This document shows positions 1 through 60,673 of a stretch of DNA of 60,673 bases, in pieces. The stretch lies in the NCBI GenBank assembly GCA_964607485.1, contig CAZSKP010000029.1:1-60673 (forward strand). Reading direction: 5' to 3'. The notes under the pieces were generated by a model. That model did no database searches, was not told where the DNA came from, and was given only the letters and a program-made list of their open reading frames with translations. Within the stretch, counting starts at the first letter, position 1. The number at the start of each line of letters is the position of its first letter. The DNA comes from an uncultured bacterium. Its GTDB lineage: Bacteria > Abyssobacteria > SURF-5. The translations under genes and the position numbers were made by a program.

Positions 1-167
1 AGCGTCTCCTCGGGCCCCTCGAACACTATCCGTTGCAGGCCCGCTCCAAGTATTCGCTCCGCCCGCTCGAACGTGAGCCGAGCCTCCTCGAACCGCTCGC
101 ACAGTTCCCGACCCATTCCGACATATTGGCTGCCCTGGCCCGGGAATATCCATGAGGTCTTGCCCAT
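1..167 (-). CDS. fabD: Malonyl-CoA:ACP transacylase, N-terminal part (runs off the window edge)
   Basis: Not in ORF track. Manual translation gives MGKTSWIFPGQGSQYVGMGRELCERFEEAR..., with the FPGQGSQ signature; GAGGAG SD upstream; follows rpmF. Confidence 0.93.
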   Translation of the reverse strand, partial: MGKTSWIFPGQGSQYVGMGRELCERFEEARLTFERAERILGAGLQRIVFEGPEET

Positions 168-204
168 CCCACTGCTCCTCCACGCTCTCGCCGACACGAG
201 GAAA

Positions 205-387
205 TCAAGTTTCGGATGTGCTTACGACCTGGCGGCCGTTGTAGAATCCGCATTCCGGACAGACCCTGTGAGCGAGAGAGGGCCTGCCGCAATTCGGGCA
301 TTCTATTACGTTCGGCGGCTTGAGCGCGAGATGGGAACGACGTTTATCCCGACGGGCGCGCGCGATCTTGCGTTTTGGTTGAGCCAT
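205..387 (-). CDS. rpmF: 50S ribosomal protein L32 (zinc-binding form)
   Basis: MAQPKRK...RRSH, CPNC and HRVCPECGFY motifs; yceD-rpmF synteny. Confidence 0.97.
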   Translation of the reverse strand: MAQPKRKIARARRDKRRSHLALKPPNVIECPNCGRPSLAHRVCPECGFYNGRQVVSTSET

Positions 388-479
388 CTGGGTTCCTCCA
401 TCTATTCAATCCACATGCATACCACACCGAGGCGGATGATGGCAAGAGCCATCACCCTCCAAAACAGAAGCGTGTCCGT

Positions 480-1007
480 CTACTTTCCTTCAAGTTTTGA
501 CCTTAACTCTTTGAGCTTGTCAAAAGGCGAAGCTCCCCTGTGCTGCTCGCACTTGCACGCGGCTACGTTCAGGTCCGCGCCGCACTGGGGACAAAGCCCC
601 TTGCAGTCAGGCCGACAGATCGGTTTGATCGGCAGGCTCGTCAGGATCAAGTCTTTGACCTCCCGCAAAAGGTCAATAGAATCTCCTTCGTAAAATGAGA
701 GATTCGAGTCGGGATCGAGCGTTTCGCCCTCTTTTCCCGTCCGCTCCTTCTCGGGCACGTACACGACGCTCACATCCAGTTCGAGCGGCATCTTGAACGT
801 CGTAAGGCAGCGACTGCATTCCGGATGAACCGCCCCCCGGATGGTTCCTTCAACGTAGATATCGTCGTCGGCCTTGGCGACATGACCGACAAACACAATC
901 GCCTCGTCGAGGCTGTACCCGGGCAGGTCCAGGTTTATCTCGGACGGCTCAATGCCGCCTTCTATTTGCTCCCCCTCTTCGGGGATTTTGTCCACACGAA
1001 TTTTCAT
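480..1007 (-). CDS. yceD: DUF177/YceD family protein
   Basis: ECSRCL and PICRPDCKGLCPQCG motifs; directly upstream of rpmF. Start placed at MKIRVD (1007); the ORF track start is 1028. Confidence 0.92.
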   Translation of the reverse strand: MKIRVDKIPEEGEQIEGGIEPSEINLDLPGYSLDEAIVFVGHVAKADDDIYVEGTIRGAVHPECSRCLTTFKMPLELDVSVVYVPEKERTGKEGETLDPDSNLSFYEGDSIDLLREVKDLILTSLPIKPICRPDCKGLCPQCGADLNVAACKCEQHRGASPFDKLKELRSKLEGK

Positions 1008-1295
1008 TCTCTGAAAAATGCGCGTCACCCCGAAGTCTTCGGGAGAAAAACAGGTTCCACTCTTGGAATTTCATCCAGTGGGTGGCCGCAAAAGGAAGGA
1101 ACAATAATCCACAACTTGTGACGAAGGAGCAGGAGGCGATATTTCCCGTCAATCCACAGGACTCAGAAGTATCCCCCACTGCTCCCCAACGGGCAACTAA
1201 ACAACTCGCCGGCCAGCCACTCAACAAACCAATTCTCGTTTGAACGTCGTTGTGGCCGTCTGTACTGCCACAAATCTCCTTTCGCGCTCCCATCG

Positions 1296-1324
1296 ATGTT
1301 AGCATTTACGGGCTTTTTTGTCAA
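1296..1324 (-). promoter_or_regulatory. sigma70-type promoter for yceD-rpmF-fabD
   Basis: Minus strand TTGACA-N17-TAACAT with TG extension. Confidence 0.65.
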
Positions 1325-1508
1325 GCGAGCCAGATAGAGGCCCTCTGATGATTTAAAATTGAAATTGTTCACCATAAGTAGTGAGCGCCCGTCGTTCGCC
1401 CGCGTACGAGGCTTCAGGCACGCACATAGGCCTGTCCCACGCCGCAACCCAAGGCCAGGGGGAAAAACGGTTCTTCCTTGATTCTGCCCGGAAAACGCGG
1501 CAATGGCG

Positions 1509-1538
1509 TTGACAACTCCCCTTCGTTTCTTGTATACT
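1509..1538 (+). promoter_or_regulatory. sigma70-type promoter for hppA
   Basis: TTGACA-N18-TATACT about 75 bp upstream of the ATG. Confidence 0.6.
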
Positions 1539-1612
1539 GTCGCCCGGTTGTTTAGTTTCCTGCCTTCTTGTTTCTTTTGCCCCTTTAAACTTACTGGTGA
1601 GGAGGAGAGGTT

Positions 1613-3706
1613 ATGATTGGAGAGGTTGCGGCAGTAGTAGAAAAGGGCGTTTTCCTGACGCTTGGATCGGGCGTGCTTGCACTCCTGTTCGTCGGCTATT
1701 TGGCCAGTTCGACCATGAAGGCGGATGCCGGCAGTGAGAAGATGCGCAAGATATCGTCGATGGTCCAAGCAGGCGCAAAAGCGTTCCTGAAGCGAGAGTA
1801 CGCGTACGTTTCGACATTCGTCATCATCATCGCGGTGCTCATCTGGTGGGCGCCGTTCATTTGGAAGGCTGTCGTGCCCAACAGACCCCCAATTGACCTG
1901 AGTTGGAAGACATCGCTCTGCTTCATATCGGGAGCCCTGATGTCGGCCCTCGCGGGGTATATAGGCATGAGCATTGCCACCCGCTCAAACGCCCGGACCA
2001 CGGAGGCGGCACGGACATCGGGCGTCAACGGTGCATTGAACGTCGCCGTTTCGGGTGGAGCGGTGATGGGGATGAGCGTTGTCGGTCTCGCATTGTCGGG
2101 TCTATGCATTGTCTATCTGATATTCCGCGATCCCGTTGCCGTAAACGGTTACGCGATGGGCGCGAGCCTCGTGGCGCTGTTTGCGCGCTCGGGCGGCGGC
2201 ATCTTCACGAAGGGCGCCGATATGGGCGCCGACCTCGTGGGCAAGGTCGAGGCCGGCATTCCGGAAGACGATCCCCGCAACCCCGCCGTCATCGCTGACA
2301 ACGTGGGCGACAACGTGGGCGACGTGGCCGGCCTTGGAGCCGACTTGCTCGAGAGCTATGTCGAGGCGATTATTGCCAGTATCGCTATCGCTTTTTCGCT
2401 CTTTTTGGCCGGAAACATCAGCGAAGAGGCGTTCAGCTCACTACAGCTCATTCCGTTCTTGATTGCCGCCGTTGGGGTCATCGCTTCGATTATCGGCGTT
2501 ATGTATGTGAAGGTGAGCGGCGGAAAAAACGCGCAGTCGGCGCTCTTGATGGGCACATATGTCGCCGCAGGCCTCACTATTCTTGGAAGCGCCGGGGTAA
2601 TAGCCGTCGTTGGTGTTCCATTCGAAGGAGTATTCGGAACCTATGCGAAATGGGGCCCGTTCTGGGCAATTGTGCTCGGCATCGTCTCGGGCATTATTGT
2701 CGGGTTCACGAGCGAATACTTTACATCCGGCCATTATAAGCCGGTCAGGAACCTGGCCGAATCGTCACAGAGCGGCCCGGCCATAACCGTCACGGGCGGA
2801 ATTGCCGTCGGCATGATGAGTACGACCGTTCCCGTCATTGTATTGGCAGCCGCAGTGATACTTGCATATAAGGTCTCCGGCATGTACGGTGTCGCGCTGG
2901 CTTCGCTCGGCATGCTCGCCACGACCGGCATGATCGTCTCCGTGGACAGCTACGGACCGGTCGCCGATAACGCCGGCGGGATTGCTGAAATGGCCGGTTT
3001 GGACAAGAGTGTCAGGGAGATTACCGACAATCTGGATGCGGTTGGCAACACAACGGCGGCCATTGGAAAGGGCTTCGCCATCGGTTCGGCCGCTTTCGCG
3101 GCGCTCAGCCTCGTGACTGCATTTATCAGTTCGGCAAAGTTGCTGGATGTCCAGTTGACATCCCCGACCGTCATGGCCGGCCTGCTCATCGGCGGCATGC
3201 TGCCCTTCCTGTTCTCCTCGCTCCTCTTCGGGGCGGTCAGCAAGTGTGCCTTCGAGATGATTGCCGAAGTGCGCCGCCAGTTTAGAGACATCAAGGGTCT
3301 GATGGAAGGCAAAGCCGATCCCGACCCGACCACCTGCGTGGATATCAGCACGCGCAGCGCCATTCGGGGGATGTTGCTCCCGGGCATCATAGCCATCCTT
3401 GCCCCTGTTGCTGCCGGTTTCATCTTGGGGCCTGGCGGATTGGCAGGAATGCTGATTGGCGCGCTGGTGACCGGCGTGATGCTCGGCATCCAGATGGCCA
3501 ACAGCGGTGGCGCGATGGACAATGCCAAGAAGCATATCGAGAAGGGCAACTTCGGAGGCAAGGGCTCCGATGCCCACAAGGCGGCAGTGGTTGGCGATAC
3601 CGTGGGCGACCCGCTGAAAGATACGGTCGGCCCATCCATTAACATTCTCATAAAGCTAATGGCCGTCATATCGCTCGTCCTGGCGCCGCTGTTCATGGTG
3701 CTTTAG
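1613..3706 (+). CDS. hppA: Membrane-bound K+-dependent Na+/H+-translocating pyrophosphatase
   Basis: GGGIFTKGADMGADLVGKVEAGIPEDDPRN, DNVGDNVGD, DNAKK and GDTVGDPLKD motifs; GNTTAA (Ala) marks K+ dependence; many TM helices. Confidence 0.97.
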   Translation: MIGEVAAVVEKGVFLTLGSGVLALLFVGYLASSTMKADAGSEKMRKISSMVQAGAKAFLKREYAYVSTFVIIIAVLIWWAPFIWKAVVPNRPPIDLSWKTSLCFISGALMSALAGYIGMSIATRSNARTTEAARTSGVNGALNVAVSGGAVMGMSVVGLALSGLCIVYLIFRDPVAVNGYAMGASLVALFARSGGGIFTKGADMGADLVGKVEAGIPEDDPRNPAVIADNVGDNVGDVAGLGADLLESYVEAIIASIAIAFSLFLAGNISEEAFSSLQLIPFLIAAVGVIASIIGVMYVKVSGGKNAQSALLMGTYVAAGLTILGSAGVIAVVGVPFEGVFGTYAKWGPFWAIVLGIVSGIIVGFTSEYFTSGHYKPVRNLAESSQSGPAITVTGGIAVGMMSTTVPVIVLAAAVILAYKVSGMYGVALASLGMLATTGMIVSVDSYGPVADNAGGIAEMAGLDKSVREITDNLDAVGNTTAAIGKGFAIGSAAFAALSLVTAFISSAKLLDVQLTSPTVMAGLLIGGMLPFLFSSLLFGAVSKCAFEMIAEVRRQFRDIKGLMEGKADPDPTTCVDISTRSAIRGMLLPGIIAILAPVAAGFILGPGGLAGMLIGALVTGVMLGIQMANSGGAMDNAKKHIEKGNFGGKGSDAHKAAVVGDTVGDPLKDTVGPSINILIKLMAVISLVLAPLFMVL

Positions 3707-3740
3707 GAAACAGGCGCAACGCTATCGAGTGAGTTCTGGG

Positions 3741-3783
3741 GGCAGCCTCTTTCGTTTCGCTCAGAAGAGGCTGTCTCCTTTCC
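3741..3783 (+). terminator. Stem-loop terminator after hppA
   Basis: ggcagcctctt...aagaggctgtc stem followed by a pyrimidine tract. Confidence 0.5.
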
Positions 3784-3881
3784 GTATCCGCCCCTTTGCC
3801 CTCCAAAGTAGAGGGGGTCGCCCTTCGGGCGTGGGAATCCCGTCGAAATGAGGCGTCCATGAGGGCGTGTCGCCATCTCGC

Positions 3882-3910
3882 TTGCACCGCAGAGAGGTGT
3901 ATGATAGAAT
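3882..3910 (+). promoter_or_regulatory. sigma70-type promoter of the rpsF operon
   Basis: TTGCAC-N17-TAGAAT with TG extended -10. Confidence 0.7.
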
Positions 3911-3916
3911 ACAACC

Positions 3917-3958
3917 CAGCTAGCGGGGCCGAAGGGACCCGCATCCGGAGGTGAGATT
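3917..3958 (+). promoter_or_regulatory. Probable S6:S18 autoregulatory leader
   Basis: Hairpin gcgggGccGAAGggAcccgc next to the SD (CCGGAGG) of rpsF, at the position typical of the S6:S18 leader; not model-tested. Confidence 0.4.
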
Positions 3959-4264
3959 TTGAATAGGTACGAAGTGCTGTTCGTGATTCGGCCCGACGCG
4001 GCAGAGGAGACGGTCGCCGAGGTAACCGAAAAGGCGCAGGAACAGGTGACGCGCAACGGAGGCATCATTCTCGCGCTCGAAAACTGGGGGCGCAAGAAAC
4101 TCGCATACGAGATAAGCCGCTTTACCGAAGGCATTTATGTGAAAATGGACTTCGAGGCGTCGGGCGACGTCGTTGACAAGCTGGCCCGACATTTCACGCT
4201 CAGTGAGGATGTAGTTCGTCATCAGACCATACATCAGACGGACAGGAAATCGGCCGCAGGCTGA
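3959..4264 (+). CDS. rpsF: 30S ribosomal protein S6
   Basis: RYEVLFVIRPD and WGRKKLAYEI motifs; TTG start. Confidence 0.97.
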   Translation: MNRYEVLFVIRPDAAEETVAEVTEKAQEQVTRNGGIILALENWGRKKLAYEISRFTEGIYVKMDFEASGDVVDKLARHFTLSEDVVRHQTIHQTDRKSAAG

Positions 4265-4278
4265 GAGGAACCGCCGCG

Positions 4279-4722
4279 ATGTCGCAGCTCAGCATGATAG
4301 AGGTCAACAAGGTCTTCCTCGCAGGGAGACTCACGCAGGACCCCGAGCTCCGCTACACGCCCTCCGGCGCGGCGGTGACAACCCTGCGAATGGCCGTTAA
4401 CACGACCTACTGGAGTAAAGACAGCGAAAAACGCGAAGAGGTCTGCTACGTAAACGTGAACGTGTGGCAGAAACAGGCAGAGAAGTGCGTCGAATACCTG
4501 AGCAAGGGGAGGCCCGTATTCATCGAAGGCCGCTTGCAGAGCAGGCAGTGGGAAGCACAGGACGGCCAGAAGAGGACAAGCATCGAAGTCAATGCGAATA
4601 GGGTTCAGTTCATGGACTGGAGCGGAGAGCGGGATGAAACCACGCCTTCCCGCGGCAAGGCTTCCGCGCGTCCGCCGGAATCGTCCCCCGGACCGGAGGA
4701 GTCGGACGATATCCCCTTCTGA
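4279..4722 (+). CDS. ssb: Single-stranded DNA-binding protein
   Basis: NKVFLAGRLTQDPELRYT; C-terminal DDIPF. Confidence 0.97.
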   Translation: MSQLSMIEVNKVFLAGRLTQDPELRYTPSGAAVTTLRMAVNTTYWSKDSEKREEVCYVNVNVWQKQAEKCVEYLSKGRPVFIEGRLQSRQWEAQDGQKRTSIEVNANRVQFMDWSGERDETTPSRGKASARPPESSPGPEESDDIPF

Positions 4723-4771
4723 CAAGGAGACAGACGTTCGCGAAGTGGCGTCATACCAAGGAAAGGAATAA

Positions 4772-5008
4772 ATGGCAAAGCCAAGAAGAACCTTTGGGCG
4801 CAGGAAAATCTGCCGCTTTTGCGCCGACAAAGTGCCAGCGGCGGACATCAACTACAAGGATGTCCAGAGGCTGAAACACTACACCACGGAGCGCGGAAAG
4901 ATTATTCCCCGCAGGATTTCGGGCGCCTGCGCGAGACATCAACGAGCCCTGAGCAAGGCCATCAAGCGCTCACGCATGGTGGCGCTTATGCCCTTCACCG
5001 CCGATTAA
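4772..5008 (+). CDS. rpsR: 30S ribosomal protein S18 (zinc-binding form)
   Basis: [29 protein letters not shown]. Confidence 0.97.
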
Positions 5009-5211
5009 TCTCTTGCTGCGCATCATGTCAACGCGTTCTGTCGGGGCTTTCCTACGCGCTCGGAGACGTACATAGGGGGCGGTGGCGATTCACCCACGGG
5101 CCGTTGGCTTACGCATCCAACCTCGTTGAAGCTGGTCCCCGAGGATTTCGCTGGAACGCAAACTAGGCGGGCGGGTATCTCTTCCCGCCAACGCTTCTGA
5201 AAGGAAGGCCG

Positions 5212-5655
5212 ATGAAGGTCATACTTCGAGAAGAGGTAAAGAGGCTGGGCAAGCCCGGCGACGTGGTCGAGGTCAAGGACGGCTACGCTCGCAACTACCT
5301 GATTGCACGCAATCTCGCCGTCAGGGCCGACGCGGGCCGCCTAAGACAGCTCGAGCACGAAAGGAAGGTCCTTCGCGACAAGAAGGAAAAGGTGCTCAAG
5401 GAAGCAAGAATGCTCGCCGAGGAGATAAGCAAGACCTCGTGCACCATCTCGGTGCAGGTGGGGGAAGAAGACAAGCTGTTCGGTTCCGTCACCGCCATGG
5501 ACATAGCAGAATCCCTCAGCAAGGAGGGCGTGGAGGTCGACAAGAGAAGCATCCATCTGGAGGAACCGATCAAGTCGTTGGGTGTGTTCAGCGTCCCCGT
5601 CAAGATCATGCCCGACGTGGAGGCCAAGCTGAAGGTCTGGGTGGTAAAGGAATAA
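5212..5655 (+). CDS. rplI: 50S ribosomal protein L9
   Basis: MKVIL...LGKPGDVVEVKDGYARNYL and KLFGSVT. Confidence 0.97.
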   Translation: MKVILREEVKRLGKPGDVVEVKDGYARNYLIARNLAVRADAGRLRQLEHERKVLRDKKEKVLKEARMLAEEISKTSCTISVQVGEEDKLFGSVTAMDIAESLSKEGVEVDKRSIHLEEPIKSLGVFSVPVKIMPDVEAKLKVWVVKE

Positions 5656-5714
5656 CTTGACCGAAACCTGTGCGGCGCTGTCTGTAACGAGCAACTGCCC
5701 CTGAGGGGATTCAC

Positions 5715-7115
5715 GTGGCCACAAAAGAGACATCTCCTCCCACGAAGGTACCTCCCCACAACCGCGACGCCGAGCAGAGCGTTCTGGGAGCGATGCTTTT
5801 CGACGAACGCGCAGTCGGCCAGAGCATCGAGAAACTGCGCGACTATCACTTCTACGACGAGGCGCACCGCCGGATATTTCGGGCAATAGTTGACCTGTAC
5901 AACGAGAGCTCGCCCATCGACCTCATTAGTGCTTCCGACAGACTGCGCAGGAGCGGCGAGCTCGAATCCGTCGGGGGCGCCACGTACCTCGCCCAGCTCC
6001 TCGACATGGTTCCCACCGTCGCCCACGTCGACTACTACTCCCGAATAGTGCTTGAGAAGGCCTGGCTCAGGGAACTGCTGACGGCGGCGACGGAAACCAT
6101 GACCGACGCTTACGGCGAAGGCCCCGACGTCGAGGAGGTGCTCGACAGGGCGGAGAAGCGAATATTCGACATCGTTGAGCGCCGAATCGTTACCTCGATC
6201 ACGCCGGTGGGAGAATTGGTGCATCCGGTGTTCCAATGGGTCGATGACCTGTACAACGACCGGCGCGAGGTCACGGGCACTCCCACGGGCTTCATCGATT
6301 TGGACCTCAAGCTTCGGGGTCTCCAGAAATCCGACCTCATCATCGTGGCTGGCAGGCCGTCGATGGGGAAGACGAGCTTCGCCCTCAATATCGCCGAACA
6401 CGTCGGCATCAGGGAGAAGAAAGCAGTCGCCATTTTCAGCCTTGAGATGGGCAAAGAGCAGCTTGTCCTCAGGATGCTCTGCTCCGAGGCGGCGCGCGAG
6501 GTCTCAAGAGAGAATATCAGCCTGAGCGGCCTCCAGACAGGCTACTTCGGCAGCAACCTTTATCCCGTGCTGACGGACGCCGCCGGCCGGCTCGCGCAGT
6601 CCAACATCTTCATCGACGACTCGCCCACGCTTTCCGCCATGGAAATCAGAGCCAAGGCACGAATGCTTAAGGCGCGGAAACAGCTCGACCTGATCGTCAT
6701 CGATTACCTGCAACTCATGGAAGAGAGCGGCAGGCGGGCGGAGAACCGGCAGCAGGAAATCGCTATGATTTCCCGACACCTGAAGGCACTGGCGCGCGAA
6801 CTCGAGGTGCCCGTGATCGCGCTCTCACAGCTCAGCCGCGCCGTTGAGCGGCGCGAGGAGAACCGCCCGCAGCTCGCCGACCTGCGCGAATCGGGCGCGA
6901 TCGAGCAAGATGCCGACGTCGTGCTCATGCTTTACCGCGAGGAGTACTACTGGCGTTTGCAGAACCCGAGCAAGGACCCCGGAGAAAACCTCTTGAACAA
7001 AGCCGAGGTGATTGTGGCCAAGCAGCGCAACGGACCGACCGGTGTGATCGACCTCAATTTCTTCGGCGACCAGGTGCGGTTTGAAAGCCGGACGAAGCAG
7101 ACCGAGCCGTTCTGA
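5715..7115 (+). CDS. dnaB: Replicative DNA helicase
   Basis: PPHNRDAEQSVLG, GRPSMGKT Walker A, IVIDYLQL, LSQLSR, DLRESGAIEQDAD, KQRNGP; no intein. Confidence 0.98.
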   Translation: MATKETSPPTKVPPHNRDAEQSVLGAMLFDERAVGQSIEKLRDYHFYDEAHRRIFRAIVDLYNESSPIDLISASDRLRRSGELESVGGATYLAQLLDMVPTVAHVDYYSRIVLEKAWLRELLTAATETMTDAYGEGPDVEEVLDRAEKRIFDIVERRIVTSITPVGELVHPVFQWVDDLYNDRREVTGTPTGFIDLDLKLRGLQKSDLIIVAGRPSMGKTSFALNIAEHVGIREKKAVAIFSLEMGKEQLVLRMLCSEAAREVSRENISLSGLQTGYFGSNLYPVLTDAAGRLAQSNIFIDDSPTLSAMEIRAKARMLKARKQLDLIVIDYLQLMEESGRRAENRQQEIAMISRHLKALARELEVPVIALSQLSRAVERREENRPQLADLRESGAIEQDADVVLMLYREEYYWRLQNPSKDPGENLLNKAEVIVAKQRNGPTGVIDLNFFGDQVRFESRTKQTEPF

Positions 7116-7164
7116 TGAATGAGTTGAGCGAGGGAAAACTGAGCAGCTTATAAAGGAGATCGTT

Positions 7165-8040
7165 ATGTTTACAGGTTCAATGGTGGCGCTCGTGACCCCT
7201 TTCAAAAACGGCAAGGTGGACGAAGCCAAGATTCCCGAGCTTGTCGAGTTTCAGCTCAGCAGAGGCACAAGCGTCATCTGTCCGTGCGGCTGCACCGGCG
7301 AGGCCGCGACCCTGAACCACGACGAGCAGATTCGAATCATACAGATCGTCGTCGAGACGGTTGCGGGAAGAGCGAACGTGGTCGCCGGCACTGGCTCTAA
7401 CAGCACAGAGGAGGCTCTCCAGCTCACGCGACGTGCAAAAGATGTGGGCGTGGACGGAGCACTGATGATCACGCCGTACTACAACAAACCCACCCAGCGC
7501 GGGCTCCGGACTCACTACGAGAAGATAGCCACCTCGGTCGACCTGCCTATCATGCTGTACAACGTCCCCGGCCGGACGAGCGTGAACATGCTCCCCGAGA
7601 CCGTGGCCGAACTCTCCCAGACCGAAAACATCGTCGCCATCAAGGAAGCCAGCGGTAACCTGGACCAGGTAAGCGCAATACTGAACCTCTGCGACATCAA
7701 CGTGCTCTCGGGCGACGACTCGCTCACGCTGCCGATGCTCGCAATCGGGGCGAAGGGAGTCGTCAGTGTGGCTGCCAACGTCGCGCCCGCCGAAGTAGCG
7801 GCACTCATAGACAGCTTCAACAGTTGCAACATGGACGAGGCTCAGCGGATACATTATCAGTTGCTGCCGTTGTTTAAAGTGTTGTTTTGCGAGACTAATC
7901 CTATTCCCGTGAAGCGGGCGCTGAGCTTGATGGGAATGATCGAAAACGAGCTCAGGCTCCCGCTTGTTCCCCTTTCTGCGGAAAATGAGCCCAAGTTGAG
8001 GGCAGTGCTCGAGAAGCTGGGGTTGTTGGAATTGGTGTAG
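7165..8040 (+). CDS. dapA: 4-hydroxy-tetrahydrodipicolinate synthase
   Basis: ALVTPF, GCTGE, TPYYNKP, LYNVPGRT, IKEASG, ETNPIPVK. Confidence 0.97.
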   Translation: MFTGSMVALVTPFKNGKVDEAKIPELVEFQLSRGTSVICPCGCTGEAATLNHDEQIRIIQIVVETVAGRANVVAGTGSNSTEEALQLTRRAKDVGVDGALMITPYYNKPTQRGLRTHYEKIATSVDLPIMLYNVPGRTSVNMLPETVAELSQTENIVAIKEASGNLDQVSAILNLCDINVLSGDDSLTLPMLAIGAKGVVSVAANVAPAEVAALIDSFNSCNMDEAQRIHYQLLPLFKVLFCETNPIPVKRALSLMGMIENELRLPLVPLSAENEPKLRAVLEKLGLLELV

Positions 8041-8055
8041 GGTGGAGGCCCCGAA

Positions 8056-8862
8056 GTGGCATTGAGAATCGGTGTGTTTGGTGCGTGCGGCCGGATGGGT
8101 CGGCGGATAGTCGAGCTTGCCAGCCGTGACAAGGACTTCGAGGTGAGGGCTGGAATCGAGTATCCCGGCCATCCCGCCGTCGGCCAGCCCCTCGGAGCTC
8201 TGTTCGGAATCCCCGACCTGAATGTGACGCTTGTGGAAAGCGTGCACAAGGTGCTCAACGACGTCGAATGCATCATCGCGTTTGCGACACCCGAGGCGAC
8301 TCTTGACTGCATGCGCGACGTTCACGCCGACCGAAAAGCGTTCGTCATCGGGACGACCGGTTTCAGCCCTGAGCAAGTGGAGGAAATCAAGCGTCTGAGC
8401 CAGCATGTTCCGTGCCTGATGTCCGCGAACATGAGCATCGGCGTCAACACGCTGCTGGCTCTCTCGAAGCGGATAGCGAAGGTCTTGGGCGACAATTTCG
8501 ACGTGGAGATTGTGGAGGCGCACCACAATCAGAAGCGCGATGCACCCAGCGGCACCGCGCTTATGCTCGGCGAGGCCATCGCCGAGGCCACAAACCGCAC
8601 ACTCATCGACAACGTTACGTATGGAAGAGAGGGGATTGTCGGGCCGAGGCCGAAGAACGAAATAGGCATCCACGCAGTCCGCGGCGGAGACATCGTCGGC
8701 GACCATACCATCATCTTTGCCGGTCAGGGTGAGCGCATCGAGATAACCCACCGCGCCCACAGCCGCGACAACTTCGCGCGAGGAGCCCTCCTGGCCGCCA
8801 AGTTCATCGTCCGCCAGCCCGCCGGACTCTACACGATGCAGGACCTCCTGAAGCTCACGTGA
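8056..8862 (+). CDS. dapB: 4-hydroxy-tetrahydrodipicolinate reductase
   Basis: GACGRMG, IGTTG, EAHHNQKRDAPSGTA. Confidence 0.97.
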   Translation: MALRIGVFGACGRMGRRIVELASRDKDFEVRAGIEYPGHPAVGQPLGALFGIPDLNVTLVESVHKVLNDVECIIAFATPEATLDCMRDVHADRKAFVIGTTGFSPEQVEEIKRLSQHVPCLMSANMSIGVNTLLALSKRIAKVLGDNFDVEIVEAHHNQKRDAPSGTALMLGEAIAEATNRTLIDNVTYGREGIVGPRPKNEIGIHAVRGGDIVGDHTIIFAGQGERIEITHRAHSRDNFARGALLAAKFIVRQPAGLYTMQDLLKLT

Positions 8863-8937
8863 ACCGGGAAGACTTCCCGTCCACGCTTCCGCTTCGTCGA
8901 AATCCAGAAAAAAGCAGATAAGAAGAATAATGCGGCG

Positions 8938-9441
8938 CTAGAATATGATTCGCAGTAGCGAGGCGGTGCCGTAGGCGGCTACGGACATGACGATGCCCGC
9001 TATCATCACGCCCCCCGCAATGGCGAGGAAAGCGTTCCGCGTCTTCAGGCCGAGCACGAATGCCACGGCGGCGCCCGTCCACGCGCCCGTGACCGGCAGG
9101 GGGATGGCGACGAACAACACCAGCCCGAACGTCTCGTAGCGCTTCACCTTCTCACTTTTGGTGCGGGCGCGCTCGAACACCCAGTTGAAGAAGCGCTCGC
9201 CCAGCGCGAATCGACTGCCCCAGCGCGACAGCGGGCCGAGCGTCAAGAGGATGGGAAGCACGGGTATCAGGTTGCCGACCAGCGATATCGGCAACGCCTC
9301 TCGGAGAGGGATATCCCCCAGTGGGGAGGCTGCGTATATCATCGCGCCCCTCAGCTCGCTTATGGGGAGCATAGCGAGCACGAACGTCACTCCCTTGGCC
9401 GACATGAAGTTGGAGAGAAAGAGCGCGATGGCTTCTCTCAT
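8938..9441 (-). CDS. Putative small multidrug export-type membrane protein (COG2426-like)
   Basis: PISELRGA and FVAIPLPVTGAWTG motifs; hydrophobic; MREAI start overlaps the surE stop. Confidence 0.8.
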   Translation of the reverse strand: MREAIALFLSNFMSAKGVTFVLAMLPISELRGAMIYAASPLGDIPLREALPISLVGNLIPVLPILLTLGPLSRWGSRFALGERFFNWVFERARTKSEKVKRYETFGLVLFVAIPLPVTGAWTGAAVAFVLGLKTRNAFLAIAGGVMIAGIVMSVAAYGTASLLRIIF

Positions 9442-10211
9442 GCCTTTACCTTCCAATCCTTAAGCTTTTCAATCGCCTTGTGATTCGTCAAGTCGAGATG
9501 GATGGGCGTAAGGGAGATCTTGCCCGCACGGATCGCGTTGATGTCGGTGCCGCTGTCGTCGGCCCAGCGCGGCTCGCCGTTGCCTATCCAGAAGTAAGCG
9601 CGCCCCCGGGGATCCACTTTTTCCACGATCACATCGCCATATGAGCGCCTTCCTTGTTTGGTCACGACCACGCCCTTTATCCTGCTTGCGGGCAGATTGG
9701 GCAGGTTCACGTTCAGCAGGGTGTCTCTCGGCAGGCCCTCCCTCAGCACCTTCCGCGCGAGCTTGGCCGCGAATCTGGCCGCCATGTCGTAGTGCACCTT
9801 CTTGCCCTCCCGCCCTATCGATATCGCCATGGCGGGTATGCCCAAGAGAGTGGCCTCGAAAGCGGCCGAGACCGTGCCCGAGTATGTGATGTCATCGCCG
9901 AGGTTGTGCCCGAAGTTGATTCCCGAACACACGAGCGCCGGTTCTGCGGGCAATATGCGATGATAGCCGAGCAGAACGCAGTCGGTGGGAGTTCCCTCGA
10001 CGGCTGTCACCCGCGGGCCGACTTCCACTATTCGCAGCGGGTGCCGCAACGTGAGCGAATGGCCCACGGCGCTCTGCTCCCTGTCGGGAGCGACCACATA
10101 GACCTCACCCAGCGCACCCAGATGCTCGGCCAGGACCCTCAGGCCCTGCGCCTGGACACCGTCGTCGTTCGTGACCAGTATCAGTTTCTTCCGCTTCGCC
10201 CTTTTTCCCAT
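9438..10211 (-). CDS. surE: 5'/3'-nucleotidase SurE
   Basis: ILVTNDDG, GTPTDCV, SGINFGHN, YSGTVSAA, SLTPIHLDLT; start reassigned to MGKRAK. Confidence 0.96.
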   Translation of the reverse strand: MGKRAKRKKLILVTNDDGVQAQGLRVLAEHLGALGEVYVVAPDREQSAVGHSLTLRHPLRIVEVGPRVTAVEGTPTDCVLLGYHRILPAEPALVCSGINFGHNLGDDITYSGTVSAAFEATLLGIPAMAISIGREGKKVHYDMAARFAAKLARKVLREGLPRDTLLNVNLPNLPASRIKGVVVTKQGRRSYGDVIVEKVDPRGRAYFWIGNGEPRWADDSGTDINAIRAGKISLTPIHLDLTNHKAIEKLKDWKVKA

Positions 10212-10406
10212 TCTCTTCCTTGACGAACAAAAAATCAGGGCGGCGCCTCGTTCACCGCCCTCGTAACAACCAAATGGCATACGCTGATGACACGGACAGT
10301 TCCATTATACATCATTTCCGACCGAAGTCAACGGATGGGGGTTCTTCAGGATTCGTGCCTTTCTCTCTTTGCGAAAAGAAAGAAAGAAAGAGAGAAACGC
10401 CTTGGC

Positions 10407-10919
10407 TCAGGCGGTCACGGAGAGCAGGCGGGAATTGTTGGCGAGTTGCCTTAGGGTGGAGTGCCGGGACCCATTGCCGTTTCCGTCGTCGCGACTGTTG
10501 GCGGGGGCTGCGTCGGCCAATGCCTTCTCGAAGTCGATCTCGGCCCATGCCGACCGCAGGTTTTGAAGGATATCGAGCACGTTGTCGAGTAGGCGCATCT
10601 CCTTGGTGAAGTTCACCTCAATCAATCGTCCGATCATGTACACGTACAGACGCTGCAGATTCTTTGCGACTTCTCCTCCCTCCTCCATTTTCAGGATCCG
10701 GAGCAGCTCGGTTACGATGTCGCGGGCCCTCACGATCGACTTGTAGCTTCTAACGTAGTCTTTCTGTTCAATCGAATCCTTGGCTTCGGAGGCGAACTTA
10801 ATTGCTCCGTCGTAGAGCATGAGTATGAGGTCTTTTTGACTGAGGCCGTTGATGTGTTCCTCCCGGTAGCACTTTGCCGCCTTCGCGGAAACTATATCGC
10901 CCTTGCGCTCCTCGACCAT
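10407..10919 (-). CDS. fliS: Flagellin export chaperone FliS
   Basis: LILMLYDGAIKF, GGEVAKNLQRLYVYM, LRSAW. Confidence 0.94.
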   Translation of the reverse strand: MVEERKGDIVSAKAAKCYREEHINGLSQKDLILMLYDGAIKFASEAKDSIEQKDYVRSYKSIVRARDIVTELLRILKMEEGGEVAKNLQRLYVYMIGRLIEVNFTKEMRLLDNVLDILQNLRSAWAEIDFEKALADAAPANSRDDGNGNGSRHSTLRQLANNSRLLSVTA

Positions 10920-10944
10920 TTTTCCCCTTCCCCCTGCTGCAATA

Positions 10945-13257
10945 TTAGCCGTTATTCCTTCTCGTGAGCGTGTTTGTCAGAGGCAGGTTCTGAAGCTGTT
11001 GTATGAGAAAATCACCTTGCGAGGTGAGTGATGCCAACGAGGCCTCCAGCCGTGCGAAATCCGAGAGCAGCGATTGTCTCTTCTCTTCAAGCCGCTCATT
11101 CATACTTTCGATGTCAGAGTCGAGATCGTCTATCTGACGCGTGAGCGTGTCCGTCCGAGTGGTTACACGTCCATCGACGGGGTGTGTCAGGAAGCCTAGC
11201 TGGTCATTCAGGCGCGCACCGAGGCCGTCGATGACGGTCACCACGCCTTCGGACTCAGAGGAGTTCACCTCCGATGGGGTCAGCGTCACGAGAAGCGCCA
11301 GGCCGTCGGTCGTCGCGTTGCCCGCGTTTCCCGTGAGAGTCTGTCCGCTGCCTGTCGCGGGTTCTCCGTTGATTGTCCCGGCCACGTCCTGGCCCGAGGT
11401 GGCGACCGCTGCCGTAAGACCCAGCGTTGCGAACGCGCTGTTTTCGGGCTCAGAGCCCAACTGGACCGATGACGAGGACCCGTAACTGGATGATGTGAAG
11501 AGCAGCCGCCCGCCGGAGAATTCGACCGAGACATGTTTTCCGGCGAGTTGTGGGTCGGCGCTCAACTGTGCCTGTAATGCGGCCGCCAAGTCGTCGCCCG
11601 TGTTGTAAGTCTGCGCTGACAACGTCAGCACAGAACTCTCCTGGCCGTCCACCCTCAGGCGTATCTGGTTGTCGCTGGTAGTGAGTGTTATCGGAAAGCT
11701 GCCTAAAGCAGCGCCCTCAAGCGTGCCTCCCGTGGCGGCGGTAGTGATGTCGACCGCGAACCCGGAACTACTCAAGATGGTCTTGTCGCTCGAGGTAAGA
11801 TACGTGATATCTGGGTTTGTCGTTGTGAAGCTCGTGGAGAAGAGGTCCGCGACCCCCTCCAGGTTCGCCGCGAGCGCTCCATCGAGTTTCGCGTCGTTGA
11901 TGACGAGCTTTCCGGTCTCGGCGACCGATGTTACGCCGATGGCCGCGAGGCGGTTCATGTCCGTGGGCAAGCCGGGGACAACGCCGGTCGCTATTCGCCT
12001 CATATCGTTCTGCACGCTCATCAGCAGCGAGTCGCCGAGCAGCAGGCCTCCTTCTTGCGTAACGGGGTCATACCGAAGCTGCTCGTTCAGAAAATCGATG
12101 ACTTGGTTGTACGATTCGACGAATCCCTCTATCGCCCCCCGCACGTCCTCGGTGTCGTTTGAGACGGAAATCCTCACTGACGTAGCCGCGTCCGCCCCCA
12201 GGAGGTTCAGCGTGACCCCGGGAACGACGCCAGTGACCGTGTTCGTGGCGGACTTTATCGTGATGGGCGCTCCGCCGCCGGAACTGCTGCCCAGGGTGAG
12301 AGAGGCGTCCTGCGCCGCCTGTGTGGTCGGGACGAACGTGTCTATCCTGAAACGATCTCCGGCGGTGAGCGTGCCGCTGTCGGTGAACGCGATGGACACC
12401 CCGTCCTCCAGAAGCGTTCCGCCGGTGGCGGTCAGGAATCCGGCTCCGCCGTTGTCGTCGAACGTCAGGCCGCCGTCGGTCGAGAAGCGGAACGTGGCTG
12501 CGCCGACCGCGCCGTCCGACATTATCTCCACGATGAACGTCTGGTTTTCGGCTCCCGTGTATGTCCCCAGGGATGAGGCGGTGCCGGTGTAGGAGGAGCT
12601 GTTGCTCGCGTCCGCCTCAGCCGCGTCGATGTTGTTGTTGACAAAATCGGGCGCCTTTCCGCCCGTGAGGCTGACCGTCACATCTACCGTGTTTGCAGCG
12701 CCCGTGACCGTGCTGGTCAATAGCAGCCGGTAAGGGTTCGAGGCACTGCCGTCGTTAACGATGGCTGCCGTGACATCTGCGCCTGAACTGTTGATCGCGT
12801 CTCTCAGACCAGCCAGTGTGTTGTTTCCTGCGTCGATTTCTATCTCAGTAGTTGCTCCCGAGCCGACCCGGATGGTAACCGTGCCGACGCCAATGCTCGT
12901 CGTGTCCGTATCCGCGAAGCCCTGTGAGGCCAACTGGTGAGCCTGTGCAAGCTGGTTGACCCTAATAAAGTGAGTGCCGGGGGCCGCATTGCCGGTGACG
13001 GAAGCCGATAGGAGGGACTCGTGGCTGGAGGTGACAGTCTGTGTCTGGAAATTCTTCTGTTTGGATAGAGTCGTCGCCGAAGCCTTAAGACCGAGGAGAA
13101 GCCCGTTGAAGCTCTGTATGGCCGTCAGCTTCGCGGTCTCATCGGTCTTTTTCGTCGACACAAGGTCTATTCGGCGCTGCTCCGCAGCGACTATGGTGTC
13201 TATGATAGACTGCCAGTCGATTCCCGAGTATATTCCAGAAAAATATATGTCACCCAT
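10945..13257 (-). CDS. fliD: Flagellar filament cap protein (long, 770 aa)
   Basis: FSGIYSGIDWQSIID N-terminus, VNQLAQAHQLAS, AQDA, VPGVTLNL, FVESYN, C-terminal coiled coil ending FARLEA. Confidence 0.95.
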   Translation of the reverse strand: MGDIYFSGIYSGIDWQSIIDTIVAAEQRRIDLVSTKKTDETAKLTAIQSFNGLLLGLKASATTLSKQKNFQTQTVTSSHESLLSASVTGNAAPGTHFIRVNQLAQAHQLASQGFADTDTTSIGVGTVTIRVGSGATTEIEIDAGNNTLAGLRDAINSSGADVTAAIVNDGSASNPYRLLLTSTVTGAANTVDVTVSLTGGKAPDFVNNNIDAAEADASNSSSYTGTASSLGTYTGAENQTFIVEIMSDGAVGAATFRFSTDGGLTFDDNGGAGFLTATGGTLLEDGVSIAFTDSGTLTAGDRFRIDTFVPTTQAAQDASLTLGSSSGGGAPITIKSATNTVTGVVPGVTLNLLGADAATSVRISVSNDTEDVRGAIEGFVESYNQVIDFLNEQLRYDPVTQEGGLLLGDSLLMSVQNDMRRIATGVVPGLPTDMNRLAAIGVTSVAETGKLVINDAKLDGALAANLEGVADLFSTSFTTTNPDITYLTSSDKTILSSSGFAVDITTAATGGTLEGAALGSFPITLTTSDNQIRLRVDGQESSVLTLSAQTYNTGDDLAAALQAQLSADPQLAGKHVSVEFSGGRLLFTSSSYGSSSSVQLGSEPENSAFATLGLTAAVATSGQDVAGTINGEPATGSGQTLTGNAGNATTDGLALLVTLTPSEVNSSESEGVVTVIDGLGARLNDQLGFLTHPVDGRVTTRTDTLTRQIDDLDSDIESMNERLEEKRQSLLSDFARLEASLASLTSQGDFLIQQLQNLPLTNTLTRRNNG

Positions 13258-13275
13258 CCCGGTTCCCTCTGTTTA

Positions 13276-13662
13276 TCATCCGCTTTCGTCAAGGAGGATA
13301 CCGACAATGTTGCGTATCTTCGCGTAAACGTCCAGCAGCTCTTGGGGAGGAATCTGACGAATGACTTCACCGTGTTCGTCGAGCACCTGAACCGCCGACC
13401 GTCCGCTGGCCTCGTCGTGAATGAAGTTGAGGCTGCTTCCGATTTCGCTCAGGTACTTGTTGATTCCGTCAAGAGTGCTCTCCATCTCAGCAGCGTCCAT
13501 TTCAACAGCATCCGCCCCAGCGAGCGTTTGCGGCGCAACGGACGCAAACTGAGATGTCGCTGGCGGGCTGCTTCCAACTCGACGGGCAGTACTGACACCG
13601 GACGTAGTTCCAGCAGCCGGGTCAAGGCCTGGGTAGCCTGCCTGATCAACTCTGATGCCCAT
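13276..13662 (-). CDS. flaG: Flagellar protein FlaG
   Basis: VQVLDEHGEVIRQIPPQE...VGILLD; between fliC and fliD. Confidence 0.92.
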   Translation of the reverse strand: MGIRVDQAGYPGLDPAAGTTSGVSTARRVGSSPPATSQFASVAPQTLAGADAVEMDAAEMESTLDGINKYLSEIGSSLNFIHDEASGRSAVQVLDEHGEVIRQIPPQELLDVYAKIRNIVGILLDESG

Positions 13663-13743
13663 TAGGTTACACCTCCTTGGGGCACATGAACCGGGCGGTG
13701 TGTCCGCCCGATTTTAGTCCCCAATCGGGCCGTTAGGCCAAAG

Positions 13744-15534
13744 TTACCCCAGCAACTGAAGCACCGTCTGCGGAATTGCATTCGCCTGCGCCAATACTGA
13801 GACACCCGCTGATAGGAGTATCTGGTTCCTTGTGAATTCGCTTACTTCCGACGAGATGTCCACGTCTCTGATCGTGCTCTCAGAAGCGGACAGGTTCTCC
13901 TCGGCGATTCTGAGTGAGCGCAGATTCGTCTCCAGCGTATTCTTCTGGAACGCGCCCAGTCTTGCGCGCAGCCTGGAAATCTCGTCGGTCCCCTGGTCTA
14001 TCAGCAGGACGGCGTCGTTTGCGCCCTGCACCGTGGTGATGTCGAGGTCTTCCAGACTGGTGAAGTTGCTCTTGTTGACTATGCCCCGCGCGAGCTTGTC
14101 GGCCGAGATATCCTGAGCGGATATCCTGACGACCTGGTTCGGATTCGGTCCGACCTGGAACTGAATCGAGTTGTCAACGACCGAAATCGTGGCGGAGCTG
14201 TCCGTCGCCGGAACGTTGAAGAACCCGAAGCTGATATCCAATGTTCCGATCGCGTTGCCCTGCGAGTCCTGGCCGGCGCTGAGTGTCTTGGTTTCACCCG
14301 AGGTGACGGCCATTTTGGGACCCGCGCCGAGCTGCACGTCGAACGTGGCCGGAGTGACTTCCACGTTCAGAGTCTCGCCGTCTATGAGGTTCTGCGTGGT
14401 GAACGCTACCTCAAACGTAAGTGTGAGCGAGGCTCCGCTGGCGTCGCTGACCACGAACTCCGTCGTGCCCGAAGCGAGCCTAAGGATGTCACCGTCGTCG
14501 AGCTGAACACCGACGTTCTGGCCGTTGGCGGCGGTCACCGTAGCGGCGGCGAACCCATACTCCTGGGCAGTCGCTGCGTCCGCGAATGTGATGGTGATAG
14601 TCTGTGCCGCCCCGACCGCCGTGTTGTTGCTGTCGATGGCGATCGAGTACGTGCCGTCGCCGTTGTTGACCGCGATGAATTGGTCGTTGTTCACCAGGTC
14701 GCGGGCCTCGGCGTTTATCTCAGCCACGATGTTAGCGACGGTGTTAGCTTCGTCGCCCTCGAAGACCACCGTGCTCGTGCCCGAGGCCGATGCGAGGGTG
14801 ATAGTCGTCGCCGTGAGTGTGCTGTTCCCGTCGAGTACCGCCGAGGTGGACGAAGTCGCATAGGCGCCCGTGGCTTCAGTCACCACAAGCGAGTGCGAGC
14901 CTCCCGCCAGTCCGTCGGGGTCTCCGTCGGCGCCTGTGCCTGCCAGCGCCACATTGTCAAGCAGGTCGAACGGATCGGAAGTGATCGTCGCGCCTGCCTG
15001 AGTTATGTTGCTGACGTTTATGGTGTAGGTGCCGGTGCGGAGGGTGCTCTCGGCAAGATTCGTCAGGCCGATCGTGTTCAGGCTCGTCAGGCTGACCACG
15101 TTCTCGAACGTGCCGTCCAGCAAGGTCTGGATGCTGAACTGTGCGGTGTCAGAGATACGGGTTATCGTCTGAAGAGCGTTGGAGAGTTCCGCCTGGTCCG
15201 CCGCGAGCGATGTCGCGTTGTTGATGCCGGAATTGGCTGCGTCGAGAGCCAGTTCCCGCATGCTGATCAGCAGCGAGTTCACCTCGTTCAGACTACCCTC
15301 AATCGTCTGCACGAGGTTGACCGCCCGCTCGGAATTCACGATTGCCGCGTTCAGACCGGCAATCTGCGCCCTGAGCTGTTCCGATATGGCCAGACCAGCA
15401 GGGTCGTCGCCCGCAGTGTTGATCCGCAGGCCTGAGGACAACCTCTGCACCGACTTGAACAGCCTGGCATCGGCCAGCGTCAGGTTCCTTTGGGCGGTTA
15501 TCGCCGTGACATTGGTGTTGATGCGTAAACCCAT
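13744..15534 (-). CDS. fliC: Flagellin (596 aa, Ser/Thr-rich variable region)
   Basis: RINTN, RLSSGLRIN..DDPAGLAIS, FQVGPN, RARLGAFQ, ESTIRDVD, VLAQAN..LQLL. Confidence 0.97.
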   Translation of the reverse strand: MGLRINTNVTAITAQRNLTLADARLFKSVQRLSSGLRINTAGDDPAGLAISEQLRAQIAGLNAAIVNSERAVNLVQTIEGSLNEVNSLLISMRELALDAANSGINNATSLAADQAELSNALQTITRISDTAQFSIQTLLDGTFENVVSLTSLNTIGLTNLAESTLRTGTYTINVSNITQAGATITSDPFDLLDNVALAGTGADGDPDGLAGGSHSLVVTEATGAYATSSTSAVLDGNSTLTATTITLASASGTSTVVFEGDEANTVANIVAEINAEARDLVNNDQFIAVNNGDGTYSIAIDSNNTAVGAAQTITITFADAATAQEYGFAAATVTAANGQNVGVQLDDGDILRLASGTTEFVVSDASGASLTLTFEVAFTTQNLIDGETLNVEVTPATFDVQLGAGPKMAVTSGETKTLSAGQDSQGNAIGTLDISFGFFNVPATDSSATISVVDNSIQFQVGPNPNQVVRISAQDISADKLARGIVNKSNFTSLEDLDITTVQGANDAVLLIDQGTDEISRLRARLGAFQKNTLETNLRSLRIAEENLSASESTIRDVDISSEVSEFTRNQILLSAGVSVLAQANAIPQTVLQLLG

Positions 15535-15538
15535 TTTT

Positions 15539-15770
15539 CATCCTCCTTGATGCGCGCGCGCTCAACCCAGATGAGCGCCGCCGTTGCGCGGGCCTCCTTG
15601 CCCGCAAGCCAACTTTTCCAGGTATTGGCCTCGACCTCGGATCATTTTTCAGGTCGGATCCGACGACCGTTCAACCAGGGACAATTTCCACGTTGCCCCC
15701 GGCACTCTCCAAATGTATCCGCGGACGCGCGGGAGATACTTCGCGCGCACGCCACCTCTGTTTCTCCTTG
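15539..15770 (-). promoter_or_regulatory. fliC 5' leader with multiple CsrA-type GGA hairpin loops
   Basis: gcgggc-AAGGAG-gcccgc (15588-15605) and catc-AAGGAG-gatg over the SD (15539-15552), plus further GGA-loop hairpins at about 15608-15629 and 15678-15700. Confidence 0.7.
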
Positions 15771-15773
15771 CTT

Positions 15774-15800
15774 ATATCGGCACGATGGGCGAAATCTTTA
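15774..15800 (-). promoter_or_regulatory. sigma28 (FliA/SigD) promoter of fliC
   Basis: Minus strand TAAA-N15-GCCGATAT, matching the consensus. Confidence 0.9.
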
Positions 15801-15927
15801 GGGAGTTTGATGGCCTGACGGCGGTACGCCCGTTAGTTCATCTTTAGGAGGAAATTACACTGCTGCTGAGAGAGTGACCGAGGGGGGTGATGGGGCCGAA
15901 AACGCAGGAAATGCGGGAAAAAGCTTG

Positions 15928-16731
15928 TCACCAGTCAGGCTCTGTCGCGTAGTTCAGATCCACCAGCAGGTCTCCCGCGACATCCTTGACGACTTGCTTG
16001 TCCGCGGGGTTCAAGTCCTTTTTCCAACGACCGACCGAGGCGGCGTATAGGGGCTTGGACACCTGAGCGGCGCTGGATTCGCCCGCGAGGTTGCGTTCCC
16101 GCCGATGAAACTCGAGCACTGCCGGGTCCCAAGGTTCTTTGATGAAGGCGAAGAGTTTGCGAAGAGTCTCTTCCGGCTGGCCGACGATGTCCTCGTAGCG
16201 CAGTTCCATGTACCGGGGGGCGAGCGAGGGGCCCCGCGCGGCTTTCCGGCCCGTCTGAACCGCCGAAACCCAGTATTCCGCTGCCTTGCGGGCATCACGG
16301 GTGTACTCGATCGGCTGGCCCGTCTGTGGATTCACCCAGTTCATGGTGAGTAGCGAGCAGACGACGTCTCGTCCGTCGCGAATCACGTGAATCAAGGGGC
16401 TCTCGGGGAAAATATGGTGCAAATGTTGAAAAAAGAAGACGTTATTCGGAGATTTCTCGGCGATGCGCGGCTTGCCCGCCTGCAGCCGATACTTCTCCAG
16501 CAACGATGTAATCATCTGCCCGAAAATCTGGTTGATATCCGCCGGTGTCAGGAGGTACTCCCTAAGGGGCGGAAGGTGCGCAGTCTGAAAGCTGTGCCAA
16601 AGCCCGGCGAGGATCGGGGTCACCTTGAGTTCCGGGCCGCATGCGATGTTCGGATGCGAATCGAGGATCACGCGTATCAGCGTTGTGCCCGACCGGCCTG
16701 CGCCTCCGATGAAAATAGGCGAACTCGTCAC
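15928..16731 (-). CDS. PAPS-dependent sulfotransferase, tyrosylprotein-sulfotransferase (TPST)-like
   Basis: PIFIGGAGRSGTTL (5'-PSB loop), LDSHP, EKSP, RDGRDVVCS (3'-PB), RYEDIV, QVSKPLY..SVGRWK. Confidence 0.9.
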   Translation of the reverse strand: MTSSPIFIGGAGRSGTTLIRVILDSHPNIACGPELKVTPILAGLWHSFQTAHLPPLREYLLTPADINQIFGQMITSLLEKYRLQAGKPRIAEKSPNNVFFFQHLHHIFPESPLIHVIRDGRDVVCSLLTMNWVNPQTGQPIEYTRDARKAAEYWVSAVQTGRKAARGPSLAPRYMELRYEDIVGQPEETLRKLFAFIKEPWDPAVLEFHRRERNLAGESSAAQVSKPLYAASVGRWKKDLNPADKQVVKDVAGDLLVDLNYATEPDW

Positions 16732-16791
16732 AACAAATTCTCCCTCATGACAAATAATCCGGTTCCTCGGCCATCGGCGATGTCATGAGAA

Positions 16792-16820
16792 AAGATACTA
16801 GGATATGGATTCATTGTCAA
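16792..16820 (-). promoter_or_regulatory. sigma70-type promoter for the sulfotransferase
   Basis: Minus strand TTGACA-N17-TATCTT. Confidence 0.6.
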
Positions 16821-16858
16821 GTGTAGTGCGCCCATCGAGGGAAATCTCACACAGAAGT

Positions 16859-16886
16859 TAAAGTTAACGTTCAGTTCTGCCGATAA
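16859..16886 (+). promoter_or_regulatory. Probable sigma28 promoter of the MerR-TPR-glycosyltransferase operon
   Basis: TAAA-N16-GCCGATAA, 70 bp upstream of the MerR ORF; spacer is 1 nt longer than at fliC. Confidence 0.7.
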
Positions 16887-16955
16887 AAGACGTGATGCTG
16901 ACGGAGAGCCCGGAGTTTCTCCGTACCTTTTCCGACTTCGAAGAGAAAAACTCAG

Positions 16956-17387
16956 ATGCTTGAACGGGCGGAAAAAATGACTTGCGAAAGAGAAGGAAAC
17001 GGCGATGGCAGGTTGATGTCCATACGCGAGGTGAGTGCGCTCACGGGGGTGCCGCCCCATACGTTGAGGTTCTGGGAGAAGGAGATGCCCGACATCCTCT
17101 GCCCGCTGAGGACACCGGGTGGACAGAGGCGTTACGACTCGGAAATGGCCGACCGCGTGCGCGTGATAAAGCGCCTTTCGGAAGGCCGGGGACGCTCGCT
17201 TGCGGCGATTCGCGAACGACTCGGCTGCGCGCAGCAGCCATCACGGCCGCGACAGGATCTCCGCAACAGCCTGCACGCCGAACGCATCCTTGAACTTATA
17301 GTAGATGAAATCGCCGGTATTCTCAAAGAAAGGTTGTTTCCTCTTCTCGATGCCGGCGAGCTCACGGAACGCGAGGGAAGCGAATGA
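16956..17387 (+). CDS. MerR-family HTH transcriptional regulator
   Basis: SIREVSALTGVPPHTLRFWEKE...RTPGGQRRY; the true start may be a downstream Met. Confidence 0.9.
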   Translation: MLERAEKMTCEREGNGDGRLMSIREVSALTGVPPHTLRFWEKEMPDILCPLRTPGGQRRYDSEMADRVRVIKRLSEGRGRSLAAIRERLGCAQQPSRPRQDLRNSLHAERILELIVDEIAGILKERLFPLLDAGELTEREGSE

Positions 17388-18121
17388 AAACGAGCGAACG
17401 TTTTTCTGACCCGAATCCCCCGGCCGAACCCGATGTGCGGACAGTAACTCAGCATGATGCTCAGTGCGCGCGAGAATATTGCGACCTTGCCGGGATGATG
17501 CTCGCCGAGGGTGACACCGAGGGCGCGATTGAAAATTACCAGAGAGCGCTCCTGCACGAAAAAGAAGAACCCGGCATCCACAACAATCTGGGCGCGGCCT
17601 TGTTTGCCGCAGGACGGTTCGCCGATGCGGAGTGGCACTTCCGCACGGCCCTGGCGCTGAGACGCGACTATCCGGATGCGATTCACAACCTGGCAATGCT
17701 CTGTCTCCGGCGAGGAGAAGCGGAGGGGGCGAAGGCGCTGTTCAGGCAATTGATAGAAATCGGAGCGGACTGCGCCGACGCTTATAACACTCTCGGCGCG
17801 GTCGCGTGGGCTGAGACGCGCATCGAGGAGGCAATCGGCCTTTTCAAGCGGGCGCTCGAAATCGACCCCGGCCATAAGGAAGCCCTGCCGAATTATCTTT
17901 CCGCCGCGTTTGCGCTCGAACTGTACGAGCCCGTCGAATCTCTGCTCCAGTGTTACGTTGAGGCGCACCCCGACAACTCGGATTTGACGTACCAGCTTGC
18001 CTATTGTCGATTCAGGCTCGGCCGCCCAAAGCAGGCGCAGGCACTGTTGCAAGCGCTGTTGGCCGCCGACCCCGACAATGAGGACGCCAGAGAACTCCTT
18101 GCGCAGTGTGAGGCGGCATGA
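17384..18121 (+). CDS. Tetratricopeptide repeat protein
   Basis: Several TPR units (HNNLGAAL..G....A...FRTALAL; YNTLG); ATGA overlaps on both sides. Confidence 0.88.
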   Translation: MKTSERFSDPNPPAEPDVRTVTQHDAQCAREYCDLAGMMLAEGDTEGAIENYQRALLHEKEEPGIHNNLGAALFAAGRFADAEWHFRTALALRRDYPDAIHNLAMLCLRRGEAEGAKALFRQLIEIGADCADAYNTLGAVAWAETRIEEAIGLFKRALEIDPGHKEALPNYLSAAFALELYEPVESLLQCYVEAHPDNSDLTYQLAYCRFRLGRPKQAQALLQALLAADPDNEDARELLAQCEAA

Positions 18122-21100
18122 GCAAGAAAAGGCCCAGAAAAAAGGCACGCTCCGCAGGTTCCATCGCGCTCTGCATGATAGTGAGAGACGAGGAGGCAAA
18201 CCTCGGCCGATGCCTTGAGAGCGTGAGCGGGCTTGTGTCTGAAATCGACATCGTTGACACGGGTTCCGGCGACGATACCATTCAGATAGCAAAAAGCCAC
18301 GGCGCAAGGGTTCGGCGGGAAAAATGGGCTGACGATTTTAGTCGCGCTCGAAATGTCTCGCTGCACATGGCGCGCACCGACTGGATACTGGTTCTCGATG
18401 CCGACGAGGTTCTCTCGCCCGAGGGGATTCCCAAGATAAGAGCCGCAGTTCGCAACTCGGATGTCAGCGCATATTTGCTTCCCACGCGGAACTACACGAA
18501 TGACCCGACCGTCGCGAATTTCGTCCCCAACGACGGCAGCTTCGGGCCTGCGCTCGATTGTGAGGGATGGGTCGAATCCCGAAAGATTCGTCTCTTCAGG
18601 AAGCTTCCCGGCATACGATTTGAAGGAGAGGTGCACGAAGCTGTCGGGCCGGCTATTCGGCACTGCGGAGGACGGGAGGAATTTCTCGACGCCGTCGTTC
18701 ATCACTTCGGCTACTTGGCGTCGGAGGATTCCCTGCGAAGGAAGACCGAAAGAATCGCTTCCCTCGCCGAGGCGAAATGCGCCAGCCAGCCTGACAATTA
18801 CCAGGCGCACTACGAACTCGGCGTCATCTCGGCCCGTCTTGGGAATCTTGAGAAGGCCGAAAGATGCCTCAGAGAGGCCGTCGCCCTCCGAACAGATTTC
18901 GCGATTGCGCACTATGACCTTGGGGTCGTCCTGTCGAAGGCCGGGAGGGATGAAGAAGCGGTCTTCGAATACCAGGCGGCTCTCAAATTCGACCCGAACA
19001 GCTCCGACGCACTGAACAACCTTGCGGATGCGCTGCAGCGTCTCCGTCGCTATGAAGAGGCCGAGCGAGCATATGGAGCGCTGCTTGTAAGGCATCCATC
19101 GCATAAGAGAGGCTGGAGCAATCTTGGGACGCTCTTGGCGTCAACCGGCAGGCAGGCCGAGGCCGAGCAGGCATTCAAGAATGCTCTTCGCATTGACCCG
19201 AATTTCTCCGACGCGCTGCAGAATCTTCGTATCCTCTCGGCCGCTTCGCCCGATTCACCTACACTGTGTCTTCTCATGATCGTGCGAAATGAGCGGCAGA
19301 ACTTGAGCGAGACGCTTCCCCAAGTCGCGCGGTGTTTCGACGAAATTGTCATTGTTGACACGGGGTCCGAAGACGACACCATGGAGGTCGCAAAGAAATT
19401 CACGGAAAAGACATTTGCCTTCCCTTGGACGGACGATTTTTCGGCGGCCAGGAACTTCGCCCTGACAAAAGCACGGGCGGACTGGATTCTCTGGCTCGAC
19501 GCCGACGACCGGATGACTCCCCGAGATGTGACCCTGCTGAAACGGCATATCTCGGGAGATAGGAAAGGTTACCTGATACGGGTTGTGTCGGATTCCAGCG
19601 GTTCCGGCACGGCGCAATTTCTGCAGCTTCGGCTGTTCCCGAACGTCGAGGGAATAAGATGGGAGGGACGCGTTCACGAACAGGTGCTGCCGTCGCTCCA
19701 ACGTAAGGGATTGGGTGTCGAAGCCGTACCAGACGTGACAGTCGTCCACAAGGGCTATGACGACCCCGCCACATTGAAAGAGAAAACGATACGCAACCTG
19801 CGCCTGCTGGAGGAGGAACGCAGGCTCAGGCCCGACGACCCACACGTGTTGCAGCACATCGCACAGGCGTACGCTCTGCTGGGCGATATCGACAAGGCCG
19901 TCGAGGCTTCAGAGGCGCTCGTCGATGCCCCTGCTTCGCAAGCGCGTGATGCGTTCCTGACTCACACCCTGAATCGGCTCATACAGTACAACCTCCTGTT
20001 GAACAACGTCAAAAGAGCGAAACACTGGGCCGACCGGGTGCTTCAGACCGACCCGCAGGACCGACTCGTGAGGTTCTTCCTCGGAGAAATTTGCTATCAG
20101 GAAGGCTCGCTCGTTGAAGCCATCGGTTGGTTTGAGCGGTTCTGCGAGGCGGAAGAAGTTGTCGGCTGCGCCCCGGTTCCGTGGCGGACGCTCACTGCGA
20201 ATGCGCGCAATTATCTCGGGCTCGCCTATGAGCGAATCGGGAGGCGCGACAAAGCCCGCTCGGAGTTTCGCGCGGCGATAGAGCTTGGAGCCCGGCTGGA
20301 GGCTTATAAGAATCTGGCGCGCATGCATCTGGAAGACGGCGACCCCGCAGGAGCGGCGTCGGTCCTGCAGGCTGCGACAAAGCTCGAGGGTGGTGATGCC
20401 GGGGTCTGGACAAACCTCGGTGTTGCGATGGCCCGATCCGGCAAGTTCGATGAGGCTGCAGAATCGCTTCGCAAGGCGCTCGAGATCGAACCGGCCAACG
20501 CGGCGGCAAAGCAAAATCTGACCAAGCTCGAAGGCATGGCCGGCCATGCTCCTTCCCTGGCGAAATCTTTCACGCTCAGCACGTGCATAATTGCAAAAAA
20601 TGAGGCGGCGAGCCTGCGAGACGCCGTCGAGTCCGTCGCGCCTGTCTCCGACGAGGTCATCGTCGTGGATACCGGCTCTACGGATGACACCGTCGAAGTG
20701 GCCCGAAGCTGCGGCGCGGTAGTGAAGACGATGGAATGGGCGGACGACTTCTCCGCGGCGCGCAATGTATCGTTAGGCTTCGCAAGCTGTGAGTGGATAC
20801 TGGTAATCGACGCCGACGAGGTCGTTGCGGCAGAGGATTTGCGGAAGCTGGCCCGACTCGGGCCGGAACCGAACGTGTGGGGTTATTCGATGGTGACGCG
20901 CAACTACTCGTCCGACCGGCATGTCATCGGCTGGCAGCGCGCTGACTCTTCCGATGAACTTGCCCGCGGGCAGCCGGGCTGGTTCCCCTCCACCAAGGTG
21001 AGATTGTTCAGGAATAATCCGAAAATCCGATTTGAGGGTCGCGTACACGAATGCGTGGAGCCCTCGATACTCAAGGCGGGCAAACGAATTGAACGTCTCG

Positions 21101-22695
21101 ACGTGCCGGTTCATCATTACGGTTGCATTCGCGACGACGGAGAGAAGCGACACTACTACCTGGAGCTGGCCGAGATGAAGGCGCGCGAAAATGTGCGGGA
21201 CTCACGCGCCAATTACGAACTCGGCATACAGTGCATGGTCGCCGGAAAGCTCGAAGAAGCCGAAATTGCGCTCGCGAAGGCGGTTGAACTCGACCCGCAC
21301 AACGAGGCTGCTCTCATCAACATGGGCGGCGTGAGGATTAAGCTTGGCAAGCTCTCTGAAGCCGCAGGCCTTTTGGAAAGGGCTGTGGCTCTCAATCCGA
21401 ATTCCGGCTGCGCGCACTACAACCTGGGGGTTGCACTCGAAAAGATGGGTCGTTTCGACGAGGCCGAGGTGAGATATTCGAAGGCACACGCGTTGGACCA
21501 GGACGACGCGAATGCACTCGCGAAGCTCGGCTACCTGTGCGCCAGGAAGGGTGACATGCAAGCGGCGCGTGAGCGTCTGGAGCGGGCACTCGCGCTTGAC
21601 CCGCAAAATCAGCATGCGCGGAACAACCTGGAATATGTCCGAACGAAACTCCCCGGATTGCCCCTCGCTCGGTGCGACCTCAGTCTGAACATGATCGTCA
21701 GAGACGAGGAGGATAATCTGAAGGAGGGCCTGGCGCCGGTCGCGGCGTTGTTTGACGAGATAGTCGTTGTGGACACCGGCTCGAGCGACGGCACCGTCGA
21801 GGCGGCCGAGCGGCTTGGCGCGCGGGTCATTCATCATCCGTGGAACGACGATTTCGCCGAGGCAAGAAATGTGGCGCTCAAGAACAGCAGGGGGAGTTGG
21901 ATCTTCTGGCTTGATGCGGATGACAGAATCGAGCCGCGTGCGGTGAACACGCTCCGCAAGTTCATCGCGAGGGGAATTCCGTGCGGCGCGTTCTTCCCGC
22001 TTGAGTCCGCGCTGGGGGATAACGGGTCGGTCGTTCAGAACTACACGCTCCGGCTTTTCCCCAACAGGCCCGGCATCGCCTGGGCGGGGGCCGTTCACGA
22101 GCAGATAGCGGGCAGCCTCCGCGCCTCCGGCATCGAGCTGGTCAACTGTCCCGATTTCAAGATTCGCCATGTCGGCTACGAAAAGAGGGGAGAGGCCCTG
22201 AGGAAGAACCTCCGCAACCTGAACCTGCTTGCAAAGGAGATCGTCGCAAGACCCGAAGATCCGTACATCATGTTCGCTCTGGCGCAGGCGTTCCTCTTCT
22301 GCGGACAGGTCCAACACGCCGCCAGATGGCTTCGCCTCCTGTGGAACATGCGGGGGAAAGCGGACGGGGCAGCGTGGAAAGAGGTCTTCTGGATGGCTGC
22401 CATAGTGCTCTCCGATTGTGCCGCGAGGTCGGGCGATGCGGCGGAGGCGGAACAATGGCTCGAACACGCCATCGAGCTTGTTCCGGATAATTGGCTGGCG
22501 CATTTCCTGCTCGGAGAGAAGAAATTTCTGGGAGGAGACCTCGCGCGAGCCTCTCATCTGATAGGCGAGGCCGCGCGGATAGGGGTGAGTCCGACAATTC
22601 TGCCCCTGGACCTGGATCAAATGCGCGGAAAACTTGAAAGGTATCTGTCGAAGCTGAAGGAGGTGGAGGCTTCGACCGCCTTGGGAAGAGTCTAG
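18118..22695 (+). CDS. 1525-aa multidomain glycosyltransferase: four GT2 domains interleaved with TPR arrays
   Basis: Four copies of xMIV(R/K)(D/N)E...VDTGS.D.T...W.DDF..ARN...W...DAD(E/D)...G.VHE starting near 18163, 19261, 20572 and 21678, each followed by TPR or helical repeats. Confidence 0.92.
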   Translation: MSKKRPRKKARSAGSIALCMIVRDEEANLGRCLESVSGLVSEIDIVDTGSGDDTIQIAKSHGARVRREKWADDFSRARNVSLHMARTDWILVLDADEVLSPEGIPKIRAAVRNSDVSAYLLPTRNYTNDPTVANFVPNDGSFGPALDCEGWVESRKIRLFRKLPGIRFEGEVHEAVGPAIRHCGGREEFLDAVVHHFGYLASEDSLRRKTERIASLAEAKCASQPDNYQAHYELGVISARLGNLEKAERCLREAVALRTDFAIAHYDLGVVLSKAGRDEEAVFEYQAALKFDPNSSDALNNLADALQRLRRYEEAERAYGALLVRHPSHKRGWSNLGTLLASTGRQAEAEQAFKNALRIDPNFSDALQNLRILSAASPDSPTLCLLMIVRNERQNLSETLPQVARCFDEIVIVDTGSEDDTMEVAKKFTEKTFAFPWTDDFSAARNFALTKARADWILWLDADDRMTPRDVTLLKRHISGDRKGYLIRVVSDSSGSGTAQFLQLRLFPNVEGIRWEGRVHEQVLPSLQRKGLGVEAVPDVTVVHKGYDDPATLKEKTIRNLRLLEEERRLRPDDPHVLQHIAQAYALLGDIDKAVEASEALVDAPASQARDAFLTHTLNRLIQYNLLLNNVKRAKHWADRVLQTDPQDRLVRFFLGEICYQEGSLVEAIGWFERFCEAEEVVGCAPVPWRTLTANARNYLGLAYERIGRRDKARSEFRAAIELGARLEAYKNLARMHLEDGDPAGAASVLQAATKLEGGDAGVWTNLGVAMARSGKFDEAAESLRKALEIEPANAAAKQNLTKLEGMAGHAPSLAKSFTLSTCIIAKNEAASLRDAVESVAPVSDEVIVVDTGSTDDTVEVARSCGAVVKTMEWADDFSAARNVSLGFASCEWILVIDADEVVAAEDLRKLARLGPEPNVWGYSMVTRNYSSDRHVIGWQRADSSDELARGQPGWFPSTKVRLFRNNPKIRFEGRVHECVEPSILKAGKRIERLDVPVHHYGCIRDDGEKRHYYLELAEMKARENVRDSRANYELGIQCMVAGKLEEAEIALAKAVELDPHNEAALINMGGVRIKLGKLSEAAGLLERAVALNPNSGCAHYNLGVALEKMGRFDEAEVRYSKAHALDQDDANALAKLGYLCARKGDMQAARERLERALALDPQNQHARNNLEYVRTKLPGLPLARCDLSLNMIVRDEEDNLKEGLAPVAALFDEIVVVDTGSSDGTVEAAERLGARVIHHPWNDDFAEARNVALKNSRGSWIFWLDADDRIEPRAVNTLRKFIARGIPCGAFFPLESALGDNGSVVQNYTLRLFPNRPGIAWAGAVHEQIAGSLRASGIELVNCPDFKIRHVGYEKRGEALRKNLRNLNLLAKEIVARPEDPYIMFALAQAFLFCGQVQHAARWLRLLWNMRGKADGAAWKEVFWMAAIVLSDCAARSGDAAEAEQWLEHAIELVPDNWLAHFLLGEKKFLGGDLARASHLIGEAARIGVSPTILPLDLDQMRGKLERYLSKLKEVEASTALGRV

Positions 22696-22701
22696 ACGAA
22701 A

Positions 22702-24024
22702 ATGAACAAGGACAAGAGAATCAGCCTCTGCATGATCGTGCGGGATGAGGAAGACTTCCTGCCGGATTGTCTGAACAGTGTGCTTGGGGCAGTCGATGAG
22801 ATAGTCGTGGTGGACACGGGCTCGACCGATTCGACTCTCCTGATTGCGGCCGAGTTTGGTGCGCGCGTCTTCTCGTTCGAGTGGACCGACAGCTTCAGCG
22901 AGGCCCGCAATCATGCGCTGGAAAACGCCTCGGGCGACTGGATACTCGTCCTCGATGCCGACGAGGTCATCGCGCCCAAAGACGCCGCAAAAATACGCGC
23001 GCTGGCCGACGGAAGCGCCGACGGTTACCTGTTCACATATCGCAGCTACTCGCAGAACAGCCACGACATCCGCTGGATGGCCAACGACGGCTCGTACGAG
23101 GAAGGCGACGGCTGGGACGGATGGATTTCCGGCGAGGTCGTCCGCATGTTCAGGCGGGACTCTCGGATCCGTTTCTCGGGGGCGGTGCACGAATCGGTCG
23201 ATCGTTCGATTTTCGGCTCCGGAGGAAAACTTGCCGCGACCGACGTCATAGTTCACCATTTTCACGAGAAGAAGGGGGAGGAGAGGCTCCGAGAGAAACA
23301 GCTCTGCTATCTGCGTTTGTGCGAGAAGAATCTGGGCACCTCTGTGGAAAATGCGAAGACGTATTTCGATATGGGCCTCGTTCACAGGTACATACTCGAC
23401 GACATTCCCCGGGCAATCTCATACCAGGAGCGGGCCGTTGGGCTCGATCCACATTTCGAGGACGCCCGCATGGAGTTGGCGCTTCTGTATCACCTCAGCG
23501 GCAATTCGACCGCCGCCGCCGGGGAACTCGCCGCGCTCCTCAACCGTAACCCGAAGCTTGCGCCCGCGTGGCTGCTGTGTGGTATAATGCTCGAGCGACG
23601 CGGCAAGATCGAGCGGGCGATCGAGTGTTATGAGCGAACGCTCAGGTTGAATCCGAATCTGGTCGACGCGCGCGTGAATCTCGGAACGTTGTGGCTCAGG
23701 AAAGGCGACGGCGCACGCGCGCGCATCGAGTGGGAAGTGGCTCACAGGATGAATCCGTCCAACACCCGCGTGCTGCTCAACCTCGGCGCGCTTGAACTGC
23801 GCGATGGGAATTGCGGCTCGGCCCGGCGTTTTCTCGAAAGCGCGCTGCAACGCTCGCCCGACAATGCTTCCGTCTGGAACAATCTCGGCGTGTTGCATGT
23901 GCGCGCGGGTCGCATGCATGAGGCGCTCGATGCCTTTGAAAAGGCACTTGCGCTCGACCCTTCTTGCGACGATGTCCGCCGTAATGTCGACGCCGTCCGG
24001 GGACGGGCGAACTCATCGCTCTAA
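22702..24024 (+). CDS. GT2 glycosyltransferase with C-terminal TPRs
   Basis: ISLCMIVRDEE, VDTGSTD, ARNHAL, LDADE, GAVHE, then about six TPRs. Confidence 0.92.
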   Translation: MNKDKRISLCMIVRDEEDFLPDCLNSVLGAVDEIVVVDTGSTDSTLLIAAEFGARVFSFEWTDSFSEARNHALENASGDWILVLDADEVIAPKDAAKIRALADGSADGYLFTYRSYSQNSHDIRWMANDGSYEEGDGWDGWISGEVVRMFRRDSRIRFSGAVHESVDRSIFGSGGKLAATDVIVHHFHEKKGEERLREKQLCYLRLCEKNLGTSVENAKTYFDMGLVHRYILDDIPRAISYQERAVGLDPHFEDARMELALLYHLSGNSTAAAGELAALLNRNPKLAPAWLLCGIMLERRGKIERAIECYERTLRLNPNLVDARVNLGTLWLRKGDGARARIEWEVAHRMNPSNTRVLLNLGALELRDGNCGSARRFLESALQRSPDNASVWNNLGVLHVRAGRMHEALDAFEKALALDPSCDDVRRNVDAVRGRANSSL

Positions 24025-24052
24025 ACTTCCGTCCTCATCACCGTGGCAAACG

Positions 24053-25189
24053 ATGGCCATACGTGCCGACAAGAATAAATCGGCTGCGCAACTGGACGGG
24101 CCTCGCGTCCTGCGCCCAGAGGAACGTCGCTCGGCCTTAGACCTCATCAACTCGGCCCTCCGTCCGAACGGTCCATCCACGATTCTCAAGGAATATCCGC
24201 TGGTCCTGGGTAAGGGCAACCTCCACAACATGCGCGTCGTCGTTAAAGGAAGAGAGGTGCTTTCGCACGCGGCGCTCTATTTCTCAAAATTGCGGTCGAG
24301 GGACATCGTGTTCGACGTCGGTGGAGTCGGGTCGGTAGCGACGCACCCAGAATATCGGGGCCGCGGCCTGGCCAGCGCCGTGATCAGGGACTGTGTCAGT
24401 ATTATGAAGGAATCCCATTGTCACCTCTCGGTTCTCTGGACACAGAGACACGATTTCTATAGAAAGCTCGGGTACGAAGCCGCGGGCTCCGAGTATCTGT
24501 TCCGGGCGAGAGCGTCGGATTTCGCCCACGTCTCACGCGACTGCAAAGTTGTTCCCTATTCGCGCCGCCGACTGTCGGCCATAATCGAAATACACGAGCG
24601 CGAAACCCTGCGCACGGAGCGGACGAGGAAACAATACGAGACCTATCTCGGGATTCCGAAAACAAAAACTCTGCTCGCCATGCGAGGGAACGCCGTCACC
24701 GCGTATGCCGTCATGGGCAAGGGCGAGGATTTCGGCAACTGCATTCATGAATGGGGCGGCAACGCAGGAGACCTGCTCTCTCTTGTGCGCGAGTTTACCT
24801 CGTCGTCCAGCTCTGGCGAAATCATGATTCTTGCACCGGCGCAAGAGAATGAGTTCACCCGTCTCCTCCGGCGAATGCGACTGACGGAGATGTTCGAATA
24901 TCTGGCGATGATGAGGATAATCGACCTAGAGAGCCTTTCGTCCCTCCTACATAACTGTCTGAGCCCCCGGCTTGGAGGGGAATTTCGAGTGTGGCGGAGC
25001 GCGTCGGGATTGATGATGAAGGCCGGAGCGGAGGAAGCGAAGGTCGAGCAGGAACAGAAACTCGTGCGAGTTCTGTTCGGGCCGGAGCCGGCCTCAAGCC
25101 TGCTTGGCGGATTTTCGCCTCAAACCCTTCGAGCGCTCGACGGCGCGCTGCCGATTCCGTTGTTCATCTGGGGACTCGACTCGGTCTGA
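24053..25189 (+). CDS. GNAT-family N-acyltransferase (Eis-like, tandem GNAT)
   Basis: VGSVATHPEYRGRGLAS motif A, FYRKLGY, C-terminal FIWGLDSV; start reassigned to MAIRAD (the longer ORF overlaps the upstream gene). Confidence 0.85.
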   Translation: MAIRADKNKSAAQLDGPRVLRPEERRSALDLINSALRPNGPSTILKEYPLVLGKGNLHNMRVVVKGREVLSHAALYFSKLRSRDIVFDVGGVGSVATHPEYRGRGLASAVIRDCVSIMKESHCHLSVLWTQRHDFYRKLGYEAAGSEYLFRARASDFAHVSRDCKVVPYSRRRLSAIIEIHERETLRTERTRKQYETYLGIPKTKTLLAMRGNAVTAYAVMGKGEDFGNCIHEWGGNAGDLLSLVREFTSSSSSGEIMILAPAQENEFTRLLRRMRLTEMFEYLAMMRIIDLESLSSLLHNCLSPRLGGEFRVWRSASGLMMKAGAEEAKVEQEQKLVRVLFGPEPASSLLGGFSPQTLRALDGALPIPLFIWGLDSV

Positions 25190-25371
25190 TCTCGCATCGC
25201 TCGAAATCTGTCGCGGGCATTCCGCCTGCTTTCGCGTCTGCGCCTCTTCCTTCTTCCGAACGACAACGGGGTAAGTGCACGCACGCGACTTCATATCAAT
25301 TGAAACGCTGGCAAGAAAAGTGTTGCTTCGGAGGGAGCATGGGCAGGATGATGAACGTGCAACCATGTCCC

Positions 25372-25479
25372 TAAAGGAGAGGAGGCTGGGTGCCACCCCA
25401 AACACCCAGCCCGATGAGGAGAAAGATGTCTGTGGATCGCTATGCGATCCATCTGCCCGTGTAGCAGACAAACATCGAG
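25372..25479 (-). ncRNA. Candidate sigma54-dependent small RNA
   Basis: Begins about 12 nt downstream of a sigma54 promoter. Folds by eye into a three-way junction, a single-stranded UUUCUCCUC, and a GC-rich hairpin with a CU-rich tail; no credible ORF. Confidence 0.55.
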
Positions 25480-25489
25480 CGGATATTAG

Positions 25490-25505
25490 AGCAATTCCTG
25501 TGCCA
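25490..25505 (-). promoter_or_regulatory. sigma54 (-24/-12) promoter
   Basis: Minus strand TGGCACAGGAATTGCT = TGGCAC-N5-TTGC(T) with exact spacing. Confidence 0.8.
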
Positions 25506-26104
25506 CAATATGTTGTCCGACCATCTGGGGGTGGTTCAAGATTATCCATGAACCTGAAAGATTACCGCAGAGCGCTTCGGTCCCCTCGCGCGGAAATGGA
25601 GCCGAGTCAACCAATTAGCGGGAAGCATTCCGATAAAGTCAATCAAGCTGGTTGTAAATCGCCTTTTCCGTTAATTTACATGGAACACAGCAAGCTGGCG
25701 CGTCTTCAATAGCCCAAAAAGTGTTTAATGAAACATATTAAAGCGTTTCAAGTGTTTCATAACCGTTTCAAATGAACGATGCCGCCGCGGATTAGGTGTC
25801 AATGAAAACAGCATTTCTGGGGGAAAAGAGTGGCCACAAACGCATATGTTATGCGCAAAGAGACTTCCGGTGAGAACGGCCGCACGCGGAGTTGCAGTTT
25901 GTCGGTGGGTGAAAATGGCCATGGGTTCATAGTCAAGCAGAACCGGGTGTCTCTTCTCCAATCTCACGCAATCCTCCAGCCCTCTTCCTTCATCTTCTTC
26001 TGTAAGCGGTTTCATTTATCCAGCTGAGATCGTCATCTTCTTCTCGGAGCGCCTCATTCTCTCATTCTCCCAATGGTGCGTGCAGGCCCAATCCCGCTGC
26101 GAAC

Positions 26105-26134
26105 TTGACATTGCGCGTCAAGATGTTATAGATT
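26105..26134 (+). promoter_or_regulatory. sigma70-type promoter for the acyl-CoA dehydrogenase operon
   Basis: TTGACA followed by TGnTATAGA/TAGATT; overlapped by the inverted repeat CTTGAC-N7-GTCAAG (possible operator). Confidence 0.5.
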
Positions 26135-26189
26135 CTAACCACCCGCCAAGCGTTGTGGTCAATCACCTCAAAGAGAATCGGGAGGAATC

Positions 26190-27344
26190 GTGGGAAAAAG
26201 ACATCCCATCTTCACAGAAGAGCACCAGATGCTCCGCCGCTCGGTCAGAAGTTTCGTCGAGAAAGAACTTGCCCCGCACGCGGACCAATGGGAGAAACAG
26301 GGCGGCTTTCCCCATCGGGAGGTATTCAAGCGGCTGGGAGAACTCGGCTTCCTCGGCATCGACATCCCGGAGGAATACGGGGGTTCGGACGCCGGCTTCG
26401 TCGCCACCGTCGTCTTCGCCGAGGAGATTGCCCGGTGCAACTCGAGCGGTGTCGGCGCATCCATCGGTCTGCACGCGAACATCGCGCTCCCGTACATCGC
26501 CGACCTGGGAACCGAGGAGCAGAAACAGAAATACCTGGCGCCGGGGGTAAGGGGAGAGCTCATCGGCTCCCTGGGCGTGACCGAGCCGGGCGCAGGTTCC
26601 GATGTCGCCTCGATCAGAACCAATGCCGTCCGAGACGGCGACAGCTACGTCATCAACGGCAGCAAGATGTTCATCACCAACGGTGGAATCGCGGATTACG
26701 TCATCCTCGCCACGAAGACCGAGAAAGAGAAGGGTCACGAGGGAATCAGCATGTTCCTCGTCGACAGGGGCGCGCCCGGCTTTACGGTCAGCCGCGACCT
26801 CGACAAGCTCGGGTGGCGTTCGTGCAACACCGCGGAACTCGCGTTCGAGGACGTCCGCGTTCCCGTGAGCGCGATGCTCGGAGATGAAGGGCAGGGGTTT
26901 TATAACATAATGATTCATTTTCAGGAGGAGCGGCTCTATATGGGTGTCGGCGCCGTGTGCGAGGCCCAGCGAGCGCTTGACCTCGCCCTTGAGTACTCGA
27001 AGGAGCGCGTTCAGTTCGGCCGGCCGATAGCCAAATTTCAGGTCACCCGTCACAAGATAGCCGACATGGCGACCGAGATCGAGGCTGCGAGACAGCTCGT
27101 CTACAACACCATCCGGATGCACATCGAGGAGGAGCCCTGCCAGGTGGAAGTCGCCATGTGCAAATTGTTCGCCTGCGAAATGGCCAACCGGGTAATAAAT
27201 CAGGCGCTCCAGATTTTCGGCGGCTACGGCTACATGATGGAATACCCGATACAGCGCCTGTGGCGCGACTCGCGCATAGGCACTATCGGCGGTGGTACCT
27301 CGGAGATACAACGCGAAATCATCGGCCGGTTGCTCCTGCAATGA
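26190..27344 (+). CDS. Acyl-CoA dehydrogenase
   Basis: TEPGAGSDVA, INGSKMFITNG, RVQFGRPI, QIFGGYGY, IGGGTSEIQR. Confidence 0.96.
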   Translation: MGKRHPIFTEEHQMLRRSVRSFVEKELAPHADQWEKQGGFPHREVFKRLGELGFLGIDIPEEYGGSDAGFVATVVFAEEIARCNSSGVGASIGLHANIALPYIADLGTEEQKQKYLAPGVRGELIGSLGVTEPGAGSDVASIRTNAVRDGDSYVINGSKMFITNGGIADYVILATKTEKEKGHEGISMFLVDRGAPGFTVSRDLDKLGWRSCNTAELAFEDVRVPVSAMLGDEGQGFYNIMIHFQEERLYMGVGAVCEAQRALDLALEYSKERVQFGRPIAKFQVTRHKIADMATEIEAARQLVYNTIRMHIEEEPCQVEVAMCKLFACEMANRVINQALQIFGGYGYMMEYPIQRLWRDSRIGTIGGGTSEIQREIIGRLLLQ

Positions 27345-27412
27345 GGAGCGGACAGAAGATCCCTTTTGCCTGGGTCTGCTGCCTTGCCGCCAGCTGAGTT
27401 GAGGAGGAGGAG

Positions 27413-28207
27413 ATGACCGTCGATTACGTGAAGAAGGATAGGATCGCATACATCACGCTCAACCGGCCCGAGGCGCGCAATGCGCTCGACCCCGACACAC
27501 TCGAGGCTCTCGGCAGGACGTGGATCGATTTTCGCGACGACCCGTCCGTGTTGGTTGCGATAATCACCGGAGTCGGCAACTCGTTCTGCGCGGGCGCCGA
27601 CTTGGGCACCCTCATTCCGCGCATCACGAGCTCACCCGAGGGCCTGACCGGTCTCATAAAAGGCGAGATGGCCGACATCTTTCAGTCTGCCCTTCTTCGC
27701 GACATCGACATATGGAAGCCCATAGTGGCGGCGGTCAACGGCTACTGCATCGCCGGAGGGCTGGAGATGCTACTTGGCATGGACATCCGCATCGCCTCGG
27801 AGAGCGCCTTCTTCGCCATTCAGGAACCCAGATGGGGATTGTTCCCGGCGGGAGGCTCGACGGTCCGGCTTCCGCGCCAGGTGCCTTTCTGCAAGGCGAT
27901 GGAAATTCTCCTGACCGGCGAAAAAATAGACGCGCAAGAGGCGCGCCGCATCGGGCTTGTCAACTACGTCGTCCCCCAAGAAGAGCTGATGCCCACAGCC
28001 GAGAAGTTTGCGCGGCGCATAGCCGACAACGGCCCGCTGGCCGTGAGCGCTATAAAGAGGTCGGTCATCGAATCACTGAGCCTCTCGCTGCCGAAGGCGT
28101 ACGAGCGCGAGATAGAGCTCGCGACCCCCGTGTTCAAGTCGGAGGACGCCATCGAGGGCCCGATGGCGTTCATGCAGAAGCGCAAACCGGAATTCAAGGG
28201 CAAGTAG
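27413..28207 (+). CDS. Enoyl-CoA hydratase/isomerase (crotonase family)
   Basis: LNRPEARNAL, FCAGADL, KPIVAAVNGYCIAGGLE, KRKPEFKG. Confidence 0.95.
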   Translation: MTVDYVKKDRIAYITLNRPEARNALDPDTLEALGRTWIDFRDDPSVLVAIITGVGNSFCAGADLGTLIPRITSSPEGLTGLIKGEMADIFQSALLRDIDIWKPIVAAVNGYCIAGGLEMLLGMDIRIASESAFFAIQEPRWGLFPAGGSTVRLPRQVPFCKAMEILLTGEKIDAQEARRIGLVNYVVPQEELMPTAEKFARRIADNGPLAVSAIKRSVIESLSLSLPKAYEREIELATPVFKSEDAIEGPMAFMQKRKPEFKGK

Positions 28208-28303
28208 AGGGCGAAAAGCGAAGGGAGAAGGGGAAATGCAAGGCGAAAGGAGGTCCTCCTATTTCTTCGCGAATCATTGTGTCCTTCGTAAATGAATCCC
28301 TTC

Positions 28304-28338
28304 AACCCTGAACCCGAAACTCTCAACCGTAAACCTGA
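28304..28338. repeat. Degenerate 7-bp tandem repeats (x5)
   Basis: aaccctg aacccga aactctc aaccgta aacctga. Confidence 0.5.
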
Positions 28339-28355
28339 GCGGAGCGAGGACACGC

Positions 28356-28865
28356 ATGGAGTGGCGCAAAGAGATTGAGAGATTCGTGACAAAAAGAGGC
28401 GAAGGCGCCGCAGAGGGCGGTCCGCGCACGTACCTGGATGTCAAGGCGATGATCTGCCAGCCCGAGCTCCTCTATTCGATGGTGGCCGATATCGGCGACC
28501 TCATCCTCAGGAATCATCCTAATGTCAAGGCAATAGGCTCTCATGGCGTCGGCGGAAGCTTTCTCATCGGCCCCACGATGCTGTATGTGTACAACCATTG
28601 GTTCAATGTGAACGGTTTCTTTGTGCGTCTCGATGCCCGACAGAACGGTGAGCATCACCCCATAGAAGGACATCTGGAAAGGGGATGGCGGGTACTGATC
28701 GTTGACACTTTGATCAAGTCAGGCGACTCAAGCCTGAGGGCGCACGAACTGCTGCGGACTCACGGATGCGACCTCGACGGCATCATCGTCGTCGCCGACC
28801 TGAGTGGTGGCGACAATGCCTGCACGCGCGCCGGTATCAAGGTCGAGTCGTTGATAACGCTCTAG
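28356..28865 (+). CDS. Divergent type I phosphoribosyltransferase (PyrE-like fold)
   Basis: YLDVK, FFVR...IEG, RVLIVDTLIKSGDS (degenerate PRPP loop), GIKVESLITL. Confidence 0.7.
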   Translation: MEWRKEIERFVTKRGEGAAEGGPRTYLDVKAMICQPELLYSMVADIGDLILRNHPNVKAIGSHGVGGSFLIGPTMLYVYNHWFNVNGFFVRLDARQNGEHHPIEGHLERGWRVLIVDTLIKSGDSSLRAHELLRTHGCDLDGIIVVADLSGGDNACTRAGIKVESLITL

Positions 28866-28970
28866 AGTTTCTAAGCGAAGGAAGACGCAAAGCCTCCTCT
28901 CATCAAACCGACTGCGAAGGTCTCCAAAACGGTCTGACGTTCCCGCTTCAATTGTCTTTCTCCATGTCGG

Positions 28971-29660
28971 CTATGTCAATTGCTTCAGCCCTTCGCGGTC
29001 CAGGACCACGACGCGGCGGCCCTTGACGCGAATCAGGTCCATATCCTGAAATTTGCGGAGGTTGCGGGACACGATCTCGCGAACAGTGCCGATATGCGAC
29101 GCAATCTCCTGCTGGTTTTCGCTCAGACGCACAACGATTCCCTCGGGCGTCTGCCTGCCGCTCTCGTCGGCCAGCCTCAGCAGATACCCGGCCAGCCGCG
29201 AACCAACGTCCTTGAGCGATAGCTCCTCCAACTGGAGTGTGAACCTCCTGAGCCAGCGCGCGAAGTGGTGAAGGAGTCCGAATGCCACCTCCGGGTAAGC
29301 CCGCGTCACCTTCTCGAAGTCGCTTTTTCTTATCAACAGCAGTGAGCAATCCTCGACCGCCTGCGCGTTGGCCGGACACAGGCCGTTGTCGAACGTAGGT
29401 ACCTCGGCGAAGGTCTCGCCGCTTTTGAAGGTGTGCAGAATCTGTTCTCTTCCGCCGGGCGACATCTTGTATATCTTGACGCTTCCGCTCCGGACAAAAT
29501 AGAAGCCGTCGCAGCGGTCGTTCTCGAAAAAAATCATCTGGCCACGGGCGAACGTTTTCTCGCGGGCGGTTTTGGCGATTTCCCTGATGGGAGCGTCGCT
29601 GAGCTTCGAGAAGAAAGCGACTCCTCGCAGTTCTTTGGCTATTCCTGTCGTGTCTGACAT
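28971..29660 (-). CDS. Crp/Fnr-family regulator (HcpR/Dnr-like, no FNR Cys cluster)
   Basis: cNMP-binding fold (FYFVRSGSVKIYK, GETFAE); HTH QQEIASHIGTVREIVSR. Confidence 0.92.
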   Translation of the reverse strand: MSDTTGIAKELRGVAFFSKLSDAPIREIAKTAREKTFARGQMIFFENDRCDGFYFVRSGSVKIYKMSPGGREQILHTFKSGETFAEVPTFDNGLCPANAQAVEDCSLLLIRKSDFEKVTRAYPEVAFGLLHHFARWLRRFTLQLEELSLKDVGSRLAGYLLRLADESGRQTPEGIVVRLSENQQEIASHIGTVREIVSRNLRKFQDMDLIRVKGRRVVVLDREGLKQLT

Positions 29661-29680
29661 TCCGGGTTCGTCCCCCGCAC

Positions 29681-30562
29681 TCAGAATCCGCGGTGCAGTC
29701 CCTCCGCGGAAGCCATGTCACGCGCCTCAAGATACTCGGTGCGCGTGATGCTACGGTTCAGTAACGAATGCTCATACGCCTTGTACACCGGATGATACTG
29801 CGCCATCACGTTCACATACGAGTCTGTCGACAGCTCCCTCGCTATGAATCGCATGATTTCCTGCGTCCCCGCAAGCCCGTTGGGAAGCACAAGGTGCCGG
29901 ATAAGCATTCCCCGCACGGCTATGCCCCCGTGGTCGAGTTCCAAGTCTCCCACCTGCCGGTGCATCTCCTTCAGCGCAGCCTTCATTATATCCGGATAGC
30001 CGGGAGCGCGCGACAGTTCCATGGCGATCTTCTCGCCGGCATACTTGGCGTCGGGCATGTAGATGTCCACTAGGCCGTCGAGCAGTTTGAGCGTCTCGAG
30101 CGAGTCGTATCCGCCGCAATTGTACACCAGGGGAATCTTCAACCCACGTTCGTATGCGATTCGAAGCGCTTCGAGTATCTGGGCGACAACATGCGAGGGC
30201 GACACAAAATTGATGTTGTGACAACCTCTCTGCTGCAGTTCGAGCATCAGGTCGGCAAGCTGGCTGGCCGTCGCCGGACTCCCTTGTAGCAGATGACTGA
30301 TGTCGTAGTTCTGGCAGAAGATGCACCCCAGGTTGCATCCCGCAAAGAAGATCGTGCCCGACCCGCGAGTTCCCACCAGAGGCGGCTCCTCCCCGAAATG
30401 CGGGCCGTAGCTCGACACGAGTGCATGTCGCCCGGTCCGACAGAAGCCGAGCTCGCTCTCGATGCGGTTGACACCGCAACTGCGGGGACAGATGTCGCAG
30501 CTCTCGAGCCGCTCCAACACCCTTTCCACCCGCTCGGCCAATTGTTGCTCCGACAGACTCAT
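29681..30562 (-). CDS. PflX-like radical SAM protein
   Basis: [49 protein letters not shown]; start at MSLSEQ. Confidence 0.92.
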
Positions 30563-31188
30563 TCCGCTTCGGATGGTTCCTCGCTCACAGTCACTTTGTT
30601 CATAACTACTTTTTTCAAAGGCCGATCGTTCTTGTCGGTCGGCGTCCGGCCAATGGCCTGCACCACATCCATCCCCTCGATGACCTGGCCGAAGACCGTG
30701 TATTGCTTGTCGAGATGGGGGGCGGGTGCTAGGCATATGTAGAACTGGCTGCCGGCGCTGTCGGGATGACCCGAACGCGCCATCGCCACGGTCCCCGCAA
30801 CGTGCTTCCGGCTGTTGAACTCGGCCTTTATTGTGTACCCCGGACCGCCGGTTCCGGTGCCGGTAGGATCTCCTCCCTGAATCACAAAGCCGGGCACAAC
30901 CCGATGGAAAATGGTGCCGTCATAGAAACCCTTCTTTGCCAGCTTCACGAAATTCTCCACCGTGCCCGGAGCGTCCTTTGGAAAAAGCTCAAACGAGAAG
31001 GTCCCCATGTTCGTCTCGACCGTGGCGACGAGCTTCTTTCCCCCCTCCGGCTGGGCGACTGCCTCGGCGGAAAAGTCGCGCGCGGGCGGAGGCGCCGGTC
31101 CTCTGCCTTGGCGATAGTATTTGTTGAAAAGCAACAAGAGGGTAAGAATCCCCACGACACAGACAATCGTAATCAATTTGTCACGCAT
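30559..31188 (-). CDS. Cyclophilin-type peptidyl-prolyl isomerase with N-terminal membrane anchor
   Basis: [49 protein letters not shown]; start MRDKLI after GGAG. Confidence 0.94.
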
Positions 31189-31267
31189 AGTCACTCCTCC
31201 CGCGTAGCGGTTTCCATAAGAGACTCTAACTCCTCGTTCTCGGCTTGCCCAGGCCAGGACGGCTTCC

Positions 31268-32209
31268 CTACAGAAACCGCTCACGGACGGCCTCTGGAAG
31301 CACAGGGATAATTTTCTCGGCGGCCTCAGGCGCCCCATCGACTTGGCCGAGTTCGACCCAATTCACTTTCTCCTTCCGAAACCATGTCATCTGTCTCTTT
31401 GCGTATCGGCGCGAGTTGCGCTTCACGAGACGAATTGCCTCGTCCAGCTCGTACTGGCCCTCCAGATGATTTATCACCTCCATATATCCCAGTGGCCTCA
31501 GATGCTTGAGGTCGTCGGCATGGCCCTTCTCGCATAGCCGCCGCACCTCATCCACCAGGCCGCGCGCAAACATCTCGTCAACCCGCCGGTCAATCCTGTG
31601 ATGGAGATCTTCGCGCGAGCGTGCAAGGCCGACCATGAACGCCTCGCGGGGTCTTCGCTCGGTCCGGTGACGTTCGTGCCACGCCGAGAAGGGAGAACCC
31701 GTGAGTTCGAAGACCTCAAGCGCGCGCACAATTCTCCTGAGATCGGTGGGTGTAGCCACGCGAGCATACGCGGGGTCCACGCCGACGAGTCTTTCGTATA
31801 GGGCGCGGACGCCCTCTTCCTCGGCCTCCCGTTTCAACCGTTTTCTGATGGAAGCAGAGGCGGGCGGCGAGGGGAAAATGCCGTTGATGAGAATTCTGAT
31901 ATAGAGGCCCGAGCCGCCCACGACGACGGGAAGCCTCCCTTCGGCGAGCAGTCGGTCGACGACCTCGCCCGCCTCGCGCTCGTATCTGGCCGCGCTGTAT
32001 CCCTCCGTCGGCTCGACGATGTCTATCATGTGGTGCGGCACGCGGCTCCGCAGTTCCGCAGAGACCTTGTCGGTTCCAATGTCGAGCCCCCGATATATCT
32101 GCATCGAGTCGGCCGAGATTATCTCACTTCCCAGCATCTCCGCCAACAGCGCTCCGACGCTCGACTTGCCCGCCGCGGTTGGACCACAGATCACAAGGAG
32201 CTCCGGCAT
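31268..32209 (-). CDS. miaA: tRNA dimethylallyltransferase
   Basis: [33 protein letters not shown]. Confidence 0.97.
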
Positions 32210-32215
32210 CGCGCG

Positions 32216-33994
32216 TCAGCCTCCACGCCCGAACGCGCGCGCAATCTGCGACCCGCTGAGTCTCAGCACCAGCGGCCTGCCGTGCAGGCAGGTAGGCGGC
32301 TGCGCAAGATTCTTCAGTCCTTCCAAGAGCATCTCGGCCTCGCTTCCGGTGAGCGGGTCGCCGGCTTTGATCGAGTTCTTGCAGGCGGAGATGGTCATCA
32401 GCCGATGAAGTATTTCGCGTGGCGCCTTCAACTTCAGGCCGAGATAGAGCTCATCGACTCCTTCGCGCACGGTCTCGCAGACGCGACTTTCGCTGTGCGC
32501 ACGTGTGAGCGCCGTGACTGCAAAAGTCCTCGGGCCGAACGGTTCGATCTCGACGCCAACCTGTGAAAACAGGTCTAGGTGCGCCGCAAGTATTTCAGCC
32601 CTGTCGGGCGGAAGCTCGATTGTGATGGGTATGAGCATCTGCTGGGTCGTCGGGCCGGAGCGGCTGCTCTGTCGGACGAGTTGGTCATAGAGGATTCTTT
32701 CGTGGAGCGCATGCTGGTCGATTATCAGCAGGTCGTCGCCCTCAACGCAGAGAAGATACGAGTTGAATATCTGCTTCACGAAGTGGACGTTTGGAGATAC
32801 CGCGGAGAAATCGGCGGTCGGCCGGGTAATTGGCAGAACCGGTTGCGGCCCGGTCCGTTCGCCTTCTTCCAACGCGGGCAGCACCGACGCCAGGTTGGTG
32901 TCGTCGAACTGAATGCTCTGGAAAAGAGGTTCCTCATCCGGTGGAATCTCAGCGGCGGTCCTCGACGGTTCGCTGGGGGGCACGCTTGTTCTCACTCGCT
33001 CTGGGCCTTGGCGACCGAGCGCCGCCTTGATCGCTTCTCGGAGTTTCTCAAAGACTCTGTCCGGGTCGGCGAAACGCACCTCGCGCTTAGTCGGATGAAT
33101 GTTGACGTCCACCAGGCCGGGGTCGATCTCGATAAAAACGAAGGCCACGGGGAACCGGTGTGTCATAACGACTCCGCGATATGCGTCGGCCAGCGCTTTG
33201 CCAAGCAAGCGGTTCGTGATGGGCCTGCGGTTCAGGAAAAAAAATTGGTGGTCGCGGCTGGAACGCGTGAGAGCGGGCGTTCCGAAGTAACCCGACACCT
33301 CCAGACCCTCACGGCCCGACGAGGCGTGCCTGAGCTCTTGCACAAATCCGTTCCCCCACACGAGCGCGAGCCTGTCGGCTGTCGAGCCCGCGGGCGGCAG
33401 GTTGAGCGTCTCGCGTCCGCCGCTCGTCAAGCGGAAGTTGATGTGAGGATGCGCCAGCGCCTGTCTCTGGAGCATGTTGGTGACGTGGCCGAGTTCCGTA
33501 GCGGCCGACTTCATGAATTTTTGCCGAGCCGGCGTGTTGAAAAACAAGTGCCGAACCGTTATCTGAGTTCCCGTCGGCGCTCCCATTTCGCCCACGCTCC
33601 GAATGACACCGCCCTCCACCGCTACTCGCGTGCCCGAAATGTCCTCGCGCGTACGCGTCACTATCTCCATCTTCGAGACGGCCGCGATGCTCGGGATCGC
33701 CTCACCCCGAAACCCGAAGGTCGCTATCGCATCCAGGTCGGACGCGCTGGATATCTTGCTTGTCGCGTGACGTTCGAGGCACAGAAGCGCATCGTCGTAC
33801 GACATGCCGCATCCGTCGTCGGAGACACGCACCAGCCTCTTCCCTCCGGCCTGCAGTTCGACGTATATCCTGCCGGCTGAGGCGTCGATGGAGTTCTCTA
33901 CAAGCTCCTTTACGACCGACGAGGGCCTCTCGATCACTTCACCGGCGGCAATCTTGTTGGCCGTTTCCTCTGTCAGTATGTTTATCTTCGGCAT
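32216..33994 (-). CDS. mutL: DNA mismatch repair protein MutL (endonuclease type)
   Basis: KIAAGEVIERP, GFRGEA, DQHALHER, ACK, CLHGRP; start at MPKINIL. Confidence 0.97.
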   Translation of the reverse strand: MPKINILTEETANKIAAGEVIERPSSVVKELVENSIDASAGRIYVELQAGGKRLVRVSDDGCGMSYDDALLCLERHATSKISSASDLDAIATFGFRGEAIPSIAAVSKMEIVTRTREDISGTRVAVEGGVIRSVGEMGAPTGTQITVRHLFFNTPARQKFMKSAATELGHVTNMLQRQALAHPHINFRLTSGGRETLNLPPAGSTADRLALVWGNGFVQELRHASSGREGLEVSGYFGTPALTRSSRDHQFFFLNRRPITNRLLGKALADAYRGVVMTHRFPVAFVFIEIDPGLVDVNIHPTKREVRFADPDRVFEKLREAIKAALGRQGPERVRTSVPPSEPSRTAAEIPPDEEPLFQSIQFDDTNLASVLPALEEGERTGPQPVLPITRPTADFSAVSPNVHFVKQIFNSYLLCVEGDDLLIIDQHALHERILYDQLVRQSSRSGPTTQQMLIPITIELPPDRAEILAAHLDLFSQVGVEIEPFGPRTFAVTALTRAHSESRVCETVREGVDELYLGLKLKAPREILHRLMTISACKNSIKAGDPLTGSEAEMLLEGLKNLAQPPTCLHGRPLVLRLSGSQIARAFGRGG

Positions 33995-34206
33995 GGGTCT
34001 TTCGGATGGATTTGAGATGGGCTCTGTTGAAAATATATTAGCACAGCCGGAAGGAGCATTCAAGGAAGACGGGCTCGGTGGTTATTCGAACGATCGCGAA
34101 AAATTTTTCTCACCGAAGATGGGCAACTTCCGCAGGATTGAACGTCTCGGTTAGCTTCTTCCACTGGCGGGAATCTGTGAAGGGCACTTGGGGCCAGTGG
34201 ATGAGG

Positions 34207-34332
34207 CTACTTCTTTTTTTTCTTCGCGGGTTTCTTCTTCTTTTTCTTCGTAGTCTTTTTCGCGGCTTTCTTTTTCGCGGGTTTCTTCTTCGCGGCTTTC
34301 TTCTTCTTTGCCGCCTTTTTCTTTACGGCCAT
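34207..34332 (-). CDS. 41-aa lysine-rich histone H1-like basic protein
   Basis: Below the ORF-track cutoff. Translates as MAVKKKAAKKKKAAKKKPAKKKAAKKTTKKKKKKPAKKKKK*; GGAGG SD; consensus promoter upstream. Confidence 0.8.
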   Translation of the reverse strand: MAVKKKAAKKKKAAKKKPAKKKAAKKTTKKKKKKPAKKKKK

Positions 34333-34418
34333 ATACGTTCCTCCCCATGGCAGTTACAGATTGAAGATTAACGGGATCATGGGTCAATGGATCTCACTGG
34401 CCCCAAGTGTCACAAAAA

Positions 34419-34447
34419 ATTATACCACGATATATAGTAGTTGTCAA
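34419..34447 (-). promoter_or_regulatory. Consensus sigma70 promoter of the lysine-rich gene
   Basis: Minus strand TTGACA-N17-TATAAT with TG extension. Confidence 0.9.
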
Positions 34448-34472
34448 GTGGTGGAGCCACATTATCTAGGAA
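34425..34472. promoter_or_regulatory. Tandem NrdR-box-like sites
   Basis: ccaCgATATATAGTag (34425-34440) and ccaCAtTATcTAGgaa (34457-34472), starts 32 bp apart, compared with consensus acaCwAtATaTwGtg. Confidence 0.5.
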
Positions 34473-34643
34473 AAAGTTTTTCCCTCGACCGATGACATCC
34501 GACTCGACCCAAATTCTTGAGAAGAAGAAATCCGTCTCGAATGGGATCCTGTCATTTTACAAATCGACAACGGCATGGCTATAATTGGGACGACTTCTTG
34601 TGACAGCGGTTGATAACGATAGCAAGCTATACGGGGGTAGAAG

Positions 34644-36014
34644 GTGATTCGCTTCTTCAGGAAATCTTTCAAAAAGCTGGTCGGGCCTGTCGTATTCCTC
34701 GGCGTGGTTGGAGCGGTGCTGAGCGCCGAAGGTGAAGGCGCGACGCCTTCGGGACAATTAGACGAGGCCAAGCGCGCGCTCCGCTCCGAGCAATCGGACC
34801 AGACGCAGGAGTGCATCAGGTGTCACGAGGAAAGCAAGGTCGCGCCCGTGATCGTCAGCCAGTGGCAGCAGAGCGCACACGCCGAAAGCGGCGTTGGTTG
34901 TTACGAATGCCACAGGGCCGAACCGAATGATGTGGACGCGTTCGAGCATTACGGCGCCACGATATCGATAATCGTTTCGCCGAAGGATTGCGCGTTGTGT
35001 CACGAGCAGCAGGTCGAAGAGTTCGATGGCAGCCACCATGCAAGGGGCGGGCAGATACTGGGTTCGCTCGACAACGTACTCGGTGAGGTTGTGGAGGGTG
35101 TGCCCGCAGCGAACGCTGGCTGCAAACAGTGTCACGGTTCAGAGGTGAAGGTGAGCGACAAGGGAAAGCTCGACCCGACGACGTGGCCCAACACCGGCAT
35201 CGGCAGATTGAATCCCGACGGAAGCAAGGGTTCCTGCACCGCGTGTCACTCACGCCATGCCTTTTCTCCGATGCTTGCGCGCCAGCCCGAAAGCTGCGGA
35301 AAATGTCACCTCGGCCCCGACCATCCTCAGTATGAAATATACACCGAGTCAAAGCACGGCATCGCCTTCCGCGCCTTCATCCACAGGATGAACCTTTCGA
35401 GCGACAGCTGGGTTCTCGGCATAGACTACGACGCCGCGCCCACGTGCGCAACGTGTCACATGAGCGCGGCCAGAGGCCTTCAGCTCACGCACGACATCGG
35501 AACGCGCATCAGCTGGACTCTGCGGCCGGAGGTGTCCATCAAGCTCGACAACTGGGAACAACGCCGCGAGAACATGAAGACCGTTTGCCGGAACTGTCAT
35601 ACCCCGGACTACGTCGATGGATTCTACAAGCAGTTCGACGACGTGGTTGAGCTGTACAACGAAAAGTTTGCAAAGCCCGCCCAGGCTATAATGAAAAAAC
35701 TGAGGGAAGCGGGCAAGATCAACGCGACACCGTTCGATGAAAAGATAGACTGGACGTACTTCTTCCTCTGGCATCACGAAGGACGGCGCGCGCGGCACGG
35801 AGCATCGATGATGGGTCCCGACTACACTCAATGGCACGGATTCTATGAGGTGGCACACAGGTTCTACATAGAGTTCATCCCCGAGGCCGAACGCCTGATG
35901 CCCGGCGTGAGCGAGGAATACATGGCGAACGATTTCCACAAGTGGACCAAGGGAATGACCGCCGAGCAACGGGAGCAAATCAGAAAGTTCTATCGGGACC
36001 GGTACGGGCAATGA
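34644..36014 (+). CDS. Octaheme cytochrome c, hydroxylamine oxidoreductase (HAO) family
   Basis: Eight CxxCH (CIRCH, CYECH, CALCH, CKQCH, CTACH, CGKCH, CATCH, CRNCH); N-terminal signal-like segment; HLGPDHPQ and HEGRRARHGA..GPDY.QWHG motifs. Confidence 0.88.
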   Translation: MIRFFRKSFKKLVGPVVFLGVVGAVLSAEGEGATPSGQLDEAKRALRSEQSDQTQECIRCHEESKVAPVIVSQWQQSAHAESGVGCYECHRAEPNDVDAFEHYGATISIIVSPKDCALCHEQQVEEFDGSHHARGGQILGSLDNVLGEVVEGVPAANAGCKQCHGSEVKVSDKGKLDPTTWPNTGIGRLNPDGSKGSCTACHSRHAFSPMLARQPESCGKCHLGPDHPQYEIYTESKHGIAFRAFIHRMNLSSDSWVLGIDYDAAPTCATCHMSAARGLQLTHDIGTRISWTLRPEVSIKLDNWEQRRENMKTVCRNCHTPDYVDGFYKQFDDVVELYNEKFAKPAQAIMKKLREAGKINATPFDEKIDWTYFFLWHHEGRRARHGASMMGPDYTQWHGFYEVAHRFYIEFIPEAERLMPGVSEEYMANDFHKWTKGMTAEQREQIRKFYRDRYGQ

Positions 36015-36018
36015 AGGT

Positions 36019-36042
36019 GGGCGGTTGGTCCCGCTCTTTTTT
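36019..36042 (+). terminator. Intrinsic terminator after the HAO-like gene
   Basis: gggcgg-ttggtc-ccgctc followed by six T. Confidence 0.7.
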
Positions 36043-36428
36043 CAACAAGTCAAAGTGAAGGGAAGCGACACAGGGGTGAAACTGGGCGAAGTGCAACACA
36101 TCGCAATCGGATTTCCTTCCATACACACGTAGTCGTATCCTGTCTCTGATCAGAAAGAGAGCGGGCCCCACGGTGGACCCGCCCCAGCCGGAAGAGGAGT
36201 AAGAAGGGGAACCTTTCTTGTGTTCACTCCTTTCTTCCCGGCTTCCTTGTCAGATTTTGATTCTGCCTCACGGCTTCGCAATCCTCTTCCATACTAACGA
36301 AAGACTCAGGAGAAAGTTTTGTCCGCCGCATGGCGAAACCGAAATCTTTTCGCGGTCGGCGATGTGATATACTATCCGAATCAAGATTCGTGCCGTGACT
36401 ATCCCAACCAGACAGAGTCGTTAGAAGC

Positions 36429-37865
36429 ATGAAGAGCCGCCCGACGGAAATACTTCTCATAAACTCCAACCTCATGAAGCCGCCCGTGACACCCGTTGCG
36501 ATCGATTTTCTCGCCAGCGCATTGAGAGACGAGGGTTACGCCGTCCGATTCCTGGACCTTGCCTTTGAAGATGATGCGCTTTCCGCAATCGACCGCGACT
36601 ATCTTTTCGTGGGCGTAACCGTCCGCAACATCGACGACTCCTTCTTCGCTACCCGCGACTTCTGTCTGGCGAGGGTCAGGCCGATGGTGCAAAAGATTAA
36701 GCAGCTGACCGACGCGCCCGTTGTGCTCGGCGGTGTCGGTTATTCTATATTCCCCCTTGCCGCGCTAGAATATTGCGGCGCCGATTTCGGCATTCAAGGT
36801 GACGGGGAATGGGCGATTGTACAGCTTGCAGATACGTTTGCGAAAAGCGGCACACCCTTCCACATTCCGGGTCTCGTTTCCAGACGCGAGGGCGGACAAG
36901 GCAGGAGCGAGCCGGCGCCCGTTGATCTGTCGGCAATGTACCTCGGCGACCGCGACACGGTCGATAACCCGAGATATTTCAAGGAAGGCGGAATGGTCGG
37001 CTTTGAGACCAAGCGCGGCTGCGGTGCCTCGTGCTCGTACTGCGCCGACCCTCTGGCGAAGGGAACCACATGCCGCCAGCGCCCGCCCGAACAGGTGGCG
37101 CGTGAAATCGCTTCGATGGCCGACGCGGGCATAGACCATTTTCATACCTGCGACAGCGAGTTCAATGTCCCCCGCTCACACGCTGCCGAGGTCTGCCGCG
37201 AGTTCATCCGGGCCGGGTTAGGTGAAAGAATTCGCTGGTACGCCTACATGACGCCAGAGTATTTTGACGACGAGCTGGCATCGCTGATGAAGCGCGCGGG
37301 CTGTGCGGGCATCGACTTTGGTGCAGACCATTGCAATCCCGCGCTGCTCAGAGTCCTGGGTCGGAGTCACACGGCGGACTCGCTCGGGCAGGCGGCACGG
37401 CTCTGTCGCAAACACAAAATCGAGTGCATGTTCGACCTTCTTCTCGGCGCTCCGGGCGAGACTACTGACACGCTCCGCGAAGCCGTCGAATTCATGAAGC
37501 GCATCGGCCCCTCCTGCGTCGGCGCGAGCATGGGCCTGAGAATCTATCCGGGAACAGCCCTGGCGGAGTTCCTTGCTCCGCGATTGCGATCGGATGCGCC
37601 GGGGGTGTATGGCATGGAGTTGGAGGACGCCGATTTTCTCCGGCCAGTCTATTTCCTGTCGCCCGACCTCGGCGAGGAGCCGCAGCGATTGTTGTTCGAC
37701 CTCGTCGGGGGAGATCAACGCTTCTTCATCCCATCGCCCGAACGCGGCGAAAGCGATTATAATTACAACGACAACTCGGTCCTGTCGCAGGCGATTCGCT
37801 CTGGCAAGCGGGGCGCATTCTGGGATATCCTGAGGAGACTGAAAACAGAAAAGTCGCCCGATTGA
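36429..37865 (+). CDS. Cobalamin-dependent radical SAM superfamily methyltransferase, TsrM-like
   Basis: N-terminal B12 domain (GVTVRNID, VVLGGVGYS), CGASCSYC, CDSEFN, FGADH, C-terminal DYNYNDN...RGAFW. Confidence 0.85.
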   Translation: MKSRPTEILLINSNLMKPPVTPVAIDFLASALRDEGYAVRFLDLAFEDDALSAIDRDYLFVGVTVRNIDDSFFATRDFCLARVRPMVQKIKQLTDAPVVLGGVGYSIFPLAALEYCGADFGIQGDGEWAIVQLADTFAKSGTPFHIPGLVSRREGGQGRSEPAPVDLSAMYLGDRDTVDNPRYFKEGGMVGFETKRGCGASCSYCADPLAKGTTCRQRPPEQVAREIASMADAGIDHFHTCDSEFNVPRSHAAEVCREFIRAGLGERIRWYAYMTPEYFDDELASLMKRAGCAGIDFGADHCNPALLRVLGRSHTADSLGQAARLCRKHKIECMFDLLLGAPGETTDTLREAVEFMKRIGPSCVGASMGLRIYPGTALAEFLAPRLRSDAPGVYGMELEDADFLRPVYFLSPDLGEEPQRLLFDLVGGDQRFFIPSPERGESDYNYNDNSVLSQAIRSGKRGAFWDILRRLKTEKSPD

Positions 37866-37919
37866 GTTGGTGGGGATACGCGCGGCAACTTGTTATATCA
37901 AGGAAAGTTCTTGGGCTTG

Positions 37920-38912
37920 CTATAAGCGGAGAACGCACGAGGCCCAGGTGAAACCAGCGCCGAGAGCCGCCAGCATGATGATGTCGCCTCTCTTCGCCCT
38001 GCCCTCCTGCATGGCTTCGTTCAGCGCGATGGGTATCGAGGCGGCCGTCGTGTTGCCGTATCTCTGTATATTGTTGTACACCTTCTCGGGAGGCAGTTTG
38101 AGCGCGCGTCCGACAAGTTCGTTTATACGGATGTTCGCCTGATGGGGAACGAAGAGGTCGATGTCCTCGACGGTGAGCCCGTTTGCCGCGAGCGCCTCGT
38201 TTATGACTTCGGGCAGTTTTTCCACGGCCATCTTGAACACCTTCTTCCCGTTCATTCGCGGAAAATGGCGTTCCTGCTCCAGAAGTTTTTTTGTCATGGC
38301 AGGTCTGTAACGGCATGCTGGAATCTCGATCCACAGGTCTTTTACGTACCTTCCGTCGGCATGGAGATGCGTTGAGAGGATTCCCCTGTCCTCATCCGTC
38401 GCGCCGAGGATAACAGCCCCGGCGCCATCGCCGAACAACACAGTCACGTCGCGTCCCGTATCCGCAAACTCGATCAGCGCCGAGTGCACTTCGGCCCCCA
38501 CCATTAGTACTCGTTCATACCTGCCGGTTCTTATGAACGCGTCCGCAATCGACAGGCCGTAGATGAATCCCGAGCACTGGTTGCGGATGTCGAGCGCGCC
38601 GATTCCGGGAAGCCCCAGCTTTTCCTGCAGCACACAGGCCGAGCCGGGGAAAAAATAATCCGGAGACAGCGTCGCAAAAATGATGAATTCGATATCGCTC
38701 ATCTCGATGCCGGCTGCCTCGGCCGCCCGCTCGACGGCAGGCACGGCGAGGTCTGCCGGGCCCGTTCCGTCCTCCGCGAATCTTCTCTCGACGATCCCCG
38801 TTCTCTGCCGAATCCACTCGTCGCTCGTATCGAACATTTTTGCCAAATCGTCGTTGGTGACGACACGTTCGGGCAGAAATTGTCCCATCCCCAGTATTGC
38901 TGTTCTTCTCAT
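37920..38912 (-). CDS. fabH: Beta-ketoacyl-ACP synthase III
   Basis: DTSDEWI..RTGI, NQCSGF catalytic Cys, LFGDGAGA, HQAN, GNTTAAS. Confidence 0.93.
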   Translation of the reverse strand: MRRTAILGMGQFLPERVVTNDDLAKMFDTSDEWIRQRTGIVERRFAEDGTGPADLAVPAVERAAEAAGIEMSDIEFIIFATLSPDYFFPGSACVLQEKLGLPGIGALDIRNQCSGFIYGLSIADAFIRTGRYERVLMVGAEVHSALIEFADTGRDVTVLFGDGAGAVILGATDEDRGILSTHLHADGRYVKDLWIEIPACRYRPAMTKKLLEQERHFPRMNGKKVFKMAVEKLPEVINEALAANGLTVEDIDLFVPHQANIRINELVGRALKLPPEKVYNNIQRYGNTTAASIPIALNEAMQEGRAKRGDIIMLAALGAGFTWASCVLRL

Positions 38913-39237
38913 CTCCTCGCTCTCGTTTCTACCCAGATTATTGCTCTCAGCGGCCCGAACACGGGCAGAGCAGCGCCTTTGACTGTACGCGTGCCGCGGG
39001 TATTCTAACAGACATGATTTTACCAGTCAACCGATGGAGGCGGTCGGGATTGCAGGGCGCATCAATTGCGACACGAATTTGACTGAGGCCGCGCGGACAT
39101 GATAGTCTGTGCCGAGGATAAAGGCCCTAGCGGAAATCACTAAATCGCTCCAAAGTTGTCTTTGACGAGAGGAGACAAGCTCTGCCGAAATATGTAGCGC
39201 TCACCGGATCACGACCGTTAAAAATTGGGGGAGTGTC

Positions 39238-40371
39238 ATGAGTGCTCACGAGGGAAAGGCCGAAATTGTTCGGGTCGAGTCAAAACGGGAGCTGATGGAG
39301 TTTATAAGATTTCCGTGGGAAATCTATCGTGGAAATGAACACTGGGTACCGCCTCTCATCAGGGAACAGAAACAGTTCCTGAGCCCCGCGAATCCGTTCT
39401 TCCAGCACTCGGAAGCCGAATACTACCTTGCTCGCAGGGGAAGAAAAACGTGCGGACGCATCTCCGTGAGCATCGACCAAAACTACATTGACTTCCACGA
39501 CGAAAAGATGGGCTGCTTCGGTTTTTTCGAAGCCTTCGACGATTTTGATGTCACCTCTCTGCTGCTCGACACCGCCCGCGACAGGCTGAGCGCAAAAGGC
39601 ATGGAGGTGATGAGGGGTCCTTTCAACTTCACGACCAACCACGAATGCGGCCTGCTCGTCGACGGTTTCGACACCGACCCCGTCATGCTCACGACGTACA
39701 ACCTTCCCTATTATGCAGAATTGCTGGAAAAATACGGCCTGAAGAAGGCGCGCGACTTGTATTCTTTCCATATAACCGACCTCGATGTGGACATGTCCTT
39801 CGTTCGCAGGCTGGCGAAGAAAGCGGCGGAGAATCGCGTTATCGCCCGTACGGTGAGAGTCAAGGAGGATTTACGGGGCGAGATGGAACGCGTGAAGGAA
39901 GTCTATAATAACGCATGGAGCAAGAACTGGGGATTCGTTCCGCTGACGGACGACGAGATCGAGGATATCGCCGCACACATGAAGGACCTCGTAATAGAGG
40001 ATATGACCTATATCGGCGAGATCGACGGCAAACCCATAGGATTCCTGATGTTCCTGCCCGATTACAACGTGGTCGCAAAGAAAATGAATGGCAAAATGGG
40101 CCCGATTCAGATGCTTCAGTTCCTGTGGTACAAGAACCGGATCAAGAAGGGACGCCTTTTCATGATGGGAGTCCACAGGGACTATCAAAAGACGGGAGTG
40201 GCTGCGGCCATGGTCGTCGACGCATACGACAGCGTGATTCGGAGGGGATTCAAGAGCGCGGAATTCTCATGGATTCTCGAGGACAACGTCGCCGTCCGCA
40301 CCATCTGCGAAATGTTTGGAGCCAAAATTTACAAGACACATCGGATCTACGAGATGCCCTTGTCCCCCTGA
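39238..40371 (+). CDS. YghO-like tandem GNAT acyltransferase (possible bacterial ceramide synthase homolog)
   Basis: FIRFPWEIY...WVPPL, FGFFE, GPFNFTTNHECGLLVDGF, YNLPYY, WSKNWGFVP, SWILEDN. Confidence 0.8.
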   Translation: MSAHEGKAEIVRVESKRELMEFIRFPWEIYRGNEHWVPPLIREQKQFLSPANPFFQHSEAEYYLARRGRKTCGRISVSIDQNYIDFHDEKMGCFGFFEAFDDFDVTSLLLDTARDRLSAKGMEVMRGPFNFTTNHECGLLVDGFDTDPVMLTTYNLPYYAELLEKYGLKKARDLYSFHITDLDVDMSFVRRLAKKAAENRVIARTVRVKEDLRGEMERVKEVYNNAWSKNWGFVPLTDDEIEDIAAHMKDLVIEDMTYIGEIDGKPIGFLMFLPDYNVVAKKMNGKMGPIQMLQFLWYKNRIKKGRLFMMGVHRDYQKTGVAAAMVVDAYDSVIRRGFKSAEFSWILEDNVAVRTICEMFGAKIYKTHRIYEMPLSP

Positions 40372-41342
40372 GAGCAGGCCGGGACCGTGCCATCCATCCG
40401 CTCTCGCACGAGACGTCGCCGCCATGCCCATTGTGTGGCGTCGCTCATGACGACGACCACGCAGGCCAGCGTCGCGCCCGCCGCCACATCGGCCACATAG
40501 TGATAACGCAGGAACACGGTCGATAGAATCAGGCCCGTTCCCACCGGGAGCATCCCCCAGAAAAGCCGCCGCTCGAAGCGGTAACACAAGACAAGCGTTA
40601 TGAGCGTCACCTCCACGTGGCCGCTGGGGAAGCAGTCCCACCTGTAGGGTTCCAGCGTGAACAAGAGGTGCCGGATGAAACCGCCCACCCACTTACCCTC
40701 CAAGGAAGTTGTGTGAAGCGCCTCCAGCGTCTGGGAAGGACCACTCGCCGGGAAGAGCAAGTTACCGACGAAGGAAAGGTAAAAGCCAAGGCAGACCACG
40801 GCGGCGAAAGTCTCAAACTCGTTCATCCTGCCCTTGCAGTACAGCGTGGCCGCGACAATTATCGGCAAGAAGAAAAAGCTCCCGTAACATATTTCGAGTA
40901 GGTCCACCAAGTAAGGATTGAGAAACCTCGACAGGAAGACCGTCGGATGTGTCCCGAACACCGCGTAATCGAGCGCGATCATCTCCGAGTCGACGTCATA
41001 AGGGAAGACATGGTGTACCATCTCCCCGAGGCTGAAAAAGGTGACGGCGACAAACGCCAGCGGATACCAACTCCTCAGGAAGGCGTGCAGAGGCTTGAGG
41101 GTGTCCCCTTGAGGCCAGACCAGGAAGCCGGCCCCAACCAGCATTGCGATGTAAAGCGAAGCGAGCGGACGCCAGGCTTGCACCCGGCTTGAAAACAAGA
41201 CGCACACGATGAGAAAAATGAGAACGAACGTGAAATTTATGCCATCCGAAGGTCGAACCTGCTGAAACAATCGCTCGAGCGATCGCCCACGGTTCGGCTT
41301 CATTTGTTTCCCCTCCCCGGAAAAAGATGAAATATTCGCCAC
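40347..41342 (-). CDS. PAP2-superfamily membrane protein (Aur1/IPC-synthase-like branch)
   Basis: FPASGP, DCFPSGH and YHYVAD motifs; multiple TM helices; the start may be MKPN. Confidence 0.85.
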   Translation of the reverse strand: MANISSFSGEGKQMKPNRGRSLERLFQQVRPSDGINFTFVLIFLIVCVLFSSRVQAWRPLASLYIAMLVGAGFLVWPQGDTLKPLHAFLRSWYPLAFVAVTFFSLGEMVHHVFPYDVDSEMIALDYAVFGTHPTVFLSRFLNPYLVDLLEICYGSFFFLPIIVAATLYCKGRMNEFETFAAVVCLGFYLSFVGNLLFPASGPSQTLEALHTTSLEGKWVGGFIRHLLFTLEPYRWDCFPSGHVEVTLITLVLCYRFERRLFWGMLPVGTGLILSTVFLRYHYVADVAAGATLACVVVVMSDATQWAWRRRLVRERMDGTVPACSQGDKGIS

Positions 41343-41364
41343 CCGCCTGTTGTGGCTGCCTTCT

Positions 41365-42441
41365 TCAATGGGAACCGGCGACCCGCTCCCCGTGCGCGTC
41401 GCTCGAAGCTCTCAACTGGCCGCACGCCGCCTCTATGTCAACTCCGCGCGACCGCCGGATGAATGCCAGAACCCCTGCCTTCCTCAATTCAGCCTGAAAC
41501 TGCAACATCCGTTCCTTCGTCGGAGCGCGGAATTTATCCGACAGGGCGGGATTGCACGGAATCAAATTGACCTTTGCGCCCAGAGACCGGCACATCTTGG
41601 CCAACCTCCCGGCCTCGCGCAGAGAATCGTTTTCACCTTCGATCAGCATGTATTCCACCGTGAGCGGTGTCTGCCTGCTCCGCGTAAGCCGCCTGCACGC
41701 ATCGAGCACTTGTTCGATCGGATACCTCCTGTTTATCGGCATCAAGCGGCTTCTGACGGCGTTCTCGGTAGCATGGAGCGACAACGCAAGGCGCACCGGC
41801 AGGTCGTCCTCTGCCAATTCAAGAATACCGGGCACATACCCCGCAGTCGAAATCGTGACCCGTCTCTTCCCCAGCCCGAAGCCCCGCTTATGAAGGAAGA
41901 TGCGGACGGCCTTCGCCGTCGCCCGGTAATTCGCCAGCGGCTCTCCCATCCCCATCAACACGATATTCGTCAGCCGGCCCGCATCGGGGTCGAATCGCGC
42001 CCTGCGGGCCTGTTCCACGATCTCGCCGACCGAAAGGTTGCGGGCCAGTCCCCCTGTCGCGCTCGCGCAGAACAGACAGCCGAACCCACAACCAACCTGC
42101 GTGGAGATGCAGACCGTGCTCCGTTCTCCTTCGGGGAGCAACACCGACTCCACCGAGCCTCCGTCGCTCAATCCAAACAGAAACTTCTTCGTGCCGTCGC
42201 GGCTCGACACCCGCACATTCAGCATCTCGAGGCCGGCAATGCAAAACTCGCTCGCCAGTTCCTCGCGGAGCGTCTTGGGCAAATTCGTCATCTCGCCGAA
42301 CGAGCGCGCTCCATGCCGATAGAGCCACTCCACCACCTGTGTCGAGCGGTACGGATCGAGCCCGCGACCGGCCAGCAATTCGTCCAACTCCTCGGGCAGC
42401 ATGCCCAGGACATCCAGCTTTTTTTTAGCCTGCGCCGACAC
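41365..42441 (-). CDS. rlmN: 23S rRNA (A2503)/tRNA dual-specificity methyltransferase
   Basis: CISTQVGCGFGCLFCAS, MGMGEP, SLHA, EAACGQL. Confidence 0.97.
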   Translation of the reverse strand: MSAQAKKKLDVLGMLPEELDELLAGRGLDPYRSTQVVEWLYRHGARSFGEMTNLPKTLREELASEFCIAGLEMLNVRVSSRDGTKKFLFGLSDGGSVESVLLPEGERSTVCISTQVGCGFGCLFCASATGGLARNLSVGEIVEQARRARFDPDAGRLTNIVLMGMGEPLANYRATAKAVRIFLHKRGFGLGKRRVTISTAGYVPGILELAEDDLPVRLALSLHATENAVRSRLMPINRRYPIEQVLDACRRLTRSRQTPLTVEYMLIEGENDSLREAGRLAKMCRSLGAKVNLIPCNPALSDKFRAPTKERMLQFQAELRKAGVLAFIRRSRGVDIEAACGQLRASSDAHGERVAGSH

Positions 42442-42448
42442 TTGGAAA

Positions 42449-42856
42449 CTACGCCTCTGTGGGTATCAACTGCACGAGGACCGACCTTCGGCGAGGGCCA
42501 TCGAACTCGCAGAAGAAGATTCCCTGCCAGGTCCCCAGCGTCAGGCTCGACCCGGTGACCGGGATGACGTGCGAGAAACCCACGAGCGTTGATTTTATGT
42601 GACCGTCGGAGTTCCCCTCGGCATGCCTGTATTTCGGGTCGTTGCGTGGGACGAGGCGCGAGAGCATCCCGAGAATGTCGCTGCTGACGCTGGGGTCGGC
42701 ATTCTCGTTAATGGTCACCCCGGCCGTGGTATGAGGCACATAGACGATACAGAGCCCCTCGCTGACGCCGGATTTCGCGACCACTTGCCGGACCGAATCG
42801 GTGATGTCTATGAACTGCTCCCGCGACCTGCTGGATACCGAGATTCTCTCAAGCAT
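42449..42856 (-). CDS. yjbQ: YjbQ/UPF0047 family protein
   Basis: PHTTAGVTINENADP, HAEGNSDGHIK, LGTWQGIFFCEFDGPR. Confidence 0.93.
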   Translation of the reverse strand: MLERISVSSRSREQFIDITDSVRQVVAKSGVSEGLCIVYVPHTTAGVTINENADPSVSSDILGMLSRLVPRNDPKYRHAEGNSDGHIKSTLVGFSHVIPVTGSSLTLGTWQGIFFCEFDGPRRRSVLVQLIPTEA

Positions 42857-42897
42857 GAAAATGTATCCTCCTTCAGATGCGGACGCGCGATGCGCCG

Positions 42898-43737
42898 CTA
42901 TACCAGAGCGAGCAGAGGATGGTCCCTGAGGACATTGAGGGTCGCCCTCTCGCCCGCTCGGATCGAACGGGCCGTCTCTTCAAAATCGAACATGCGGCGG
43001 GTTGGTATGTGAGGCTCAATCATGATGAGCGGGTATTCGTAAAACGCCCGGAGCTGCAGCTCTAGGATTCGACGCATCATTATTCCACTGCTTTGAAGTA
43101 TCATATCGATTATGCCCCTCTGCTCGGGCACCTCGCGAGCCCGGTCGAGAGCGGGCAGGCCGAGATTTATCGCAATTATCAGGTCGGCGCCCCGTTGGTG
43201 AGCCATCTGAACGGGCAGGTTGGTCACCACGCCGCCGTCGATATAGTATGAGTCGCCAACCTTCAGGGGAGGAAAGATTCCGGGAAGCGCGCACGATGAG
43301 TACACAGCCTCATGGACCGGTATGTCATTGAAGCCCTCGCTGCCCCAATACACCTCTTCTCCCTGGCGGAGTTCCACCGAGTTGACCAGGAGAGGGCTGT
43401 CGAGCAACTTGAAGCTGTCGATGGGTATTATGCTTTCGATATAACTATGGAGCTTTTCGCCACTGTACAGGCTGCTGGCATGGAGCCCCCTCCTGACAAA
43501 GTGAAACAGCCTCAGGTCAAGGATGTCCTCGCTCTTCACGTCGAGTGCAAGGCGCTCCATCTCCTGAATGTCCATCCCGCCCGCAGCCAGGGCGCATATG
43601 AGAGAACCCATGCTCGTTCCGATATATTCGTGGATGGGAATCTTGAGGGCCCGAATGGCCTTCAGCGCACCCACATGCGCCAATCCTCGAAGGCCGCCGC
43701 CGCCTAGAACAAGCGCTACCTTGCTCAATTCTGGCAC
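42898..43737 (-). CDS. Patatin-like phospholipase
   Basis: GGGGLRG, GTSMG nucleophile, SCALPGIFPP, DGG; start uncertain. Confidence 0.92.
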   Translation of the reverse strand: MPELSKVALVLGGGGLRGLAHVGALKAIRALKIPIHEYIGTSMGSLICALAAGGMDIQEMERLALDVKSEDILDLRLFHFVRRGLHASSLYSGEKLHSYIESIIPIDSFKLLDSPLLVNSVELRQGEEVYWGSEGFNDIPVHEAVYSSCALPGIFPPLKVGDSYYIDGGVVTNLPVQMAHQRGADLIIAINLGLPALDRAREVPEQRGIIDMILQSSGIMMRRILELQLRAFYEYPLIMIEPHIPTRRMFDFEETARSIRAGERATLNVLRDHPLLALV

Positions 43738-43879
43738 CCCCGGGCGTCGTCGTGGCAGGTAAGTATGGAAAATGCCATGCTCAGGGGCAAGTATAGCAAT
43801 CGGAAAAACCAAAAGTCAATCGGCCCCGAGGTTTCGGGGTCGGAGCAACGCCGGGCGACAACTCGGCGTGTAATCGGGG

Positions 43880-43908
43880 TTGCCATCCGGAAGGTTTTCT
43901 GGTATATT
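43880..43908 (+). promoter_or_regulatory. sigma70-type promoter of the rpsB operon
   Basis: TTGCCA-N17-TATATT with TG extension. Confidence 0.7.
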
Positions 43909-43924
43909 AAAAGGTCAACGTCGC

Positions 43925-44040
43925 AAATACACAGGCCCCGCAGTCTCCCTTTGAGACAATCCCGCGGGCTGGTGCCGGTTTGGTTTGGGCCGGTTACCCG
44001 TGGGAGCGGTGGTCGAGGACAAACCAGGTTACAGGAGGAC
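43925..44040 (+). promoter_or_regulatory. rpsB (S2/t44-like) autoregulatory leader
   Basis: ATACACA...GGTGCC...GAGG..AAACC elements in the order recalled for the t44/S2 leader; GC-rich stems. Confidence 0.6.
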
Positions 44041-44045
44041 ACCCA

Positions 44046-44855
44046 ATGGCGATAGTAACGATGAAGCAGCTCCTTGAGGCAGGCGTCCATTTCGGACACC
44101 AGGCACGCCGATGGAACCCGAAAATGGAAAAATTCATCTTCGGCGAACGCAACGGCGTGTACATCATCGACTTACAGAAAACCGTACAACAGGTTAACGC
44201 GGTCTATCACTTCATCCGTGAGAGCGTGGAGGCGGGCGGAACCGTCCTCTTCGTCGGCACGAAGAGACAGGCGCAGGAGTCGGTGCGCGAACAGGCGATC
44301 CGCTGCGGCATGTTCTACGTGACCAACCGCTGGCTCGGCGGCACTCTGACCAACTTCGAGACGATAAAGAAGAGCATACGGCGGCTCAAACGAATAGAGA
44401 AGATGGAACAAGAGGGCGACTTCGGCTCTCTCGTCAAGAAGGAAATAGGCAAGCTGCTGAAGGAAAAAGTCAAGCTGGAGAAGAATTTGGCCGGCATAAA
44501 GGACATGGCGGAATTGCCCGGCTCGGTGTTCATTATCGACACCAAAAAGGAAGCCATCGCAGTCGCCGAGGCGAAGAAGCTGGGGATTCCCTCTGTCGGC
44601 ATTGTTGATACAAACTGCGACCCCGACGACGTTACCTATCCGATTCCGGGTAACGACGACGCCATCCGCTCGATTAGGCTCTTCACGACCATCATTGCCG
44701 ACGCCGCCCTCGACGCGAAGGCGCGCGCCCTCGAGGGCCGCGAGGTGCCGGGGACGGAATTAGGCGCGGAGACGGAGAAGGAAGAGGCGGTCGCCTCGAC
44801 TCGGAGAGCGTCAGCGATCTCCAATGACGAAAAGGATGAGTTGAACGCCGACTGA
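44046..44855 (+). CDS. rpsB: 30S ribosomal protein S2
   Basis: [36 protein letters not shown]. Confidence 0.98.
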
Positions 44856-45020
44856 TGCGCGGCTTCGCTCGTCCGCTTTATCGCATTACCCCAACAACGC
44901 AGGTTTTTCGACGCGACGGAATATATCAAGCTGAATTCGTGTGTGCGGCGTCAGTCCGCGCAAGCCCCGATAGCGCGCGCGCAGCCGAAACAGAAGACAG
45001 AAGAGATGGGAGAAGGCTAG

Positions 45021-45620
45021 ATGGCAATAACTGCTCAAATGGTGAAGGAATTGCGCCAGAAAACCGGCGCCGGTATGATGGATTGCAAGAAGGCGCTCAC
45101 AGAAAAGAATGGAGACATCGAGGCGGCGATACAGTACCTGCGCGAAAAAGGGGTGGCCGATGCGGCGAAACGCGCCGGTCGCGTGGCTAGCGAAGGCATG
45201 ATCGGCTCGTACGTGCACACCGGCGGAAAGATAGGCGTACTCGTCGAGGTCAACTGCGAGACCGATTTCGTAGCGCGCACGGACGACTTCAAGGACTTGG
45301 CCAAGAACCTGGCGATGCAAATTTGCTCCGAGAGCCCCGTCTGCGTTCGCCGCGAAGACATCCCCACCGAAATTCTCGAAAGGGAGAAGCAGATCTGCGA
45401 GAGTCAGGCGCGCCAGACGGGCAAACCAGAAAAGGTCATTGAAAAAATCGTCGCAGGTAAATTGGAAAGCTTCTACGCAAGGGCCTGCCTGCTCGAACAG
45501 GAGTTCATTCGGGACCGCAACACGACCGTCCAGGATTTCATCAACTCGAAGATAGCGAAACTGGGGGAAAACATCGTGGTCAAACGGTTCGTCCGATTCC
45601 AATTGGGAGAGGAAGTCTGA
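45021..45620 (+). CDS. tsf: Elongation factor Ts (short 199-aa form)
   Basis: [38 protein letters not shown]. Confidence 0.98.
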
Positions 45621-45627
45621 GGGCATC

Positions 45628-46362
45628 ATGCCGAAAACCCGCAGAAAACCGGCTTACAAGAGGGTGCTCCTCAAGCTCAGCGGCGAAGCTATGCAGGGCG
45701 CTCAACAATTCGGCATAGACACCAACGTCATAACCAAGGTCTCGGAGCAGATAAAAGAGGTTATGACCGAATTCCCTGTTGAAATCGCAATAGTCATCGG
45801 AGGGGGAAACATCTTCAGGGGCATACAGGCGGCCGCCCAGGGAATGGACCGCTCGACGGCCGATTACATGGGCATGCTCGCCACGGTGTTGAACGGGCTC
45901 GCGCTTCAGGACGGGCTTGAGAAAGCCGGAGTCATGACGCGCGTGATGTCGGCCATAGAGATGAAAGAGCTGGCCGAGCCCTACATACGCCGCAGAGCAA
46001 TGAGGCACCTGGAAAAAGGACGTGTGGTCATATTTGCGGCCGGCACCGGCAATCCGTATTTTTCGACCGACACCGCCTCGGCTCTGCGCGCGATCGAAAT
46101 CGGCGCCGAAGTCATACTGAAGGGAACGAAGGTGGACGGAGTTTACGACGCCGACCCGGCCTCGAACAAGCGCGCGCGCAAGTTTACGAAGCTCACCTAC
46201 ATGGAGGTGCTGGGGCGCAGCTTGAAAGTGATGGACAATTCTGCGATTACTCTGTGCATGGACAACGACCTTCCGATCATCGTTTTCAACCTGAACAAGT
46301 ACGGAAACATTCGGAGGGTCATAGCGGGAGAAAGTGTCGGGACCGAGATAAGGGGGGAGTGA
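45628..46362 (+). CDS. pyrH: UMP kinase
   Basis: [26 protein letters not shown]. Confidence 0.98.
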
Positions 46363-46367
46363 GCCTA

Positions 46368-46925
46368 ATGCGCAAGGAAGTTCTGTCGGCCCTGAGGGAA
46401 AAGATGAACAAGACCATGGACCACATCCGGCGCGAATTTGCGACAATCCGTACCGGCAGAGCTTCGACCTCGCTGCTGGACGGGGTCGATGTTGATTACT
46501 ACGGGTCCCCCGTTCCCCTGAATCAGATAGCCAACGTTTCGGTCCCGGAGGCAAGACTGTTGCTCATCACCCCATATGATAAGGGCGCGCTCGGCAGCAT
46601 TGAGAAGGCGATACTCAAGTCGGACCTAGGCCTTACCCCGAACAATGACGGCAGAGTCGTCAGAATCCCGATCCCCGAGCTCACCGAGGAGCGGCGGAAG
46701 AATCTCGTCAAAGTTGTGCGCCGCCTTGCGGAGGACTCACGCGTATCTCTGAGGAACGCTCGACGCGAAGCCAACGACAACTTAAAGAAAGGCGAAAAGA
46801 ACGGCGACATATCCGAAGATGAGAGTCACCGCATCATGGATGAAGTCCAAGAAGTCACGGATGACTACATCGAAAAAATCGGGGATCTGCTGGAGGCGAA
46901 AGAGAAGGAAATCATGGAAGTCTGA
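46368..46925 (+). CDS. frr: Ribosome recycling factor
   Basis: [26 protein letters not shown]. Confidence 0.98.
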
Positions 46926-46943
46926 CCTCGGAAGGGCCCGACG

Positions 46944-48347
46944 TTGACCTCGACAAGGGATGAGTCCAGCAGCGGTCCGATCTCAGCGGACTGCCTATTT
47001 TTCATTCTCCTCCTCATTCCCCATTTCTTCAGGTTTCCCGAACTCAACAATACGGCGTTTCCTCTCGGAGTATGGCGCTGGCTTGAGCCTCTCGTGCCCC
47101 TGCCGACTCCTTCACTGCCCAATCCGACCACCCTCTTCGTCGCTTCGCTGTTGATGCTCCTCCTGGTCTTCTACCTGTTTACGCATGTGTGGGAGCGGAG
47201 CGCCGAGGGGAATGCCCAAGTCGCGCATCGACTGAAGCTCGCTCTGGTTCTGGGAGCGTTCGCTATTATCATTCTCCTTCCCGCTCTTCACGAGATATCG
47301 CTCCGCCGTGTTCTCGGTCCCGAGACGCATGCCCACGACGGCGTGATACAGGTGGAGGAGGCGATCAAGAAAACGCTTCGAGGACGAAACGTGTATACCG
47401 AAACGTTCTACGGAACTCCCCTGGAGAAGAGCGGCTACGCCAACCCGCGGCTCTGGCAGAGCCTCGGCATCGAGTCTTTCCCGGCGCTGAAATACTTCGG
47501 GTATCTGCCGCTCACCTTCCTCCTTCCGCTGCCATTCTACCTGGTCGCCATGGCGACAATCGGCTGGTTCGACCTGCGGTTTATACTGATTCCCGCCTAT
47601 CTCATTTTCATCTGGCTCGCGTACAGGATAGCGGAGCGCCCCCACCGGAAAATCGTCGCCGTGCAGTTTGTCGCGCTGAACCCCTTCATGGCCACATTCA
47701 TGATAACCGGCCGAAACGACGCCCTCCCTCTCGCAATGCTTGCGGCTGCGCTCTTCTTGCTCGAACGACGGCCCGTGTGGGCTCAGGTCTTCCTTGCCCT
47801 GGCGTGCCTCAGCAAACAGTATGTCTGGCTTATGGTTCCCTTCTTCGGTTTGTTCCTCGTTCGAGACGACGGGCAGAAGAGTTTTGCCAAGAGCGCGACG
47901 GGGGCAATCGCCGGGCTCTGGCTATTCTGGCTGCTTTTCATAGCGGGCATGCTTCCCTATTTTCTCTGGAGTCCCTCGGCGTTTGCAAAGAGCATCCTTC
48001 TTCACAGCAACGCGCATCCGATAAAGGGCATCGGAGCGTACGGGTTCGGAACGTGGGTGCTCTACTTCGGGTGGGTGAAGGACGCCGCCGGCAAATTCCC
48101 CTTCCTTGCCGTCCAGGCGCTGTTTACCCTGCCCGTCCTCCTGTTCTGCTTCGCACGTCAAAGGAAGGAGAACACCGTGCCCCAGGTGATACTGGGCGGC
48201 GGGCTCGTCATTCTTGTCTTTTTCTATTTCTCACGCTTTTTTCACGACAACTATTTCGGCGTGGCGAGCACATTGCTCGCGCTCGCTTATTGCGCGGGAG
48301 ACGTTCGGCAACGAAAATCTCTGGTCAACCGGGAAGATGCCGTGTGA
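46944..48347 (+). CDS. Polytopic GT-C-fold glycosyltransferase-like membrane protein (GT87/DUF2029-like)
   Basis: About 10 TM helices; HDG..Q, GRNVY, YLP, GRND and KQ motifs. Confidence 0.6.
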   Translation: MTSTRDESSSGPISADCLFFILLLIPHFFRFPELNNTAFPLGVWRWLEPLVPLPTPSLPNPTTLFVASLLMLLLVFYLFTHVWERSAEGNAQVAHRLKLALVLGAFAIIILLPALHEISLRRVLGPETHAHDGVIQVEEAIKKTLRGRNVYTETFYGTPLEKSGYANPRLWQSLGIESFPALKYFGYLPLTFLLPLPFYLVAMATIGWFDLRFILIPAYLIFIWLAYRIAERPHRKIVAVQFVALNPFMATFMITGRNDALPLAMLAAALFLLERRPVWAQVFLALACLSKQYVWLMVPFFGLFLVRDDGQKSFAKSATGAIAGLWLFWLLFIAGMLPYFLWSPSAFAKSILLHSNAHPIKGIGAYGFGTWVLYFGWVKDAAGKFPFLAVQALFTLPVLLFCFARQRKENTVPQVILGGGLVILVFFYFSRFFHDNYFGVASTLLALAYCAGDVRQRKSLVNREDAV

Positions 48348-48375
48348 AACGCACACGTCCCGGCTGTCACTCAAT

Positions 48376-49245
48376 ATGAAAGATGTACACGTGCGCATAG
48401 AGGAAACAGGGGAAAGGGCCGAACGCTGTCGAGTCACATTTCTCGGCCACTCCTCGGCGCTTATAACCATGGACGGCGTGAAGATTCTCGCCGACCCGAA
48501 CGTCAACCGCCACATTCTTTTCTTCCTTCGGCGCCGCAGCAAGGTGCCTATGAGGATTCGCGATCTGCCTCACCCCGACCTCATACTCATTTCGCACGGC
48601 CACTACGACCACCTCGACCTGCCAACCCTGAGAAGATTGCCGAGAAAAACGCCCGTCGTCGCACCCCCGGGCCTCAAACCGGTCATCAAGCGCGCCGGCA
48701 AGGACCGCATAATCACCCTCAGTCAATGGCGCTCGCACCACCTTGGAAGCGTGACCGTCACCGCGGTGCCTGCAAGACATTTTTCCGGCCGGCCGCCGTT
48801 CTTCCTCCGCACGGGATACCATGGGTATGTCATTCACGGGGAGGCAACAGTCTATTTCGCGGGCGACTCGGGCCTCTTCGAAGGGATGAGGGAAATCGGT
48901 GAAAGGTGGAACATAGACATCGCGCTCTTGCCCATCGGTGCGTATCAGCCGCCGCCGTTTCGCAGGCACCACATGTCGCCCGAAGACGCAATCGAGGCGG
49001 CCCGCAGGCTGAGGGCACGGGCAGTCGTTCCAATCCACTGGGGCGCCTTCAAACTCTCCCTCGAGCCCTTCGATGAACCCGTTCGGCGTCTGGAACGGGC
49101 GGCCAGGGAGGCGAACTTTTCCTCGAAGATACATGTCCTCTCGCCCGGCCAATCGATCTTCGTCGACGGCGCAGGCTCCATCGAAAAAGTCCAGGACGAA
49201 ACGAACGATGCCACAACTCCGTTGCTCCGAAGGGAAGGTTTCTGA
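48376..49245 (+). CDS. Metallo-beta-lactamase-fold hydrolase (NAPE-PLD/RomA-like)
   Basis: FLGHS, SHGHYDHLD, PARHFSGR, YFAGDSG, LPIGAY, PIHWGAF; start uncertain. Confidence 0.9.
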   Translation: MKDVHVRIEETGERAERCRVTFLGHSSALITMDGVKILADPNVNRHILFFLRRRSKVPMRIRDLPHPDLILISHGHYDHLDLPTLRRLPRKTPVVAPPGLKPVIKRAGKDRIITLSQWRSHHLGSVTVTAVPARHFSGRPPFFLRTGYHGYVIHGEATVYFAGDSGLFEGMREIGERWNIDIALLPIGAYQPPPFRRHHMSPEDAIEAARRLRARAVVPIHWGAFKLSLEPFDEPVRRLERAAREANFSSKIHVLSPGQSIFVDGAGSIEKVQDETNDATTPLLRREGF

Positions 49246-49303
49246 TACAATGTGTCACGCCGATAGTACGAGACCGGGCGAGATGCCCTCATACTGAACG
49301 GAA

Positions 49304-49918
49304 ATGAAAAGCCAGAGAAAGAATCGAGGAACGGCCGCCGACCTGAAGCTGGTCGAGCAGAGAATAGGAGAGAGCATCCGGGTGAAACAGCGTTTTCCCG
49401 GAGAGTTGATGAGCGACATCGCGCTGGCCGCTCGGAGGATAGTCGATTCGTACCGAAAGGGAGGCAGGCTGATTCTGTTCGGCAACGGCGGCAGCGCCGC
49501 GGATGCTCAGCACATCGCGTGCGAACTGGTGGGAAGATTCCTCAAGGAACGGCGTCCGCTCGAAGCAGTCGCCCTTGCATCCAATCCTTCCATACTCACC
49601 TGCCTCGGCAACGACTACGGCTACGACCGCGTCTTCGAGCGGCAGGTCGAGGCCGCCGCAAGGCCGGGCGACGTGGCAGTGGGAATAAGCACCAGCGGCG
49701 ATTCTCCCAACATCGTCCGGGCCATCAAACGTGCGAAGAAAATCGGTTGCACGACCATCGGCATGACCGGCCAGGGTGGCGGGAAACTCAAGGCGGCGGC
49801 CGACATACTCCTCAATGTCCCTTCGAGGGAGACGCCCCGCATCCAGGAGTCCCACATCCTCATCGGCCACATCATCTGCGAACTCGTCGAGCGCTCCATC
49901 CAAAAGAAACGGACATAG
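49304..49918 (+). CDS. gmhA: Phosphoheptose isomerase
   Basis: GNGGSAADAQH, NDYGY, ISTSGDS, PRIQESHILIGH. Confidence 0.96.
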   Translation: MKSQRKNRGTAADLKLVEQRIGESIRVKQRFPGELMSDIALAARRIVDSYRKGGRLILFGNGGSAADAQHIACELVGRFLKERRPLEAVALASNPSILTCLGNDYGYDRVFERQVEAAARPGDVAVGISTSGDSPNIVRAIKRAKKIGCTTIGMTGQGGGKLKAAADILLNVPSRETPRIQESHILIGHIICELVERSIQKKRT

Positions 49919-49937
49919 CGGGAACCGTTCGTCCGGC

Positions 49938-51326
49938 TTATCTGTTCCTCCTCCACTCGTAGTACTCGACCACTTTCGAGTACGAAGCGAGGGCTCGCTC
50001 CGGCGAGGTGAAGAGCGGGTAGCCGGCATCCTGCAGCTTCCTGCAGAACTCGACGTCACCCGTCAAGCCCGCTATGCTGACCAGCATGCAGGGCTTCCTC
50101 AGGTCCTCCTTCAGGCCGAGCATGAGTTCCAAATATTTCTGCTGGCCGGCGGCAGAGATTCCCCCGCCGATGACGACTGCCGCGTCGATATTCGGATCTT
50201 TGTCGATCACCCTCAACGATTCGGGATACAGAGACGGCATCCCCCACGTTGCGACGCCGAGGTCGATGGGATTCCTCAGGCTCGAGCCATATGGGGGAAC
50301 GATCCTGCGGAGCTCGTCGAGGCAGGCTTCGCTCAATTTCGGCACGCAGAGCCCATGGAGCTCGACCGCGTCGGTCGCGCCCACCGCCGGTCCGCCCGGC
50401 CCCGACACTATCGCCACACGCCTGCCGGCGGCCTCGGGCATGTAATAAAAGGCCGTCGCGATGTCGAGCATCTCCTCCATGTCGCGCGCGCGGACGACGC
50501 CCGCCTGCCTCAGCGCCGAGTCCCAGACGGCGTCGGCTCCAGCGAGCGAGCCCGTGTGCGACGCCACCGCGCGGGCGCCAGCGGCGGTGGAGCCGGCCTT
50601 CCAGACGACGACGGGTTTGTTAAGACTCGCCTTCCGGAGCGCGCGCAAAAGCCCCCGGCCGTCACGCGCGCCTTCGAGGTAGGCCATGATGACAGATGTC
50701 TTCTCATCCTCGCCGAGGTAATCTATGAAGTCGCCGCTCGAGAGGTCGCATTCGTTGCCGATGCTTATCACCTTGCTGAAGCTCATTCCCCTGAACGCGC
50801 CCATGAGGCTCCCGAAACTTGCAAGAGAACCGCTCTGCGAGACGAACGCCAGTCCGCCGACGGTCGAAGGCATCGAGGGGAAGAACGCCAGCCCAGACTC
50901 GGGACAATACACGCCCATGCAGTTCGGGCCCACCAGCCGGACGTTGCCCGAGCGCGCAGCCGCGACCATTGCGCGCTCGCGTTCCATACCGCCGACGTCG
51001 CCGGCCTCGCCGAAGCCCGACGTGAAGACCACCGCCACCTTCACACGCTTTCGTGCGCAGTCTTCAATAACCTCCTGCGCCTGTTCCACTCCGACCAGCA
51101 CGATTGCGAGGTCGACATCCACGGGGACCTCGCTGACGGTTGGGTACGTCTTCAGCCCGAGTATCTCGTCGGCTTTCGGGTTGATGGGAAACACATCGCC
51201 CTTGAACCCCGGGTCGAGCAGCGCCTGCAGAAAAACCAACCCCGGCTTGAAGCTTCGGGGAGCGCCCACCACCGCGACGTTGCGTGGAGAAAATACCGCC
51301 TGCATCTGTTCGGGTGTGTAACTCAT
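49938..51326 (-). CDS. ADP-forming acyl-CoA synthetase alpha-type (CoA-binding) subunit
   Basis: FSPRNVAVVGA, VGPNCMG, SQSG, SIGNECD, ASHTGSLAG phospho-His, NPIDL; no ATP-grasp domain in this ORF. Confidence 0.88.
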   Translation of the reverse strand: MSYTPEQMQAVFSPRNVAVVGAPRSFKPGLVFLQALLDPGFKGDVFPINPKADEILGLKTYPTVSEVPVDVDLAIVLVGVEQAQEVIEDCARKRVKVAVVFTSGFGEAGDVGGMERERAMVAAARSGNVRLVGPNCMGVYCPESGLAFFPSMPSTVGGLAFVSQSGSLASFGSLMGAFRGMSFSKVISIGNECDLSSGDFIDYLGEDEKTSVIMAYLEGARDGRGLLRALRKASLNKPVVVWKAGSTAAGARAVASHTGSLAGADAVWDSALRQAGVVRARDMEEMLDIATAFYYMPEAAGRRVAIVSGPGGPAVGATDAVELHGLCVPKLSEACLDELRRIVPPYGSSLRNPIDLGVATWGMPSLYPESLRVIDKDPNIDAAVVIGGGISAAGQQKYLELMLGLKEDLRKPCMLVSIAGLTGDVEFCRKLQDAGYPLFTSPERALASYSKVVEYYEWRRNR

Positions 51327-51597
51327 TCTGATTCTCGTTGGTTGCGTATTGTGGATTGTGCGGACGGGGCTAAAATCGAATGGGGCGTATTCCGTCCGCC
51401 GCAAACGCATGGCATCCTATCACATCTTGAGAAGAAATTTCAACGCCGCAAACGCCGCGCGACCCGCTGAGACAAGCAAGATCCGCGCCTTCATGTGCGG
51501 CCGGAAAGACCCCAACCGGACCGCCGGGCCGCTTGCAATGGCCGCGTGCGGTGTGTTAGAATCAGCGCGCACTTTCCCTTCTTGAGGAGTCTTCTGA

Positions 51598-52521
51598 ATG
51601 AACGACGAGGATCGTTACGAGCGAGGACCAGTTGTCGAACCGCGGGATATTGTCCCCGACGGAGGATTTAGGCCGGTCGCACCCCACGCACGGCCCCGTC
51701 GAAAAGTCGCAATCAACATCGTCCTTTTCTTCGCGACCGTGCTGACGACTCTTTTCGCGGGCGCTCTACTTGCCGAGGTCAACCCTTTCTCACATCCGGA
51801 ACTCATATACAAGGGATTCCCCTTTTCAATTACGATAATGAGCATATTGCTCTCGCATGAGCTTGGTCATTATCTGATGTCGCTCCGTCACAAGGTCGAT
51901 GCGACGCTTCCGTACTTCATTCCCGCGCCGACTTTCATCGGGACGTTCGGCGCCGTCATCAAGGTGAACTCCAACGTGCCCGACCGGCGCGCGCTTCTCG
52001 ACATCGGGGCGACAGGCCCGATCGTCGGGTTCGTGGTATCCATCCCCGCACTCATCATCGGGCTCAGGCTCTCACATACAGTGGTGGACACGTCAGGCGG
52101 CATCACTTTTGGCTCGTCGCTGCTGCTGGAAATAATAGCGGAACGGCTCTTCCCGTCAATTCCCCAGGGTTACGCCATCGACCTGCATCCCGTGGCCCTC
52201 GCCGGCTGGATCGGGCTGCTTGTCACGATGATGAACCTGCTGCCCTTGGGGATGATGGACGGCGGCCACATAGCGTATGCCCTTTTCGGAAGATGGCACC
52301 GTCACATCTCGCGCGCTATGGTCGTCATCCTGTTGCTCATGGGCATTTACGGCTGGGCCGGCTGGGCCGTGTGGGGGATGCTAAACCTCTTCTTCGGCCT
52401 GAGGCATCCGCCGCCGACAAACCCCGACGTGCCCCTGGACGGAAAGAGAAAACTCGTCGGCGCGCTCACTGTGGTCATCCTCGTTCTGACCTTCGTGCCG
52501 ACGCCGTTTTCCGTGCAGTGA
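51598..52521 (+). CDS. Site-2 protease (M50) family membrane zinc metalloprotease
   Basis: HELGH, PYFIP, GTFGA, NLLPLGMMDGGH. Confidence 0.93.
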   Translation: MNDEDRYERGPVVEPRDIVPDGGFRPVAPHARPRRKVAINIVLFFATVLTTLFAGALLAEVNPFSHPELIYKGFPFSITIMSILLSHELGHYLMSLRHKVDATLPYFIPAPTFIGTFGAVIKVNSNVPDRRALLDIGATGPIVGFVVSIPALIIGLRLSHTVVDTSGGITFGSSLLLEIIAERLFPSIPQGYAIDLHPVALAGWIGLLVTMMNLLPLGMMDGGHIAYALFGRWHRHISRAMVVILLLMGIYGWAGWAVWGMLNLFFGLRHPPPTNPDVPLDGKRKLVGALTVVILVLTFVPTPFSVQ

Positions 52522-52569
52522 GCGGCTCCTCGGAACGGGAACCGCGGAATTTTCCTAACAGAATCTTCT

Positions 52570-53709
52570 ATGAAGCGACCGATTGACATACCACCTTTCC
52601 TCGTGATGGAGGTTCTCGAACGCGCGCAGGAGCTCGAACGGCAGGGGCGCGACGTGGTTCATCTTGAGGTCGGCGAGCCCGATTTCCCGACGCCCGATTG
52701 TATCAAGGAGGCGGCCCTGCGCGCGCTCCGCGACGGCCGGACGCAGTATTCGGCGAGCGTGGGAATACTCCCGCTCCGGGAGGCGGTGTGCGAGTATTTT
52801 TTCTCGCGGTACGGCGTCGAGCTCACTCCCGACCGAGTCGTCGTCACGTCGGGAACCTCGCCCGGAATACTGCTCGCATTGTCTTCAATCCTCGAGGAGG
52901 GCGACGAGGTAATTCTCTCTAACCCTCACTATGCATGCTATCCGCAATTCATTAACTACGTCGGAGGGACGCCCGCCTTCGTTGACGTTCGAGAGGAAAC
53001 GGGATTTGAGCTCGAACCCGACCGTGTGCGCGAGAGGATCGGGCCGCGCACGAAGGCCATCCTCATCAACTCGCCCGCCAACCCCACCGGCCACGTGATG
53101 AACGGCACCGTTATCGAACAGATCGCCTCGACGGGCCCGATTGTCATTTCCGACGAAATCTATCACGGGCTTGTCTATGAGGGGAGGGAACACTCGGCGC
53201 TGGAATACACGGACAATGCGTTCGTGCTGAATGGATTCTCGAAGCTGTATTCGATGACCGGCTGGCGGCTGGGCTACATCGTCACACCGCCCAGGTATCA
53301 GCGGCTGATTCAGAAAATGCAGCAGAACTTCTTCATCGCGGCCAACACGTTTGTGCAGTGGGCCGGCATAGCCGCGCTCAAAGAGGCGCAGCCCGATGTG
53401 GACAGGATGGTCGCATGCTTTAACGAGCGCCGAAAGCTGATCCTGCGCCGCATCGAAGAGATCGGATTCGGCGTGGCGAAGAAGCCGACCGGAGCCTTCT
53501 ATGTGCTAGCAAACGCGAGGCGATTCACCGACAACTCGCTCAAGTTTGCGTTCGAAGTGCTCGAAAATGCGAGCGTTGGCATAACGCCGGGCGTGGATTT
53601 CGGCTCCAACGCCGAAGGCTTCGTCAGATTCTCATACGCAAACTCGCTGGAAAAGATCGAAGAGGGGATGCGGCGACTGGAGAGTTACCTCGCATCGCGC
53701 AGGAATTGA
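52570..53709 (+). CDS. PLP-dependent aminotransferase class I/II
   Basis: GEPDF, NSPANPTG, SDEIY, FSKLYSMTGWRLGY, GAFY. Confidence 0.95.
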   Translation: MKRPIDIPPFLVMEVLERAQELERQGRDVVHLEVGEPDFPTPDCIKEAALRALRDGRTQYSASVGILPLREAVCEYFFSRYGVELTPDRVVVTSGTSPGILLALSSILEEGDEVILSNPHYACYPQFINYVGGTPAFVDVREETGFELEPDRVRERIGPRTKAILINSPANPTGHVMNGTVIEQIASTGPIVISDEIYHGLVYEGREHSALEYTDNAFVLNGFSKLYSMTGWRLGYIVTPPRYQRLIQKMQQNFFIAANTFVQWAGIAALKEAQPDVDRMVACFNERRKLILRRIEEIGFGVAKKPTGAFYVLANARRFTDNSLKFAFEVLENASVGITPGVDFGSNAEGFVRFSYANSLEKIEEGMRRLESYLASRRN

Positions 53710-53836
53710 CGCATCTGATTCGAGATGGGGGGAAGAACATCCCTGCATTTTGGCGTGCAAGCGACCCGGTTCGGCCGGTTGAACAGCGGGACAATCATGC
53801 CGCTGACAACAGCGTACCGCATGAGGGAGCACAGAA

Positions 53837-54808
53837 ATGATTTCAGTTGTTTCTCCATGCTTCAATGAAGGAGAGATTCTCTCCGAGCTTCATGCCAGGC
53901 TCACGGCTGCCGCAGAGAACTGGAGCGAGCCCTTCGAAATCCTCCTCGTGGATGACGGCTCCAATGAAGAGACATGGAGGCTTGCATGCGAGATTCACGG
54001 ACGAGACCCGCGTTGGAAACTGATTCGGCTCGCCCGGAACTTCGGGCAGCAGACCGCCATCTCGGCGGGCATCCATTACGCGCGAGGCGATTGCGTCATC
54101 ATCATTGATTCAGACCTGCAAGATCCTCCCGAGGAGCTTCATCGTTTCATTGCAAAATGGAGAGAGGGATACCAGGTCGTCTATGGCATCCGGACCAAAC
54201 GCAAGGAAAATGTCTTAAGAAAGCTATGCTACACGATGTTTTATCGCATCCTGGGAAAGCTCGCGGATATTGACATCCCGAAAGATTCCGGCGATTTCTG
54301 CCTATTGGACAGAACGATCGTGGACATTTTGAAAGCCATGCCCGAACGCAACCGCTTTATCAGAGGATTAAGGTCGTGGGTTGGCTTTCGGCAGATAGGA
54401 ATAGAATACGAGCGTGACGCCAGGGCCGCCGGTGAGGCCAAATATACGTTTCCGAAGCTCGTCAGGCTTGCGCTCGACGGCATCTTCTCATTCTCCACCC
54501 TTCCTCTAAAGGTGGCGACGTACCTCGGTTTTCTCGTCTCGCTCGCGGCTCTGTTTGGATTGGTTTTCGTGCTGCTCCGGCGTGTTTTCTCCGGCTGGTT
54601 CGTGCACGCGGGCTCGATGTCTGCTTCGGGAGCAGCCGCCATCATTATCTCTATCCTGTTCTTGGGAGGCGTGCAGCTCATTTGTCTTGGGATTCTGGGG
54701 GAATATCTGGGCAGAATATACGACGAGGTCAAGGGACGCCCACTTTGGACCGTCCGAGAGACGCTCGGAATCGAAGAGCGGTCGAATAGACCGCAAGGTG
54801 ACGCCTAG
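53837..54808 (+). CDS. GtrB/ArnC-like polyprenol-phosphate glycosyltransferase (GT2)
   Basis: ISVVSPCFNE, VDDGS, RNFGQQ, DSDLQDPP, GDF; two C-terminal TM helices; GEYLGRIY. Confidence 0.92.
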   Translation: MISVVSPCFNEGEILSELHARLTAAAENWSEPFEILLVDDGSNEETWRLACEIHGRDPRWKLIRLARNFGQQTAISAGIHYARGDCVIIIDSDLQDPPEELHRFIAKWREGYQVVYGIRTKRKENVLRKLCYTMFYRILGKLADIDIPKDSGDFCLLDRTIVDILKAMPERNRFIRGLRSWVGFRQIGIEYERDARAAGEAKYTFPKLVRLALDGIFSFSTLPLKVATYLGFLVSLAALFGLVFVLLRRVFSGWFVHAGSMSASGAAAIIISILFLGGVQLICLGILGEYLGRIYDEVKGRPLWTVRETLGIEERSNRPQGDA

Positions 54809-54813
54809 TTGCG

Positions 54814-56370
54814 GTGAATCTCCGGAAGGACACAAAACAGGCCGGAATGAAGAATCCCATCTTGAATAGAACGGCAGAAGCACTGAGGGGTGTGCTTGTC
54901 GCTGTTGGAATCATCTATCTCGTCACCTATCTGGTCGTCGTCTGGTTCCGCATTCGGTATCCGTTTGCGCTGGAATGGCTCGAGGGAAGCCTGGTAATTG
55001 ATGTCGAGAGGATACTCTCCGGCCAAAAGCTGTATGTCCCACCTTCGCTTGATTTCATTCACTTTTTCTACACTCCTCTTTATTTTTACGTCTCCGCCGC
55101 TGTCGCATACTTCACCGGTGTGGGATTCCTTCCTCTCCGGCTCGTCGCGTTTGTTTCGTCGCTCGGGTGTTTTCTCTTCATATTTCTTTCGGTCAGACGG
55201 GAAACCGGAAGCGCTTTCGCAGCTTTTCTCGCCACCGGCCTATTCGCAGCCACCTATCGAATAAGCGGAGACTGGCTCGACATCGCGAGGGTGGACTCGT
55301 TATTCCTCTTCTTTCTACTGGCAGGATTCTATGCGGTGAAGTTCGGGAAATCCGCCATATCGTGCATTCTTGCCGGCACGCTCTTCTCGCTTTCCTTCCT
55401 GACCAAGCAGACCGCCTTGGCGATTGCCATACCCGTAATGCTGTACTACATTGTGGTGAACCGCCGTAATTTCGTCCTCTTTGTGGTCACTATGGCCGTG
55501 ATAGTTGGCGGGAGCACGCTCGTTCTGAATCGCATTCACGCCGGATGGTACACATATTACGTCTTCGGGGTTCCGTCGGGTCATCCGCTCATAGGCAGAA
55601 TGCTCATCGAATTCTGGACCGCGGATATCCTGGCCCCGCTCTCCATCGCGTGCAGCCTCTCGGTGCTGTATTTTGTCAGCCGGCTTTCGGATTCGCGGAA
55701 AGAAGACTGCTTTTTCTATCTGCTGATGGCAGGGGGCATGGTGGGAGCGGCGTGGATGTCCCGAATACATGAGGGCGGATTCGACAACGTCCTGCTGACC
55801 GCATATGCCGCCATATCAATCCTGTTCGGACTGGGATTGCACTGCGTTCTCGAGGCTCTCCAATCTGGGAAGACGGAAAAAGGCAGGTATTTTGAGGTGG
55901 GCGCCTATCTCGTCTGCCTCCTGCAATTTATCCTGCTTGTCTACAATCCTCTGCTCCTCATCCCCACCGAGGAGGACGTCGAGGCGGGATGGAAGCTGGT
56001 CGAGCGGATAAAGCAGGTCGAGGGCGATGTCTTTGTCCCGTACCATCCGTATTTGCCCGTCCTTGCCGGCAAGAGAACGTTTGCCCACGGCGAAGCGCTG
56101 TACAGCATCATGAGCAGTGACAGGGAAAAGGGCAGGGCGAAGCTGGATAGCGAGATAAACCGGGCTGTACGAGAAAAGAGATTCAGCGCCGTCATTCTCG
56201 ATATGCATCGGTCGCGGAAAATCTGGAACCGCGGAGTAGGCCCGGCGAATTTCCGGGGATATTGTTTCGACGAGCGGCCAATTTTCAATGATGCCGACGT
56301 GTTTTGGCCGATTACCGGCGTCAAGGTGAGGCCGGAAATCTTCATGCGATTGTGTCCGCCAGGGAGATGA
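54814..56370 (+). CDS. ArnT/PMT-like GT-C membrane glycosyltransferase
   Basis: LEWLEG, YTPLY, ARVD and TKQ motifs; many TM helices; follows the GtrB-like gene; start uncertain. Confidence 0.7.
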   Translation: MNLRKDTKQAGMKNPILNRTAEALRGVLVAVGIIYLVTYLVVVWFRIRYPFALEWLEGSLVIDVERILSGQKLYVPPSLDFIHFFYTPLYFYVSAAVAYFTGVGFLPLRLVAFVSSLGCFLFIFLSVRRETGSAFAAFLATGLFAATYRISGDWLDIARVDSLFLFFLLAGFYAVKFGKSAISCILAGTLFSLSFLTKQTALAIAIPVMLYYIVVNRRNFVLFVVTMAVIVGGSTLVLNRIHAGWYTYYVFGVPSGHPLIGRMLIEFWTADILAPLSIACSLSVLYFVSRLSDSRKEDCFFYLLMAGGMVGAAWMSRIHEGGFDNVLLTAYAAISILFGLGLHCVLEALQSGKTEKGRYFEVGAYLVCLLQFILLVYNPLLLIPTEEDVEAGWKLVERIKQVEGDVFVPYHPYLPVLAGKRTFAHGEALYSIMSSDREKGRAKLDSEINRAVREKRFSAVILDMHRSRKIWNRGVGPANFRGYCFDERPIFNDADVFWPITGVKVRPEIFMRLCPPGR

Positions 56371-56510
56371 CCCCTTTGGAGCAGTCCGGGCCGAGCGCTC
56401 AAATGACCGCCTGGAACCGACGAAAGCCCCCTCAGAATCGGCAATTCTCATCGTGCGACCTCGCCCTTCCCGTATGCCGAAGTGTTGAGCCTGGCATGTA
56501 AGCGCTCCGA

Positions 56511-56540
56511 TTTACATTTTCCCCGATTACATGGTATAAT
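56511..56540 (+). promoter_or_regulatory. sigma70-type promoter for the kor operon
   Basis: TTTACA-N18-TATAAT with TG extension. Confidence 0.55.
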
Positions 56541-56660
56541 GCTGCAATTCTTAGGACCTCGGTTTCTTGCCCTGCAGTAAATGCTCCGGGTAGCATTCGG
56601 GGTTTTGCCCTTCAGACAGCAATGAACCCAAGGAAATAGTGCGTCGCAGAGGGAATTAAT

Positions 56661-56927
56661 ATGAAATACTGGAGAACTCCGCTGGACTTGCACGCCATCC
56701 AGGCGAGCAGGGGTAGGGTGATTGTTATTGAAGATCGCTGCAAGGGCTGCGAGTTCTGCGTCGTGTACTGCCCGCGCGATGTGTTGCGCATGTCCAAATC
56801 GTTCAACGTGAAAGGATATCATCCCCCGGAAGTGGTGGACGAGTCGCAGTGCGTGAATTGCCATTTCTGCGAGGTTATCTGTCCGGATTTTGCGATCTTT
56901 TCCGTCGAGGCTCCCGCGGAGGCATAA
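56661..56927 (+). CDS. korD: 2-oxoacid:ferredoxin oxidoreductase delta subunit (2x[4Fe-4S])
   Basis: CKGCEFCVVYCP and CVNCHFCEVICPDFAI. Confidence 0.88.
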   Translation: MKYWRTPLDLHAIQASRGRVIVIEDRCKGCEFCVVYCPRDVLRMSKSFNVKGYHPPEVVDESQCVNCHFCEVICPDFAIFSVEAPAEA

Positions 56928-57085
56928 ACGCCCGTCATCGCTACCGGTTTGTAACTGTTATGACACTTTCCTTACGTGTTTTCTTAATTGTTAACAGCGA
57001 GCATGGACAGCCCGGCCGGACCCGGCGTATGAGATAACGGGTCGGACCATGAAACTGTCGCACACTCAGATATAGGGAGGCCGAG

Positions 57086-58243
57086 TTGGCTGCCAAGGCG
57101 GTACTCACGGGAACTCACTTCATGAACGGCGACTACGCCTGCTGCGAGGGGGCTCTGGCCGCAGGCTGCCTCTTCTTCGCGGGCTACCCGATTACGCCGG
57201 CCACCGAGGTCGCCGAGCGCATGTCCGCCCGATTGCCCGACATTGGGGGAGTCTATATTCAGATGGAGGACGAACTGGGCTCCATCGCCGCCGTGCTGGG
57301 AGCCAGTTGGGGAGGCGTGAAGGCGATGACGAGCACCTCCGGCCCGGGTTTTTCGCTGATGATGGAGAACATCGGGCTGGGCATCTGCACCGAAACCCCC
57401 TGCGTTGTGTGCAACGTCCAGCGGGCCGGGCCGAGCACGGGGCTGCCCACCCTTGTGGGCCAGGGCGACATGATGCAGGCCCGCTGGGGCTCGCACGGGC
57501 CGTACGAGATTATTGCCGTCGCACCCTCGAGCCCCCAGGAGATGTTCGACTTCACCGTCTGGGCCTTCAACCTGAGCGAACAGTACAGGGTTCCGGTCAT
57601 GATAATGGCCGACGAGGTGGTGGGCCACATGACGGAGCGCGTGGTGATTCCTCCCGAGAGTGAAATCCAGATCACACCTCGCCGCAAGCCGAAAGTGTCT
57701 CCGGAGCGCTATCTTCCCTATCAAACAGACTCCGATGGGATTGCTCCCATGGCCAGTTTCGGCGACGGATATCGCGTTCATATCACCGGGCTGACACACG
57801 ACGAGCGCGGCTACCCGGTCATGGACGCCGTCGCCCAGGAGCAGATGACGAATCGGCTGGTCCATAAGATCCGTGGTAACGTTGACAAGATCATAAGGTA
57901 CGAGACAGTCGCCATGGACGACGCCGACGTGGTGGTGGTGGCCTACGGCATCAGCGTTCGGTCGGCCAAGCGCGCTGTCCGAGAGGCGCGCGACCGAGGG
58001 CTCCGCGCGGGCCTTATCAAGCTGGACACGGTGTGGCCGTTCCCCGAAGAGCTTATCCGAGACCTGGCGGGCAACGTAAAGGCCATGGTCATGCCCGAAA
58101 TAAACATGGGCCAGATGGTGCTCGAGCTTGAGCGTTGCGCCCAGGGCCGCTGTCCGGTCCGACTGGTCCCCCATGCCGGCGGCTCCGTCATCAGCCCCCG
58201 GACAATTCTCAGCGCCATCGAGGCGGGACTGAAGGAGACGTGA
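57086..58243 (+). CDS. korA: 2-oxoacid:ferredoxin oxidoreductase alpha subunit (2-oxoglutarate type)
   Basis: AGYPITPATE, QMEDE, TSGPGFSLM, QRAGPSTGLPT, EINMGQ. Confidence 0.92.
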   Translation: MAAKAVLTGTHFMNGDYACCEGALAAGCLFFAGYPITPATEVAERMSARLPDIGGVYIQMEDELGSIAAVLGASWGGVKAMTSTSGPGFSLMMENIGLGICTETPCVVCNVQRAGPSTGLPTLVGQGDMMQARWGSHGPYEIIAVAPSSPQEMFDFTVWAFNLSEQYRVPVMIMADEVVGHMTERVVIPPESEIQITPRRKPKVSPERYLPYQTDSDGIAPMASFGDGYRVHITGLTHDERGYPVMDAVAQEQMTNRLVHKIRGNVDKIIRYETVAMDDADVVVVAYGISVRSAKRAVREARDRGLRAGLIKLDTVWPFPEELIRDLAGNVKAMVMPEINMGQMVLELERCAQGRCPVRLVPHAGGSVISPRTILSAIEAGLKET

Positions 58244-59142
58244 TGAGCGCCAAGAAGAGCAAGAAATTCGAGCCGCATCCGCAGGACGAACTGCTGAGAA
58301 CCGACCGCATTCCGCACATCTGGTGCTCGGGGTGCGGCATCGGAACGGTGTTCGGCTGTGTCATGTCGGCCATCAAAAAGTCGGGCCACCCGCTCGACGA
58401 CGTGGCCGTCGTCTCCGGCATCGGCTGCACGGGACGGATGCCCGGCTACATCAAGCTGGACTCGTTCCACACCACCCACGGACGAGCCATCCCCTTCGCC
58501 ACCGGGCTGAAGCTGGCGCGGCCTCAGGAAAACGTCCTGGTCTGCTCCGGCGACGGCGACCTCCTGGCCATCGGCGGAAACCACTTCATCCACGCGGCTC
58601 GACGCAATATCGATATGACCGTGATATGCGTGAATAACTTCAACTACGGCATGACCGGTGGCCAACTCGCCCCGAGCACGCCGTTCGGCGCTAAGACGAC
58701 CACCAGCCCCATCGGCTGTCCGGAGGAACCCTTCAACTTCTGCCACATGGCCGCAGCGTCGGGGGCCGTGTACGTGGCGCGTTGGACCGCCCTGCACATC
58801 CGCCGACTGACCGACTCGATAAGCGAGGCAATGGAAAAACGCGGCTTCAGCTTTGTCGAGGTCCTGTCCCCATGTCCGACCTCCTTCGGGCGGCGCAACA
58901 GGATGGGCAAGGGGCTCGACATAGTGAAGTACTACCACGAGAAGTCGGTCATCCGAAACGGCATCGACCCTAAGGATGCAACGCTGGACTTCAACAAGAA
59001 CCTGGTGATGGGAAAATTCGTCGATATCGAGAGGCCGACCTTCATGGACAACTATCAGTTAGTCAAGAGGGGCGAGCTGGCCGCCTGGCCGGCCAAGGAA
59101 GAAAAGACACCCGCTCCTGTTCCCGAAAAGGCCGCAAGGTGA
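58243..59142 (+). CDS. korB: 2-oxoacid:ferredoxin oxidoreductase beta subunit
   Basis: WCSGCG, SGIGC, HTTHGRA, GDGD...NN TPP motif, YGMTGGQ, SPCPT. Confidence 0.92.
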   Translation: MSAKKSKKFEPHPQDELLRTDRIPHIWCSGCGIGTVFGCVMSAIKKSGHPLDDVAVVSGIGCTGRMPGYIKLDSFHTTHGRAIPFATGLKLARPQENVLVCSGDGDLLAIGGNHFIHAARRNIDMTVICVNNFNYGMTGGQLAPSTPFGAKTTTSPIGCPEEPFNFCHMAAASGAVYVARWTALHIRRLTDSISEAMEKRGFSFVEVLSPCPTSFGRRNRMGKGLDIVKYYHEKSVIRNGIDPKDATLDFNKNLVMGKFVDIERPTFMDNYQLVKRGELAAWPAKEEKTPAPVPEKAAR

Positions 59143-59144
59143 GA

Positions 59145-59732
59145 ATGATGGCAGAGGGCACCGAAAAAGAGATACTCATCAGCGGTTTCGGGGGTCAGGG
59201 CATCGTCCTCGCGGGCAACATCCTCGGCAAGGCCGCGGCCCTTCATGACAGTAAACACGCCACCCTGACTCAGTCCTACGGGCCTGAGGCCCGGGGCGGC
59301 TCTTGCTCGGCCCAGGTTATGATAAGCGACGAGGAGATACTCTTCCCTTACGTAGAACGGCCTCAGGTGATGGTCTGCATGAGTCAGGAGGCTTATTCAA
59401 AGAATGTGGGCTCGCTTGTTCCCGGAGGGCTATTGATTTGGGACACCGATTTGGTTCAAACGAAAGAGCCCGACCCGAGCTGGACAACTTACAACATCCC
59501 GGCCACCCGGTTCGCCGAGGAGCTGGGTAATGCCATGATGGCCAACATCGTCATGCTCGGCTTCCTGTCGGCGGTGAGCGACCTGGTCACCGTCGAATCC
59601 CTCCGCAAAGCGGTGCTCAGCTCGGTGCCGCCCCGCACCAAGGACAAGAACGCCAAGGCCTTTGAACGAGGCCGCGAGTATGGCGAGGCCATACTCAAGA
59701 GTCTGGCCAAACAGGACGAAACCCGGAAGTAA
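59145..59732 (+). CDS. korC: 2-oxoacid:ferredoxin oxidoreductase gamma subunit
   Basis: SGFGGQG, QSYGPEARGG, ANIVMLG. Confidence 0.92.
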   Translation: MMAEGTEKEILISGFGGQGIVLAGNILGKAAALHDSKHATLTQSYGPEARGGSCSAQVMISDEEILFPYVERPQVMVCMSQEAYSKNVGSLVPGGLLIWDTDLVQTKEPDPSWTTYNIPATRFAEELGNAMMANIVMLGFLSAVSDLVTVESLRKAVLSSVPPRTKDKNAKAFERGREYGEAILKSLAKQDETRK

Positions 59733-59734
59733 GA

Positions 59735-60673
59735 ATGACCGGAAATAGTAAATCAACCATCCCAAAAAAGGCAGTCTTGCTCGCAGGGTCGGGCTACGGA
59801 GCGCTCAAGGTAGCGGAAGACCTTGCCCAGTCGGGTATACCCGTGGTCTGGGTGACTAAGGCCAATCATTTCCTCAAGCTGCCCGGCGGTATCGAAAGCT
59901 TCCATGAATGGCCCGAGGACATCAACTTCCAGTTCCGGCCCCTGTACCTGCGGGTGACACGCCATCCTCTGGTCACCCCTCTGACACGCTCGCGGATCGA
60001 GCGCCTTGACCGGAGGAAAGACGGCTTCCGGGCCGTGGTGGTTCGGGACCCCCAATACATCGATTACGACCTCTGCACGGGGTGCGGACGATGCATGGAG
60101 GTGTGCCCGCTTCACCACACGGCGCACCCGCCACTCACACGCAGCCCCGCGTATTGCCCTTCGCGGGCGCTCGAGCTGGACAAACGCAAGCTCGGCGCCT
60201 GCCGGATAAGCTGTCCCTTGGGCATTAATATACAGGCCTACATGGCGCTGGCCGCCGAGTCGCGTTTTGACGAGGCGCTCCGCGTTATCAAGGAGGACAA
60301 CCCCCTGCCGGGCATCTGCGGCAGAGTCTGCCATCACCCATGCGAGGAGTCGTGTCGCCGCAGCGAGCTCGACCAGGCCGTGGCCATCCGGGACATCAAA
60401 CGTTTCCTTGCCGACCACGAGGCCCAGCAGGGGCCGGTGAAGCTCGATATGCCCGAAAGGCCAGCCAGAGCGGAGCGAGTGGCGGTGATAGGCTCGGGAC
60501 CGGCCGGCTTGACGGCGGCCCATTTCCTCAACCGCGCGGGCTTTGGGGTCACAGTATTCGAGGCGTTGCCCGAGGCAGGGGGTATGCTGCGGGCCGGAAT
60601 CAATGCGTTCCGCCTGCCGCGACCGGTGCTGGACGCGGAGCTGAAAGCCATAGCGGATGCCGGTGTCGAAATT
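59735..60673 (+). CDS. HdrA-like/GltD-like fusion flavoprotein (HdrL-type), N-terminal part, truncated by the window end
   Basis: Not in ORF track. Manual translation: AVLLAGSGYGALKVAEDLAQSG, PQYIDYDLCTGCGRCMEVCP, ACRISCPLGINIQAY, NPLPGICGRVCHHPCEESCRR, VAVIGSGPAGL, GGMLRAGINAFRLP. Confidence 0.85.
   Translation, partial: MTGNSKSTIPKKAVLLAGSGYGALKVAEDLAQSGIPVVWVTKANHFLKLPGGIESFHEWPEDINFQFRPLYLRVTRHPLVTPLTRSRIERLDRRKDGFRAVVVRDPQYIDYDLCTGCGRCMEVCPLHHTAHPPLTRSPAYCPSRALELDKRKLGACRISCPLGINIQAYMALAAESRFDEALRVIKEDNPLPGICGRVCHHPCEESCRRSELDQAVAIRDIKRFLADHEAQQGPVKLDMPERPARAERVAVIGSGPAGLTAAHFLNRAGFGVTVFEALPEAGGMLRAGINAFRLPRPVLDAELKAIADAGVEI

Follow-up and report, generated by a model that had tools for sequence, protein, structure and literature searches.

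The window, by which we mean the whole 60.7-kb stretch of DNA analysed, which comes from an uncultured bacterium of sediment, contains a modification operon divergent from the flagellin gene fliC, encoding a MerR-family regulator, a TPR protein, a 1525-aa four-module GT2-TPR protein, a solo GT2-TPR protein and a GNAT acetyltransferase. A sulfotransferase gene lies between fliC and this operon. Family searches recovered these genes and domains as the initial annotation had described them:

10407..10919, minus strand: fliS, flagellin export chaperone (TIGR00208, 3.8e-27, above its cut-off)
10945..13257, minus strand: fliD, filament cap, 770 aa (FliD_N 3.5e-23, FliD_C 1.5e-43)
13276..13662, minus strand: flaG (PF03646, 6.5e-18)
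13744..15534, minus strand: fliC, 596-aa flagellin with a large central domain, presumed acceptor (Flagellin_N 2.3e-29, Flagellin_C 4.2e-19)
15775..15800, minus strand: sigma-28-like promoter of fliC (match to TAAA-N14-17-GCCGATA), kept in relatives
15928..16731, minus strand: PAPS-type sulfotransferase, 267 aa, without TPR, putative tailoring enzyme (PF13469, 6.7e-35)
16792..16820, minus strand: weak sigma-70-like promoter candidate of the sulfotransferase gene (TTGACA-17-TATCTT, 10/12 matches)
16859..16885, plus strand: sigma-28-like promoter of the modification operon (match to TAAA-N14-17-GCCGATA before the MerR gene)
16956..17387, plus strand: MerR-family regulator, 143 aa, first gene of the operon (MerR_1 5.6e-19)
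17384..18121, plus strand: free TPR protein, 245 aa (Pfam TPR families)
18118..22695, plus strand: 1525-aa four-module protein (Glycos_transf_2 1.1e-80 in four stretches, plus TPR blocks)
18118..19251, plus strand: module 1, residues 1-378, type A GT2 and about five TPRs, clade A1
19252..20553, plus strand: module 2, residues 379-812, type B GT2 and a long TPR arm, clade B-internal
20554..21663, plus strand: module 3, residues 813-1182, type A GT2 and TPRs, clade A3
21664..22695, plus strand: module 4, residues 1183-1525, type B GT2 and a short helical tail, clade B-terminal
22702..24024, plus strand: solo type A GT2-TPR protein, 440 aa (Glycos_transf_2 5.3e-25)
24053..25189, plus strand: GNAT acetyltransferase, 378 aa, resembling Eis-like three-domain enzymes (Acetyltransf_9 1.7e-17)

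The mechanically called GNAT reading frame starts at TTG 23792; we rejected this start in favour of the ATG at 24053. The ATGA overlaps previously reported to link the MerR, TPR and 1525-aa genes are both present (17384-17387 and 18118-18121), and they predict that the free TPR gene is translationally coupled on both sides, to the MerR gene and to the 1525-aa glycosyltransferase gene. The five GT2-TPR modules in the window are the only full-length matches to this family in the genome. As noted earlier, the island lacks nucleotide-sugar synthesis genes, none being found among the window ORFs scanned.

All five GT2 domains have intact DTGS, DAD and VHE motifs, in agreement with the initial annotation. 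In the 1525-aa protein, these lie at residues 47/414/851/1219 (DTGS), 94/461/898/1266 (DAD) and 172/519/976/1326 (VHE); in the solo protein, they lie at residues 38, 85 and 162, respectively. Across 14 two-module units from 10 genomes, the DTGS-D, W-DDF-ARN, DAD(D/E), HE and H-GY residues are invariant. Among solved structures, the solo protein and module 2 match GmaR (2.9e-27 and 2.4e-27), while module 1 matches SunS (1.7e-19) and GmaR (3.8e-19); the next unrelated match, chondroitin synthase, is far weaker (7e-6). With the kinship of modules 3 and 4 to GmaR drawn through the module HMM and alignment, all five domains are predicted to be GmaR/SunS-type protein glycosyltransferases with intact motifs.

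The GT2 family is very broad, and both a donor-synthesis gene and the acceptor are still putative, which would accommodate soluble GT2s that make a polysaccharide or a small-molecule glycoside and lie near fliC by chance. We consider this very unlikely. The specific homology is to the protein-acting GmaR and SunS rather than to polysaccharide synthases, and the sigma-28 promoter described below is conserved. Nor do the island proteins have membrane segments (their 19-residue hydropathy peaks are all at or below 1.43, whereas two membrane-protein controls reach 2.29 and 2.61), and family searches of the island recovered neither export nor polymerase genes.

The TPR region lies directly C-terminal of the GT domain, and Pfam TPR families are found in every module. 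An AF2 model of modules 1-2 (pLDDT 88.0, module 1 well folded) shows helical repeats at residues 203-375 and 550-815, and among enzymes it comes closest to SunS 7msp_B (TM 0.71 on the target, rmsd 4.6, 303 columns) and ThuS. Two more specific identities were rejected. The first was a SunS-family peptide S-glycosyltransferase: against a TIGR04195 cut-off of 350, the four modules score 257.4 bits in sum and the solo protein 67.5, and FliC has no Cys acceptor. The second was GmaR proper, a bifunctional anti-repressor, as the C-terminal 171 residues of the 1525-aa protein (the tail of module 4) do not match its C-terminal antirepressor domain at E up to 1.

The four tandem modules are not equivalent repeats. 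Modules 1 and 3 are 38% identical, as are modules 2 and 4, while all other pairs share 28-35%, suggesting an A-B-A-B protein built from two old module subfamilies rather than four equal repeats. In a module tree, multi-module relatives have three to five modules, of which the first and last are constant (always clade A1 and clade B-terminal, respectively, in fused proteins) and the inner ones variable; inner modules A3, A-extra and B-internal are present or absent by genus, with the rest of the protein kept.

Nor is the architecture rare. The 1525-aa protein has 2019 homologs of 838-2669 aa, and among the 119 homologs listed, 97 have three GT domains, 10 have four and three have five. Multi-GT2-TPR proteins thus appear to be common and, among the homologs listed, mostly three-module, yet a literature search found no paper describing the fused architecture. 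Of the 34 metagenome loci flanked by 8 kb or more, 10 hold a flagellin gene. Family membership alone therefore does not fix the substrate, since the other 24 well-flanked loci have no flagellin nearby. Both three-module metagenome loci (L039 and L059) have no flagellin gene within their sequence; L039 has hydrogenase genes on its right side, and L059 has only fliW, 2 kb upstream.

Checking the proposed linkage of this architecture to flagellin genes, we found that in 8/11 genomes of the phylum, including those of a second family, no more than 12 kb separate the locus from fliC on its contig. These relatives are kin, and the synteny does not amount to eleven independent observations. Of the other three genomes, two have contigs too short to show linkage, and one is unlinked yet keeps the promoter. 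In G013, the 5.6 kb upstream of the operon encodes a histidine kinase, an aldo-keto reductase and a PRC protein, and fliC is not adjacent. The solo GT2-TPR protein is the best conserved glycosyltransferase of the island, sharing 58-68% identity with its orthologs within the family and 38% with that in G004. The GNAT gene is kept downstream of it in relatives wherever DNA is available.

The two sigma-28-like promoters are the only matches to TAAA-N14-17-GCCGATA in the window (0.05 expected; none of 100 shuffles reached two). The element before the operon, which had been reported previously, is joined only by the one facing fliC. The operon-side element also occurs in L022, L025, L026, L123 and L157 (in the last, fliC is not adjacent). 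Overall, 6/9 genomes with upstream DNA have it, including G013, while the pattern was not found in the remaining three (G004, G005 and G010). The sigma factor gene fliA is present in the genome, and we propose from the promoters that the operon would be expressed within the late (sigma-28) flagellar regulon. The sulfotransferase promoter region has five sigma-70-like candidates, which is not above shuffles (3.6). The earlier suggestion of a role in flagellin modification is thus supported by the GmaR homology (2.4e-27 to 3.8e-19), the conserved sigma-28-type promoter in common with fliC, and the linkage in eight of the 11 genomes.

The MerR gene has orthologs in L023, L025, L123, L154 and L157. 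A MerR gene also precedes a GmaR-like GT2 gene in metagenome locus L056, on an unrelated contig. Together with the predicted coupling of the MerR and TPR genes to the glycosyltransferase gene, this could hint at a moonlighting regulator, in which MerR would be the binding partner of the TPR parts or of the free TPR protein, coupling flagellin availability or glycosylation to transcription, much as GmaR is described as both glycosyltransferase and anti-repressor (PMC9638930). We regard this as quite improbable, given that the antirepressor domain has no counterpart here, that all catalytic motifs are under constraint, and that G007, G010 and G011 lack the MerR and free TPR genes but keep the glycosyltransferase genes. 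A MogR family search gave no match, its control likewise matching in no genome.

FliC is the presumed acceptor. Its middle region had been called very Ser/Thr-rich, an overstatement: Ser and Thr make up 22.5% of residues 146-505 vs 17.4% of the termini. This region has 81 Ser/Thr residues, of which 30 are conserved in seven orthologs. Since FliC has no Cys in any of these orthologs (seven genomes), O-linkage is expected over SunS-type S-linkage. Elsewhere, the genome encodes a second flagellin of 286 aa that lacks an exposed central domain, as well as a 648-aa Flagellin_N protein.

The true substrate might instead be another protein of the late flagellar regulon, such as the 770-aa FliD or the 286-aa flagellin, or a non-flagellar surface protein. 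The fliD, flaG and fliS genes are equally close, the two further flagellin-type proteins lie elsewhere in the genome, and most well-flanked family loci have no flagellin nearby. We nevertheless find this unlikely: fliC itself is the gene from which the operon diverges and with which it has its promoter type in common, the flagellin gene is the immediate neighbour (within 153 bp) in 9/14 flagellin-positive metagenome loci, the 286-aa flagellin lacks the exposed domain, and the characterised relative GmaR is described as working on flagellin (PMC9638930).

The sulfotransferase scores 121.7 bits against PF13469 (cut-off 27), and its best solved relatives are protein-tyrosine sulfotransferases (3.8e-27 to 9.1e-17; best 8w5z, 3.8e-27, residues 6-261). 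It keeps GRSGTT and RDGRD stretches, which we take to be the PAPS-binding motifs. An APS kinase is present. The initial annotation counted both the sulfotransferase and the GNAT as members of the system, and this fits our results. Among longer sulfotransferase homologs, 38/100 carry a fused GmaR-like GT2 domain, which places the enzyme in the glycosyltransferase system. In L086, a TPR-sulfotransferase is encoded beside a GmaR-like GT2. As its closest relatives are protein-tyrosine sulfotransferases, the acceptor of the sulfate may be the protein and not the sugar, although the fusions would fit sugar sulfation as well. FliC Y170, Y296 and Y326 are conserved in seven genomes whether or not the sulfotransferase gene is present, and no FliC Tyr tracks its presence in these genomes. 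The slot between fliC and the glycosyltransferase genes varies: it holds the sulfotransferase gene here and in three relatives (L022, L023 and L025), TylF and methyltransferase-TPR genes in G010, and GT4s, methyltransferases and radical SAM enzymes in SURF_17. The GNAT matches PF13527 (Acetyltransf_9) at residues 19-144, and the family search gave no match beyond residue 147; its best solved relatives are GNATs of 388-406 aa (4my0, 2hv2, 2ozg, 2i00 and 3n7z).

We think the locus is probably a GmaR-type flagellin O-glycosylation island with tailoring. Five soluble cytoplasmic GT-A modules, four fused and one alone and each with its own TPR arm, would dock on flagellin before export. Using common nucleotide-sugar donors, they would transfer sugars to Ser/Thr residues of the exposed central domain of FliC, with catalysis by the DxD and His-Glu motifs. 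The sulfotransferase, using PAPS, would then tailor the product on the sugar or side chain, as would the Eis-like N-acetyltransferase; MerR and the free TPR protein would be accessory. We infer, rather than observe, which molecules serve as acceptor and donors, in what order the enzymes act, and that the TPRs, which may hold flagellin, contact it.

The modules form five old, separately conserved lineages within subfamilies A and B, and would therefore be non-redundant writers with different sites and/or donors. The initial annotation envisaged an assembly line. A role in modifying flagellin is supported, but a single multi-sugar glycan is more conjectural, as the modules belong to a clade whose characterised members act directly on protein and the inner ones vary by genus. 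In such a line, one module (e.g. the solo A or the first A) would prime Ser/Thr and the others would lengthen the chain sugar by sugar to a defined oligosaccharide, with sulfation or acetylation last. The fixed polarity of the fused modules would suit this, subfamilies A and B could be initiator and extender, and the SURF_17 island adds GT4 genes. There is also a described precedent in C. difficile type B flagellin, where GT2 and GT3 come after a CD0240-like GT1 gene and two rhamnoses extend a HexNAc (PMC5207246). However, characterised members of the GmaR/SunS clade attach the initial sugar directly to protein side chains, each module here has its own protein-docking TPR arm, and the gain and loss of A3, A-extra and B-internal by genus would break a strict line. 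We hold sequential chain-building to be possible but doubtful. As inner modules come and go between genera, parallel writers fit at least as well, and modules acting in parallel directly on the protein are a serious prospect, a little short of probable; a mixture of the two accounts for the remaining likelihood.

Among flagellin glycosylation systems, those of the single-module enzymes GmaR, CD0240, Maf and FlmG are well understood; GmaR and CD0240 are GT2-TPR proteins. GmaR, the Listeria monocytogenes flagellin O-GlcNAc transferase (PDB 22ao), resembles the island modules in starting with a GT-A GT2 domain, about 180-200 residues long, that precedes TPRs, with the DTGS, DDFS-ARN, DAD, HE and H-GY motifs in common, and is described as acting on flagellin in the cytoplasm (PMC9638930). 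It differs in having one GT domain, a linker and a MogR-binding antirepressor domain, whereas the island has 4+1 modules, a regulator gene of the MerR family, and a roughly 20-residue insert in its type A modules. The gene for CD0240/GT1, the C. difficile flagellin O-HexNAc transferase, is described as lying beside fliC in a co-transcribed modification cluster with tailoring genes after it (PMC5207246); CD0240 is a single module, with later steps performed by unrelated enzymes, and we liken the island to it by description rather than by sequence. SunS and ThuS (PDB 7msp, 7msn and 7msk) likewise combine GT-A with a helical repeat domain and act directly on a polypeptide, but glycosylate Cys of a small bacteriocin precursor. 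Docking parts, TPR or other, are described as giving flagellin or site specificity to the cytoplasmic transferases FlmG (PMC7591256) and Maf-1 (PMC13317340), a logic like that of the island; their catalytic folds and donors (nonulosonic acids) are unrelated, Pfam finding only GT2 in the island. The sulfotransferase aligns with TPSTs (the group of TPST1/2 and bacterial RaxST) over residues 6-261, and many of its homologs are fused to GT2-TPR. We know of no described TPST with such a fusion.

Intact and well conserved, the locus exemplifies a large and apparently undescribed class of fused, protein-directed GT2-TPR modules. The module tree predicts that each orthologous module lineage has its own mark, and that the two constant end modules have a role distinct from that of the variable inner modules. 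As soluble, protein-acting enzymes, they could serve glyco-engineering. Because the fusions tie a TPST-like sulfotransferase subfamily to GT2-TPR enzymes, sulfated flagellin is predicted, a modification that would bear on the surface charge of the filament, on phage adsorption and on host or grazer recognition. More speculatively, this and several other uncultured lineages may have sulfated flagella that carry a modular code, with each module lineage writing its own sugar or sites and TPST-like enzymes sulfating sugar or protein. If so, genera could diversify their filament surface by gaining and losing modules, and TPR arms would be a common docking device for glycosyl-, methyl- and sulfotransferases.

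The window corresponds to contig C29 in a metagenome-assembled genome of 4.7 Mb and 97.5% completeness. Its flagellin genes and the island beside them are arranged as follows.

Minus strand: fliS, fliD, flaG and fliC (596 aa), assigned by Pfam and NCBIfam family matches
15928-16731, minus strand (as fliC): sulfotransferase, 267 aa, upstream of fliC
16956-17387, plus strand: MerR protein, 143 aa, the first of five genes divergent from the sulfotransferase
17384-18121, plus strand: TPR protein, 245 aa
18118-22695, plus strand: 1525-aa protein, modules 1-4, each GT2-TPR
22702-24024, plus strand: solo GT2-TPR protein, 440 aa
24053-25189, plus strand: GNAT

The gene order and domains described in the initial annotation proved real, including the operon, the four GT2-TPR modules and the ATGA overlaps joining the MerR, TPR and 1525-aa genes; the gaps that follow are 6 nt and then 28 nt. 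We place the GNAT start at ATG 24053 rather than at the TTG that the mechanical ORF call gives, as ortholog alignments begin at the first residues of the protein. No terminator was found at the end of the operon, in a scan whose sigma-70 and terminator counts did not exceed those of shuffled sequence. None of the island proteins has a membrane-like hydrophobic stretch (maximum 19-residue hydropathy at most 1.43; two membrane proteins of the window, taken as controls, reach 2.29 and 2.61). Pfam and NCBIfam searches found no gene for nucleotide-sugar donor synthesis in the island, so the donors are likely to be common nucleotide sugars.

Elsewhere in the window, a 428-aa ORF (26163-27449, minus strand) has no family match in Pfam or NCBIfam. 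Two other loci, L023 and L027, have weak homologs of it (28-30% identity) downstream of GNAT, and it may therefore belong loosely to this gene neighbourhood. Positions 34644-38912 encode a multi-haem cytochrome that partly resembles hydrazine dehydrogenase (6.2e-24, far under the cut-off), a FabH-type ketoacyl synthase, and a B12-radical SAM protein that is similar to the lipid-biosynthesis family TIGR04072 but scores under its cut-off (246.9 bits; cut-off 360). At 52570-56370, three consecutive genes encode an aminotransferase, a plain GT2 and a PMT_2 (ArnT-like) membrane glycosyltransferase; they make up a lipid-linked sugar system of their own that has no relation to the flagellin island.

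The sigma-28-like pattern TAAA-N14-17-GCCGATA matches exactly twice in the 60.7-kb window, before fliC and before MerR, where 0.05 matches are expected and no shuffle gave two. The genome also carries fliA. The same divergent promoter pair occurs in four other genomes of the phylum (G007, G009, G011 and SURF_17), and the pattern was not found on the operon side in G004, G005 and G010. In G013, where fliC is not adjacent, a nearly letter-identical element precedes MerR; this MerR-GT operon (L157:7300-13407) lies beside an FHA-GAF histidine kinase, and the 5.6 kb upstream of it are filled by unrelated genes. No RNA runs that could report expression or transcript starts were listed, the records being five sediment DNA runs from two studies, one of them probably the source.

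All 11 genomes in our collection for the phylum contain the multi-module gene, and fliC lies within 12 kb on the same contig in eight (the window's own genome, SURF_17, G004, G005, G007, G009, G010 and G011); two further contigs are too short to judge. Since these genomes are kin, we take their shared synteny as a sign of conservation, and they are not independent replicates. In the window's genome, the only matches spanning both the GT domain and the TPRs of the GT2-TPR family are the five in the window. Further flagellin-type genes occur in this genome at C3:167223-170615 (L002) and C37:27824-31237 (L003), with no GmaR-like GT nearby. One is a second, minimal flagellin (286 aa) that has no central domain. 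The other, of 648 aa, matches Flagellin_N and, weakly, Flagellin_C, and may form part of the hook-filament junction.

Scanning metagenomes with a three-module alignment gave 77 loci, mostly single-module relatives, 76 of them with a GT domain; ten further loci from a scan of genome contigs (L028-L037) share the TPRs alone and were left out of the linkage counts. A flagellin gene is present in 14/76 GT-domain loci (Pfam or tblastn bore out those that were checked) and in 10 of the 34 whose flanks reach 8 kb or more, and it lies within 153 bp in nine of the 14 positive loci. We estimate, by inference and not by computation, that about 1% of random 20-kb stretches would hold one. Multi-module arrays stand next to flagellin in L038, L064 and L090. 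Linkage of the three-module class was judged on two metagenome loci only, neither of which has a flagellin gene within the available DNA; one of them (L059:4743-13903) has only fliW, 2 kb upstream of the three-module gene. Taken together, this context supports the flagellin-modification reading well.

The 1525-aa protein contains four Glycos_transf_2 stretches (Pfam, E 1.1e-80) alternating with TPR blocks, and the DTGS, DAD and VHE motifs reported earlier do occur in each of the five GT domains. The only proteins of solved structure that match these domains well are protein-acting GT2 enzymes: GmaR (PDB 22ao; solo protein, 2.9e-27; module 1, 3.8e-19; module 2, 2.4e-27), SunS (1e-17 to 1e-20) and, more weakly, ThuS, with chondroitin synthase next at 7e-6. 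The best NCBIfam model for the GT proteins is the SunS family, at a score under its cut-off. An AlphaFold2 model of modules 1-2 (818 residues, from an alignment of 14 two-module units) has a mean pLDDT of 88.0 and contains two GT-A domains, with an arm of helical repeats after each; its pTM is only 0.54, so the modules are well folded and their relative placement is not fixed by the model. Foldseek returned SunS and ThuS as the top enzyme matches to this model, and OGT-type TPR superhelices as matches to the arms. Across the 14 two-module units, from 10 genomes, the motif residues of both GT domains are all invariant; judging from sequence, every module thus seems to be constrained and capable of catalysis.

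The protein is not made of four equal repeats. Modules 1 and 3 share 38% identity, as do modules 2 and 4, and the remaining pairs 28-35%. Type A domains (modules 1, 3 and solo) carry an insert of about 20 residues that is absent from type B, GmaR and SunS, and when 47 GT domains of 11 genomes are placed in a maximum-likelihood tree, A separates from B with support of 100/99. Type A divides into A1 (always the first module), A3 with its sister A-extra, A-solo and a second solo clade; type B divides into B-internal and B-terminal (always the last module). G004, which alone represents the second family, contributes domains to A1, B-internal, B-terminal and A-solo, so these four lineages predate the families of the phylum. 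Between genera, the terminal modules are constant and the inner modules variable.

Module architectures in the phylum (multi-module protein + solo GT)
A-B-A-B + A: window genome, SURF_17
A-A-B-A-B + A: G005
A-B-B + A: G011
A-A-B + A: G007, G013
A-B-B + A + A: G004

What the slot separating fliC from the GT genes contains varies between genomes. It holds a sulfotransferase also in G005, G009 and G011. In G010 (L159:9026-11930), the place of the window's sulfotransferase is taken by two genes, for a TylF-type O-methyltransferase and for a 638-aa methyltransferase-TPR fusion. In SURF_17, an 11-kb insert separates fliC and MerR from the four-module gene (L019:1-10648 with L123) and encodes a TPR-GT2, two GT4, two methyltransferases, a radical SAM/SPASM protein, a B12-radical SAM protein and an 846-aa TPR protein. 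GNAT, which resembles Eis-like acetyltransferases of 388-406 residues, follows the solo GT in every relative whose DNA covers that spot.

The sulfotransferase aligns over almost its full length with protein-tyrosine sulfotransferases (3.8e-27 to 9.1e-17), the next solved relative being the CurM sulfotransferase (1.6e-9), and the genome has an APS kinase gene for its donor. Among 100 longer homologs (P0125-P0224; E <=1e-10, 469-2000 aa), 38 are fused to a GmaR-like GT domain, as called by the module HMM. Most are GT2-TPR-sulfotransferase proteins of about 785-812 residues; the closest (65% identity) has the order sulfotransferase-GT2-TPR. One homolog, P0128 (1849 aa), adds a methyltransferase to the fusion, and in P0151 Pfam detects an FlhA-type domain (FHIPEP) that could reflect either a fusion or two genes called as one. 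An unrelated contig from a metagenome (L086:1531-4328) encodes a 796-aa protein in which about 12 TPRs precede Sulfotransfer_3 (4.5e-42) at the C-terminus. The protein shares the docking-arm design of the GT2-TPR modules, and its gene lies 15 bp before a GmaR-like GT2 gene. These fusions and L086 tie the sulfotransferase subfamily to GT2-TPR enzymes. In a covariation check, FliC tyrosines 170, 296 and 326 were conserved with or without a sulfotransferase gene.

We propose that sigma-28 would switch on fliC and the operon together late in flagellar assembly, and that the soluble enzymes would meet flagellin in the cytoplasm before export. Their TPR arms would dock on flagellin, as proposed for GmaR (PMC9638930) and reported for FlmG (PMC7591256) and Maf-1 (PMC13317340). 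When FliC (7 aligned sequences) was modelled in complex with residues 205-440 of the solo GT, its TPR part (9 aligned sequences), the prediction gave no answer (score 0.00), which counts neither for nor against docking. The GT-A domains would then move sugars onto Ser/Thr of the FliC central domain, which has 81 such residues, 30 of them conserved; it has no Cys, so S-linkage is not expected. Sulfate and acetyl groups would be attached after glycosylation. As three genera do without MerR and the free TPR protein, these two would be accessory.

As to how the modules share this work, a strict chain-building line, with modules acting one after another, seems to us the less likely arrangement: every module belongs to the clade acting directly on polypeptides, each has its own TPR arm, and inner modules have been lost while the remaining modules were kept. 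For these same reasons we favour, tentatively, the modules as parallel, non-redundant writers on flagellin; a mixture of parallel and sequential action is possible. Of the flagellin glycan system first suggested, the modification role has good support from context, and the assembly-line order is one possibility.

The system would work like the single-module GmaR and CD0240, and its modules show the testable features of that family. It is not GmaR proper, because it lacks GmaR's antirepressor domain; no similarity supports a GmaR-like regulatory role for the island proteins, and a MogR family search, run without a positive control, gave no match. Nor does it belong to the SunS family, given the score under the cut-off and the lack of a Cys acceptor. 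A literature search on multi-module GT2-TPR flagellin enzymes and on flagella in Abyssubacteria found no description of the architecture in the portions of the sources seen. Multi-module GT2-TPR proteins are nonetheless common: 2019 of 8000 candidates scored were multi-module homologs, and among the 119 multi-module matches listed, 97 have three GT domains, 10 four, three five and nine two. Systems of this kind recur widely, and the locus is probably a variant of the known GmaR/CD0240-type flagellin glycosylation.

Follow-up and report, generated by a model that had tools for sequence, protein, structure and literature searches.

A probable sigma-54-type small RNA gene with candidate anti-Shine-Dalgarno tracts in an uncultured bacterial lineage

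What does a sigma-54 promoter transcribe when it points at no recognizable gene? The question is raised by a gap of 1,000 bp (25190..26189) in a window of 60,673 bp, the window being the whole stretch of DNA that was analysed. The gap separates a gene for a GNAT acetyltransferase (Acetyltransf_9; 24053..25189, plus strand) from an acyl-CoA dehydrogenase gene (26190..27344, plus strand), and its minus strand bears the sequence TGGCACAGGAATTGCT (25505..25490), which matches the sigma-54 (-24/-12) pattern TGGCAC-N5-TTGCW exactly. A first-pass annotation of this DNA, made from the sequence alone, had pointed to such a promoter on the minus strand of the 1-kb gap, and the site is indeed present. 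It is the sole match in 60,673 bp when both strands are considered, with 0.04 matches expected, while at least one match appeared in 4 of 100 shuffled windows. Allowing one mismatch revealed no extra site, only the same TGGCACAGGAATTGCT (1 found vs 1.60 expected). The promoter is directed at the convergent GNAT gene, whose 3′ end lies at a distance of 290 nt, and no co-directional minus-strand gene was found upstream of it in the gap. The answer that is favored here, and that appears likely, is a small regulatory RNA (sRNA) of about 105–108 nt encoded by a stand-alone gene; it would extend from approximately 25480 to 25373 on the minus strand, be driven by sigma-54, and carry tracts complementary to Shine-Dalgarno (SD) sequences.

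The window is chromosomal DNA of an anaerobe-type bacterium; its genes include those for an H+-pyrophosphatase (H+-PPase), pyruvate:ferredoxin oxidoreductase, a multihaem cytochrome, and ribosomal proteins. The flagellar genes fliS, fliD, flaG, and fliC (10407..15534, minus strand) are followed by a sulfotransferase gene, three TPR/GT2 genes (one of them encoding 1,525 aa), and then the GNAT gene, and the stretch from fliS to GNAT probably represents a flagellin-modification island. fliC has an exact sigma-28-type promoter, TAAAG-N14-GCCGATA (15800..15775; 1 found vs 0.12 expected). Neither rpoN nor a Sigma54_activat gene was found among the scanned open reading frames (ORFs) of the 60-kb window.

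At sigma-54 promoters, transcription starts 11–12 nt after the GC of the -12 element. Applied to the GC at 25492-25491, this spacing rule places the predicted start at 25480..25479 on the minus strand, 3–4 nt before the first stem of the predicted RNA. Repeat analysis of the DNA upstream suggests two places where an activator may bind. Some 240 bp before the predicted start, within an AT-rich stretch, an imperfect palindrome, ATGAAACA-N17-TGTTTCAT (25728..25760), which is a candidate enhancer (UAS), is accompanied by three direct TGAAAC repeats, palindrome and repeats together occupying 25728-25774. A second candidate activator site is the direct repeat TTGATTGACT / TTGGTTGACT (25646..25605, minus strand), whose copies are 32 nt apart from start to start and lie about 125–165 bp upstream of the predicted start.

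The region downstream of the promoter is predicted to fold into an unusually stable RNA. For the 108 nt of 25480..25373 on the minus strand, the MFE is −49.1 kcal/mol (z −4.77), and none of 200 shuffled sequences was equally stable; the MFE structure accounts for 30% of the ensemble. The plus strand of the same region reaches only −39.6 kcal/mol (z −3.43). Because the minus-strand fold is the more stable by 9.5 kcal/mol, G-U pairs favor the minus strand, which fits the direction of the promoter. In the predicted structure, four free nucleotides at the 5′ end precede a three-way junction (25476..25425) that makes up the 5′ domain. Its closing stem of 8 bp, GAUGUUUG/CAGACAUC (25476-25469 with 25432-25425), encloses a hairpin of 6 bp, UCUGCU/GGCAGA (25468-25452), and a perfect hairpin of 8 bp, UGGAUCGC-AUA-GCGAUCCA (25451-25433), with zero unpaired nucleotides at the junction. 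There follow a C/U-rich tract of 12 nt, UUUCUCCUCAUC (25424-25413), predicted to be unpaired with a probability of 0.99; a terminator-like hairpin with a 12-bp stem, in which 7 of the pairs are GC, and a 6-nt loop (25412-25383); and a second C/U-rich tract, CCUCCUCUCCUUU (25385..25373), predicted to be unpaired with a probability of 0.92. The last 10 nt of this second tract form the unpaired 3′ tail CCUCUCCUUU (25382-25373), with 5 U in 8. Both tracts are candidate anti-SD seeds, and the second may at the same time be the tail of a terminator. All of these elements, from the junction with its AUA-loop hairpin to the tail, had been drawn in the first-pass annotation, and the fold prediction reproduced each of them in its place. 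A generic terminator scan of the region returned 2 sites vs 2.2 in shuffled sequences, so that the terminator call taken alone is no better than chance; the same scan gave no plus-strand terminator 3′ of the GNAT gene.

Three ORFs cross or adjoin the locus, on the minus strand at 25549..25094 (151 aa) and 25725..26015 (96 aa) and on the plus strand at 25275..25712 (145 aa), and none of them has a Pfam match. GC3 of the two minus-strand ORFs is 0.52 and 0.45, vs about 0.7–0.8 for real genes of the window, and no SD sequence precedes the candidate small-protein starts at the locus. Coding readings of the gap ORFs were rejected on the basis of GC3 and the zero Pfam matches, in agreement with the earlier view that no credible ORF lies downstream of the promoter.

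Known RNA families do not account for the locus either. Qrr, GlmY/GlmZ, alpha-r14, and Pxr all have Rfam models. A search of the whole window with Rfam 15 at the gathering score gave no match, and relaxing the threshold to E up to 10 for 24900..26300 produced five weak sub-gathering hits, snoRNA-like or pemK, none of which overlaps 25373..25505. Genome contigs were also searched by way of the GNAT neighbor, and this synteny scan yielded two loci from 16 candidate stretches. One of them (L001) belongs to a Candidatus Poribacteria MAG, where the GNAT protein is 58% identical and the downstream gene differs; in the other (L002), GNAT is 67% identical and the contig ends inside the GNAT gene. Neither shows the promoter pattern or similarity to the gap, that is, no syntenic copy was found, and there is no paralogue within the window or second copy in these two loci. 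A blastn search of a plasmid collection gave no match to the locus, and a limited full-text literature search found no published description of the RNA. A cross-phylum survey of sigma-54 regulons from 2025 contains no occurrence of the terms sRNA, small RNA, or non-coding (PMC12316311).

Relatives of the locus were recovered from an unusual source. Gene callers sometimes deposit chance ORFs of non-coding loci in protein databases, and the chance ORFs of this locus were used as probes of such databases. The sense-frame ORF found P0005 (171 aa; one hit among 35 candidates), and the antisense-frame ORF found P0006 (86 aa; one hit among 64). With a 58-aa antisense piece, three of three candidates were hits, namely P0007, P0006, and P0008, and a search of 1.84 billion representatives with a 51-aa sense piece gave three hits at E up to 0.001, one of which is P0011 (146 aa). 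The two others, proteins of 2819 aa (20 matched stretches) and 1195 aa (6), are long and repetitive and were set aside as low-complexity matches. All five relatives are metagenome “hypothetical proteins”, singletons from contigs of 870–4,061 nt, and have no Pfam domain.

What these sequences share is a 57-nt module at the 3′ end of the predicted RNA (25429..25373, minus strand); its sense-frame translation is TSFSSSGWVFGVAPSLLSF, and its antisense-frame translation is KERRLGATPNTQPDEEKDV. In the sense frame, P0005 is identical at 19 of 19 residues and P0011 at 18 of 19; in the antisense frame, P0006, P0007, and P0008 are each identical at 19 of 19. The conserved module corresponds exactly to tract 1, the terminator-like hairpin, and tract 2. 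Just outside it, similarity collapses in P0005, P0006, P0008, and P0011, where divergence extends to both the flanks and the 5′ domain. P0007 stands closer to the window: it shares the 5′ domain as well, with differences in the stretch from -12 to +3 and past the tail. The relatives are available as protein translations only, and the two informative frames share their wobble positions, which leaves one third of the module nucleotides outside the comparison.

The promoter recurs together with the module. Upon back-translation, all five relatives can accommodate TGGCAC-N5-TTGCW, on the correct strand and 75–79 nt upstream of the module, compatibility here referring to the observable positions rather than to identity, as a few promoter positions fall on wobble in each relative. 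In shuffled relatives, such compatible sites arise at 0.0755 per protein over both strands together. The distance from TGG to UCUUUC amounts to 79 nt for both the window and P0007, to 78 for P0008, to 77 for P0006, and to 75 for both P0005 and P0011. Translated on the sense strand, the promoter gives CGTGIAL in the window, WHSNCS in P0005, and WHTNCT in P0011, and on the antisense strand as AIPVP in the window and P0007, SNNCAS in P0006, and EQFLCH in P0008. The promoter is thus read in differing frames relative to the module and on both strands, with spacing differences that are not multiples of three, which argues that the constraint acts on nucleotides and not on a protein. A second compatible promoter inside the module of P0005 and P0011 was rejected as a degeneracy artefact, since the window has TGGCAC-N5-CTCC there, without a -12 element.

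Conservation of the fold is more uneven. The window, P0005, and P0011 align without gaps from the codons of hairpin 1 onward. When P0011 is threaded on the window structure, 22 of 22 pairs are possible, while shuffled residues allow 14.4 on average and 19 at most (0 of 200 reach 22), and sliding the 3′ partners by 1–3 columns leaves only 12–17 of 19–22 pairs possible. In eight pairs of P0011, the genetic code determines both members; all eight are canonical, and two of them are double compensatory changes relative to the window: in the closing stem U-A has become A-U, and in hairpin 2 C-G has become U-A. The sole difference of P0011 within the module, V to A, corresponds to a U-to-C change in the terminator stem; it faces an A at the wobble position of an Ala codon, where a compensating G is allowed but unobservable. 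In P0005, threading in register permits 17 of 22 pairs, and 39 of 200 shuffles are as good. Inspection by eye indicates that a one-nucleotide shift restores hairpin 2 and a 5-bp closing stem in P0005; this was not counted as evidence.

Two further approaches were uninformative. Best-case codon choice followed by MFE folding did not discriminate, as 15, 12, 8, and 12 of 22 shuffles were as good in the four relatives examined. A free search for three-way junctions in back-translated sets found 4 of 150 shuffles as good for P0011, 79 for P0005, 109 for P0006, and 88 for P0008, and the positive control, the back-translated window itself, failed in this search (20 and 25 of 150). As far as protein-derived comparisons go, support for the three-way junction comes from one divergent relative, P0011, and, trivially, from P0007. 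Covariation, which the first-pass annotation had named as a check, was encountered in P0011 and not, in register, in P0005. Viewed indirectly through the relatives, the locus withstands the refutation that the annotation had proposed, a lack of conserved promoter and structure: the promoter is compatible in five of five, the module is near-invariant, and the junction is kept in P0011. The earlier idea of an unannotated sRNA gene is supported, in that a compatible promoter and the 3′ module recur in five metagenome relatives. Judged from sequence comparison, this is probably a real, conserved sigma-54-type sRNA gene and the representative of a new family.

How might such an RNA work? RNA polymerase with sigma-54 would start at the -24/-12 promoter once an enhancer-binding protein activates it, presumably from the candidate sites located 125–290 bp upstream of the predicted start. 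The variable 5′ three-way junction would then probably serve as a stabilizing scaffold, and the near-invariant 3′ module would hold the tracts UUUCUCCUCAUC and CCUCUCCUUU single-stranded on either side of a strong hairpin that may also end the transcript. The C/U tracts are taken to be the working part, because the 5′ domain varies while the 3′ module that exposes CUCCU/CCUCC is invariant. These tracts could pair with the purine-rich SD regions of several mRNAs and block ribosome binding; since the genome uses GGAGG-type leaders, occlusion of ribosome-binding sites is the simplest reading. Transcription from the promoter, termination at the hairpin, action in trans, and the targets are all inferred.

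A crude duplex ranking of 48 leaders of the window is led by those of the H+-PPase (−22.8 kcal/mol) and enoyl-CoA hydratase (−20.8 kcal/mol) genes. The top-ranked partners are the longest GGAGG-type leaders, and the pairing is only of the generic SD type; no extended complementarity to either tract was found elsewhere in the window beyond the locus itself. The leaders of FliS, FliD, FliC, and FlaG take ranks 11, 12, 14, and 33 of 48, so that the earlier suggestion of fliC and flaG as targets finds no support. The placement of the sRNA at the edge of the flagellar island holds as regards position, this being the far edge, 10 kb from fliC; a functional link to flagella is unsupported, because the fliC promoter is of the sigma-28 type and flagellar leaders are not high in the seed ranking.

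A bolder version of the mechanism may also be mentioned. The 3′ end of 16S rRNA carries the CCUCC core and a pyrimidine tail, and an RNA ending in ...CCUCCUCUCCUUU-3′ would copy both, with a second CUCCU tract upstream. It is conceivable, though quite speculative and rather improbable, that the 3′ module acts as a decoy of the mRNA-binding end of the ribosome, which on a sigma-54 signal would compete with 30S subunits for SD sites genome-wide and so serve as a translation brake; the variable 5′ domains would in that case mark a family of siblings that differ in the partner or stability signal to which each is adapted.

Several other explanations have to be weighed against an sRNA that pairs with SD sequences. 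One of them accepts the sigma-54-driven sRNA and lets its C/U tracts titrate a protein instead, a pyrimidine binder of the Hfq-like, S1-like, KH, or cold-shock type. That both tracts and the hairpin are kept as one 57-nt block, more than a seed of 8–10 nt needs, would suit this proposal, as would the lack of a specific extended target in the in-window pairing; against it, CUCCU/CCUCC is exactly complementary to the GGAGG leaders of the genome, and neither a known protein-binding motif nor repeated GGA-type motifs were recognized. Titration seems unlikely. The orientation of the promoter toward the 3′ end of GNAT, 290 nt away, the U-poor tail, and the failure to find a plus-strand terminator after the GNAT gene might instead point to an antisense or read-through transcript that enters the convergent GNAT/glycosyltransferase operon and causes transcriptional interference in cis, the hairpin being an attenuator or a processing site. 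Conservation, however, ends precisely with the tail (25373), the downstream sequence diverging in every relative, and the occurrence of the invariant 57-nt module between different flanks would be left unexplained, which makes such a transcript improbable.

A small protein or its leader, encoded by a 53-aa ORF (25452..25291), by the 86-aa tail of ORF 25549..25094, or by the TSFSSSGWVFGVAPSLLSF frame itself, is very improbable. Frames are open on both strands, and, with the wobble of the TSFSSS frame unobserved in the relatives, purifying selection on a peptide is formally possible; but GC3 is 0.52 vs 0.7–0.8 for genes, there is neither an SD sequence nor a Pfam hit, all relatives continue with unrelated sequence beyond the 19 conserved residues, genes were called on opposite strands in different contigs, and the indels between promoter and module (spacing 79, 79, 78, 77, 75, 75) are not multiples of three. 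Hardly credible is the last possibility, namely a functionless chance promoter beside a chance hairpin, or else an element acting as DNA, for instance a small mobile repeat. It is true that shuffled windows yield an exact promoter match in 4 of 100 cases, that many windows had been scanned in the first pass, and that the relatives lie on short contigs of unknown context. Against this, promoter, spacing, and the 57-nt module are jointly conserved in five sequences with diverged flanks, and neither a second copy in the window or in the two GNAT loci nor a match in the plasmid collection was found. An sRNA gene whose C/U tracts pair with SD sequences continues to be the preferred reading.

If this reading is true, the locus represents a new RNA family with an unusual layout, in which a variable three-way junction is joined to an invariant dual anti-SD/terminator module. 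To our knowledge, sigma-54-dependent sRNAs are known only from a handful of cultured proteobacterial lineages. The present locus comes from an uncultured lineage for which the nearest genome hit of the GNAT neighbor is the above-mentioned Poribacteria MAG, and it would provide a handle on the output of the sigma-54 regulon there. It would also mean that the conservation of an sRNA can be recovered from protein databases by way of spuriously called ORFs.

An analogy in genetic organization is offered by the Qrr sRNAs of Vibrio, which are encoded by stand-alone genes with their own sigma-54 promoters, respond to the enhancer-binding activator LuxO, act by base-pairing, and share an invariant segment among siblings. 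The locus described here resembles them in being a stand-alone gene with a sigma-54 promoter and in combining an invariant segment with a variable remainder. The conserved segment of Qrr is not known to be an anti-SD tract, and Qrr sRNAs depend on Hfq and end in a U-rich terminator tail; the locus, in contrast, has no Rfam match in sequence or structure, and the organism is not a Vibrio. GlmY/GlmZ and Pxr of Myxococcus are likewise encoded by sRNA genes with sigma-54 promoters, GlmY acting by protein mimicry and GlmZ activating its target, but the RNA considered here is unrelated to them in sequence and structure and has no Rfam hit.

Among free-living anaerobes, the sigma-54 regulome of Desulfovibrio vulgaris includes four non-coding RNAs behind sigma-54 promoters with dedicated activators (PMC4641369); the likeness, which concerns the description and not the sequence, is that of an anaerobe-type genome with a non-coding RNA behind a sigma-54 promoter. 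In Campylobacter jejuni, CJnc230/FlmE is an RpoN-dependent sRNA of about 98 nt located near flagellar genes, which binds ribosome-binding sites and represses translation; RNase III releases it from the flgE mRNA, at whose 3′ end it is located (PMC11187230). The sigma-54-type promoter, similar length, vicinity of flagellar genes, and proposed binding to ribosome-binding sites are common to both; the RNA described here differs in having its own promoter with no co-directional upstream gene, and a flagellar target is not indicated.

The mode of action proposed here resembles that of alpha-r14/NfeR1 from Sinorhizobium and other alpha-rhizobia, in which ultraconserved C/U-rich anti-SD motifs in unpaired regions silence mRNAs, redundant seeds occluding the ribosome-binding sites (PMC10746234). 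NfeR1 has three hairpins, each with the motif CCUCCUCCC, and a promoter without a sigma-54 signature (PMC10746234). The two RNAs share conserved unpaired C/U tracts of the anti-SD type next to stems of variable sequence, and the 3′ tract here contains CCUCCUC, with which the NfeR1 motif begins (its first 7 nt). The full 9-mer, however, is absent; two different tracts flank one hairpin, with none in a loop; the three hairpins are two in the junction and one terminator-like; the 5′ three-way junction has no counterpart in NfeR1; and the promoter is of the sigma-54 type, with no Rfam match. Because of the missing Rfam match, a layout other than that of alpha-r14, and an origin that is not mRNA-derived as in FlmE, the RNA is a member of none of these families, yet by analogy it would work like the known sigma-54-dependent sRNAs and, at the same time, like the anti-SD sRNAs.

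The conserved 57-nt 3′ part of the predicted sRNA carries another TGGCAC at 25390–25395 on the minus strand, which spans the loop and the 3′ arm of the conserved hairpin and is followed by N5-CTCC. A −12 element is absent, and the motif is therefore no promoter; its presence is probably coincidental, though it is located within the invariant module.

The 1-kb gap also contains, upstream of the sigma-54 promoter, an AT-rich stretch at 25720–25780 (GC about 0.38) with three TGAAAC direct repeats and the palindrome ATGAAACA-N17-TGTTTCAT. This stretch could be an enhancer of the sigma-54 promoter or, alternatively, an operator of the acyl-CoA dehydrogenase operon, upstream of which lies a sigma-70-like promoter (TTGACA-18-TAGATT, 26105–26134, plus strand). 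A 96-aa ORF at 25725..26015 on the minus strand is without coding character, and no recognisable feature was found in the remaining part of the gap (25800–26189).

Among the relatives, the ORF of P0005, a metagenome protein encoded across a relative of the sRNA module, runs on for 87 residues past the module (85–171); this extension is protein-like in appearance and has no Pfam match, and the genomic context of P0005 is unlike that of the window. In L001, a locus of a Candidatus Poribacteria MAG, a 1,454-aa ORF (3890–8254, plus strand) comes after the GNAT homologue in place of the gap, and thus the GNAT neighbourhood is not conserved.

The island between fliC and the sRNA (15928–25189) encodes a sulfotransferase, a TPR protein, a GT2-TPR protein and an Eis-like GNAT, together with a 1,525-aa protein that combines four GT2 stretches with numerous TPR repeats; it is likely a flagellin-modification cluster of unusual size. 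fliC itself has an exact sigma-28-type promoter, TAAAG-N14-GCCGATA, at 15775–15800 on the minus strand (one found, 0.12 expected), about 240 nt upstream of its ATG. The long fliC leader (15535–15775) bears two AAGGAGG motifs, candidate sites that might serve CsrA/FliW-type control.
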